A DNA stretch of 64,000 bases from Marsupella aquatica (taxonomy: Eukaryota; Plantae; Marchantiophyta). A program made the translations under genes and the position numbers. Of this stretch, positions 1 to 64,000 are shown piece after piece (position 1 is the stretch's first letter; the number at the start of each line of letters is the position of its first letter). The notes beneath the pieces were generated by a model. The model was not told the DNA's origin. It did not search any database and saw only the letters and a list, made by a program, of their open reading frames with translations. The stretch lies in the NCBI GenBank assembly GCA_973895155.1, contig OZ316897.1, forward strand, positions 10,067,832 through 10,131,831, read 5' to 3'.

Positions 1-2388
1 AATCCGGACTTTTGTCCGGATTCCGGGTCTCATAGAATCCGGGTCCGGGTTGAGTCTCCCTTGTTAAATGGTGCAAGTTTGGGTGGTCAAGGGAACTAGC
101 TCTGTTGGCTTCATTTAATGTTGGTGCTTCAAACTCAAAAATATCTAAAAATCTTACATCCTCTTCCCTTAGTTGCACTTTGGACTTCTTGCTCCTGGAA
201 GGTGTTTCTTCCCCATCGGAAGATGTGATGGTGGACTCAGAGGTATATCCCTCATCTTCTTATGTTTCTCCTTGGTGGGGTTCGTCTTCCCAACTTAGGA
301 TAACTCGAGGCGAACCAAATGAAAATTGCTTAGCATGCCAATTAACTTTAACTTGGGCCATGTACAGCCATGGTCGTCCAAGAAGAATTGGGAAGGAAGA
401 AGGAGTGCTAGGTTGAATGATGATATAATCTAATTTGAAATTGTGCCCTCCAATTATAGTATCCACCTTTTTTATGGCTCCAGCGGGTATCACTCTGGTC
501 TGGTCGGCCATTCTCAAAATTTTCGGAGTAGGATCAAACTTAAGGAATCCCAACTCTGTTGCAGTAGCCTCTGTCATGATATTTACACTAGAGCCACCAT
601 CAACGGGTACCTTGGTGATCACACAACCTGCAATTTGAACTTCAATTTTTGGGGGTCCATAGTCCTTTGATTCAATTTGCATACACTGGTGAACACTGGG
701 CAATTTGAAGGATCTTCGCCTAGAAGAAACTAGAGTCTTCATTTGTTTCCGAAAATTTGGATTGGAGCGCAATAACTCCCCAAAGGTAATGTTGGCTTTT
801 AAACCACTAACATCCTCAACAATATTGTAAGGAGAATGAAGGCCATCAATTCTTAGTCGAACAGGATCTACTTCAAATTGAACTTTCTTAGGAGGGATGT
901 TGTCACCAGGGCTTTGCTTCTTTCCTACAATAGGACCTTTTGCTACTGGTGCTGATTCTGCCATTAATTCTTCTTGGAGTATCTCCTTTACTTCCTTTGA
1001 AATGTCTGGCAGAAAATACTTAGGGTCATAACGGTCATATGCCGCATCATCCTTGTCCTCCGCCAGAGCTACCGATCCTTTAGGTTTGTCTTGCTTCTTT
1101 TCAGATTTCTTTCGAGGTTCCTTTTGTAATTCCTCCTTTTCTTGTGTCTTTTTGGACCTGGTGGTTGCAAAAACATTCAGGATCCTGTCTCTATTGCGAA
1201 TTCTTAGATTTGGCTGTCCTTTTTCTTCCTCCTTTATTAAATGTTCACAATCACGGTCATAGGTAATACCCGCCAATGGTTGTAACCGTATGGGATCCTA
1301 CCATTTCTTCACTTCTGGAAGCTGGTCGGGAGTCACTTCTTCACTCTGATCTACAAGCCGACATTGTTCAAAATGGGGGTCCGCATCTTCTTCTAGGTAA
1401 ACCAGCCTGACGGCTGAGTCTGTTTTTATTGGTGCAGCAGGCGGGTCCTTCACATATCGTACCATCATCTTGGCCTTGGGTGGTTGGGGACATTCCAATG
1501 GAAGATGCCCTTCTTGTCCACAATTACCACACATCGGTGAATACCCCGTATCCCTCTTTGGCCATGGGCATGAAGGGGAATAGTGATCCTTTGATCCACA
1601 ATTCCAACACTCACCCCTATTCATTTGATTTCGTGGGGGATATCCTCCTGGTGGTGCCATAGGAGGTTTATATACTGGCCTATTGAAATTGGAGATTTGT
1701 CATGGCGGTGGAAAGTATTGAACAGGAGGGGGAGCTGATGGTCCGGTCTGGATTTGATACGCCACTTCAGGGAACACAGTCTGGTAAGAAGGGTCCTCAT
1801 AATTCCCTTCTACCATTCCTTCATCATTGAAGACATAATTGACTCGGGAGGCCGTGGGACACTCATGGGGATAATGCCCCATCTTTCTACAAAGGGAACA
1901 CCAAACATTGTGTCTTAAAACTGGTGGTGTTTTCCTTGGACCTTTTATAGAAGCTAAATTCACAGACAGACTTTTCATTTCCTTAGTGAGTGAGGACAAC
2001 ATTCCTTTCATTTTTTCCACCTCCTTCTTTGCTTTATTGGTTGTGTCCACCTTCTTAGGTTTTATGTCCTTATCCGAGTCCGAGTCCGAAGATGAGTCAT
2101 CTGAGTCGCTACTGGAGGTGCTAGAAGAGTCGTCACTATTGGAATCCGAAGAGGAAGTCTCAGACGAAGAGGATTCGTCTTTCCTCTTACTTTTCTTCTT
2201 TCCCTTCTTCTTCCCTTTCTTCTGTTTCGCTTTTTCCCGTCTCAGCTCCTTTACCAACTGTTTCCTCTAGCTCATTTCTGAATCAACATAAGATTGGGCC
2301 TTGGAATAGGCTTCATCTAATGTAGCAGGTTCTGATCTCCGCACAAAACGATTCATCTTTGGATACAATCCTTGGATAAACCTACCAC
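1..2388 (-). mobile_element. Ty3/Gypsy gag-protease region (decayed, runs off the left edge of the window)
   Basis: ORFs 1700-2257, 1298-1660 and 260-1276 are one reading frame broken only by in-frame stops (2267-2269, 1700-1702, 1298-1300, 260-262). It has a gag-like 'RFIQGL' segment near 2380, three CCHC knuckles (CSLCRKMGHYPHEC, CWNCGSKDHYSPSC, CGNCGQEGHLPLEC) and retroviral-type aspartic protease motifs (VDGGSSVNIM ... ILLGRPWL). Confidence 0.9.
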
Positions 2389-2399
2389 TTAGAAGAAGG

Positions 2400-3149
2400 A
2401 GCGAGCTCGGAAGCTAGGCAAAAGATCCCCTCTAGACAATAAGAAAAAAGAGAAGGAAAAGAATAAAGCTAAAAATCATAAATCCTTACCATTTGCTCTT
2501 GATTCCAACTTGCAAGATGCTAGAGGTTGGGTGACACCAGGACGGAAGCTGATTCAAGAACATATTAAGAAGAAATCTCGGAGTTCCCCTCTGAAGGTGC
2601 CAGTTGACGTTGAGACTACATCCCGCAAAGCTCCCCTTGACAAGGTACCTGATTCATCTGGTGACTTGCCAATGGGGAATACAGGTTCTACTAACTACAT
2701 TTAGACTGCATGTTGAGCTCAAGATGGTAGGCTGCTTAAACAAGGGTATACACATTGATGAGTACGAGCCATGTGAAATGACGCTTTTCAATTTTGCTTC
2801 TTGGAACATCTGTGGTCTATGTGACCTAGACCGGAAAAATGTTGTCATGAAATGGGCCTCTTCCTTGAGATTGTTGTTGGATGCCCTCGCCTTACAAGAA
2901 GTCAAGGCTGATAGTTTTTGGTTAAATCTGGCCTTACGTATGATCTTGCCTCAATATCAACATTTCTATTGTGACCCTGAGGAAGGCAGAGGGGGGTACA
3001 ACCATTCTTCTTAACCCCTCTTAAAAAGTGTTGGCATCTGGTCAACTGGACCATGGTCCTGCTATTTGGGTCCAACTAGAGCATCTAGAGGAGAATTTTG
3101 GGCTGATAAGTGTATACGTACGCGCCTAATTCTGATGGTGAGAGACACT
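2400..3149 (+). mobile_element. LINE (L1-type) fragment: end of ORF1 region and N-terminus of ORF2 AP endonuclease
   Basis: FASWNICGL ... ALQEVK ... GRGG and, after frameshifts, a VYAPN motif at ~3111-3130; these are the conserved N-terminal motifs of L1 APE domains. Left boundary approximate. Confidence 0.8.
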
Positions 3150-4314
3150 TGTAGAGTAGGGTTTAGGGAAAGATTAACTCTTTTCCTCTTAAACAACCAA
3201 AGTTCATTCCCGTTAAGAGCTTGTGAGACCTAAAAGATTGTTCTAACACACTTTGAGATAGTTAAGCTAGTTAATATCAGATTTCAAGCCTTTACCGACA
3301 TGCTTAGGTCACTCTGGTGGAAGGAATTTTTAATACATCCTCAAGTATTGTGACATTTGTATCGTCAACAGTGCAATAATCAATTCTTAAAATATAACAA
3401 AACAACCAAAAGCCGGAGGCGTAAAGATAGGATTAGGTGAGCCTTAATTGTCTCTTCTTCTCTTGCCACTTAGCAATCTATGACTAAGTTAGGCATGATT
3501 AAGAGTCAACAAAGAGTTTGACTAAATTAGGCTGATGCCTAAAGCTAATCTTCAAAGCCAACCATCTAAGAATTTGTAAAAGATATATGGAAATAAGCCC
3601 GTTGTCATCGGGATGGAAAATAAAGGAAGGGAAAGGAGAACCTTATTTTGGGTTGGAAGTATTTGGAAATGGATTGTGGTTGGGAGAGATTTTTTATGAA
3701 GAAAGAAAACTGTAATAAGACAAAAGAAGGATAGGGGAAGTAGTTTTTTTTCAAAGGCTTAAAAGACTATAAAGATAAATTATTGTAGTAGTGACACATG
3801 GCGAGTTGAAGGATTCAAAAATTTCATAAGGACAAGACAGTTGTTTGTTGGAAAGGAGAGACGTTAGAGGGAACTTTGGGAACAAGTCAAAAGTGGAAAG
3901 AGGCGCGCGCTACATGGTTCGGGGAGAGAGGGAGAAAAAACAGTCGATGGTGATTATGGCTGATGGACTTTTCGAGTGAAGCAACGAGAGAAGAGAGATG
4001 TTGAGGTCGAAAGGGGAATTCTAGTGGCATCGTGGTTGTTGAAAGAAATTGTGAGGAGCTTGATTGCAAAAGGCTATGGTGGAAAAGGATTTCAGAGGAG
4101 TGCTTAAAGAGGCGTTTGGATATGGAAAAGAGAATTTGAAGCGAAAACAATCGGGAGTTCCAAGGGAAGAGGCGCATCGTGTATGCTTTGAGTTGAAGGA
4201 AGGCAAAGGTTAGAGTGAAGTTTGCAAGGAGAAGATGAAGGAGAGTGGGGCGCACCAGGGTGGATATGGAGGGATTTTGTTCTCGAAGGAGAGGGGCAAA
4301 AGGGGAAAAAGATA

Positions 4315-4559
4315 CCTGGGGGGGTCACTATATGAAGGGTCATACATCACGTGCGACGGTTTGGGTCATTTATGACCCCCCTAAGTCACTTTCTAGAAAG
4401 TTGTACAGCACCAATCATGTGATGACACGTATGCATTTTGGAATTAAACAACCCTATATTTCCATAGAAGGCTTAATAAGTCTTCCGCCAAAACCATTTA
4501 AATGGCCCTATACTTTGTCGCACATGATATGCCACTTCCATGGAAGTGACCCCCCCAAG
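4315..4559. repeat. Imperfect 43-bp inverted repeat pair (4315-4357 / 4517-4559); related motif copies at ~18286-18330 and ~24312-24355
   Basis: cctgggggggtcact...catcacgtgcgac versus gtcgcacatgat...agtgacccccccaag; the gtcgcacatgat core recurs at the other two sites. Confidence 0.6.
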
Positions 4560-6969
4560 AAAAGAGAAAGGTAATGATGGTTTCAGGTGGCTAGCAAATG
4601 CATTGTTAGAGTTTAAAGGAGAAGAAAGCTAAAGTTGCGGGATTGATGTCTGTGTGGGCATGGAGAATTAGATGAAGTGGCTACAAAGAACAAATTGGAG
4701 CGCAGTGGTAGTGGGAGTGAAATTCAGACAGAATGGATGGAGAGAACCCGGTGCTAAATGGTGAATTAAAAAGGCAGATGGTGAAATTCAGGAGGAAGTT
4801 AGTGGCTGGAACACTTAGGAAGAGTTTGGGAGAAAAGAACAAAAGGCGATGACAACTTGAGATGACTTTACGTTGGACTCAGAATTAAGAAACTATAGAG
4901 TAAAAAAAATGGTATGGAGAAAGAAATTTTCTTGGCTTCAAGAGATCTGTAAGGAAGTTCAAAAATAAGAAAACAGAGAGGTCAAATCATCAATGAGCGA
5001 AATGCAAAGTGATGTTATTTTTGTGGAAGAAAACAAAAGTTTGATGGGAGACAATGGAAGATTTTTGGATGCAGGAAAGATAAATGACGATGGAGGAGTT
5101 TGAGTACTAAAGAGTGGAAGGTGATAGAGCTTTGAAGCTCTTTGACCGATAAGAAGAAAGCAAATCGAGAGCTAAGAAACAAAAGTTAAGGCATTGATTG
5201 GAAACAACAGAGATCGGGGATGCTGAAAATTTAATTTAGTGAAAGAGGTGTTCAAAACTCGTGGAAGTGTGTGTGTGTGGAGGAACGAAAGGAAGTCGGG
5301 CGATTGAGAAGCAGAGAAAGTTTATTGACAATTGAAAGCCATTGAAGGAATGGAGGTTAAAAGTGCCATAAGAGTTTTATTTTACTAGACCGGACATTGG
5401 AATCCTACAAAGAGGAGAAATGAGCCATTTATGAAGTTAATAAAAAAATTACAGCTAGAGATATGGATCACCCAAACCACTTTAGATTTGATGTTCTGGA
5501 GCATTAGTAGTGAATTTGAAATAAAAAAATTATTTTCTTTTGATGAATGGAACCCGGTGATTGGGTCAACTTTTAGATTAGGAACTGTCCGCTGCCATGG
5601 GATTTGAAGATTCTGGTCGGAGATTTTTTTTGCTATGGGATTGGAAAATCAAAAAGAGGGGAAAAGGAGGACCAGAAGAAGAGGCTCAAGAAGAGGAAAG
5701 GAAAAACAAAGATATGAGGGAAGCATGTCGATGGATGAAACTTTGTAGCGAGTGTCAAGGCATGACTAACCTGACGGCTGAGCTGGACTTGAGCTTAAGA
5801 AACCTGAGTTGAGGAAATGGAAACCTAGAGTTAGAGAAGACTTCTCAAGAAAACTTATGTAACTTTTACCCCCCCTCCCCCCCCAAAAAGAAAAACAAAA
5901 AAAACTTACTGAAATAAAGTGAAAGTGATTTAAATTCTTTGAGTTGATTACAAAACCGTGATTTCTCTAAAAAAACAATTTTAAGTGAAAGCAAAAGAAG
6001 TAAAAGGAGTGAGTTGAATTAAAAGGATGAGTTAAATTAGGATTAAGTATGACATTAAAATGAAAGTTGATTACAAATTAAGAAATACTAAGTTAGATTT
6101 AGGTTAAGAGAAAGGACCATTCCTTGAACCTTGATTGAAACAAAAGATGAGAACCTTTGTTAAATGATTGAATGTGAAAAATGAAAATTAAGTGAATATT
6201 AATATGTGGTTTGGATATAGATATAAATATAGGAAACGGGAAGTGATATAGAAGGTCCTTAGAACATTTATAGAAATCCTTTTCTACACCGAAATAAACG
6301 GTTTCCCGAACACCGTATTAATTTTATGGTCAAGTCATAATAAGGTGATATTCATCACTCCGAATATATTTTCTCTCCTAATCAACTCTCCAGATTGCTC
6401 TTCTGGATCTATGGAAATTGTTCTCTTCTGGCGCATCTTCCAAAAATACTTGATAAGTATTCCAAACACTCAAGTCAATTCAGATCTTTGCATTATCTCA
6501 AGCATGCATTTCCAATCAACCTGAATATCGGCATGGCATTGCTAGTCACATCAAATAGATTTCAGCAAGTATGGTCATGCACTAAATTCCAAACACAAGT
6601 CATAGATTACCAAAGATAAATATGAATCTATTACTTCTTTAATTAAGTCTTCAAAGAAGGAGACTTTCAAAAGTGCAATGTAAGTCTGAGTGATATGGTG
6701 GAAACTTTCCCTCTTATACTTGGGGACAAGTCTCCTCTAAACAAAAGTTGAATAGGTATGCCTCTTCATTTCCTAAACTAAGTGTAAAAGTTAAAAGTAA
6801 TGTTAAAGTCTGAAACTAGACTATGAGATAAAGTGCTCAACAAAAATTCAAAGCCTATTCTTTCTATATACTAAGTTCTATAACGCCTTAAACACAAAAC
6901 CGGAAAAGAAACCGAATGAAAAACCGGATGGGAAACTAGTTCAAATCCCGGATGGAATAACTCTTTACT

Positions 6970-8543
6970 TATCAGGACTTGAAGTGTTAGGTTTCACCAA
7001 TGTGGGGTCTATTGCTGGGTCAATGGAGTTGAGAGAGTTTGGCATGGAAGTGACACCTCCAAAGGTAGTAGTAAATGGTGAGGTTGGAATGGGAGGAAAG
7101 TTGGGTGTGATTGTGGTAGTTCAAGTGATGTCAGGATCAGATAGTCAGCCCATCCTTCTGTTGGTGTTACTTGGGGAGATGGTAGTGTGACCCTCTCTTC
7201 GAATTGGGTATGCTCCTCATCAGAAAGGTCCCAGTATTTCTTTAGATCAGAAAGGACAAGCTTGAGGGCATAGAGGCTCTCATCCACCTTGTCACCATAA
7301 TCATGTGCAATCTAGATGACCAAGGGCATGAGAAGGGGATTGGGTACATCAATGAAGTACTTCCTAAATAGTTGGGTCTGGACTAGATCCTCTCCTTTGC
7401 CCTCCACTAGGCGTTCCACGTGGTCCATAGCTTTGGAAATGTTGTCAAAAAGTAGTTGCTCAACTGTGATTTTCTCCTTTGCCTTCTATACCAACTGTTC
7501 AAGTTGGTAGTTCTTCTTTCTCTCTTCCTCCAATGATTTCTCCAGCTGCTCAATCTTGGCCTTATTGTCATTCCCTTTCATCAGGTCTTCCACCTTCCCT
7601 AGAAGGTCAGCAAGAGCTACACCAGTCACCGGGGATAGTTTCGAGAGCATTGGTTCCATGATCCCCATCTTGGTCTTGATGGCTGAGATATCTTTGAAGG
7701 TGTAAGGTAGAATGGGAAAGACCGGCTGAAGAAGTAGTAGCTCCACTCACTAGGTAAGAAACCGGGTCAAAAACTGGTTCAGAAGCTGGATCAAAATCCG
7801 GTTCAGATTTGTCAAGCTTCCTCTTCCTGGTTGGTCCTACAAAGTCAACCTCTTTTGGCTCTGCATCATCCTCAGATTCTGGTAAGTTCTGAACTTCTGG
7901 ATCCAAGACTCCATATTTCACATAGCTGCTCTTGGTGCCAAGTGCACTCTTATCATGTTTGAACAAGGCTTGGTCATGAGAATAGAGATGTACCAAGTAA
8001 CAAGTGAGGGGAGTGGGGGCTTTGTTCGATAGGGCTGAAACCTGCTTCTCCAGAATGCTTGAAAAGATAGTGGTCCATGATACTTCTCTGGTTTTAAAGA
8101 AAGAAGCAATGATAGTGCTTCCTACTTTAAGAATCACCCTCTTTGGTTTCTCTGGATAGATGAGGGGGACTAGGAAGGCCATCACGTTCCTCAGATCTTT
8201 GTGGGTGTACTGGTTAATAATCCTTCTTTGGCATCCACGTATGCACTTTGCCACCAAAGTATTTCACTATCAGATTCTCCCCTCTGGGACAGAAACCACT
8301 CCCCTTCACTGGAAGCTGTAGAGCTTCTCCAACGAATGCCTTAGTCCAGGCTTTTGGTCTAGCTCCAATAGTCTTATGGAATTCTGAGGGGGGAACTCTT
8401 GTCATCACTTCTCTCACCATGTCTTCACTCAAAAAGCCCCAAGTAAGGTCCATCAAGGAAGCACATCCCATCGGTGTTAGATCCTTCATGAGTTGTTCCT
8501 TCTCAGCTGCATTAGTAGGAATGAGAGGTCTCAAGGGTTTCAT
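6970..8543 (-). pseudogene. Gypsy-associated accessory ORF of unknown function, frameshifted, downstream of integrase
   Basis: Overlapping ORFs 8214-8543, 7607-8257, 7486-7746 and 7009-7287 read as one protein: globular N-part (FLVPLIYPEKPKRV ... VSW ... PLTCYLVHLY), basic RKRK, coiled-coil segment, P/T-rich tail. Same strand as pol. Confidence 0.65.
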
Positions 8544-9479
8544 GGTGATCTTTCTCTTCTAACATCGCACTTCAAGCTTCACTGGAATCCCACTTTGAGT
8601 CTTGGAAGAAGGACTACTCTTAGTACTCCTCATATTGTCTAATAGTTGATAATAGTAACAGGTTTGAACTGGTGAGGGAGGAAAGTAGAAGCTAGAAATG
8701 CAGAAAGCCTCTATAATTAATCCCTCGGGTATGTCGGCCAACCTTCTCCTCCTCAGCAACTTCTTAGCAAAAATCAAATTCTCTCGGGCGAGATATAGCA
8801 AAAATTGGTTTGCCACCGGCTCAGAACCCGAAAGTACAACTATCAAATTAAAACAAAGGGCCTCAGTGCGAGTCTTCACATCCCCAACCTTCCCTCCATG
8901 CGTAGGAGTAGGCTGCCACCTCACACGAGTCTGTCCAGACTCTCTTATACCATGCTCTCACGGAAACTAGAATGGTCCTATAATCCGGACCCAAGATCCT
9001 CAACCGGAAGGGAAGAGCCTCCTTACACTACTGCTTCAATAAGCCTATTCGCTTGGGAACTCAAAACTTACTGAGTTCAGCTTTTGAGAGGTGTGAGGAA
9101 AGCAAAACTGGTTCGGCCTTAAGATGGATTCCGACTCATGTTCGCGAGTCCAATGCTTATGGTTTTTCTCCAGTGCAAAGATCGTGGCCTTGCCTTCAAG
9201 AACCTGATATTAGATTTTCTTAGTATCTTCCGGAGGCAATTTTACGGCTTCTGGTTTGTGACCCGGTTTCCTCCTTCTTACCAATAAATAAATATTTCTG
9301 GTTGAGCCTCTTTTCTTTCTCTTAGTCTCTTAAATGGTCTTTAGACTTTCAATAATGGTTTCCTTAGCATTTAAGGTCCTTCTTTCTTTCTTCAAAGGCA
9401 ATTTTTTTAAAAAAAATCACTTTCTTTATTCCTTTCTTCTTAACCATATTATCACATAACCCCTCATCAAACGGTGCCG

Positions 9480-12250
9480 CACCCTCGCAAACCGGCTGAA
9501 TAATGAAGATGATATTTCTTTACTCGAGATCCATTGACTCTGGTAGGTAGTTCCTCACCTTGTAAATCCTCCCAAGATTAAAGATCCATTAGGAAAAATT
9601 TGTCGCACCTTATAAGGTCCAAGCCACCTTGTGTGTAATTTCCCAGGAAATATCATGTACCGGCTATCATATAATAATACATAATCATTTTCTTGTATTT
9701 CCATTTTCTTCAGCTTTTTATCAAATTTGTGGCTCCTGATTTTTTGTTGCTTCTCAATTTCAATCAAAGAGAAGTGTTGATCTTCTTCTAGCTTTTCCAA
9801 GCTTTCCAATCTTAGTATTTGACTTTGTTCAACATCAAATCGTTGAGGATTGGCCACTCGCTCAGTGGGTACATCAGATTCAATGGGTGCTATATTGTCT
9901 AAGCCATAGACTAAATAAAATAGAGTTTGACGTGTTGTAATCTTTTCTGTTGTGCGGTAGGCCCATAGAGCAGAATGTAATTTTTGATCCCAATCTGACT
10001 TATGTGCGGAAACTGCCTTAATTAAAATTCTCTCCATTAATCCATTAGCCTTTTCAGTTAAGCCATTTTCTTTGGGGTTATAGGGGTAGTCTTTCTATGC
10101 TTAATTAGATACTTGTTAGTGATATGCTCAATCGTTTATTTAAAAAATGTAGCCTGTGTTGACCATTGACTAGTTCTAATCATGGGCACCCAAAACGTGT
10201 AATAATATCCTCAAATAGAAATTTAGCAATATTGGCGGCATCATTTCGCTTAATGGCTCGTGCTTCTACCCATTCAGTAGTGTAATTTGTAGCTAGAATT
10301 ATGTATCGATTACAAGTGTGAACAGCTGCAGGTTGAATAGGTCCTATAAATCAATCCCCCATTTTTCAAAAGGAGGTAAAGGTAATATGGGAGTTAAAAG
10401 GCCAATGAGAAGTAGAGGTAGGTTTACCCATGTGTTGGCACGGATCACATGATTTGATAAATTGATGTGTATCTCGATGCATGTGAGCTACCAATATCCG
10501 ACGTCTCAAATTTTCTTAATTATAACATTGACTGCATAATGGCCTCCAACTTCTTCCGTATGCATGGCAGCAATAACCTTCCTGACTTCTCTTTCCTCCA
10601 AGCATCGCTTAAGTTTTTGATCAGGGGAAAGTTTATAGAGGATTCCTTGCTTTAAGGTGTATTAAGTTTCAACCTTATGCAAGAAAATAGCACGTTGCTC
10701 GGGGTTGAGGTTAGGTGGAAACATCCCTTGAGTTAGCATTTGAACAATATCAGCATACCAAGATTCTTCACCCGCAATGTGCCATATTGTCATCTGGAAA
10801 ATTATTATTCAATGACTCTCTAGATTCATCGCCTTTTAATTGTGACAGAAAATCAGCATTGTCATGATGCTTCCCCGGTCTAACTCATACAAAATTATAC
10901 TCTTGTAGAAGCAAAACCCAACGTGCACTCCTTTCTGAAAGATCTGCTTGGTTAACAAGGTACTTAAGTGATGAGTGGTCAGTATGAAAAATGGTTTTGT
11001 ACCCCAACAAGTAGTGGCAAAATTTCTTGCATGAGAAGATTACTAACAAAACTTCCCTCTTAGTCAGTGTGTAATTCTTTTCTACTGCATTCATTTGTTG
11101 ACTTGCAAAATAAATGGGGGGATCGTTCTAGTCATCATCTTGCTGGCTTAGGACAACTCCAATACAGAAGGCCAAAGCATCAATGTAAACATGAAATTCC
11201 TTCTCCCAATTTGGTGGAACCAGAACAGGAGCTCGGGTTAATCTGCCTTTTAGTTCTTCAAAGGTCTTCTATCTCAAATTTGTCCACTCATAGTCAACAT
11301 TGTTTTTTCAACAGATGGGTAAGTGGCATGGCAAGGTTAGCACAATGTCAAATAAATTGACGATAGTATCCCACATAGCCTAGAAATCCCCTCAACTCTC
11401 TCAAATTAGAAGGAAGTTGTAGTTTTAGGATAACTTTGACCTTCTCAGCATCAACTTTGATTCCTCGGCTAGAGATGACATGTCCTAGTAAGATACCCTC
11501 TCTCATCCCAAAAAACATTTCTCAGGATGTAAGGAGAGTTGTGATTCTTTACACTTTTGGAAAGTCAATTCAAGCTTCCCTAAATGGATTTTGTTTGAGC
11601 TATATACACAGAAATCATCAATAAAAATTTCTATAAATCTATGGAGATACTCCTGAAATATGATCATCATTATTTGTTGAAATGTTCTAGGAGTGTTGCA
11701 TAACCCAAAAGGCATAACATTAAATGCATAAGTTCCCCAATCTATGATGAACGTTGTTTTATCCAGATCCTCCTCCCGTACTGAAATTAAAACTTGGTTA
11801 TATCCTAAGTATTCATCAAGGAAATTGTAAAGAGAATGAGCAGCTACTGTATCAAGAACAGTGTCAATAAATGGTAAGGGGTAATGATCTTTCCTTGTCA
11901 CAACATTCAATTTTTGATAGTCTTGGCACACATGAATCTTTACTTTGCCATCTGGTCCAGACTTCTTAGGCACAATATATAACAATGGGTGATACCCATT
12001 CACTGCTAAGGACTAGGAAAATGAATCCGGCCTCTGTTAACTTGTCAATTTCCTCTTTCACTGTCATGAAATACTTAGGGTTGAGCCGATATTGTCTCTG
12101 TCAAATAGGAATTGATCCTTCAAGGAGATCAATACAATGTTACCCAAGATAAGGAGGAATTCCTTTGATGTCTTTGTGGCTCCATGCAAATACATCTCGG
12201 TATTGTTTCAACAAATCTATATACTTTTCTCTCAATTCTCCTTTCTATAT
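9480..12250 (-). mobile_element. Ty3/Gypsy pol (RT-RNaseH-integrase), decayed, non-chromovirus type
   Basis: RT (DYQKLN, DHYPLPFID, MPFGL, FIDDF) at 11503-12003; RNase H (NYTLTKRE, TDHSSLKYL) at 10885-11094; integrase (DWDQKLHSALWAYRT, RWLGPYKV) at 9555-10037. Order RT-RH-INT is Gypsy; no chromodomain seen; many stops and frameshifts. Confidence 0.93.
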
Positions 12251-12339
12251 TCCCTGAACTAAATAAAACAAGTATTTAATGAACTAAATTCATGTTTTTT
12301 CTTCAAGTATGAGTGGTCCACTATTTCCTCAAATCCTTG

Positions 12340-12961
12340 TTGTCTTTGCTTGAATATTTTAACTCTCTTCCCAATATATCTCCCGTGTGCTCAGCTCCGT
12401 CAAGTTCTCAAATAGAATAAGTGGCATTGGGTGAATCTTTGTCACAACAAATGACTCTCGCCATCTCTGCACAAATTTCTTCATCATCAAATGTTGATTC
12501 TTGAGGTTGCTTTTATAAATTAACACCCAATCTCCCTCCTCAATCGCTCACGATCAAATACAATGTTTTGTGGTCAAAGTAATTCTTATTCTTCATTTGT
12601 GTCACCTTCATCTTCTTCAATGCCTCTCAAACCCCTTCTTAGGAGTCTGGTTCAAGTGTTCAATCTTGGTGGTCAGTAACTCCTCGTGACCCACGTGGTC
12701 TCTCCATCCAACCATCCTCAAGCTCCTTACATCCTCCTCAATCAGCATCAATGATAAATATCTCATCATTAACTCGGTTGGTGCATATCCTATGACTGAG
12801 CTACATGTCAATCGGTCTGCCATCAAGGCAAGTGGTAAATAATCTGGCCACTCTTTGAATCTCCTTTGACATAACTTGACTAGTGCATTTACAATCAGTG
12901 GGTGTCCTTTCTTTCTCTTCCCATTCTCATCTCCAAGATTATACACACATGTAAGACTCAA
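12340..12961 (-). mobile_element. Integrase C-terminal fragment of a different Gypsy family
   Basis: WPDYLPLALMADRLTCSSVIGYAPTEL followed by a degenerate GPY/F-type tail (..NATYSI.ELDG..KRVKIFK); it sits where gag/protease of the neighbouring pol should be. Confidence 0.75.
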
Positions 12962-13899
12962 ATTAAATTTCTAAAAAAAGATCAATTTTCTTTCTATTGA
13001 GCTCTCTTCTACCAGCCCTCATCCGATCAAAATATTAATGTCTTGCTATTATATCTTCTAAAATAAATCTATATAAATAAACTCAGTTTTATTTTATGCT
13101 AACGTTTGATTGTGGTGTATTTGGCTAGTTCTATCATTTCTTCAATCATAAGAGGACTGGGAAAAGGATAATCATGTATTGTATATATATGGCTTCCTAT
13201 TGATAAGCTACGCACACTCGAGTGCATGTTGGAGATTGAGACTACAGACTTTAGAGTTTAATTTATCATTACACCAAGTTTTCTTCCTCCAACCCTAGAT
13301 ATTCCATGGCCTTCAAACTACTATGGATGGATTGGACCAGTTGGATGGTATGCCCATCCAAAAGTTTAGTGAGCCAAATTTGATTTAGCAACGTGAGGAC
13401 CTTTTATCATGTAGGCAATGTTTGATGGATGTGAGGACCAAAAAAATGTTACTTAACACTTGGTTGGGAAGCTCGACTTCCTTTACTTATTGTTGATCCT
13501 CCTCATGTTATGTTGTGAGTCTTGTACATATTTTCACTTAGAGTATTTGATGATTTGACAAATCTAACTGCTCATAATCAAACCTGATATTTTTTTAGTT
13601 AGTTTAGATTTAGGAGATGAAAATGCATGTCTTTTCATTCTCCTAAGCTAGTAGGTCTACCATTTCATATATTTATTCAAACATCAATTTCATTTGAGAT
13701 AGAGCAGATAGTTATTTACAACTTTTCATCTTGAAGTTTATCCCTTTCACTTGTAATAAAATTTGGTACAAAAATTTGGTCGTTTGTATGATGAGGCTAC
13801 TCTTCTTTCTTGTAACAATTCATGTTGCAATTTCCATAAGAATTAAAGCACATAAAATACAACATATAGTTTGTATTGGAAGTTCCATTGGTTAGTGTC

Positions 13900-15813
13900 G
13901 GATTTAAACTCCAATGTTTGTAAGTTTTTGTATTTTACATAAAAAACTTTAATTTTGGAGATAAGTATTGCGTGTATTAAAAAAAAATTTATATATTAAG
14001 AAGTAGCAACATTCTTAATTATTTATATATTTAAAATATCATTGTGATATGTTCAATATAACATGATTAGTTTTGCTTTTGAATTGTGCATCATTAAAAC
14101 ATAAAATATGTTACTAGTATTTTAAGCTTAAAAATAGGGCGCAAAAAGCTTATAATAAAAAATTTATTTAATTATGTTATTTTTAGATTGTAAAAAAAAT
14201 ATTTGATATGAATAAAGGTACAAATACGGATTTTCAAAAAATTCTAGAACTCGTAACTAATATCTGGAGAAAAAACCCCATTAGAAATCAATTTTTGGGA
14301 TAGATCCTTTTTGTTATAGCAATCGCAGTGTATGAAAAACATAATTGTGATGCTTTCTTCATTACTCTTACCATGCCCCAGATGGATACACCCATGAACC
14401 AATAGGCACGCCTAGGTGAAGTCTTACAATCTGTTATTATTGATGGCTTGAATAATTAATTTATCGTTGCTGGAGCCCTTATAGGCTTGGAAATGCACAA
14501 AAACTCTTCCAAGGTTAATAAGGGTAAAAGAGAAGACTTAAAAAGCTGGGTATCCTCGTGTACACATAGTTTTATGGATCTATCATCAATTTTTGAATCC
14601 CACTATAAATGATCTTAGGGCATTCTTTATATGAGAAACATTTAATACCAACATTAAAAAACTCAGCACAATAAATATCATCATTTATGAAGGGATGGAA
14701 ACAGAATTAAAGAAGACTAAATCATACTTCTAAAAACCTTAAGTATTTTATTATACTTATAATAAATGTCACTTGTGTTTTCATTTTCTTAATTGCTTGT
14801 GTTTTTGTTTAAGTTATATTTTCTTGAAATATGTTGAGTTTGATCTTAAAATAGCTTAAAACTTTTTAAATTATTATATCATCTAATTTTGTTTTTTCAA
14901 AGGAACACTGAGTGTTTGTATCTATATTTGTTTATTTTTGTATTTGTTACCATATGACGTACAATTTTAAGTCTTGTTGTAAAGAATTTGATCCAGGATG
15001 ATTTGATAAAGTCAAAAATGGATCAAATTCTATTTTTTTGGAGATGAAAAGATTTAAGGAAGAAAATGTTAAACATGGTGAATTAGAGTTATTATAAATC
15101 ATTATAAAAAATTAATCACGATCTATCACTAATATGAATTTTAATATTATTTATATAAAAATACTTATTTGTATGTTACCATTGACTCATAAAAAATGAA
15201 ATATAAAATTCTAATATGCATGTTTATAAATTAAAAGTCATATACATATTATTTAAATGTCTATATATTATAGTCAACACTTATGTCATACATGTTTATA
15301 ATTTTATTTTCTAAATATTTATCATAAGTTTTTATTTTTTATAATATAACATTTGGGCATGATATTTACATATTAATTTTATCTTTACTAATTGAATTTG
15401 ATATTAGAATTATATCATTTTTATCAATATTTTTAATTTTATTTATAAAATATAAAATAAACTTTATTTAAAACTTATCATTTTTATGAAGTGTTAATTG
15501 TTTGCTACTAGTATATAATTATAAGTCGATACTTTATTAATTTATTTCAAATAATGTTAAACAATTGTAATGTAGTTATTTATCAATGGTATTATTTTAT
15601 AAATATATAATTAGATCATGTTCTTATGAGAATTTTTGTATAATTATAGTATGACATAATATTTTTATGTATTTTTTTTTTTTAAAATCAACTTTTGAAA
15701 TTAGATATTTTTTCTTTTTATTAATCAATTTATCTTGTTTTATGTATCATTATAATTATTTAACATTGAGAAATTGAAGTAAGTTATGAATTTATATTAT
15801 AATTATTTTCATA
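13900..15813. other. Extremely AT-rich low-complexity block
   Basis: Long A/T runs, almost no CpG, no ORFs in the track; sharp boundary with Copia sequence at ~15814. Confidence 0.7.
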
Positions 15814-16865
15814 GACCTCCATAAGAACGACCAATGGATGAGACAATGTGAAGATCACGTCAAGAGAATATTACAATTGACAAAGACCGAGGAAGAAATA
15901 TCAGATGCATTTAATGAGATTATACAAGTAACTTGTTTACATATATTTGTTGCAAATATATTTGCGCGTTTGCCAATGATGACTAAATCTGTCATTGACC
16001 AACTATCAAGAGTGAAACATGAACATCTTGTTCGCGCCAAAGACAACCCAAGCAAAGAAGGGCTCCCAAGAGGATACCTTCTTCTACTACACCAATGTCA
16101 TCATCCACAATACCTGATGCAAGCCCCTTGGAAACTCTAAAGAATGTACAAATTTACATTGACTATATAAAAGCTGAGACTATATGGCATAGACAAGATA
16201 TACACATTAATGAAACATTTGCATAATTCATTTTCCAAGATATAATTAATATACCACTAGACCCTAAAATGGTTCAGAAAGCACAAGAAAATCTTAGTTG
16301 ATTGGTTGGAACGGGAAAAATCAATAAATTCAAAGCTAGATTCACTCATTCATAGACAAGTGTTTGGCCCTATAATACCAGCATCACCTAACACCTACTT
16401 AACTGGTTATAAGTGGACTTTTGTGAAAAAAAAATCATGATAAAGGTCACATCGCAAGATACAAAGCACGCCTCATAACAAAAGGGTATACACAAATACC
16501 TGGGCGTAATTTTGATTCAACATATGCCTTTATCATGGTTTCTATCAAACATAAATATCTAGTTGGCTTTTCATTTGGCCATAGATTAATGATGCACCAA
16601 ATGGATGTGATGATAACATACCTATATGGGTTATTGGACACTTATATATAAAAGCACCTCTAGAGCTAATAACTAAGAATATCTATCATATTCATGTGGA
16701 GCATATCCTAAACAGACAAACTCATAGCATATCTATTTCTACCCCTATCACTAAGAGACCCCAAAGAGAGAAAAAGTGACAAGGACCTATAGTCCTTAAC
16801 ATGCACAAACCAATGAATATGGACCTATTGTCCCTCTAGGGAGTGGACCTATTGCCCCTAGTGCA
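15814..16865 (+). mobile_element. Highly decayed Bianca-type Ty1/Copia fragment (post-integrase linker and RT N-half)
   Basis: QCEDHVKRIL ... ISDAFN ... VTCLHIFVANIFAR, then VFGP, GYKWTFV, RYKARL..KGYTQIPG and MDV..TYLYG motifs across shifting frames; colinear with 22080-22900. Confidence 0.8.
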
Positions 16866-19001
16866 TCATTCCATATCTCTGACCAATGATGGATATGTAG
16901 ATCCATGTAAGGACTGAAGCAAAGTGGTAGAATCTAGTACAAGAGGTTTAAAGATGAGAAGTTGACTATGATTCAGTGTTTGCTCAAAGATTGTTGTATC
17001 TATGTATAATTTAGAGTTTACCCTCAATTGCTCTTCCCATGCCGTTGTTGTCATTGGAGGGCTAAAAGGGGGCTATGCAAGGGCATAACCTAAGGAGACC
17101 ATTGGGACTTTGGAAGGAATTGAGGGTTAGGTTAGGCTAGGATTTTTGGTATTTAGTTTGAGGTTCAAGTCAGGGAGTTAAGGGGCTGCCGCCCAATTAC
17201 AACATTTAGTTTGAACATTTTGAAGCTTCAGGTAGAGGCCTGGGTAGAGGTCAAAAGTTAGACTTTGATGCACCATTTAACAACCAAAGATTATGGAAGG
17301 ACAATGTTGGCTAAGAGGACTGTCGTTGGACCTTGGAGTGCATGGTGGAGGTCTTAGATAGCAGACTATTTGTTTGTTATGGACGTCCATTACTATTAGT
17401 TTTGCTAGCATTTGTTGAAATGCCCTTTTTGTCCAGCTCAAGAGGATGATTGTTTCTAATCTAAATGCATACGAAGAGAAGACAAATAATCAGATTAAAC
17501 CAGGAAGGGAAGCTTGGTGACGAAGGGTGCACAAATCTTGAGTTTCATATCCAAGAGTATTGTGTGTCTTGTATTGGCTTATGCAAGTAAGAGTATTGTT
17601 AGTTGTTTTGAAGAACAACTAGGATGTTATTTGTATTTGTTTTACTCTATCATTATCATAGAGTGGTGAAAATCTTTTGCTAAGCCCAATGCTGAGGTGT
17701 TCAATGCCCACTCATATCGAAAGGACCTTTTGCATTCAAGTGAAGTGTCGTGAAGGTCACCTCTGCTTCTTCTCTAAGGCCATGAGCTCAAGCGAATGAG
17801 TTGTCACTTGCCATTGGCTCAATCCCCCTCCATTACATGGAAATAATCTAGTCATGCAATAATTTGCAAAGCAAGGTAGGACGGATGAATGAATGAGCAA
17901 CCCATAGTGTCTAGTTTCCTAATCATAGTGTACATGGTACTCACCACACTATGGACAAATACAAGTTGATGGTTGGAAACCATAGAATAACATATATGAT
18001 TATTTAGTTTCATGGTCTATGGACTCCACAGGAGATGTAGGATGTACTATCAAGTAGAGAGGCGGAGTGAATTGCATTGAATGGAAAGGCAAAGCAAATT
18101 GAATAATTGCAAAATTTGGGCTCCAACAAATGAGATACTTTTCTTTTCTTTATAGACATTGTTTAATTCAAAACAAAACTTTACTTGAAGTTTTTTAGGG
18201 GTCAACATAGTAAAAATGGTCGCTTTAAAGTAAGGGCAAGAAAACAGTATTTTTCATTTGTAAGTTAGGGGGCATAGACCTCAAATGTCGCACATGATGC
18301 AGGACCCTTCATATAATGACGTCCCCAGGGCATATTGAGGAATATTGAGGATGAGAACCTCAAAGACTCATCACATACAAGACCTTGGTAGTCCGTCACA
18401 TAGTCCTGGACTCCTGGTACTCAGGCACGGTCACCCTGGGACGGAAGGGAAATGACAAGAAATGGCTGACTAGAGCAATTTATGGTGACTATATACTTTG
18501 ATGGGTAACTAAGGAGCAGCTGGCTTACTGTTTATTTGTCTTGCTGGCATATGGCTCTAACCTTCCTACCAAAAATGGCTGGTCTCGACCCTCTTTTCAC
18601 ATTTTTCCTTCCTTATAGATATTGGGCCTCTTTTGCCTACTAGAAAACAAGAGTCTAAGCAAAAAAGACAATACTCCTTTGCTACACCCTTCACTTCAGT
18701 TAGACTGAGTAACCCTGACAAAGTTCCACAAATAAGAACATTAGCATGAACCCGGATCCCTGCCACAATATTGCACCCTCAAAAGGGTTAAATAATTTGT
18801 TTTTGAACATTGTGAGTTATCTAGCCCTAGACTAGACCAGAGACTCCATACCATGGTTAAACTTTAACCATACCTGTTCACATACACACCTATATAAATA
18901 GGACCATGACTTTAACATGGAATCCTGATTCATTCTTCATCTCATTGTCTCCTAACACGTTATCACTACGTTGCTCTAGCCCCGAGGAAACGAGGCCAAC
19001 A

Positions 19002-19937
19002 ATGTCAATCCTGAGTGGATTCCCTTCTACCTATGACAAATTACAAGACACATTCTATCTCCCATGGATTGATCAATGTACTCACCCACGGAAGGCAGAA
19101 CTTGATAGACAGATCATGTACTTGTTGAATCACTGCGTGCTAGGAAATCCAGAAGAGTTAGGTGTCCGAACTAGAATTGGATATGGAGAAGGCCGTGTGG
19201 ATCACTACACTCACTGAATACTACAAGAGAATCATCCAATTACTGTCTCATACCTATATATCTATCAGGCTATCAACGACCAATGGCCAACAGGAGAATG
19301 ACATGATTTAGAATTTGTTATGCATTTTGGTCCTAAGTGGATGATTGAGACTGAGATAAAGAGTCCATAGTTAGCAAAATTTGTGGCAAATTTCTCCGAT
19401 TAGGACCAATCCGATCCTGTTTAGTGCACGAATTGAATTGACAGATCAAATTGGCTACCGTGGATGAGTTCCACTAAGGGGGACGAAGACCTGCCATTGA
19501 GGACATTAGACAATCTAGGCCTATGCCAGGAAGACAATCTGAAGGCGAACAGATTAGACCACACTCCCCCACTCAATCCATTGAGAGAAGTGCAAGATCA
19601 AAGCTCCACCCAGACACAGATTCAATTTGGCATAAAGCGATCCAAGGAGAAACGAAGGGGTGCCCACTTCAAACGGTGCCCACTCAATTTGCACCAATTC
19701 CCCCCACAGCAAACATCACAAGACACCAAGGGCCACTCCACCAAGGGTCATTCAACTGAACCCAAGCCCGGGCCCGAGCCTGAACAACAGAGACTCCTCG
19801 AGGGAACAACATCGATAATAGCAAGTTCCACCGATGGCCAGAAAAGTGCAGAGACTTTCAGGGAAGGACTCGATGACCCATCCAACAAATTCCGGGGGGA
19901 GACTTCCTCCCCCATGCCTTTGAAACTTTGCTTGTGA
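19002..19937 (+). pseudogene. Putative decayed extra ORF between PBS and gag of the Copia element
   Basis: ATG at 19002; track ORFs 18906-19217 and 19464-19937 are in the same frame, separated by six in-frame stops; no recognisable domain. Confidence 0.45.
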
Positions 19938-20343
19938 GACACTGATCAGGGAAGGATATACCAACTTGGATCAGGGAAGAACTTGCCTACATACAAAGTG
20001 CACTATTAAGGGCATATTATATACATAAGTCAATGCACATCCATCGCACATTACATCAATCCAACACACACAACATAAACAATTCTATTACACCATGAAT
20101 GATTAAATTCCGCCATTCATTTAAAAACCCCTAAAAGCATTTTCATTTCAAAGAACTTTTATTGGATTCTGAACTCAAAACTCCCCTCAAAATGTGCTTG
20201 TATGTCATTTACAAACCAAACCTAAGGTTTAAAGTGCAACCCTAATCCCGCAAATACCTTTGAGAGATACCAAGCCATAGCTTTGAAAATAGGCAAAGCT
20301 AACTATATAAGACATAGAAAAACTAAACCTAGAAAACCCAATC

Positions 20344-23300
20344 ATGGCGACACTAGAGAAACTCAGCTTCCTGACCTTAAACCTTGACGGATCCAACTAC
20401 CTAGCCTGGTCCCTAGACATTAGGGCTAACCTAATAGCTAAGTCAATTCTCCATGCCATAGTGGAGATCGCCCTGCTGGAACATGAGGATGAGGGAGGAA
20501 CCGGTCTCAAGGAGGCCCTCGCCCACCTCCATATCAGAATTCCCAACCCTATCGAATTCAACTTGCACACACTACGGCATGCGTAACCACAATACTCAGG
20601 ATTGTAGAATCCCGCAATACCGCTTGCAAGACCCCTTCAATGACTTCTCGGACCATACACCCAATCGAGAGGCGCATATGGTCCAGCATACTGATAGCAT
20701 GCAGTTACTAGATCAACCAGATACACGCATTATAGACAGCGGCACCACCCATTCCATACTTAAAGATAGATAACTTTTCTGTCATAATACACCCTCCAGT
20801 CGCTCCCTAACAACCATAAATGGCCCTAGCCCTCTAGAAAGGATACGGCCTAGCATCCCTAAGATTACCTAATGGAACTCTCATAGAGATGGCATCCGCA
20901 ATCTACGCCCCAAGGGCAACTAGAAATCTATTAAGCTTCAAGGACCTTAGGGCTAATGGTCTTCATGTTCACACTGGAAGGCAAAATACCCAGGAGGTCA
21001 TCCACTTAGTGGAGAACTCAACCACGGGCCCACTAATAAAGGAAACCCTATTTTTGTACTTGTCTGGTTTCTACCTCACAAGGATTGAATGTTTGCATAA
21101 TGAGGCCCATACACATGATGACCAGAATAACCTCTAGCATCAGCGACTTGGCCACCCAAGCCAAGCAATGTTGGCAAGGATTATTAAAGGTTTGCGGGGC
21201 CTGCCACCACATCTTAGGCACGTTTCAGCTAAGACCCCATGGGCTGCATGCTCCAGCGGGAAACTCATTTCCCAGCCATCCAAATCCAAATTGCCAACTA
21301 GCATACCTCCATTCTTATCTACAATCCATGCAGACGTGTGTGGCCCTATAAATCCGCCTAGTGGACCATTCCGTTATTTCATGCCTATGGTCGATGCATC
21401 ATCCAAATGGTCCAACTTAGGTTTACTATCCACCCGTAATATGGTCTTTCCAAGAATATTGGCCCAAATCCTGCGCCTGAGAGCGCAGTTCCCTGAGCAC
21501 CCCATTAAAGTCATTAGGGTTGACAACGCTGGTGAATTCACCTTGGCCCACCTTGGATGACCTCTGCACCTCCCTAGGCATAGACGTGCAATATCCAGTC
21601 CCACACATTCATGATCAAAATGGACTAGTAGAAGCAATAATAAAGCGCCTACAACTCGCCTATGCACTCGCCTATGCACTCTCAATTGCCTACATCCGCC
21701 TGGGGTCATGCAGTACTCCATGCCAATACACTTATCCAATATAGACCCTTTGTTTTCAACATCCTCTCCCCGCACCAGATAGGAACAGGGACAACCCCAG
21801 ACCTAACCCACCTTCGTTCGTTTGGCTACTCAGTTATGGTTTCCATAACTCCACCCAAAAGGACAAAAATGGGGCCCCAATGACAACTGGGTATGTGGGG
21901 TTTGATTCCCCGTCCATCGTACGCTACCTTGAACCCACCACAGGGGATGTCTTTAAGGCCAGATTTTCCGACTATCACTTTGATGAGAATATTTTTCCTA
22001 AACTATCCTTGTCGGATTAACATCCACTCCCGTCTTTAGGATGGATGAGGACTTAACCATTTTGGCAAGATATACAAACAAATTAGGGGGAGAGAGAAGT
22101 GCAGTGCATACTGCACCTGCACAAGATAGTTGAAGCAATTCCTGATTCCTTTGTGAATGCCTCCTAAGTGTCCCAATCACATATCCCTATGGCAAATGCG
22201 TCGACACGCATTGCCCTATTCGATGTGCCTACTGCAACCCATCAACCTTTTCAGAAGCGAGGGCACCCACCTTGTGCAAAAGATAAGCACCCTAGGCAAT
22301 GCCAACTGCATCCACCTGCAACATCAAATTCAATTGTAGATACTTCTAGTACAGCTAATGCAAAGATTTCCATTAACTATGCTCATACGGGTGAAATTTG
22401 GAACCGGCAGCTCATCCTCCTAGATGAACGCTTTGCATTAATGGTTTCTACCCAGGTCTCCGATGACATCCCGGACCCCACTTCCATCTTGGAATGCCAA
22501 AAAGGCCTGACTGGCCCCAATGGCATATTGCTATCAACCAAGAACTAGACTCCCGACTAAGCCAAAATACTTTTGGCCCGGCAGTCCCTACACCACCCAA
22601 TGTACATCTTATCGAATATAAGTGGACCTTCATCCACAAAGGAACGATAAGGGACAAGTAGATGCTACAAAGGTTGCTTAGTTGGGAAAGGATTCACCCA
22701 ACAACCGGGTATTCACTATGATGAGACTTATTCACCTGTGATGGACAACATCACCTTCGGGTACCTCATCAGTTTTGCCATTTTTTATAAATTACACATG
22801 CGAAAATTAGATGTGGCCACTGCCTATCTCTATGGGACACTTGACACATGTATCTACATGCGTGCCCCTCCAGAACTAGCAGCACGCCAACATGCATTAG
22901 CCCAGGGAGCTCCCACACATATACCATATATATTCATAAACAAATCACTAACACATCTCATACACCTATGAGACATGACAGTCTTGTGTCCATAGACGCC
23001 AATGCGTCCTCCAGCACCACTGTGCCTATACGCACCTCTGTGCATTCTGGCACCCCTGTGCCTACCATACAACATACTCACCGCGTACTAGCTATCCGCG
23101 TGTTTAAGGCCATCTATGGTCTCAAACAAAATGGCAGAGTATGGTTTCAGAATTTTACAGACGAGACGCTTGTTCTGGGCTTCTCCCATGATGCAATCAC
23201 ACCATGTCTTTTCATTAAACACCTTAATGATGAGTTTGTCATTGTTGCCATCTATGTTGGTGATCTTAATCTATTTGGGACACCAACCCTCACCGACCAA

Positions 23301-23640
23301 ACCATTACCATGTTGAATAAAACCTTCAAAATGAAGGAACTAGGCAATACTAAGTTTTGCATAGGCTTACAACAAGACACCCACTAATTGTTTTGAAGAG
23401 AATGCAACCTGTATTCAACAAATAACATGTGGATTTATCAAGGCCGACAGCATCAAGCACATCGCGCTGAAATTCTTCTTCACCCACGAGCTTCAAGGCC
23501 ACGACATCCAAGTGACGCAAATTTCAAGTGCGACAAACTGCGCTGATCTTATCACCAAGGCGCTGACACCTGCGGCTCACCAATGCCATTGCCATGCAAT
23601 TGGCCTCCGCCGATAACGCCATTTGATGACCACCGATTGA
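20344..23640 (+). pseudogene. Copia gag-pol (gag, protease, integrase, RT, RNase H) with stops, frameshifts and two internal deletions
   Basis: Bianca-like gag start (MATLEKLSFLTLNLDGSNYLAWSLD), degenerate zinc knuckle, IIDSGTTHSIL protease, IHADVCGP / IRVDNAGEF integrase, LDVATAYLYG / AIYGLKQ / IYVGDL RT, and an RNase H tail (KHIALKFFFTHEL ... ADLITKAL). Most of gag is missing, and the RT end is fused to mid-RNase H at ~23380. Confidence 0.92.
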
Positions 23641-25253
23641 CACCAATCACAGCCATGATTCTATTTGACTTTCTCGCCAGGAGGATCGACCGGCTGTACT
23701 CTTTTTCCTTCATGGACATATCTGTTTTTTCTCTACTACCCTAGTAGAATTGTTTCTATTGTACATTAGAGCCACTAAAGGTTTTAACGAGGCAGTCCAC
23801 CTCCTTGGTCGATGTACCATGCATAATCATAAGCATGATGATTTTTTTTTGTCTAGCTCTAGGACTAGTCTAGATTGCCTTCATAATTTCCATTATGTAG
23901 CCAAGGGGGAGTGTTATATATGAGTTATCTAGCCCTAGACTAGACCAGAGACTCCATACCATGGTTAAACTTTAACCACACCTGTTCACATTCACACCTA
24001 TATAAACAGGACCATGACTTCAACATGGAATCCTGATTCATTCTTCAGCTCATCGTCTCCTAATAGTTTTCAGTGAGAGTTAATACTCACACTCGGGGGT
24101 CTCACTATATGGATGCCTCCATATCACCTGCGACGTTTTTAAGCCTTGGACCCCCTAAAATGAAAAAAATTCAACCCTTATAAAGTTGGAATATTCCAAA
24201 AATTTGCTTATAAGGACTCTAATGTCCTTATAAGTCTCAAAACTTGATTTAAAAGACCCTATTGTTCTTCTGAGAACATTCTTAAGTCTTTCCTTTGAAC
24301 CAATAAAATGACCCTATACTTTGTCGCACATGATGTGCCATTTTTGTGGAAGTGAAACATCCGAGTACTCACATTATTTTACTCGCATTTCAAGCCCCAA
24401 AACTATTAGAGCAAGACTATCCTGAGTGAGTTTTGACAGTAATAGTTGATTTTGTATATAAAAAGTTATATGTATTTTTGGTTACTTTGAAAAATTTCAC
24501 CCTCATCCATTTCTTGTCTGCCCTCAATGAAGTTCATGGTAGGCTTTGGGTTCCCACTAACGCGTGCAAATGTTGGCGTGCATGAATGAATGAATCTTAT
24601 AAAAAACTCTCTAACTAAGATTCATTTTTTCAAATAGCTCTTTATCCAAAGAGAGAAAGTGGGTGTCATCCATTCTAGATGATAATCTTGGGTCCGAATG
24701 TCATGCAGAAATTGTTTTAAGAAAGTCATGTTCTTGTTAGTTCATAATTCTTCAGGGTCTCATGGCTGGATTAGTTAGGTGCTTCTTTTTGTCTTGTTTT
24801 TAATCATTAGCCAAGGATGCTACTATTTAACCCTACAGAACAAGCACTGGTCTGGTTGTGGAGTATTTTATCTCACTTATAAAGTAGTTCATGACTATTG
24901 TAGAGTATTTTCTGGCTAACATTCCCCCATAGTGCATTAGATGTTCACGAATGAAACATTATTTTTAAAATTTTCAGCCTGAGTATCATTATAGTCTGCC
25001 TGTAGTTTAGGTAAGTGATTGGCTATTTTTAACCCACAAAACATTGCCTGCCCCCACTTGCGTCATTTGTCCCTTTTGCATTGGTGGCTTCCATCCCCTT
25101 GCTTGGTATTGATGGGCCCTAAATTTCAAACATTAGTGAACGTTGGGATAGAAGGGTTTTGTAAACCATTCCTTTCCAATTTGATAAAAGAAACAACTCC
25201 TTCTAGTGTGAACTTACAACCAAATTTGTGATCGAAGTACTTGTTGGGCACTT

Positions 25254-26120
25254 ACTAGATGTGGCCACTGCATACCTCTACAACTAGACGTGGGCTACCT
25301 ATCCGACACTGATACGGCTAAATCTCAAACTGGGTATGTTTTCACCATAAGCCGCACTGCATTCTCCTGGAAGAGTGTCAAGCAGACTATCACCACTACC
25401 TCTTCTAACCACTCCAAGATAATTGCCCTACACAAAGCCAGCCACCAAGCTGTGTGGCTCTGCTCCTTCCTTAATCATATCCACACTAACTATGGCCTAA
25501 ACCCACTAAAGGAGCCTACTAATATCTTTGAAGACAATGCAACCTTTATTCAGCAGATCAAGCATGGCTTCATCAAGGGCAACCGCATCAAGCATAGCAC
25601 GCTGAAGTTCTTCTTCACCCACGAACTTCACGGTCGCGACATCCAGGTGACACATATTTCAAGTTTGACAAACTGCATTGATCTCTTCACCAAGGCACTG
25701 ACTCCTGCGGTTCATGATTGCCACTGCCATGTGATTGGCCTCCGTCAATTACGCCATATGATGACCGCCGACTGATGCACACAACCGCCATGGTTCTACT
25801 CACTTTTCTTGCCAGGAGGATCGACTGACTGTACTATTTTTCCTCTAGGGCCATATTTTTTCCCTCTACTATCCTGGTAGAGTTGTTGTTACCTCAATCT
25901 AGCGCCGCTAAAGGTTTTCACGAGGCAGTCCACCTCTTTGGTCGATGTAACATGCATATCTATAAGCATGATGATAAATTATGTTTTGTCTAGCTCTAGG
26001 ACTAATCTAGATTGCCTTCATAATTCCCATTATGCCGCCAAGGGGGAGTGTTATGAGTCCCCTAGCCCCAGACTAGACTAGAGTCACTATACCATGGTTA
26101 TACCTTAACCATGCCTGTTT

Positions 26121-26196
<76 letters not shown>
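25254..26196 (+). mobile_element. 3' fragment of a related Bianca-type Copia (RNase H, 3' UTR, PPT, interrupted LTR); the LTR is completed at 29728-29755
   Basis: LDVATAYL fused directly to GYLSD...SQTGYVF...SWKS RNase H (25290-25775); 3' UTR colinear with 23640-23911; PPT 26040-26048; LTR starts TG at 26049 and resumes ttcattctt...ttaaca after the nested element. Confidence 0.88.
26121..26194. repeat. Compound (AC)n(AT)n microsatellite inside the interrupted LTR
   Basis: Directly visible; occupies the position of cacacctatataa in the related LTRs. Confidence 0.95.
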
Positions 26197-26198
<2 letters not shown>

Positions 26199-29100
26199 TT
26201 ATACCCTAACTAGACTCCATGGTTACCTTAACCATAGTTACCATATAGGATAACTCGGACGGAGACTATATAAAGAGATGCACCCATTCATTCTATAGAG
26301 AGGAATCTCATTATCATTTCCCACATCATTCCTCAACACGTTATCAGCACGACTCTAGACCAGCTGAGCTTGATCATGAATTGTTTTTAGGAATTTCCCT
26401 ATGGCTATGATGAATGAATGTTCTCTCAAGGATTTCCAAGTTATGGAGGAGAATTGAATTGGGAGTGAGAAGGCTAGTAGTTTGAACCACCAAGAGAACA
26501 TGAGTCACGTTGAAGCAACAACAGGATGTAGCATTGTGGTCGCGCCGAGAGCAAGCTTATGAGGGCTGTGATATGATCAAAAGAAATTTTGTTTTGAAGG
26601 GTGATTCTGATCGAGTTCAGCCGCGCTGCTTCCTTCTACCCAACCAGGCCAGATCAACCTAAATCACTCGAGGCGATGAGTTGACAACCTTAACAAGAGG
26701 CAGAAAGAGAAGAGCAGAGACCGGAAGCCAAACAGAGACAGCCTTGAATGAAGCCGAGTGGATCGAGAGCAAATCAGGACCTGATCAGGATCATAAGAAA
26801 ATTTTTCAAAACCCTAACCTCATAAGGGACGAATGCAGGCGCCTTCTCTTTCCCTAAATTTCACAATGTTTCTCAACCGCTGACAGTTTCTTGTTGGTCG
26901 ATCTGCGAGCCATAAAGGATGAAAGGAAATGCCCATTACACACGATCGAGTGAAGTACAGGCATTACAAGAGCCCAAACATGGATGTTGAATTGGTCATT
27001 TGCTGATTCAATGAAGATTCCAATAAGAGCCATTTGATACAGTCGTATCAAATTGGAGAAGATAGAAACAAATGTCGTGGAGGAAGAACATCTTGGCTTT
27101 GGTTGTGAACGTACGGGTGATGGCATCCAACGAAAGAAACGAGTCATCGTTGTGGGGTCTAGATCTGATAGCATTTTCTGAATCCTAAATATGGAATGTT
27201 GTGCCTGTCCAAGAATGAGCCTGAGAAGCTGATCGCAATCAAAGAATGAGCCAAAGCGACAAGTGAGATTTCAAGAGACACACATGAGTGACTTAAACAT
27301 GCAACATTCAATCTCAAAATCCTCGAGAAAAACTCGAACACCAGATAAGTGCAACCCTCATTAAATGCACAGTATAGTAAAGAGTTTCTGAAATACAAAT
27401 GCTTGGGTGCACTTATCCAAAGACAAGAGAATCCCATATGTTTCAGTGCAAAATCTTCATTTTTGAAAAACTATCCATAAATGCATCAACTGGTTTAGGG
27501 AAATTACATGTCACTTGTTGAATTCGCATACATTAACATGCCTTACATGTGCAACACATGCTTTACATGCATTTGACATCTTTACATGTCATACCACCCT
27601 TACTTGACTTTGCACATTGGAAATAATGGTTTTATACCAAATACCTCTACTTTCCATTTACAAAGTGGTTGTTACACCCATTTCAATCACAAAATGGTTT
27701 TTACACCATTTTACACCCCTAGTTTACAGCTAATGATACCATTCTAGATTATACCTCATGACACCAGTTTACACTGGTGTATGTCTTACCATTGTATAAT
27801 CCCTGCTTTACATTGGGTTTATACTTGTTTACACTGGTTACACCAGATTACACTTGCTTATAGCATTTACACTGGTTTACACCAATTTACACCATCAGGG
27901 GGAGTAAACTTTGGTCCATACACTTTTTGTGTGTAAATTGACCATTTACAACTTTTACACCAATTGACATGGGTTTACACCCATTTACACCCTACATTAG
28001 GGCAATATCTTACGTAAGGGTCTTATCCTCATGGTCTTTACACCATAAACAACTCAAACGAGAGCTTTTATAGCCATTGTTCGGTGGGATGATAGTTTTT
28101 AAGTATGGAACTAATACCATACCTTTAACCATGCTCTATGACCTAGTTTTTGAGGTATTTTGGTAAGGTATAGATTTTTTGAGATCCAGTGATCGATGGC
28201 AGATATGTTTCTCACGAAAGATCCAGAATAATCTAAGGTATAGTACTTCAGGTTAGTTCCATGACCTTAGTTCCCGGCCATATCCAAAAGCGGATAATCA
28301 ATAACCCTTTAGGGGTCTAACTGCGAATATTTAGAAACCCGAAGTTAACTCAAATCAGAATGAGTAATGAGGGGTTAATATGGGCAAACCCCATAACTTT
28401 GTCCGGTCCAACTTAATTCTAGCTTTCAACTATAATATATGCATAAAATGCATATTTAGGGGAGAAAGTTTATTTTCTCAAACCCCAATCACACTTGATT
28501 TACCCACTACGAGTACATTTTGGTACTTGGTCATTAAGTGGGACCTTTTGACTATCACTAGCTCTAAATTATTTTTTTCCGGAGTTGTTTGACGTTTATG
28601 AATATCACTTTACCTCCGCAAGATAGCGAATCATTTTGAGCTAGCATTTTTCTGTGCTGTGACACACATGGACGTTCGACTGAATGTTTGGATTCCACAG
28701 GGTTATTTGTGAAGTTATATTGACTTGACACTTTTTGTCAAAATATGAGAACTGCAGACGTGCAGGGCAGACGTGCCATATTATACACACACCTGCTGGT
28801 GTTGTGAATGCACACCCTTTGGTGCTGCAGATTATTTTTCATATAAAAACTATTTGATACTACATGTTTTTGAAATCTAAGATTGAGAGATTTCTTTGTG
28901 TGTCGACTACACACGCTTGCGAATTGTGCATTTTGCACAAGAACCCTCTATTTAAGAATCTAATTAGGAGTCCTTGAACTCTAAGGGAGAGTTTCGATAT
29001 TTGAGTTTTACGAGAATAATATATTCCTCGAAACCTTGTTTTGAGGGGGAGATCATATTTTTTGGATTTTTTACATCCCATACTTTACGCACTCAGTTGC

Positions 29101-29722
29101 ACGAGATGACATTATTTATTATTATACTTTACACTTTGCACAGATGAGCCACGAACAAGTGATTTTATGATAATAACTTAATTACTAACCATTTTTTCAT
29201 ATATGTTTTAATTTGTATTCGATGCGAGGATGTATGTGCGGATATATGCGTGATGGTGAGCGATTTGGAGACATGTCGCGTTGTTGTTGAGTCGTTGAGC
29301 ATACGACAACTTGTTCATTTTGACGGAGTGGAGTTGTTGCTGTTAACTCCACATACCACCGGATTCACTTGAGGACCGACAGGGCTGTACTCTTTTTCCT
29401 TTAGAGCCGAGATATATATATTTTTTCTCTGTTACCTTGATAGAGTTTTTAGAGCTGTTAAAGGTTTTAACGAGGCAGTACCTTCCTCATTTGTACTCAA
29501 ATCATGCAATTTTATAAGCATGATAATCTAGTTAGAAGACTTTTTGTCTACATAGTTATCACTATATAGCCAAGGGGGAGTGTTATACCCTAACTAGACT
29601 CCATGGTTACCTTAATCATAGTTACCGTATAGGATAACCCGGACGGAGACTATATAAAGAGATGCACCCATTCATTCTATAGAGATTAATCTCATTATCA
29701 TTTCCCACATCATTACTCAACA
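26197..29722 (+). mobile_element. Non-autonomous LTR element (LARD/large-TRIM-like) of Bianca type, nested in another LTR
   Basis: 142-bp TG...CA LTRs at 26197-26338 and 29581-29722 (6 mismatches); TSD TATGA at 26192-26196 and 29723-29727; PBS cgttatcagcacg at 26339-26351; PPT 29572-29580; no gag/pol motifs found internally. Confidence 0.92.
27625..28050. repeat. Degenerate array of short TTTACAC-core repeats inside the non-autonomous element
   Basis: Many copies of (t)ttacac(c/t), locally spaced 10-11 bp (e.g. 27828-27895). Confidence 0.75.
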
Positions 29723-32137
29723 TATGATTCATTCTTGATCAGTTTTCCCTTAACAAATCGAACCATCTTTATTATTGGAGGAGCTTATGTGACTCATCCT
29801 GGAAAGTTGAGGAGTAAAAGGAACTGTTCACCTTCTCTCTCCACCAACTGATGGCCACCACTATTTACTGTAGAGAGCATACCGGAACATGGTACTGACT
29901 ATTCATTATAACACCTCCAATGTGGGTGTAAGCCAGCTAAAGCAGCTGAATCGGGACGCTGTAGAGAGTTAGAGGTGGCTAGACACAAGGCAGGGATTGC
30001 GATGGAGAGTAGAGTGGTGCTGAATTAGCGGTACCTCTTACTTGCCACATGCTATACGTGCCAGAGGAAGCGCCATCCTTTATGGGAACAGACACCCTCT
30101 TTACACACAAAACATTACTCGCCAACTGTGCATCATTACGAAGGCGTAATATTCTTATTTCTAGTTGACATATTGACATGGAACCATTACTGTCAAAAAG
30201 AATAAAACACGACTTCACAATTTCGAGGAAGTTCTTCTCTCCCTTCAATGTTCAGTATTACCTGTCAGCACTTTTCCAGGCTAAAAGTTCCTATGTTTTG
30301 GAAATATCGGAATATAATCATTAGTGGATTACTTTTCGTTGTTTATTTCAATTTGTCCTATGAAGGACTCATGTATAAAAATTTCACGTAGAGTGTATAT
30401 AATTCTTCGAAAAGGTTCTTGTTTCTTTTGTCCGTTTGTGCCTCCGATTAAAAGAGGGAAGAAGAGAAAAGAAAGCTTAAGTTCCATGAAAAGTAAGTAT
30501 CAGTAGCTGTACATACTGCATAAGACTGTCACTACTATGTTGGTATGGGTTGAGCTGATCTCAAACCTAAAACGTTTAAATCTAAAGCCCAGACGGACTA
30601 AAAAAGTGTCATGTGTCATCAGAGCATTCAATTTAATTTCCACAAAACAATTCAACACCAGAGCGAGAGGAAAGTGACATGCACTATCCTCTGCTTCATG
30701 CCATCACCAATTGCTTTGATTATCGAGATCGAAGTTTTGCATTAACCTTGTGGATCCTGATTTTACAGTAGGTCTACACCCCATTAATGGCATTTCGAGG
30801 CGTACGTATTTCCAAAATCATTAACTTATTACTCTAGGGGCCTAAATTTAATTCAAGGCCCTCATTGTTATGTGACAGTGAACATTTCATTAAAGCAAAC
30901 CCCGGGAAGCAAACGCTTGCTTATTACATGAATTCAGAATTCGGGTACTTCATAAGTAGCTTCGTCAGTGCATCTGAATTTCGAATGAATGGTGACCATT
31001 AAGGAGGTACATTAATGTTGATCTTGTTGAATTTATGGACGAGTCACTGTCCTGATATGGAATCCTTATCTGACGTGTAGAAACGAAGTGTAGTGTATCG
31101 CAGTAAAGTGCCTCCGTATCTGAACATCAGGAGAAAATCATCAAGCCCTCATGATTGCTTACAAGATCGACGGTAGGCATGAATGAAGATTTGATAATCT
31201 TGGCTGTCTAAATCTTTCCATTAATGACCGACGTGGCAAACTGGCAATACGTATAGTAGGCTTATCTCAAGCGCAATAATTTGTTTAGTGGAAGGTATCC
31301 TTTTTCTTATTTTTTAACTGAGCGTTTACACTTTTTTGCATCTTTCTAAGCATCTAACCTGGAATCATTTCGTTAAATGATAGATTTGTAAGAGCAAAAC
31401 CCTTGATAACTGAATTTATCAGTAAGCATAAAATCCCATCACATTGTATTTATTGATAAGTGCATCTTGATTCCTAGTAGAGTGAAATACACTTTTGGAG
31501 TCTGACACCGAATTTACTGCAGGGATCTAGAATTTGTGTAACAAGTCTCTAGACTACTTACTGACATAACGGCTACTCATCCATAGCCTCAGGTGGACAT
31601 ATGTAGAACAAGGGTAGAGGATAAAGAAAATCAGGGAGACTTTTTATGAATAATATTTAACTTTTCTGCAATATTTTGTTTGCATCCTTGGTTTCAGTAG
31701 GGTCTCTCCAAATTGACAATTTGATGGACTTTAAGTCCATAGTTACCGGTGAATAACACACTAAGCTAAGGACTATGAAATTCATAGTCCCACATCTATT
31801 TTCCCATAAGGATTACCATTACAGTCACTGTCACGCTAGTGAAAGGCAAAACATAAAATTCAGAATCTTGTGAAAAATTTATGACCATTCTTTTGTAGCT
31901 TAATGTTATGATCCATATTTTGAAGCTTTGAGACAGGATTGGAAAGTTCCTAGCAGACTACACGTTGCGAGTCTCCAAAAACCTGTTGTGTACTGAAAAA
32001 AGGGCTTGCATTACTTTTAATTAATGGAATTTGCACTCACAAACTTTGATAGTATCCTTGTAGGCAAGAATTGAGGATCTCGTCGTGTACTCGCTTTTTA
32101 ATTTCAATGTGATTGTCAAGTGCAGATGGAAAGCTTA

Positions 32138-32213
32138 TCGCACGAGGTTTTTACTGATACCATATTTGCCCCTAATCGCACGAGCTTTCTACTGATACCA
32201 TATTTGCCTCCTG
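32138..32213. repeat. Two-copy ~38-bp tandem duplication
   Basis: atcgcacgag..tt.tactgataccatatttgcc twice. Confidence 0.8.
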
Positions 32214-35200
32214 AGAGTCTATGTAGAGAGAGAAAGATTGTTAATGGAGGATAGGGAGTGAGGCGCCTCACGCATTTATGACGATATGAGTGCCGTAGCT
32301 GTTGCCTTCATGAGTTCAAAAGATTTTCATACAGAAAATCGTGCATTTTCAATCAGTTGAATGCTAATAGGAGAATTTAGGACAATCTAGAGTCAGGCTG
32401 ACTTGCATGCTCAGTAATGTACCATGAGCCAGCGGAACATTTACTTACGTAATTCACTACGAGGAATGATACACTTTACCGTAGTACTATAGTATGTTAT
32501 GAAAGTCATATACAGTCACAACGAGAAAAATGACATTGTGTGATTGTGGTGGAACGCTGATGACTATGCATTAGGTCATTATCGCCTAATAAAGATTCCA
32601 TTTAAGGCAAAGCGGGCATTTAATAGGTTGATTTTCAATTTCAACGGCTTGTGAAGATCGAGATGGGGTTTGAAGTCTAATTACAAGCTCTACTGTACTT
32701 AATTAACAGACGGCAAGGTACTACAGTAGCTAGCACTGTGATCCAATGGTTGGCTTGGTGGTCTTGTTGTGTTGCTCAAAATCTATCTCTAAAATAGATC
32801 ATCTGTCTGTGTCGATACCTTGTAATTCTTTATTCTGATTTTTCTTTCCCAAGAATGATGCCCCAAGGACCACGATGGTGGTCTTTGAAAACCCCTAAGG
32901 ATCACATTTTAAAAAAATTTGAATTTAATTTTAATAATTTATGTTTATAAATTTAAATAATTTTAAGTTTTGAAGATATAGTACAAGAGTAGCTAAGCTA
33001 CACTTTCATCAAAGGTGATTATGAATTTTTGACCATTTTGATTGAGTTACTCATCATAGAATGAGGAGGGGGTAAATTTTAATTGTGTTCTTTTAGGTAG
33101 GGTTTGTGTTATTTGATGTCTCCTCTTTTTATCTCTAGTTGCCTTGGAAGTGAAAATCAAAATTTTATTTTAAAATTTATATTCATCAAGTTATTAGCCC
33201 AAAATTTACATCGATCACCATAATGCAATGCATTAGAGCCAAATGTCCAACAAGGAGGTACACCCGAGTCTCACTTTCTTTCCCATTCGATACTATTAAT
33301 TCCCTCCGTAACCGTATTATGATAGTTTCTCAATTTACGTCAGTTGATAAGGGACGGAAATCCTAGAATAGTACGGACATTAGGCATTAATGAGGGTGGC
33401 CACAATTTGAAAATGACAAGGATGATCATAAAGGAAAAACGGATAGCTATTCACTGTTGGATATAAAAAGCGAATAGAGACAGAGGGATAGAAAAAGGTA
33501 CCTTCCTGAAAGGGGGCCATCAATGAATGTGACCAATCTCATAACTCAACCCATCAATGAAAAATAGTCAATCACTCACCCATCTCATAAAGAATGCCAT
33601 AAAAGCGCTCCCAATGCTCACACAATTGCAATATTTTAAGTGTTCAGCATGGCGACATCATTGCGCTAGTCTAGTCAAACACATTCACCTCAGCGAGACC
33701 TTTATTGCCTCAATAGTTATAGCCTTGAACGGTTCATTCCATGCATGTTGCATTTAGGAGCTCCTGAATTGACGGTCAGAAGCTATTCCCCAAAGTGAGC
33801 ACTCTAGGGAGTCCGTTGATCTATCATCCAATAAATGCCCTTCGTAGAACTCTAAGTCTACTTGGTTCACCAGACGTGTGACTCAGCGAAGGGAATTGAG
33901 AGGGCTCATAAATATGGTCGAGTGATCGATCATCGATGGTGATGATAGAGTAGCCCTTGACCTAGCTTTGCCAAAATCTTCACTCTCCTGCTTATAGGAT
34001 TCATTGATGGGGTTGCTAGCTTGATTTGTCTTCATTGATGAACAGAGTTGGACCTGGTGTAAAATTGAGGCGTAGTCTTGGGTACTACTTCCATGTCTGT
34101 ACGGAGTTGGCTTAGAATGTCATTAGTCATTAGTGCGTCTCTATCTTCTAGCAATACCACAAACAGGCTGCAAAAGACTTGGCCCCTCTAGGATAAACAT
34201 TACTTTTTGTCTTTGTTTCTTAGTTGGCTTTTGGTTGGGATCCCTTAACTTGTTTTTCTGAGGTCCTTTCCCCTCTTTTACTCCCCATCATTTTCTTGTG
34301 ACACTTTCCCCTCGTTTCCTCCCCCTCTTTTTTGCCCTTAGGCACTGTGATACATACTACAGTTGTCACGCTCGTTTCAAATGGACTTCTTGGGAAACAC
34401 GACAAACTTTTCACAGAAAGGACAGGGCCCCTTGTTCTTGTAACCCTTCCTTTAACCTGTGTGATTACTAGTTTACTTTTAACATCGTAGGCAAAGCTAT
34501 ATACGTCAGTACACTATTTTTGTCGTGAAGCTATTTTCTCTTTTTGGTTTTCTGGGCCGAGTTTATGACGCTTAAATAGGGCTATGTCTATGACTCTATG
34601 GATACCTGTCAGAACAAAAGTGGTACGGAAGGGTTAATTATAAGTCGGTGAAATTGTATCAATATATATACAATTATGGAACTTTGCGACGCCGTACTGT
34701 AGCTCTGGTAAGTGCAAGTGCTTTGTAACTGAACTTTACTTCACACCATTAATGCGTGTGTGTTAGGCTGCGTATCCTCTGTTACTGGGCCTCTATTGGG
34801 ACAAGTATCATGCATAATACAGGGTGTAAATTACTCGTTCTTTTTCATTTTCCGCCTTTTTTCCTCGTTTGGGGGGCACCATTCCTTCTCAATTGCCCTC
34901 CCCTATCCTCTCACCATGACAGTTCACCCCAAATCATGGAACGCCACCGAGTTCATTGTTGTGGGACATAAATCCTCTTGCACTCTGGCTCAGGTCAAGC
35001 TCAGGATTTATAACCAACAATGCCCTCAGGAAAGAACGTTTTGGTACAGTACTCATACTGAGCTCCAGGACTTTGCTCCAGGGCAATTTTGCTACAGGAC
35101 GAGCTAAAGGATCGCCACAGACTGCACTTTTGGCCAAGTTGCTAACTGACTAGCCATGGCTATGTGGAAGCCAGTGTCTTGAACATGGTAGAATTGACAC

Positions 35201-38200
35201 TAGCTAATCAGTCTTAGTTCAGACAAGGCTGCCCCATCTTTTTTCACCCCTAGCTCTTTCCCCTTCACCCACTATACATGAACACAGCTGGGTTTGTTTG
35301 ATTTCTCAGATTGTGTGTCCAAGAGCACCTTGCCATGTGACAAATACAAGACCTCAAGCTAAATGCAAGAGAAAGAACAACACTATACAAAATGCAAATC
35401 AACCTGACTATTAAAATAATTTGGTGGATAGCTAGTCAATCCAATCAATTTGGGGGACAGGGTAAGAAAAAACTGTTTCCAAATAAGTGCAAAAAGTTGG
35501 TCAAATCTAAGGGAAATTAGCTTAAATAGCACATTACGCTGCAGATATGGTTTGGTGAAGCACGGTACTGTTAGTGAGCTCACTTTTCACAAGGAGGGAA
35601 GCATATTCAAAGGAGGACTGCTGTACTACGGTAGTTTACAACTACGGTACTGTAAATTGAACTCTGACTCATGCTCTTTGGAGCATTAATGAGGTACTCA
35701 GATCAACGGTATGAGGGTGGCTATTGTGCCCTTGAAAGGGGATTGGATTGTCGATCTCCATCCCCATTATTTTGCTTTGGGGCTCCACATGCGCATATAA
35801 TAATCACCCCGAACATGCAGTCTCCAGTCTCCACAACTACCTATTCCATAGATGCCTTCTTAAATATTGTGTGGGATAATGTCGGTAAGCAATAGAAATT
35901 CTCATTTACTCTCACCAGCTCAGATCTCGACAGGAACGCTCCAGTGGTTTGATTATGATTGAGAGAATAGAAGATTAAGTAAATGCAACCGTGTGGCTGA
36001 GTGGCTCCTTTACATGGCCTACACTCCAATTAGTCCTTGGGGTGTCTTCGCTTTTGTTTCAGGTGTCACCTTTCTTGGTGGAAAAAGTGCAGCAATTCAA
36101 GTCATAATTGCTTTTCGGTCACTTGCACAATAATATGTTAGTGTTTACTCTTTCTGTCCCTCTGAATTGTGGCAATTTATTAGGAATGGTTTTAATTGTG
36201 TCCCAAGTTCATGTAATGTGAAGTGTGGTCTGTTCACACATATGAATGGTTGAGATTGCATCTTACACTTCGAAAAAAAGACTAGTGTCTCCTATTTCTT
36301 GTAACATTACCCTTAATTGGTCTGATTTTGGTTTCCTTGGGAGCCAGTTGCGCTGGTAGTTGTCCTATTCCAGTTTCCCTGAAAATCCATAAACTTGAAA
36401 AGCACACCATTCGAGTAATCATTTGGGATAGGTGTATGTGACACAACAGATAGGATTGAGAGGAGGATGTGGAATGTAGGGTCTGTATTACCTTGGGGGC
36501 GCAACCAGTGCAGGGGATAACTAAGGAAGAAAACATTTATATAGTTTTATGTTTTCATTAGGGCACTAGATTTTTCATTGGAGCACCTTTCTCTTCAGAA
36601 AAAAGAATCCCAGTTTAGTCCATTCAGGTGTATTGACTAGGATGCTAATGAAAGTGAAAGTGTGTACATACTCACTTAAGTCAATGTCAAGACTAACAGA
36701 ATCCAAGGATAACAACTCCTAAATTGAATGTAACGTGGCTTAAAAGGGGGTGTGGTAGTGAGGATTGCACCTCTTGCAGACTTGCACATGAACCTGAAAC
36801 AGTAGGGAGCAACTGCAGGGAAGAATCCGGGGAACAATCTTAGAAATAAATATACTAGCCAACAATAAAAATCGCCATCGTCCCAAAACAATCCAAAGGG
36901 AGACATGCTCTCAATATGATCAAGCATACATCTCGAGTCTTGAATAAAACACAATTCGTGGGACCATGACGTGTTCCCCACTGAAATCCTCCTACTCTCG
37001 TGTAGAATGAATTATTATTTTGCTTCTCTGAAACGGGAGACAATGAACCAAACCATGGCTCTTAATAATCAAAGCTGGAAGGAAGGGATCTGGCCTCTGG
37101 GTCGATCGAACGTCCAAACATGCAAGTCAATCAATTGCCATGTTAGGCACTGAGAAAACGACAGGTTTTGTTGTCCCTATAAGGAAGATCCAGTAGGAGT
37201 GATTAAATATCTTCTTGAGGGACCATTACTGCAGCATAAATTTGGAGTCAAGACGACAAGATACACTGTTTCTGTCTTTCTGACGATTAAACAAATGTTT
37301 TCTTGCTTTGTAATTATACCCAGGTGCGCAATTAGTTGAGAAAGGACGGGTCATTACTAGCAAGTGAACATAAAGACAAGAAGACAAAATTATTGATGCC
37401 CTCCCATCTGTAAAAGTCGGTACTTACGGTATTGTATTTATGTAATCTCATGTATCTTGGATTCTTGGTCATATTTGGGACGGGTAACTGCTAAAATGAT
37501 ACGGAGCCACTAGTATCGGTAGTACTAAATTGGAAGATTGTGGACTGTGTGCCACAGTTTCGTAATGCTTGCAGTCATGAACTAACCGAGAGGGCTCATC
37601 TAATTATATATTTGTAATAGAAATTACTTGCCGGGGCATACTAGACTGAATTATTTACAAGAGTGTAACTCTGGGAAGTAATTGTCATTTTGGGTGCTAG
37701 TAGAATACAGCTATTGGGGGTAAGGTAAGTCTCTGAAAATGGTGGAGTGGGCTTGAGGGCTCTATTTCTTTTCAAAAGAACCTGCACTCAAACTAGTTAG
37801 CAAAACAATAATTTACCCCACAAATGATTGTAGCAACCTTAGGAGGGGGATTCATAAAAAGTTGTTAGTAATTTCACACGCGCATCATGTTTTCAAAAAT
37901 AAATTATAAAGCAATGCAAGCCAATTCACAAGCCAGGTTTTACTGATCAACTGTTGCATGAGCCCAGACAACTCAATAGATTTGAATGATGTGTTAGTTG
38001 ACTTGTCTCAGTTGTATGCAATCACACATACATCCTGCTTGCAAGTGAAACCACAACTCTACAGTTGGGGTGTGTTGCTTTGCAGCACAATGTCTGATCA
38101 TTATGTGTCAACATGAGTAGAGAAGCCCAATACTATAAATTCTACCGTTTAGTAATCAGGAAATATTTTGCTGCAGATCTCGAATCATAAAGCAGAGGAG

Positions 38201-39043
38201 TGCCGTGCACATTTGTTAAAACTTAAAAGACTTGACAAATGGAATTAATCAGATTTGACAGGTATGCTTTTAATTATCAGTGTCATAGTTAGTGTTGAAC
38301 CACACCCGCCCATATAAAAGACCATCATTCCTGGCCTGTGGTGAACAGTGTTTCAACATAAAAGGTAAAACACTTATCAATAAAAGGTGAAGCACTTCCA
38401 AGTTCCAACTTTTGTAGAACTCAAGTCTACTTTTGAGCCCGTTCACTTTTTAATGAGAGCTACTAATAACCGGGAGCTCTTTATAGTGGCAGCTGGTATG
38501 ACACGACCTCAGAGAATTCTCTCATTCCGGTCCAACTCTAGAAGACAACAATCAAATGTTCAAGTAGTGTTGACCAAAAACAAAAAAAACACGATGGCTT
38601 CAATAGAAGTGAGTTGTCAGGTTGACATGACCAATCAGAATGGAGCAGGTCTGAATCTTCTACTGACTAAGCCAGGATAACTTAATTAAAGACCCAAAAC
38701 ATCGTAACGTAAGGATTCTATTCCGCATGAGTAAACTCAAGAGCAATGTTCGGGGAATTCCCCATGTGATAGTTGGGTGGAAAGTTACCATGGCTAAATT
38801 AAGCTCCTATCAGGTGCCCGACTTTAAGTCATTTCCACGTCGGATATTTTAGCTTTATGAGAAACCCCATGAAGCCAGAACGTTCACAAGACTGTATTTA
38901 GACCAAAGAAGTAACTTCCTACAAAATAATAAAAGAGGATAGTTAAGTAATCATCCTGGGGAGGTATATTTGATACATATGGATGGCTGAGATTGAGAGT
39001 AGGCGTGGAATGTAGGGTATGGATGACCTTTGACGGGAGGCAC

Positions 39044-39181
39044 AACCGGTCTAGATTTGTTTCTATAGCATTTCAAGGACAAAAACAACCCAAAAATCTC
39101 AACGAGATTTTGCATTTGTGCCGTAGATCACTCACTAGATGAACAACAAAGTTGTATCAGACAAACAAATCTAGACCGGTT
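39044..39181. mobile_element. MITE-like element with a perfect 19-bp inverted repeat
   Basis: aaccggtctagatttgttt (39044-39062) and aaacaaatctagaccggtt (39163-39181); TSD ambiguous because ACCGGT is palindromic. Confidence 0.5.
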
Positions 39182-41742
39182 TAGATCCAGCCCATTCTAA
39201 CCAATCAGATTGCAAGGATGAGTTTTTCAATTTACAGGAAAATATTAATCAAAATTCCAATGGAAAATTACTAGAGGGCCTCTCATTTGTATGACACCAA
39301 ACTTTTAAGAGAAGGAATCTTTGTCCAAAATACTCTTCTGGGACACAACAAGTCTCAATACAAAGGGATGGGTGAGGATTAGGTAACTCAAATGATTTTA
39401 AACTGGGTATTGTTTCCTCTGCCACCAGCCTTCTTGAGATCTCAATGCAAAGTTCAAATGTCGGGGCCTGATTTTTGATTTGGGCTCTAGGTTGTCATTT
39501 GGCTATCTGATTTTCCTTGTTTCGTTTTCTTTGAAAAGTTGTACTATGTTCGTTGTTGAACTTTGGTTGATAAGAAGAAACATGCAAAGAACTAAAATGG
39601 GAACTTTGTTGTACAAGGAGGGCAAGAGAAAGACCAAAAATTGACTCAAGGAATGGGTTTCTGATTGGTTGGATTATCCTCTACTTCCTTATTCCTCTTT
39701 GTTTCCACAAGTTGGAGAGGTTTGGGTGCATGAACCCTCCCTTTATCAATTCCTTTCCTTTTTTACATGGAAAATTTTCATCCAGAGTACGTACTATTCT
39801 GCAAGGCACTTACCCACCCACACACACTCCATTCCAGACACCTAGTGTGAGAGCGGGGTTTGAACCTGAGACCTGGTCCGCTCCTTTCAAGGTGGGTACG
39901 TTGTGCTTGTGATCTTAGGTTGGCTTACAAGACATGGGGGCCCATTCTCTTGTTTCGATTCCCTCTAAAAAATAAAAATCTGGACTCTATAATGAGTGGA
40001 ATAGGCTCCAGTTTGCTTTTCAATAACTAGGGGGCCCATTCAGGTATAGTGTCCACCAACTCTACTTGACAAGCAGTGGGCCCAAGTAAGTGTTGGTGAA
40101 AGAGTGTTTATTATTTTGTCTAGAATTTTAGACCAACTCCTGAGGTGGTCCAACATTTTCAAACTTTGGCTCCTTGATTCAAGGGATCTGCATTTATTGA
40201 AGTTCATTTCAAAGATCTTTGGTCCAGAGTCTGTGTTTTAGAAGTGGCCCTCCAATTTGGTTTTGGTGAAAAAAAATGAGAGTGCCCCCACATCTTGTAA
40301 AGCACAAGTGAAAGGGAAATCTAGCAGCACAAGTGGTATGGGTTTCAAGCATGACTTTACAGGATCTCGTTTCCTACTAATAATTTTTTCTTTTGGAAAT
40401 AATGGGCCCAAAGAGGTCTTACCCTACAATCATTGAATTTCTTTCACCACCCCTTTGATCCTTTTGAGGGGGAGGGGGTGTGACTCGGTGCAAAAGTGTC
40501 CATTGTTCATTGATGATTGTTTGAAAAAGGTGAAGTCAGCGCAGGTGGGATCCCAACCTCAAACCTGTCCGAAGATAACGTAGTCAGGACTAAGGCCCAA
40601 CTCGCATGTGAAGGGTCCCAAGAAATGAGACCCTAAACTTCCATAATGTCAGGATATGTATGAACGCGAATTTCATGCAGCATCCCCCTCCAACGCCAGT
40701 CCTCACGCCAATTTTCCCGGGGTCCCAAGGGCAAGGGCCGGAAAGTTTCCGACCCTTGCAGGTTGCGACCTTCCATTCCCTAATAAAACAAAATGATTTA
40801 ACTGACACATGTCAGTCACTGAGGAAAGCAGCATATACAGTGTGTCTCTTCAGTTTCTGGTAGTCACCCTGCAAAGTAGGCCTGCATTCGATCATGCCTG
40901 GGAATGGTAGTGGAGTCACGCACTTCAAAGCTCTCTTTGAAGTGCTCTCTTGGTACTGCTACCGACCTTGCATCTCACAGAGTGATTGCGCCCCAAAGAG
41001 CAATCAAATTTGTTTGCGACAGCATTGAAATCTTTTGCTTCAGTAGTCTGCGATCAGCACGAGGGATCTCGACTCACAAGGCTAGCTACCGACACTGTTT
41101 TCGTCCTTACCAGGTACTTCTTGAATATACATGACAGTCTGAATGCCGATCTACAAATTGCAATTTCTCAAGTGTTGGAAGAACTAGTTCACAACGAGAC
41201 TTCAGTTTAGGCTATCAACTCAGTCACCAATTTCTGGTGCTTGCCAAAACGCCACGGATGACTACGGTCATGACTGTCTGTCTGCTCAGCCACAGACTCC
41301 ATCATCGCTGCCCAATTAAACCTCCATATTCTCAATTTCTGATTACTTCAATCTTTAAGCTCGAGTTCAAAGTCGGGTGTTTCGACCCTTACCATGCACT
41401 CCTTCGCATAACGTTCCGCTTTGTTGCTGGAGCACCTCCATAATGAAGGAGAGTAGAGGCAAATATATGTTTGTGAGCATCGATGATGAGACCGGGATAC
41501 ATTTACTCAAAATTGCTGCATCGATGATGAGACCAGGAGACATTCAGCCGAAATTGCACTGTGAGCAAGGTCGCGAGCTGGCAAGGAGGAAAGAGGACCA
41601 AGAGCTCACTCAGCTGTGGTTCCGTCGCTGTTATCCTAAGGCTTGCTGTCACCGATCTCTTATCGCTCGGGGTCACCCACCTTTACCCTTAGATGCGGGA
41701 GCCGCCAGCTTCTAAGTCGCAAAAATGTGTCGAATATCACTT

Positions 41743-41875
41743 CTAGTCGCAAAAATGTCTGTTGCACTTTCGGAGGCTGCACAATCAGCGATTTCGGAGC
41801 TTGCACAATCATGGCTGAACAAAATTGAATTCCAATGGCTTAGCTAAGAGCAATAGACCCCACAGAGCTATGGAC
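41743..41875 (+). repeat. Internal direct repeat, left copy (133 bp)
   Basis: Aligns to 46081-46215 with 7 substitutions and 2 single-base indels. Confidence 0.95.
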
Positions 41876-42037
41876 TACCGTCCTGAATCTGCCCTCCAGC
41901 TAGATAGGGACCTCCTTGCACAATTTTTGGCCCCCGCTTCTCCCTCTTTGTCTTTTCATTTGTCTATAATGTCTCTGTCCTCCTCGTCCCTTTGATTTAT
42001 TGGGGTTCAGATTCGTTTCAGGGGCAGGGACAACGCA

Positions 42038-42610
42038 ATGGCTTCCGGACATGACTTGGACGACCTTGCAAACGCATATTTGGGGAAGATACAGCAGGCC
42101 AAGGATCACTTCACACACCTGGAGTCGATGTTTGTGGAGCAGCTTTGGCCTGCTGTGCAAGCACAGATGTCAAGCTCCAAAAACCTAGGTCGTGAGGCCC
42201 TCCATCTCAAGCAAGAGAACGACAGGTTGAAAGGAGAATACCGCAAGGTCCGTGGGGAAAACACGGCTTTAGAAACCATGCAATCTGAGGTTGTTCAGAT
42301 TTTGCAAAGGAGAGCATTGAAACACAAGGCAATAGTTGCGGACAATGCATGCGATAAAAACATTGTCATAGGCACACGTGAACCTTTGGTTCCAATTTCC
42401 CCCAACCTTTCAAGGATTGGCACCCATAGCATAGAAGCAAGACAGACAACTATGGTGAAGGGCAAATGTGCACTTCCCTTGGTGTCTACTACACCCGAGA
42501 TGGGCAACCCTACCGGGCCAACAATGCATGGCCAGGATGTTACACCTTTGAGGCCCAGGAAGAAAACATGTGTGGAGAGTGATTCTCTTGGCCTTGGGCC
42601 TTCACCATAG
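42038..42610 (+). CDS. Third ORF of the Harbinger element; 190-aa protein with predicted helical/coiled-coil N-half, unknown function
   Basis: Uninterrupted ORF, ATG in good context (gcaATGG), heptad-like LHLKQENDRLKGEYRKVRGENTALETMQ, basic PRKK near the C-end, AATAAA at 42692-42697. Confidence 0.65.
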   Translation: MASGHDLDDLANAYLGKIQQAKDHFTHLESMFVEQLWPAVQAQMSSSKNLGREALHLKQENDRLKGEYRKVRGENTALETMQSEVVQILQRRALKHKAIVADNACDKNIVIGTREPLVPISPNLSRIGTHSIEARQTTMVKGKCALPLVSTTPEMGNPTGPTMHGQDVTPLRPRKKTCVESDSLGLGPSP

Positions 42611-42858
42611 AAAAAGTACCTTGTGCTTTTTTTTGGACATGCTTTCTAGGAAGTCCAAACTTTTGTAAAGTTTTCTTAAATTGTACAGTTTAATAAAGTT
42701 GTGGTGTGCTAATCAACACTTTCAGACATGTCATGCACATCTTATTTGTATCTTGACTTGAATGAGTTGTATCCATTACAAGAATTGGTTGTGTATTATG
42801 CCTTGTGAAATTCAGGAAGTGTTCCTTGACTTCCATTATTACTTGTGTGAGCATTCAG

Positions 42859-44075
42859 ATGGCAAGCCACAATGTGAGTCACTTTCCAGGCCATAGTGTG
42901 CCTCCACAAGAAGGTGTGCCATTCATTGACTTGGATCTCAACAACATTGACTTGGATCTCAACATCGGTACAGGCTCTACTTGTGCACCAGAACGTCCAC
43001 TGAAGAATAAGTTGCCGGTTTGGACGGACCAGGAGATGAAGGGTTTGATTACAGCAAAACAAAATGAACACCACAATGTTGTTATGGGCGGCTCTACACA
43101 ACAGAAGATGAGCGGCAGCAAGTTGAAATGGAAGGCAGTGGCAGCATTCATGAAGGATGAGGGATTCATTGAACCTATTCGAGATGCAGCATCTTGCAAG
43201 AAGAAGTGGCACATCATCGAGGACAAATTCAAAAAGATTTATGATTATGAGAAGAAAGAGAAGACGGGAGAAATTTCTTACTTTGACATGTCTGACATAG
43301 AGCGACGCCAGAAACGAATGCCCACTAATTTCTCTATTGACCTCTATGCAGAACTCTTGGGATGGTATGCACATGTTCCGCGCATCACCCCACCAAAGAA
43401 GTTTTTGTCAGATATATCCGGGATGAACCAACACCCAGACCAAGATCAATGTGATGTGTCGTCTGCAAGTGAGAAACCTGTTCTATTCATGATCATGAAA
43501 TTTGTTTGTTTCATTTGCATTATGCAAGAACTATGTTTGACTCAATTTTTGCTGAAAATCCTCAGTTTTCATTTGGACTTGACTGAGTTGTATCTTCATT
43601 TCACACTTTTGCTTGGTACATGCAAACACTAAAATATTGTACAGGTGATGATGATGTGGAGGTTGACGAAAACAGGTCTGCACCATCAAGCCAGACACAC
43701 TTCTCAAGGGGAACGCAAGAGAGTTCACAACACAACAACGAGACTACAGGTGGTATGGGGAGGCCATCATCCCCTCAGGACTTCTTTGGCCCACGCAATC
43801 GAGGTGTGAAGCGCAAGGCAGCCAAGTCTGGGAGCGACAAACAGGCATATTTGAAAAGCATGGCCAACAGTTGTGCTGAGATGGCCAAACATGATTTTGA
43901 AGCCCGAGAGCGTGAGTCTAACATCCGAGAGCGTGACACTCAAAGCAGAAAGGAGGAAGTGAATATTTTGGCCACAGCAATTACCGCAGCAGCAAACACG
44001 ACAGCCGAGCAGATGACACATTTCACTGAGGCCTTCATGCAAAAGATTGCAGGTTCTTCACGACCGTCTGAGTAG
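42859..44075 (+). CDS. Harbinger ORF1: Myb/SANT-like (trihelix) DNA-binding protein, 2 exons (42859-43468, 43645-44075), ~346 aa
   Basis: Three spaced tryptophans (WTDQEM ... KWKAVA ... CKKKW) and SYFDMSDIERRQKRMP motif; a phase-1 GT-AG intron at 43469-43644 joins the two track ORFs in frame; basic GVKRKA and helical C-terminus. Confidence 0.88.
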
Positions 44076-44300
44076 AGTATGAAGTACATAGTTTGTGTAC
44101 AGAAGCAAGTAATCTATGGATATGAAGTGCATCAATGCACGTTTAGTTAGACAGTACATGAAAACTTGTACAAACAAATTGTGATAACACTTTGATGCAC
44201 ACTTCACTTTCAAACTTTATTTAAAATATGCCAGAAACATATGTGGATAAGTTTAACTTTATTTGAAATATGCCAAGAACATATGTGAATAGGTTTGTGA

Positions 44301-45665
44301 TCATGGTCTATTATCTCTATGGGCAGCACAACCTGTTCGTTGTTCATGCTCCCACTCTCTCTCTGGCAACAAATGGTCCATCATTGCAATACGATAACTA
44401 CGTCCATTGTTATAATTCAAATGTACAGCAGGGGGACCACCAGGTTCATAGGGAGGGTCTGCATCTAAACCCCAGGCTGGATCATACACATCTCCACAAT
44501 CAATACGGATATTATGAAGCAGACATGCACAAGTAATGTAATGAGCTAGTCGATAAGGATGTGGCCTAAACATTCTACGAGAAACAAATCTCCAACTATT
44601 CTTCAATTGACCAAAAGCACGCTCCACGCACATCCTTGTAGAGCTGAGCATGTAGTTGAATTCGCTCTTTCGGGTATGCTCTCCCACAGCAGGAAAGGGG
44701 TTAAGCAACCAAGGAAAAACCGGATAACCAGCATCACCAATGATGTACTCTCCTGTAGTGAATCCACTTGGAGCCGTAAACACCGGGCCAGAGAGTTTGG
44801 TGTGGTGTCCCACAACATCGTTAAAAAAACCCGACACTCTCAGAAGACAAGAGTCTTGAATGCTGCCAGGCCATCCTGCAAACACATCCAAAAATCGAAG
44901 CCGACTATCACAAACAGCTTGCATGGAAATGCTCTGACCACGCCTATAGTCACGATAATCGATGGAATTTGTCCCAAGAGGTAACTCCACTTGAAAATGA
45001 GTGGCGTCAATTGCACCGCAGCAGTTTGGAAATCCTTGCAATTGTCGAAACTCTTCTTTCACCTGTGCCATGGCCTCTCCTTGTGGCCAACTCAAATGTG
45101 TCCCTCTTGCATGCCTAATTAATGCCTTCACAAATTGCCAAATGACATCAGAAATACATGGAACTGAAACCCCAAACATCTCAGAAAGTGTCAACAGCAA
45201 ACATCCACTGGCAAATCGGCGCAGAGCTATGGCAACTTGTCGCTCAACCGACAAGGTCCTATTGGTCAAATTCCGTAGGCCAGGTGGGGGTTGTGTAGTC
45301 AGATCTCCTCGAAGCAGGTCACAAATGTACACAAATGTTGCAGGTGACACGCGAAAGAAATTTTTGAAGCGAATTGGATCATCTTCGATCACATGCATAA
45401 GGTACCACCCACTCCATTCTCTTGATCTTGGCTCAATATAATTATGAGATAGAAGGCAATGATCTCTGGAAAATGCAAGTTCAATAGTCTGACGTAGTAG
45501 AAACAACTTTGCAAAGAGTGTACTGCCCACTTCACTTGACACTTGCCTGTGTTCCACAAAATAGGTAGCAACAAGACCAAACATGTGCGTTTGTTGCAAG
45601 ATCACTTGCTGGAACATGAAAAATGCTGAACAAATGATTTCCCATTCCTCATTGGAAAGAACCAT
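44301..45665 (-). CDS. PIF/Harbinger DDE transposase (HARBI1-like), 454 aa, intact
   Basis: FRVS..TF..IC HTH region, CCGAIDATH, QAVCD, GWPGSIQD, IGDAGYP, RMCVERAFGQLK..WR, CLLHN; catalytic D, D, E present. Confidence 0.96.
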   Translation of the reverse strand: MVLSNEEWEIICSAFFMFQQVILQQTHMFGLVATYFVEHRQVSSEVGSTLFAKLFLLRQTIELAFSRDHCLLSHNYIEPRSREWSGWYLMHVIEDDPIRFKNFFRVSPATFVYICDLLRGDLTTQPPPGLRNLTNRTLSVERQVAIALRRFASGCLLLTLSEMFGVSVPCISDVIWQFVKALIRHARGTHLSWPQGEAMAQVKEEFRQLQGFPNCCGAIDATHFQVELPLGTNSIDYRDYRRGQSISMQAVCDSRLRFLDVFAGWPGSIQDSCLLRVSGFFNDVVGHHTKLSGPVFTAPSGFTTGEYIIGDAGYPVFPWLLNPFPAVGEHTRKSEFNYMLSSTRMCVERAFGQLKNSWRFVSRRMFRPHPYRLAHYITCACLLHNIRIDCGDVYDPAWGLDADPPYEPGGPPAVHLNYNNGRSYRIAMMDHLLPEREWEHEQRTGCAAHRDNRP

Positions 45666-46080
45666 TTTTCAAAGTGTTGAAAGTGAAAAGTCCTGCAAAA
45701 TACACCAGAGAAAACAAACATGTGAATGAGGAAAAAAATTCAGAACAAGGAAAGACTCACATAAAGAAACAATATCATTTATAATGAGGAAAGACACGGA
45801 AAGAGAGATTTCTGTAGGGACAAAGAATACCGGTCACAATACTTACTAGTTATTAGATATTAATGAAAGTCACATAAACTAATGTGCCATGTATTTCATG
45901 CATGGCACAATGTCTGGAATTGGATACATGTACCTACTGTAGGTTGCAGTTTATTGGAAGACCCTAAGTATGATGATATATCTAAACAAAATGAGTATAT
46001 ATATAAACAAAATGCCTGCCTCCATAACAACGAGCACTACTGCTCTAACCTACGTGTGAAGGTCAAAAGGCATTTGAGAC

Positions 46081-46215
46081 CTAGTCGCAAAAATGTCTGT
46101 TGCACTTTCGAAGCCTGCACAATCAGCAATTTCCGGAGCTTGCACAATCATGGCTTAACGAAAATTGAATTTCAATGGCTTTGCTAAGAGCAATAGACCC
46201 CAGAGAGCTATGGAC
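46081..46215 (+). repeat. Internal direct repeat, right copy (135 bp)
   Basis: Partner of 41743-41875; followed by a local duplication of gaccccagagagctatg. Confidence 0.95.
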
Positions 46216-49200
46216 CCCAGAGAGCTATGGTTGGCATTTCTTCTTCTAACGATGGCAGCACCTATTTCAAGAACGGGTCGTAAATCGTCGGGGAGGTTTT
46301 GCGTTGACCTCATCTCCCTCAGGTCTTCATGTAGCTGCACTACGCCATCAGTGGGTTTAATTGCATGTCAAGACTGGTAGCTCAAACTGCAATGCGGGTG
46401 TTCTGGGTACGAACGCGAGTCCCGAAACAAATTGATGAAGCGCAAACGTCATTACTTCTGATTACAGAACTCTCTGCAACTTGCTGGGGTTGGGAGCGGG
46501 CGGCATAGATTTATCTTTGCTGAAGCCACTCGGGACTGCTGGAGTGCTGGAGAAATGCTACGCACACGGAGAAGAGCTTCCTGGAGGTTATTTCCTCCCC
46601 AAACCGAAATGACAACATCTACAAAGGAACCCTAAACGGGTGAATACGATTCACAGAGGCACATTCGGATTTGCAAAAGCAGAGCGCTGTTTTGGTTGCA
46701 ATTGGTGCAATTGGTGGGAACAAGGGATCGACGTGCTTTCTACTGTGCTACTGCTGTATCTGCTTCCTCGGATCCAGAGCCCATTTCCTCGTGTTGCATC
46801 ACACTGCGACGCTGAATTTGGAAGATTTACGATACCAGCCAATTTTTTAAGGTTGTTCTTTTTGCAAGTGTGGGTAATGTCACCTTGTGTAAAGGACGAG
46901 ATGCCAGGAAGATTCCTTATGTAAATGTTAATGTCGCCGAATTTAATGGTTTGCAAAGTCTATCTCTCTCTCTCTGTATATTACTCTTCCCTTTACGGAG
47001 CAAGGAACTTCAGAGAAAGAAAAAGCCAGAGAATGAATTAATGAATGTGAAACCCCCTGAACAAGTGATTGAATTGCCTTCTGGCAAAGCTTCACAGAAG
47101 ACAGGTAGACACAAATGCGGATGCTCACCGGACTCAAAGCTCACTTTAGATCGAAGCGTGAACTCTCCTTCCTTGTCCAATTGACTCCCTCACGAATCCG
47201 TCACATAGATTGTGAGAAGACGCAGTGCCTTCAGACAGACCAAAGCCGAGCCTCAGCTGAATGAATGAATCAGCCACTCTAGTAAATGAGTGCGTGAACG
47301 CCTTGAGCCAAACCAAATGCTTAAAACTGTGATGACGGTCTGTTCCCCCAGAATTTCGTCTCACCCATTCACCGAAATCTACCGCAAGATTCGACCTCTC
47401 ACACCCAGCCACTCTCACAGGAGAAGAAAGAACCACCGAATATTGGCGAACACGCGAGGACGGTCTTACTCTTCCCTTACGCGAATCCAATAGAAGTTCT
47501 TCTACTGCCTGTGCCAGACCACCGTAGACAGACTGCCTTCTGAGCGAGCCATTGATTTCATTAGAATGAATCGTCTTCGGAATAGAGTGTACATTTTTGA
47601 AAGGCGATGTATCCAGCTATTTGTTCATAAGACTCTTTGACTAACGTTCGACGTTCACAGTCATGGTGCTGTTCTTACCTCTGTGAAATTGAAACGGACA
47701 CAGAAAAACTTCCGATCGAAGTGGAACTTGTCAATCGTGAACTTCCTGATGTCCCCAAGTCGTAGCGCAATTCAGCAAAGCGATGCTGGAGCAGATTAGA
47801 GGTGAGCAACAGCCAATGTGAAAAGTCAGATAAGAACGGCAGCGCACGCAGTTTCGGAGGCAGCATTTTGCAGGGCCTCACACGAACTGGCTGCCGTGGC
47901 CTGTATAATCTGCAGAGGCAAACGACAAGCGCGGACACGTAACGGAATGTGCAGGTTGACACGTAGCAGCTTGGCAGATTTTGTGGGATAGCAGCCCTTG
48001 CTTTGCGCCTGCAGACTCGGGAGTGTTAAGGACGGTCTTCTAACATGCGAGTTGTCTCTAATACCGTCACATTCGGGAGTACATAGATAAAGTTTAGGGC
48101 AGGGATAATACAAAATACAGCTTTAGTGAGAGTAAAGGGACAAAGCGCAGAGGACGTGTTGTAAAATATGGTCTCATACTGGTTTTTGGTGGTTTTTGTT
48201 GGTTCCCCGATATAAGTCAGACAAACTGACAAGACAAAAAAGAGAGGCTTGTTCCAGGATAAACATGCTATGTCAGAGAAGTTATATGTAAATATAAGGG
48301 TGGAAGTAAGATATCTGTGGTGAGGGTAAAGCACGTATAGAATAACCCTCAAAACTAGCTTAAGAGCTGTTGACTCACAAAAACTCAGAGTTGGGTTTTG
48401 CGGAGGGTACCTTTGGATATGCTTTTAGCTGGAAGCATGTGACAATGAGAACATCTCAGTGATATAAGGCATCAGCATCGACTTCCCCATAGCCAAGCTC
48501 CCCCTTCCCTGTGAGCAATGCTCATCACTCATTGCTCACTCTGCACAGTGGACAACTGTGTAGGCAAATTTCTCAAGGACTTATTCATGAACTGCACATC
48601 AAAGGTGCACCTAGGCCCATCGCTCACTGTGCATAAATTTTACATTGCTCAGGAAGTCTCCATTGCAGCTCTCAAAAATTGAACACAGGAGCTCTGGGTG
48701 ACTAAGGGTTATGGCCCTCTTGGAAGCCTTGGGCAATTCGAACAGAACAATGTTTGCCCCCCTATTCGAACAGAAGAATGTTTATTTTGAGTTGGAAGGG
48801 AGGGTAACTCACCTTGAACCCAACTAAAAAAAAATAGACATGTTTCTCTTGAGTTGGAAGGGTAACTCACCTTCAACCCGAGTAAATAATAGTAGACTAC
48901 TCGCCCTGAGTCTACCACTGTACGAAAAACTCTAATTACACAAAATATTTTAAAAATGAGGTGATCATGATATACATCCGATTTATAAAACATTTCGAAA
49001 AACCCGTCCTGTATTAATTACTAGGTATTCTTAAGAGGCTTGTTCATGCAAAGCTAGGCAATACGACGGCATAATTATACAGTAAAACAAAAACTATTAT
49101 GCAAGGAACTCTGCTGCTGAACGGTATAAGCAGCAACCAACATTGGGAGAAGGTCAACTCCTGTCAGTCAGTCACCAAATCTAGATTTCGTCTGAGGCAT

Positions 49201-50626
49201 TGATTAATCCCACTGGTCGTCCCCTTGCCCCCCTCCGCTCCTCACTCCTGACTCCTGATCCGGGGCGAGCATGCAATTCCACAGCAGCTTTCAAAACGTC
49301 GTTTCCTTCTTCCTTCTCTAGTTCTCTGTTCCTCGTCCCCGAACTCCTCTCCGTCTCTTTCTCCGTCTCCCCCTCCGTCCATTCAAGCTCTCGGCTCGTC
49401 TGGTCAGTCCGTCCGTGGGTCCACGACGATTTTATGGTCTACAGTCGAGTAGTCAAGAGGGCGCTTTGATGTCTCGAACTTTACGGCTGCTCTATCGGGC
49501 TCGCTCGTTTTGCGCGTTTATTAGTTTAGTAGTAGTGCTGTGTGCATTGATTGATTCGTTCGACCCGAGTGATTGTTCATTGTTATCTCTCTCGTCGTTC
49601 CTTCACTCCGGCTCATTCGATCAGATGCTCGCAATCCTCGCTGTCGCCCTCGCCATGCTGCATTAATTCTGTGTGGGATATTTATGCATCTTTGCTTCAT
49701 AGGTCCTGCTCGGCTCTCCTTCGATCAATTGCTGATCACTTATGTACTTATTAGTTGGTTCAGTCTCGTGTATGAGCTATCTACTCGAGCTAGCTGTGCA
49801 TTCGTTTCGTGCTTGTGGCGACCGTCCCCGTTTTCATTGTCGGGTGGTGTGGTGATCGTGTGTCGTGCCCACCTCTTTCATTGTCTGCCGCTCCTCATTC
49901 GTTCATTCAGTCTGTGTCTTCTCCGAAGCTGTTGGTGCTCCGCCTCCTCCGATCCCCCCCTCCCTCTCTCTCTCTCTCTCCGTTGTCCATTCGTTTCTTT
50001 CCTTGCGATCTCATCGCATCTCGTGGAGTGCTCTGTCGGCAGAGCCTGGGAGGGAATGCCTCCTGACCAACAAGGGGCGAAGCTTTGCAGCAAATGCACC
50101 GAGAATCGAGAATCGAGATTCAGACGATAAACTGCTGGGACACTTCCCCCGCTTTGTACAATCTGAATTTTTTTTGGATCAAATATTTGGTAACACTTAG
50201 AAGCAAAAGATAGTGTACCGGACTAAGCCCAACATTTGGCGACTATCGTCGTTGCAGCTTTGCAATTGCGGCAGCAGTCGACTCTAACAGTCGACCCTTA
50301 GCATTTTGCCATCAACGATTATGAGAATGGCTGGGGGGAAGTGGCTATAGGCAGTTGTTGCCACTCCTACGAAATTGCAGGAAGGGCGTGTTTTGTTGGA
50401 CATCTTTTCGTTGTGTGATGTGAACCTTGCACTGGGAGCTTCTTCACCTTCCCACCTGTTCGCTGTCTACTTCGCTCTTTTCTCTTGAGTTTAGAGCCGG
50501 GATTGTAGGTGGCGGTGGTTTTAATCAGCTCGGAGGCCTGCCGGGAAGGAACTGGCTGAAGTGGTCCGTGTTGAGGACTTCCAGACCAAGCACTTCCAAT
50601 TGTTGCGACTCGTGCGAATCCAAGAT

Positions 50627-52470
50627 ATGGCTTTAAACAGAGCTTGCCAGTGGGATCAGGCGTCCACTACTTTCGGTCTGGAACTTGGAGACCCAACTCG
50701 CCTACGAACTCAAGCGCTGGAGCTTGATCCAGAGCCTCCACTCCCGTTTGGCTGGGAGAAATGTTTTGATTTGAAGGTAAGTTTTGGTTTGTTTCTTCTG
50801 CAAAGTTCTCCCGTGAAAGCCTCCCAGCCTTTGTAATTAGTCGTGACAGCGTGGGCACGCTTCTATGTTGTGCTGCATCATGCTGAGAATATGTTTAGTT
50901 TGTTCACATGGAGTTGTGCAGTTGTGCGACTTTCAACGGAAGGCCCGTGTTAATTAAATGGAGTCTTGTACGTAGACCAAAGTTTTGAAGGACAGAAGTT
51001 TGTTGAAAAGAGTAGAAGGAGGAAATTGTACGTGCGTTTTAAATTCACCACCAATGAAAATGAATTGACAGTTGAGGGCCTGCTCGTGCTGTTTGTGTTT
51101 TGGCTCAGACCGGGGTAATATTCTTCAAAAACACGAGTACTGGAATAAGAACGGGGACAGATCCCCGTGTACAAGTCAAGCTGCAGCAGCAGCAGTACCA
51201 GCAGCAGAAGAATGATGTGGATTGTGAGGCGTGGCGAGGTCTTTCGAGATCGATTGACACCGATGCTTTGAATCGTGCCGGGGATAAAGGGATGGACTGG
51301 ATGGACAGATTACAGAATTTCAGAGGTTTGGAGGCGAGCACGATTGACGAGAAGGTCTCAAAGTGGAGCCAGAATTATACTTCCAAGAAGTTGCCCCCAC
51401 TCCTCTCCTTGAAGTCCACCGACAGTCTCCCGAGTCTCGAGCTTTCGCTGAGGCTGGACGGCCCCCAGGCTCGAGATTCATCGAGTCTGCAGCTCTTGAC
51501 CTCGGGTGACAAGCCTGGTAGTTTCAATGGGAAGGCGGCGCATGTGAAATTGGAGCAGCTCGAGCAATGTCGCCAGGATTTCCTTGGTCCCAATCACAAC
51601 ATGGGGCCGTTCCCGTCGAATTCTGTAAAGGTTAAGGAGGAGCCAACTTCGGATACGTTACGTTGGGGGGACCAGTTGCCAGTCGTTTGCAATTTATCAT
51701 CAACATTTCCCATCTCATCCTCTAGCTGTAAGCGAGAGGGCACCGAGACATCCGCCACTGCAGCACTGGAGCAGCCGGAGTTTCGAGACTTGCTAGGCCC
51801 GAGATACGCCATGGGACCTTTCTCTTCGAATGCGGGGCAAGGATTGGCGGAGTCCATGCCTTCTCCCATGGACCAGCTGGCCGGCACTTGTACATTGGAC
51901 AAGGTCCTGCTGGCCCTGGAGCGAACGCAAACTCAACCTGATGCTGCCATGAACAATTCTTCGACGAAAACTGGTACTCAAAGTGGCAATTCTTTGAAGG
52001 CAACACTTGCCCCTTCCCCATTGCGACTTCAACCTCCATCCGCGAAGTTGTCATCAGGAGCAGCGTCTCTCTCACCAACCACCTCTGACGCGTCCTCAGC
52101 CGTGAGCTCCAAATCGTCCCTTCATTCATCTACAACTCCATCCGTGATGAGTTTCCAAGGAGAAGAGCTAGATGATTTGGGAGGGCACGGCTCCAGCGCA
52201 GAGGCCAAGACTCGGTCAAACCGGCTTCCGACCTCTACGTCTGCTGATCCGAAAGTTGAAGATGGAGTAGAAGCCCCCATCACGTTGGTGGCAGTTGGCT
52301 GCATGTCTTGCCACATGTTCGTAATGCTATCGAAGGATAATCCCAGCTGCCCAAGATGTGGCAAGACTGGTTTGCTGGACATCTCTCCTCCCACGAAGAG
52401 GCAACGAAAGGAGAATTCCCCAGTGGACGCGGAGAGCCGGAGACATCGCATTGCGTCGTCTCCACCATGA
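50627..52470 (+). CDS. CURLY FLAG LEAF 1 (CFL1)-like WW-domain protein with EAR-like motif and C-terminal Cys4 zinc ribbon; exons 50627-50776 and 51109-52470, ~503 aa
   Basis: WW domain split by a phase-0 GT-AG intron (LPFGWEKCFDLK|TGVIFFKNTSTG...DPR), LELSL (LxLxL), CTLDKVLLALER, LVAVGCMSCHMFVML...CPRC. An additional upstream coding exon cannot be excluded. Confidence 0.85.
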
Positions 52471-55063
52471 TTCTTCCAAAGCTTTCGATCGAAACTTTCT
52501 GAGGTGAAATTTGCTTTCACATGCGGCCTCGAGGGGGTTGATCGAAAGCTTATTTTGTCACCTTACAAACCAGAGGATCGATTGAATCAGAAACTTAGTT
52601 AAGCGCGCATTTAAAAATACCATTAGCATGTTCTCCTGACGTCGGTCCACGAGCGTTTTGTGGAACAGACAGATTAGTAGGGTATAGGTTTTGATGGGTT
52701 TGGGAATATTTCATCCTCGACCCTTTTGAAAGGAAATGTTACATTCGTGCATGAACAATTCAACTCATTGTTTAAAAGTGGAGCTCAATAAATGATTCCT
52801 TTATCTAAAAGTGGGGAATAGTGAACAGCCATGTTTGCCTTCTTCCCCTCCCCTGAGGACTTTGGTGGTGGTGACGCAGAGGAGCCAACACTTTTTCCAG
52901 CCGCCTCGTTGATTGCATTGTTGACTGAGTACAGCGAGGATCTGAAAGTTGAACAAACTAGAAAAGGACCCGGGACTAAAAGTTCAAAGCAGCCCAAAGT
53001 TTGAAAACGTTTTGGTTCGAAAACACAATGATGTCTGTTGGCGGTAAACATACCATCAGGAAAGCATTATTGCGTTTATTTTGTGCCAGTCCGTAGGACT
53101 TGTATGTGACCCATTTGATCTAAGCTTGACATCAAGTGTGGCCCTGATGTTGATATGTGTAGCCTCCTCATCATTACCCGAAGAGGGGGACATGTAAAGC
53201 ACGCCTGAAGCTGAAGTGGAGCCACTTGCTTTGCAAATGCAGTTGCCTTTGTACTCTGGGGCCAAACCAGACCATCACTATGGCTACGGGAAACGTACGC
53301 TGAATGCCATTCATTTCCGTTTCAGGTAGTTGCCAATGAAAAACGCCGCATCCTAAGGTGGCCAGGATGGAGTTTTGACATCGCATAAATTTGTTTGTTG
53401 TTCTATTACCGCTGGTTGTTCCTTCTACATATCTGGGTGCTGCACTTTGATGTGAGGACGCAATTAATTCCCTAGCCGTCTTGCACGACATACTTACACT
53501 AGCAAAGAGAGCCAGCCGGTACACGGGGCTACTATAGATACCCCGCTATAGATACCCCCACTACTATGGTGACTAGCACAGTTTGATGTGAAAGAAAGGA
53601 TGGAAGAAAACAAGAGAAGCTCTTTACAATCAATCTCCAATCATTCACCTAACAAAGCAGGGACAGAAACGGTGTAGGTACGTGAGAAAGTGCCAGCAGA
53701 TACTATCACAACCCCGATCACAACTTGATGAGCAAGGATAGAAGAAAACGACAGAAGCTCCTTGCAACCACTCTCAATCATCAACCTAGTAAAGCATGGA
53801 CAGATACGGCACAGGTGCATGACTTAAATTGCCACATAGAAAAACTAATGTGGTTGATACCACAATTTGATGAGAAAGAAAGTATGGAAGGAAACAATTG
53901 AGAAAAAACTCTTCAAAACGAATCTCAATCAATCTCATAAAGCATTGGACAGAAAAGGTAAAAGGTACATGAGCGAAAGTGCTGAAACAGAACAACCCAT
54001 TCAAATTTCCTTTCCCTCCAAGTTCAGACTTTTCCGTAGGCATGACTCACGGAGACGAACTTATTGGAAATTATTGAATCATCATGTATCTGTGCATGCA
54101 TGACGTATCTGATTGACAACATGCAGCAGAACCCACCTGTAACAGATGCAACAACAATTCCTGTAGGGGGAATCTCAAATCCTTCAATCGTAGAAGTTCC
54201 GAGACTAGTGAATGTTTCCATTCACATGGAACGCATTCAAAGTCTGGCGAACTGCATTCAACCAAGATGCCTTCACTTAGGCATACAAGACATTATTATA
54301 TTTCAACGAGAATCCATACAGACAGTCTGTCATTTCTCCAACAAAATAGGCTCAATTCTTTTGGCTACTACTCATCCACGATTCCCACTCCGTCACTCCG
54401 TGCTAGTTTCTTGGGTTTTATATTCTTGTCATTCCATGGAATCCCTTCCTTCCAAACTCGCACTCCACCTGGGTAGAGTCCTACCATAGACTAAGACTTT
54501 TCTCAAATTGAGAGCGTAGTGGGCCAAAGCTTTCCTCATTATTGGGCTCCTGACAAGGGGAAAACTAGCTGCTGTAGGGTGAAGTGGGGGATAACCCCAA
54601 AGGACAGGGCATTGAGAGCCCTCAAGGCTAGGTTCCATGGGCCAGGGTCACGGAGTACTATCAATCCCCACCCATGACCACAAAGTACACCATATGTTAC
54701 ATAGTATTTTAAATTTATGAGTTTTGACTTTAGAGCCAATGAGAATGCCCCGTACTGTCACTATATAGGGACAAAGGTGCCCCTAGAGTTTAACAGGGAG
54801 TGTGAGGGAAAATAGTACTCCCTACTACCTTATTTGTACACTCCTCACTCCCGGGAAAAGCTGTGATCTTTTGGCTGAAACATGCTGACACAATGTGCAC
54901 TCCTCACTCCCAGCCGCATTGAACCTAGCCCTGTTCATCCATGTGTGCCCCCACCCCTCTCCCTTCTCCCCAACCCACCACACCTTGTAACCTCTTTCAA
55001 AGTATCCAAGATCCTACGCAAAAATCTAGGCTGTTGAAATAGGGAGTGGACCATGTTGTGTGG

Positions 55064-55160
55064 GGTAACCCATCCCCAAGAGGAGGTAATGGGCTGTAAT
55101 CCCGGAGGGCGCTGAGCCCGAGTCGCTTACAGCCATTATCCCCAGTGGGGATGAGTTACC
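55064..55160. repeat. 97-nt imperfect foldback
   Basis: ggtaacccatcccc..ggtaatgggctgtaa pairs with ttacagccattatcc..ggggatgagttacc. Confidence 0.65.
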
Positions 55161-55469
55161 AAGCGTAAACCCTGAGTTTTTACATAGCATTCAGTTCAGT
55201 TTTACGTAAGAAAAGTCTGATCTGTCACTGCCTGTCACTTGCACTTTACTACATTTCTCATTCAAATTTCATATCCCCACGCCAGGCTGGCCCAGGGGTT
55301 CCATTGCTTCACCTGGGGGTAAAGCCTTGTAACCTTGTACACACATACAAAGGAAAAATTTCAGGAAGGGTTTACCAATTGCTCATCAAGTCATTCTCAT
55401 TCATAGTGGGACAACTTGCCGAGCATGGAAAAGCGCTACAAGACAAGTTCAAAGTATAGTTCCATTCAA

Positions 55470-55820
55470 TGAAAACAAGGTGAAACCAACATTTTAAAGT
55501 AAAGTAAAGTATTACGTTTGAAACTCATGGGAACAAGCTATACAATTGATCAAGGTGAAACAAACATTATGAAATATAGTGAAGAATTACAGTTTGAAAC
55601 TCATAAGAACAAATGCTACTCTTGATCAAGGTGAAACAAATATAATGAAATATAGTGAAGATTTACATTTGAAAACTCATAGGAACCAGACCTAAGTTTG
55701 ATCAAACTGAAACAAACATTATGAACTATAGTAAAAGAATTATGTTTGAAATTCATAATAACAAGTGCTACACTTGATCAAGCAAACAAACAAACATAGC
55801 AAAGAATTACATTTGAAACA
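55470..55820. repeat. Minisatellite, ~76-bp unit, about 4.5 copies
   Basis: tgatcaa anchors at 55547, 55623, 55699 and 55775. Confidence 0.9.
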
Positions 55821-56894
55821 AGCAATATGCTTGAGGGACCTTCTCCCATAAAACTTTCCTTGATCAGCCCCGCGGAACTTTTTACAAACTCAACACCCTC
55901 TAAATGAGCCATACAAGATAGATGTTCTTGTAGAGGTTCTTCCAAAGTGAGATTTTGGATAATTGGATCAAACTGGGAGAACCATGATATAAGCATTTGA
56001 ACAAAGAACTCTGATCAGTTGAACCATGCATGACTACATGGTTTTCTACCACAAATTATGTCTCACCAAACCCACAGGCATTGAATGGGGCTAGTACATT
56101 GTTGTCAACATTGGTAAGATGGGCTGCTAATCCCGCTGCTAATTATCGCGCCATCCAAACTGCAAGATGAAGGTCATTGCAAAGTGAAGACATTCATGTG
56201 AATTCCTTCTGTTTCATAAAACTTCATTCAATGTTTTGGCCTTAATCTCCCAATAGGTCTTTTTGAGGGTTGAGGTGTGGACAAGTTCCCACAAGGTTCC
56301 ACAAGGCCTGCACTGTGTGTGGGGTCTACCAACAGTTTGACACCACATCCAAATGGCATGAGTGAGCAAAAACATACCCTTGGTGAATGCTGAGTGTGAC
56401 ATGAAGACAATCTCCATATTGTCTTCCAAAACCACTAAGGTTAGCCATTTAGCATCGCCCTAATGGTATGCGTGAGCAAAACTTACTCTTGGTGAAGAAA
56501 AATGCTGTGTGAATGAAGACAATTATCTAATGTCTTTCAAAAACAGTATTGCAACTGCTCAGAACTGCATACATGCACTCTTCACAACATATGTTGCGAC
56601 ATGGAAAACTATAGCACAAAAAGTCAGGGACGGAAAACTATGCAGTTTCTTTGTTTAGAAGAACTCAATGTATGGATTTATTAAGATGCGGTTGAGTTTA
56701 TATTAAAAAAAATGTGGGAACTGATCATGGGAAGCTTTTCCGGCAGATATCTTTCCATTTGCAACTCTTTTGTCTTCTCGGGTCTTTCCCTTTCCCTCCC
56801 TTTATTAGGTCTTTTTGCCTTTGCAATCTTGTCACCCGGTTTGATGTCCCTGTCCTTTTGGCATTGTGATATACTATTTGCAACTTATACGAAC

Positions 56895-57045
56895 AAACGC
56901 TACACTTGATCAAGGTGAACAAACATTATGAAATATAGTAAAGAATTACATCGAACCAGCGCTACACGTATCAACGTGAAACAAACATTACGAAAATAGT
57001 TTTAAATTACTTTTGAAACTCACAAGAAACAGCGCTACACTTGCT
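56895..57045. repeat. Second block of the same ~76-bp minisatellite, about 2 degenerate copies
   Basis: gctacacttgatcaaggtgaacaaacattatgaaatatagtaaagaattac matches the unit at 55470-55820. Confidence 0.85.
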
Positions 57046-57846
57046 CTTTGTCAAAACACCCAGAATCTCATCTTAGTTGATATAGCCATAAAATATGTAG
57101 GGGAGTCTGTTGTAAGAGATTAATCGTGGACTGGCTTGTGGATTCATGTAAATACGAGCACAGCTACGTGACAATGAGATGGGCCTAGAGATTCTTGCAG
57201 AATTGAGCTTTAGAGTGTGGTAGGTTGTCGCTCATCCTGGGGGTTATGAATTTGTTGCATAAGCATATGAGGGATGCACCGGATGGCAAAAAGGGCTCTA
57301 CATTGGAGCGCATTTGTTTTGGTTTGTCTTGGTCTTGTGGGAACTTGGACAAACTTCGACATGGCCAGGATACTCCGCAATAAATTTTTCCTAACACAAG
57401 CAGAACCATATCATATAGTTTCCATATCCTTTGCCAGGATGCATGCACGCTTTATTAGCATCTAAAAGCTCGCCAATCTTCCCAGACCATTTGTCACTCA
57501 TCTGATGATCATACAGCAGTGATATCAGTCCTGCTTTTTTTCTTGGCAGTTTTCATGCCGTGAATCTTTGCAACCAACCTCCAAGCGACTGATTACCACT
57601 ACATGCGGATGTGAACAGCTTCCTATCCTTAGAATACACTTGACTTTCTTCAATGCAGAGGCACTGCTAGGCCAATAGGTGATCCTTCACTAGAATGGAG
57701 ACCACTCCATTCAACAGACACTTGATTTCCAAGGCATCTTGTTTTTGCTATTATACATGATTCAATCATTCTACCTGTGCTGCCTTCCCTACTAGAATTC
57801 ATGACACCCTACAAGTTCAAAGTAATATCAAGCCTACACTTCCTGG

Positions 57847-60800
57847 TCAATTTAGATCAGTGACATGGTGTGGTCTAGGTTTCCAGACTTTAACGGTGAA
57901 GTCTGCGCCACAAGTGGCTAGTGTGGGCTCATGTGGGTGAAAGACAGCGCCAGTAACTCGGTCACTGTGGCCTTCCAACTGTTGTACAAGCTCCGCAGTA
58001 CCCTGCATGGATGATATGAATATGCCACAACATCAGTACCACAAATAGGGTCGACGAATTATCCATAGTGGCCCAAACTGTATTTGCTTTTGTAAAGTTA
58101 AGAAGTAATACGTCCTTTCATAGCTGCTACAAAAGAATTCCTATGCTCCCTCGTCCTAAGTCAGATGGACATTTAATTTTTTCCAGAAATGGGTTCAACG
58201 TCTTACAGAAGGCCCGCTGACGTCAAATATATAGGCATAGTTGTCAGCACTGCCTGTTGCTAATAAAAGGGCATCGTGAACATTCAAGTCCTGAGACAAT
58301 CTGGAAACAAGGGCCCCTTAGTATGAAGAAAGATTTTCGCCCTATCTTTAAACTTGTCGTATCCCGTTTACTCCCGTGTTCTAAGCTGCAAAGACTAAGT
58401 TACGGGAAAATGATAAAACCAGACATAAAGCCCATGCCCAACCACGAGTACTTACTGCGCATCTGTGCTTCTCATGTGAGACCCTCCATTTGTTGGCAAT
58501 CCATCAAGTTCCCTTGGCGACCTCTTCCTAACAGACTGCCAGTCTGATTGACAAGTGAAACCCAAGAACGTAAGTTAACCATTCATGGACCACTTTGCTG
58601 GACAAAAATACTGCTCGTGTAAATATTGACACTCTGCGACCTAGCACTTCCTTAAAGACACCACTTTGCATCACGTCCTCAGGACCAAACCATAAAAGGA
58701 GACTTGGCTATTACAGTATATAGTTTCATAGTTTCATAAAAGGAGACTTGGCTATTACAGTATATAGTTAGAAATTTGATCATTTCTAAACAAGACCCTA
58801 ATTCTTACAATCATGTCCTTGGAATAAAGTGCTCTTAATGGGCCAATTCTTTGTCCTGGTTCCTGTGATCGAATGTTTCGGGTGCCGCAGTCCAGTCATA
58901 CGCATCTGAGGCTGCTCTATAACTGAAAATTTGTCATAAACTCTCAGTACTGCACACCACAAATAGAGATAATTAGACCATCACCCTACCATAATCGATC
59001 AGTCACCAGAAAAGAACCTCTGGTGCTCGTGTTCAATAGTTTCTTGGCAAATCGGTTAGGGATTGTATATAACTGTTTTTTCAAAAACAAATTATGCCTG
59101 AGAAAAGAGTTCGCGAATCACAACCATGGGTTTACAATGCCAACCATAAATTTTATGCTCACCATCAGCAATGAGCCTAATGCAAACGCCAAGGGCCAAC
59201 AATGACGCTTCGAAAAGAGAGTGGAAGGAGAAAACAAGGAGAAAGGGGGCACCATTGTCATAGCTGTTGACTGCAATATGCACTCCATCATCTCCATGTA
59301 CTGTTCAGCAGGATTTTTTGTCAGTGACTTTGCATCAGATCAAAATATTGAAGAAATCCGAACTGTAGGAAACAATCCACGATCACTGCACAGCTACCGT
59401 GAATAACTCAGTAACAAAGCAAAACCCTCTGGAAAGTCAACAACAGAAAGCAGGCTGAAGTTTGAACTTGAGATGGCATTGAAAGATTATACACAGAGCT
59501 TTGAAAATCCAAGCTTCAGTGCCTATCAGCAAAAGTTCACGGTAAATTTAAATTGGAACATGGCACTTAACTGAATTGGCAAATTTATCACAGGACAAAG
59601 ATCGTATTTAATCTTACCATCGGAGGCATGGGACATATCCAACGAAGTTATAGGCTTGTGGAAATCTTCATTGAACACAGTGTCCACGCAGGCTTTAGTC
59701 CGTAGATCCCACAGTTTCATTGCTCCATGCCAATCTCCAGATAAGCAGGCAATCCCATTTCTGTACACAACGAGTGCACTAACTTTGGCATCACTACTCA
59801 ATAGCATTACTATTGCCCCGGTGCTCTTCACGCGACGGTCCAGCACATAGACTTGTTTTGAAGTGCTGCCTGCCAGAAATACATCATTATCTGCAACCAA
59901 TTTCACCCTCAATTAGATATGACTAAAGGTAGAGCTGATTTCACGAGCCTGCGCCGACTTGCCTACGGGTGAACAAAGATGTCCAACAATGACATTTCTC
60001 CACTGGTGCGCTTGTATTCCAAGTGGACGTGTAGGACCAAACGAAATGCACAAGATGTGGGCTTGCAAATAATTATCATATCCAACCTGAAAGTCGATGA
60101 CTACATCTCACACTGGAAGATTCAACATTATTTAAATTCTTCAGGCTTGAAATGAAACATATAGCATCTACTAAAACAGTGTGAACAAAGGAGTACCAAT
60201 ACCTGCAGGATTGAAACGAACAGTTTGAATAAAACCCTGCAATTCAGTGTAGGAGTGCAAAGATTTCCCAGCAGTAACATCCCACTCTTTAACACAATGA
60301 TCAAAGCCTCCTGAAAGAAGAACAGTCCCATCATTTGACCAGCACACATCCGACACATTCAGTTGATGTTCTTGAAAGCAGAGTACCTGTCAGAGATCCC
60401 CCATTGATGTCAACCTACCCAATCAAAACAATAAAATGTCAAAGCCATCGACCATTAGCTGAATTGCTTACGACAAGCTTACTACCAACGCAAAGGGCAG
60501 AATTTTTTCGTAGCCCGGATTCTGTCAAGATTGTATACAGCAACATGAACCTCGCACGAAACTTGGAGTCGAAGAGCTGAGCTGCAGATATGCTCATAGA
60601 CGTAAATTTATATTTCATGGGAAAATAATGATATTTCTACTTCTCAAATATCCAGGAAAACTTATGTTGCAGATACGTAATTCATTCTAGAAGGGCAGCC
60701 AACGAGACAAAGCTACAGAAAACACATTTGAGAGCCCTCTGTGCAATTGTCTCTTTGTCGTCTGCATTCTTAAGAGAGCAGGCAGGAGACTTTCAGCGAA

Positions 60801-62775
60801 CTCTAAACTTTACAGGCCAAAAGAGCACCAACCTCTCTTTGTGTTTGTACATCCCAAACTCGCACACTTTGGTCGAAAGAGCCAGATGCTAACAGGTTAC
60901 TCGTCTTCGAAAATTGCGCAGCGTAGACAGCTCCCTTGTGGCCCTGAAAATCCACACCCTTCAATCAACTTTTCCAAGCCTACAAACGAAACCTGGAAAT
61001 ACTAACCCAGCCATGTCGAAGGCACTAAACTCGCAGAAAATGATTCTTGTACGTCAAATGAGATTCGGGTTTTGGTGTCCTTAAAACCTTGAGATCATAT
61101 TGATGATAAAATCTACGGCCATCAGCTTTGCGGTGAGACTTTGGAGCAGGTACTCCTGAAATCAGAAAACCCCGAAAAAAAAATTCAGCTCTGAAAAACA
61201 CAGGTGCAGTTAAGAGAGAATTTCCAAAACCCAACAGCTGCAAAATTCTACGACAAACTTGCAAAGTTTCATTCACAACTAGAGCCACAATATGTCCTTG
61301 ATCAACATCCTGACAGGGATCGATTACAATATTCAGAACAGTAACAGCAAACTGATCTAATCACTTCGCTATTACTGTTCCAACAGTGGAGTGGGAAAAC
61401 TTTCGACTCGTCAACATTCTCTGCCAATTCCATGCAAAACGCTGATCAAAAGCGCACCTTGGAGCCCAACCTTGGGTTGAGGTGCAAGATCAGGAACACG
61501 TACTGCTTCATCAAGCTGCGGCCCAGAACTTTCTGGTGTGATGATATTATCTATATCAAAAGGTTTCACAGCCTTCCCCAAGTGTTCAATACAAGCACTG
61601 TGCCTGTTCAATTTACCACAAGTGAGACTTGTCAAAACGTGCAATTTAAACATGGTGGGTTTGGCACTCAGATAATGAAACACCAGACCCTCCTTAACAC
61701 ACATTTCTGTCACCCTAACCTGGAACATCACCTACCACCCTAGTCCAGGACTTAAGAGTGACCAAGCTCCTAGGAGAGTATCTTCAAGAACCTAAGGTTG
61801 AGGTCAAAATTATGCAAGGCAGCAACTTACGCAGATACAATCCGTGTAATTGAGTTCAGGATTGTTAAACTTGTCTAGCACTAACTTCAGTAAAGAGTCT
61901 GACTAGTCCCCAAGTGACCATTCTGTTGGAAAGACTCCACAATTGAAGCCGAAGCTACGGGATGCTGTCAAGCCTTTGAATTTTAGACCAGATGAACAAA
62001 TGGAGCCAACAATCCCCAAACCAGGTTGACACTCCGTACACGTAGCCGAACCTAATTACAACAGTCTACCTGCGATCTATCATGGGGTACAGATTTACAG
62101 CGCTAGACACCGGTAACTAGTGCCACCGCAACAGACACTCGTGGTCCAGGGTTTTTAAATCTAGTCAAACTAAGATACAATAGATAAGTTTTATGAAAGT
62201 GAGATGCTGCAAAACGGAGGAATCTGTGCAGTTAGCATTGCCCATCTCACGAGAAGGAGAGATAATTGAAGGGCGGTGCCATATTAGTTAAACAGAGAAA
62301 GTATGCAAAGGCAGAGCAATCCACTAGAGCCAATGGAATAGGGTAATGGCTCTTACGGCCTTTTTTAGACATTTGATGATCAACCATCAACAAGCGAGTT
62401 CATTCTCCTTCCCGTGCCCCTTTGGGAGTCAGTTGCCTTCAAATTCATTCAATGCGAACATCTCTCTTACTCAGAGGCATTTTCCTACTGCAGCTCTGAG
62501 CCTAAGCAGTGGGACTTCTGAAGGTATTCTTTCAATAAGCTTACAGTCTAGGAGCGTATAAAATAGTCAGTCCGGACATACCTGACACTTAAATCGTACA
62601 CAGCCTTCTTCAAGCCACGATTTTCCTTTTCCAGCTGGTCCAGTCGTTGCTTCAACTGCTTATTTTCTTTGAGCACCAAATCCAAATTACTCTTGTAATA
62701 TGCTTCAGATCCCGAAGCCTTCACACTCTGCGGTGCACTTGAGAGGGAAAGCCTGGAGGCGGACGGCGAGGCCAT
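57847..62775 (-). CDS. Coiled-coil + WD40-repeat protein, 11 exons, ~500 aa
   Basis: Phase-consistent GT-AG model: 62775-62582, 61603-61458, 61155-61088, 60943-60833, 60386-60203, 59890-59618, 59300-59253, 58949-58809, 58543-58456, 58300-58207, 58002-57847. WD repeats include GHKGAVYAAQFS...SGSFDQSVRVWD and LEGHSDRV...TCGADFTVKVW; N-terminal coiled coil LKENKQLKQRLDQLEKENRGLKK. Confidence 0.9.
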
Positions 62776-62816
62776 CTCCCTCTAGCTCTCTTCTTCGGTG
62801 CACAATCAAGCTTGAG

Positions 62817-62979
62817 GATCAAAATTCTTCAACTCATTGAGGAGCAGGACGACCCACAAGTCTCCATCTCTTCTGATTTATAAAACTTCGGCGCAGAGAT
62901 CAAAATTCTTCAACTCATTGAGCAGCAGGACGACCCACAAGTCTCCGTCTCTTCTGAGCTATGAAACTTCGGCACAGAG
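62817..62979. repeat. Two-copy 81-bp tandem duplication just upstream of the WD40 start codon
   Basis: gatcaaaattcttcaactcattgag...cagag at 62817 and 62898. Confidence 0.9.
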
Positions 62980-63673
62980 GGCCATCCCATCACTTCCGCA
63001 TGACACTGCTTTCCTCTCCAATCACCCGCATCTCACTCAATGTCCTATCCGTTCCACTAGTCGAATTCACGCTTACTCAATTCCTCCACCTGCACTTTTC
63101 GAAGTTCTTGCATGAGTTGAGATAATCATCTACCAAGATCAGCTCATGGATTCCGAAGAATGTAAAGAAAAAATTCAGTCAGGAGAGGCAGACTCGACCT
63201 CCCGACTCCTCACCGCTCCATCCATCCCTCAATTCATCGCTAATATTCTTCACGAGAGCTCACCAACGTCGTAAGCTCCCACAGTCCCACCCATTCCATC
63301 CCTTGCACGAACGAAGTGGCGCCCTCATTTACGTCCATGCGTATGCAAATGATGAAAGATATGATGAAAAGATAAATGGAGGCGATCAGAAAAGAGAAAT
63401 GATTCCATGCGGGTCATTGTCTAAAATCAGCAAGGTGCACTCATTGAATCGGAATTGCTATGATCAAATATTCCTGCCGATGTCGTCTGTCGATGAGTGA
63501 ATTGGTACGCTATTAATTCGTTCGATTTCTGCACTCAAGCACTCAAGCTAGACACTCCACTAGCTCCTAGTAGTGTACTCCTACGCCCCCATCTACTACT
63601 GCCTTAAAGTTATTATAACATTAAAGCACGAGAGTCAAGATCGAGGCAGAGAGAGGGAAGATCGAGGCATATT

Positions 63674-63893
63674 AATGACTCCATCCCCTTTTTTTTCCTT
63701 TTTCTTTAATATTCCAAAGTTTTATTTCAAAAACAGAAATTAGTTCGTGGACCCCATGTGTTTTGAATTGAATGAGATTGAAAAATGACTCCATCCCCTT
63801 TTTTTTGCCTTTTCCTTTAATATTCCAAAGCTTTATTTCAAAAATAGAAATTAGTTCGTGTACCCTATTGTTTTGAATTGAATGAGATTGAAA
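63674..63893. repeat. Two-copy ~110-bp tandem duplication
   Basis: aatgactccatcccctttt...gaatgagattgaaa twice. Confidence 0.9.
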
Positions 63894-64000
63894 AGTAGAT
63901 AGTTATTGATATAATAAAATTATGTGCTAAAAATTAGATAGTTATTGATATAGATAAATGTGTTATACAGTATGACCAATAGAGATTCGAACGGATATCT

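Follow-up and report, generated by a model that had tools for sequence, protein, structure and literature searches.

A PIF/Harbinger DNA transposon that looks autonomous, as judged from its sequence, is present in a liverwort genome within the 64,000-nucleotide stretch analysed here (the window). Harbinger elements move when a Myb/SANT protein binds the ends of the element and recruits the DDE transposase, which excises the element and reinserts it at TAA with duplication of 3 bp. The present element is for the most part an ordinary transposon; its structural peculiarity, a minor one, is a pair of internal direct repeats and an orphan reading frame (ORF3). The whole explanation favoured by us, namely a Harbinger with a lineage-specific repeat duplication, a possible upstream regulatory block and an orphan ORF3, is given a probability of about 0.55.

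Ends and identity of the element

The features of the element are listed in Table 1. Directly after the left TAA (40591-40593) the element begins with GGCCCAACTCGCATGT; it ends with ACATGCGAGTTGTCTC, after which TAA stands at 48059-48061. The inverted ends are identical at 13 of 16 positions and have a perfect core of 12 nt, which occurs just twice in 64 kb, both times at the ends of the element. The predicted limits, TAA duplication and gene order were borne out almost to the base, and the boundaries are confirmed by the homologous ends of a sister family in Calypogeia fissa. The terminal inverted repeats are present where they had been placed; the sole correction to the layout is that they are short and imperfect, and for this reason they are absent from the list of the repeat finder.

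PIF/Harbinger elements are recognized by a 3-bp TWA target-site duplication, short terminal inverted repeats, an intact transposase of the DDE_Tnp_4 / Plant_tran type and a separate Myb/SANT-like DNA-binding gene within the element. Here, TAA lies on both sides, the ends are short inverted repeats, the DDE_Tnp_4 transposase is intact and a separate Myb_DNA-bind_4 gene is found inside the element. The identity claimed in the original prediction thus stands. In the rest of the 64-kb window no related fragments were found.

Table 1. Features of the transposon, with positions in the window.
Feature	Position	Strand	Length, evidence or remark
Whole element	40594-48058		7,465 bp; TAA on either side
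Left target-site duplication TAA	40591-40593		read directly
Left terminal inverted repeat GGCCCAACTCGCATGTGA	40594-40611	+	homologous to C. fissa end GGGCCAACTTGCATGTGA
Left non-coding arm	40612-41742		largest arm ORF, 41377-41715, without Pfam domain; no Rfam family
Left direct repeat	41743-41875	+	133 bp; two tandem 24-nt units at 41764 and 41788
Candidate TATA-like motif TCTATAAT	41963-41970	+	88 bp after left repeat; about 70 bp before ORF3 ATG
ORF3, orphan frame	42038-42610	+	190 codons (190 aa); open reading frame
Myb/SANT-like exon 1	42859-43468	+	Myb_DNA-bind_4, Pfam PF13837, E 4.3e-8
Myb/SANT-like exon 2	43645-44075	+	tblastn with P0121 residues 208-286
42-bp tandem repeat, two units	44213-44296		short spacer between converging genes
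Transposase, DDE_Tnp_4	44301-45665	-	454 aa; Pfam PF13359, E 6.6e-28, full profile
Candidate promoter motif TATATATA	45996-46003	-	78 bp from right repeat; about 330 bp upstream of transposase ATG
Right direct repeat	46081-46215	+	135 bp; two tandem units at 46102 and 46126/7
Right non-coding arm	46216-48040		ORFs without Pfam family; no Rfam family
Right terminal inverted repeat	48041-48058	-	reverse complement GAGACAACTCGCATGTTA; matches C. fissa right end GAGCCAACTTGCATGTGA
Right target-site duplication TAA	48059-48061		same TAA as at left end

Transposase and Myb/SANT-like genes

All the catalytic residues of the transposase (D220, D311 and E348) are present on alignment to the conserved positions. 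The protein is 76% identical to P0001 of C. fissa, and at the DNA level the identity to this family is about 70-72% across the whole ORF. The whole ORF is conserved in comparison with both C. fissa copies, with dN/dS of 0.11-0.12; over the transposase and Myb genes the values span 0.11-0.20. Both genes have thus evolved under purifying selection.

The three tryptophans of the Myb domain are all there. Exon 1 shows 51% identity to residues 1-202 of the annotated C. fissa protein P0121 and holds an in-frame, perfect tandem duplication of 21 bp (42924-42964). A putative intron at 43469-43644 (GT..AG, with the GT donor at 43469) would leave the exons in frame, and its position agrees with the two-exon C. 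fissa model. The Myb and transposase genes converge, being on the + and - strands respectively. All three ORFs had been described as open, and every one of them is. Antisense to the Myb gene runs an open frame of 192 aa, as long as ORF3.

Comparison with the Calypogeia fissa family

The closest relative is a two-gene Harbinger family of about 5 kb in the liverwort C. fissa (assembly GCA_965154635.1). Two copies were compared (loci L001, 8412-13545, and L123, 8613-13524), which are 93.7% identical and 9 Mb apart; one 300-bp miniature derivative is also present, and all three members show the TAA duplication. Traits of mobility, that is copies at unrelated sites and a non-autonomous derivative, are shown at sequence level by this sister family.

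The two families have the same order of converging genes, a two-exon Myb gene (about 50% protein identity) with a shared intron position, the TAA duplication and homologous inverted ends with the core CAACTYGCATGT, those of C. fissa being 25 nt. Unlike the present element of 7.5 kb, the C. fissa elements have shorter arms, and their transposase frame, open here, is broken in both copies. They carry tandem arrays of 20 nt only upstream of the transposase, 170-450 bp from its ATG. They lack both ORF3 and the direct repeats flanking the gene cassette, and therefore both are taken as lineage-specific additions.

ORF3

The element had been described as a three-gene Harbinger. The frame of ORF3 is indeed open, but it has no relatives and is missing from the sister family. 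It belongs to no Pfam or NCBIfam family; no relative was found by a word search of 5.8e9 clustered proteins or among 1.84e9 (1.84 billion) representative proteins, and no homologue in the C. fissa copies. A three-gene Harbinger calls for a third ORF that is conserved or under purifying selection, and neither C. fissa nor the protein databases provided one. ORF3 is thus not a conserved third Harbinger gene.

In 1000 shuffles, an ATG-ORF of 190 codons or more came up twice. AF2 predicts a helical hairpin at residues 5-106 with two long helices (pLDDT 85-93), followed by a disordered tail. By the predicted helices and the shuffle count ORF3 looks protein-like; its codon score is the highest of the six frames, yet weak. 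ORF3 is an orphan and probably young reading frame, a candidate gene on purely intrinsic grounds.

The direct repeats and their surroundings

Direct repeats of about 133 bp, about 93% identical and enclosing all three ORFs, were recovered as predicted: of the 135 columns of their alignment, 7 are mismatches and 2 are one-base gaps (identity 93.3%, E 4e-55), and their starts are 4338-4340 bp apart. The sizes given for the arms (1149 and 1843 bp) and for a single-repeat product (about 3.1 kb; 7465 - 4338 = 3127 bp) hold as well. The tandem units within each repeat are 24-25 nt long (TTTCGGAG..TGCACAATCA). The edges of the repeats are sharp, the homology ending abruptly on both sides, and sensitive blastn found no similarity between the flanks. 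Judged by its outline in the sequence, the repeat is a discrete module. A third copy of the block is absent from the 64 kb. The repeats, whose edges read CTAGTC..ATGGAC between unlike flanks, are bordered by neither inverted ends nor a target duplication; an LTR-type or miniature element would show TG..CA or inverted ends together with a target duplication. The right repeat is followed by a 17-nt slippage repeat, to 46230. Between the two repeats there are 7 substitutions and 2 indels in 133 bp, whereas the coding sequence, about 3 kb, has no breaks; the duplication is therefore probably older than the insertion of the present copy.

The left arm carries a 41-bp tandem repeat of two units (41477-41557) and, at 41715-41728, a partial copy (14 nt) of the start of the direct repeat. 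In the right arm a lone site at 47848, which is 210 bp away from the right end, weakly matches the repeat unit (17/24). Apart from the 12-nt end core, no similarity between the two arms was found.

TATA-like motifs are frequent in AT-rich DNA, and those listed in Table 1 are putative promoter elements. On each side of the cassette the outermost gene start is preceded by a TATA-like motif, and the repeat lies 78-88 bp further out. The original prediction had the repeats upstream of gene starts and suggested a shared promoter. They are indeed found beyond the outermost gene start on either side, close to TATA-like motifs, but, the repeats being direct and the genes converging, each faces its gene in the opposite sense, and a classical directional promoter cannot be shared.

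Proposed origin and possible role of the repeats and ORF3

In the explanation favoured here, the repeats go back to the duplication, specific to this lineage, of a block containing two tandem 24-nt units; the copies are dispersed and sharply delimited and would stand outside the conserved transposition machinery. The duplication may have come about in an ancestor of the present copy by a copying error associated with repair, such as template switching in gap repair. One copy would thereby have been placed outside the ORF3/Myb side and the other outside the transposase side, and the region downstream of the duplicated block may be where ORF3 arose. The present role of the repeats, if any, would be that of an upstream regulatory block acting independently of orientation. 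Their position relative to the TATA-like motifs hints at such a role, as do the reiterated 20-nt motifs upstream of the C. fissa transposase ATG. Any function of the repeats or of ORF3 is hypothetical, and for the repeats a neutral leftover is almost as likely as a regulatory block. As a family trait the repeats rest on one copy, which could be a one-off chimera of two diverged copies; such a chimera would also account for the 7% divergence of the repeats. Little probability, about one chance in ten, is given to the far-reaching scenario of a repeat layout inherited in an active lineage, where the upstream block would co-regulate both sides and drive a newborn ORF3, and the repeats would shed the cassette to give 3.1-kb non-autonomous copies.

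A somewhat less probable alternative is that the repeats arose as a neutral by-product of repair or replication and have no function, with ORF3 a chance or very young frame. The absence of both from the closest family is consistent with this, as are a repeat motif not reiterated elsewhere in the element, a repeat orientation unsuited to a shared promoter, the lack of ORF3 relatives, its weak codon score and an equally long frame antisense to the Myb gene. Chance would not readily explain a block made of tandem units whose copies lie symmetrically beyond the two gene starts, close to TATA-like motifs, nor the rarity of so long an ATG-ORF in the shuffles and the confidence of the predicted helices. 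An unlikely alternative is that the repeats record assembly or loss, through homologous recombination between a one-repeat, non-autonomous 3.1-kb element and a repeat-bearing cassette, or through regular removal of the cassette by recombination or single-strand annealing. Two 133-bp direct repeats of 93% identity are a workable substrate and the arithmetic holds, so that repeat-mediated loss of the gene cassette is possible as a mechanism; but the 64-kb window shows neither a single-repeat derivative nor a junction or an extra copy, and the C. fissa derivative, a simple element of 300 bp, is without such a history. It is more doubtful still that the repeats bind the Myb protein of the element, for autoregulation or as an internal enhancer of transposition, as had also been proposed. 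Short motifs in several copies are a typical feature of factor-binding arrays, and the weak unit match lies near the right end. For Harbinger elements, however, binding of the Myb partner is reported at terminal or subterminal sequence (PMC13668399, PMC2836001). No reiteration of the 24-nt unit is seen close to the ends here, and the subterminal regions have just the 12-nt core in common; the proposed Myb site is therefore without support.

It is highly improbable that the 133-bp block represents a small mobile element, dispersed independently and inserted here twice: it has neither inverted ends nor a target duplication, both copies are symmetric and in the same orientation, and the 64 kb holds no third copy. 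Least credible is a domesticated, ALP1/ALP2-like host locus in place of a transposon. Most database matches to the transposase are ALP1 proteins, its nearest named relatives (40-46% identity). In angiosperms, ALP1 retains only one of its three catalytic residues; ALP2 is without the three tryptophans and lies apart from ALP1, and inverted ends are absent from both genes (PMC4671723, PMC7282668). The same two papers supply the marks of a domesticated pair, namely absent ends, genes apart, loss of catalytic or DNA-binding residues and a position conserved between species; by the first three, the present pair is not of the domesticated type. It keeps the DDE triad and the tryptophans, its nuclease and Myb genes are adjacent, the inverted ends and TAA duplication are in place, and its sister family exists in multiple copies and has a miniature derivative. 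The transposase falls outside the ALP1 clade in an unrooted tree (support 100/99), and there the transposon clade adjoins the ALP1 clade. A domesticated locus is thus refuted by the ends, the TAA duplication, the intact residues, the adjacency of the genes and the multicopy sister family.

Significance and relation to known Harbinger systems

If the repeats and ORF3 are inherited and functional, a DNA transposon would have acquired a further gene through duplication of a regulatory block of its own, and long internal repeats of this kind could yield non-autonomous derivatives in one step. The present value is modest: a well-delimited, apparently intact liverwort Harbinger, and a candidate active element for bryophyte genetics. 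Since its transposase belongs to a mobile clade beside the domesticated ALP1 genes of land plants, it also offers a useful comparison for studies of ALP1 domestication.

Rice Ping/Pong with mPing and zebrafish Harbinger3_DR likewise pair a Myb-like DNA binder with a separate DDE transposase and have a 3-bp TWA duplication, short inverted ends and miniature derivatives, the last seen here in the C. fissa sister family (PMC2836001, PMC13668399). The present element differs from classical PIF/Harbinger elements by an additional orphan ORF and by internal direct repeats of 133 bp, which are set more than 1 kb inside either end. Its transposase is closer to the DDE_Tnp_4/ALP1 type than to the Pong-type Plant_tran, with profile scores of E 6.6e-28 and 2.9e-11 respectively.

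Boundaries and insertion site of the element

The ends of the element were read directly at both sides. At the left, GGCCCAACTCGCATGT starts at 40594, directly after TAA; at the right, ACATGCGAGTTGTCTC runs up to 48058 and is followed by TAA. These are the boundaries at which the original prediction had placed the transposon. The contig itself comes from a plant of liverwort type and is not human DNA. The terminal inverted repeats are identical at 13 of 16 positions, and their 12-nt perfect core occurs at these two sites only within the 64-kb window. The pair is missing from the repeat-finder list because it is short. No other fragments related to the element were found in the remainder of the window, and a search of the arms, the non-coding DNA outside the direct repeats, for Pfam and Rfam matches returned none. 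An interrupted host gene was also considered at the insertion site and rejected, as the frame across the reconstituted empty site matches no family and is non-coding-like.

Coordinates (window positions) of the features of the element and of its restored insertion site
Feature	Position	Strand	Description
Direct repeats	41743-41875 and 46081-46215		135 aligned columns; 93.3% identity, E 4e-55
ORF3	42038-42610	+	190 codons
Myb exon 1	42859-43468	+	two-exon model by comparison with P0121, the annotated Calypogeia fissa Myb protein
Myb intron		+	176 nt, GT..AG
Myb exon 2	43645-44075	+	in frame with exon 1
Transposase ORF	44301-45665	-	454 aa; DDE_Tnp_4 over full profile, E 6.6e-28
Stop-free frame, element removed	40510-40593 joined to 48062-48424	-	149 codons; spans insertion site

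Transposase and Myb genes in relation to ALP1 and ALP2

The catalytic residues of the transposase, D220, D311 and E348, are all kept. The leafy liverwort Calypogeia fissa supplies its best protein match (76% identity), and the remaining matches are mostly land-plant ALP1 proteins at 40-46% identity. An environmental relative (P0002), 49% identical, is encoded on a 5.5-kb contig (L002) whose architecture is uninformative. No identical product of either the transposase or ORF3 was returned by exact-product look-up. For the second canonical gene, a Myb_DNA-bind_4 domain (E 4.3e-8) was identified in a plus-strand ORF from 42805.

In an unrooted maximum-likelihood tree built with no outgroup, the transposases split into two groups with support of 100/99. 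One group comprises the window sequence, C. fissa and some environmental sequences. The other comprises Marchantia and Riccia, then Ginkgo, then angiosperm ALP1, in a branching order that matches plant phylogeny. In angiosperms, two of the catalytic residues are gone from ALP1; the ALP2 gene is not located next to ALP1, and its product lacks the three tryptophans (PMC4671723, PMC7282668). In contrast, the window element exhibits none of these residue losses and no such separation. The catalytic triad is intact, all three Myb tryptophans are present and the two genes are adjacent, so that a domesticated ALP1/ALP2 gene pair was rejected. As the ALP1/ALP2 losses do not apply, the element is therefore a transposon of a mobile clade adjoining ALP1. 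With the tree unrooted, mobile relatives of the ALP1 progenitor may persist in liverworts.

Two short tandem duplications were seen in and next to the Myb gene. A perfect 21-bp duplication at 42924-42964, in exon 1, gives an in-frame seven-residue repeat (IDLDLNN/IDLDLNI), whereas the C. fissa Myb has a single copy of this segment. Between the converging stop codons, a 42-bp tandem repeat of two copies (88% match) at 44213-44296 takes up the greater part of the 225-bp spacer; it may be a 3′ end region that the two genes share.

A sister family in Calypogeia fissa

A 5.1-kb element at a C. fissa locus (L001) has a converging gene pair as in the window and is flanked by TAA duplications. Its inverted ends are 25 nt long, with the core CAACTTGCATGT, one base off that of the window. 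A second copy, at locus L123, lies 9 Mb away and is 93.7% identical to the first from end to end. These relatives confirm that the Harbinger family is mobile and give independent support to the earlier assignment of the window element to Harbinger, which was right. At 13568-13871 of L001, 22 bp past the full-length element, lies a miniature derivative of 300 bp that shares these inverted ends and is flanked by a separate TAA duplication.

Comparison of the window with the C. fissa copies gives dN/dS values of 0.11-0.12 (transposase) and 0.14-0.20 (Myb exon 1), which indicate that both genes were kept by selection. Synonymous sites are saturated over this comparison; non-coding parts were therefore not expected to align, and no non-coding alignment was found. 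The C. fissa transposase genes (9420-10775 in L001, 11351-12678 in L123) are each split into two frames, broken at differing places. The C. fissa copies have thus probably decayed, while the window copy is intact.

In the C. fissa family, the stretch from the start of Myb to the closer terminus contains no ORF of at least 100 aa, ORF3 gives no tblastn match, and the genes are not flanked by a long direct repeat. On this comparison of sequences, the additions in the lineage of the window element are ORF3, the repeats and some 2.3 kb of extra length, the first two because the C. fissa family has neither.

ORF3 as a candidate gene

No relative of ORF3 was found in Pfam, NCBIfam, a word-indexed search or 1.84 billion representative proteins. 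Look-alikes in a protein atlas were sub-threshold only (scores of at most 0.86), where recognition is below the useful range. Intrinsic evidence lends ORF3 moderate support. When the non-canonical part of the element was shuffled 1000 times, a frame of at least 190 codons with an ATG start arose in 2 of the shuffled sequences, and the codon score of ORF3 is the top of its six frames, yet weak. A single-sequence AlphaFold model has long helices at residues 5-45 and 50-106 (pLDDT 85-93) and a disordered tail. Two derivations from the Myb gene were rejected: similarity to a diverged Myb C-terminal copy is absent, and the conserved Myb N-terminus begins at 42859 in both species, which leaves no place for ORF3 as a Myb first exon. 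ORF3 is given about an even chance of being a real gene. The label of a three-gene element, under which the transposon was originally described, is thus unproven, as ORF3 has no detectable relative and is absent from the C. fissa family. Overall, this is a transposon of ordinary type, apart from its orphan ORF and its lineage-specific internal duplication.

Structure, age and possible role of the direct repeats

The direct repeats that had been predicted are real, as their alignment establishes. The copies differ by 7 mismatches and 2 one-base gaps and lie 4338-4340 bp apart from start to start. Homology stops abruptly outside the repeat edges on both sides, and a sensitive comparison of the flanks gave none. 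With similarity confined to the block, the repeats were rejected as the best-kept part of a larger decayed duplication. A block without inverted ends and without flanking duplication was likewise rejected as an independent mobile insert. Each repeat includes two tandem 24-25-nt units, in which TTTCGGAG and TGCACAATCA are separated by 3-4 bases. A 17-nt slippage repeat closes the right copy, and a 14-nt partial copy of the repeat start is found 30 bp ahead of the left copy.

The repeats have diverged by 7 substitutions and 2 indels per 133 bp, and about 3 kb of coding sequence contains no frameshift or stop. Divergence at such a level after insertion should have given several frameshifts or stops. 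Their absence suggests that the duplication is probably older than the present insertion, and it would have been carried by a lineage with its genes under selection. Alternatively, the duplication may have used a sister element that had already diverged as its template, an event that would yield the divergence instantly.

The original prediction had also suggested that the repeats may be a promoter or a site for the Myb protein. The reported binding sites of Harbinger Myb partners are terminal or subterminal (PMC13668399, PMC2836001). Outside the repeats the 24-nt unit has a single 17/24 match, 210 bp from the right end, and the end core is the sole sequence common to the two subterminal regions. 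As the unit is confined to the repeats and not reiterated near the ends where Myb partners are reported, the reading as a Myb site is without support. The promoter reading draws on position. A TCTATAAT motif lies 88 bp after the end of the left repeat, with the ORF3 ATG about 70 bp further on. On the other side, a TATATATA motif precedes the start of the right repeat by 78 bp; on the minus strand, this motif is about 330 bp ahead of the transposase start codon. Reiterated motifs of 20 nt likewise precede the transposase gene in the C. fissa element. This symmetric placement of repeat and TATA-like motif is suggestive of a promoter or enhancer role, although TATA-like strings are cheap evidence. 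Since the repeats are direct and the genes converge, such a role would require an element that works in either orientation. No functional reading of the repeats is proven. A metagenome scan with a loose pattern of two spaced copies of a 10-nt motif returned 120 loci, all of them chance matches with no further similarity to the element.

Other features of the window

Repeat families of 300, 143, 142, 123 and 77 nt, 79-96% identical, recur every ~2.13, 3.4 and 5.1 kb at 18813-29722, a pattern suggestive of a mobile element that is duplicated in tandem or nested. A 76-bp tandem array of four units is present at 55512-57054, with two dispersed copies about 1.1 kb downstream. The G+C content falls to just 23% in the 2-kb stretch at 14001-16000, and the 2-kb stretch at 4001-6000 has a GC skew of +0.37 with an AT skew of +0.20. 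A 338-aa ORF at 260-1276 (-) has a weak aspartyl-protease match (E 0.007) and is possibly a retroelement remnant. A 456-aa ORF at 51100-52470 (+) contains a GIR1-like zinc-ribbon domain (E 1.5e-10).
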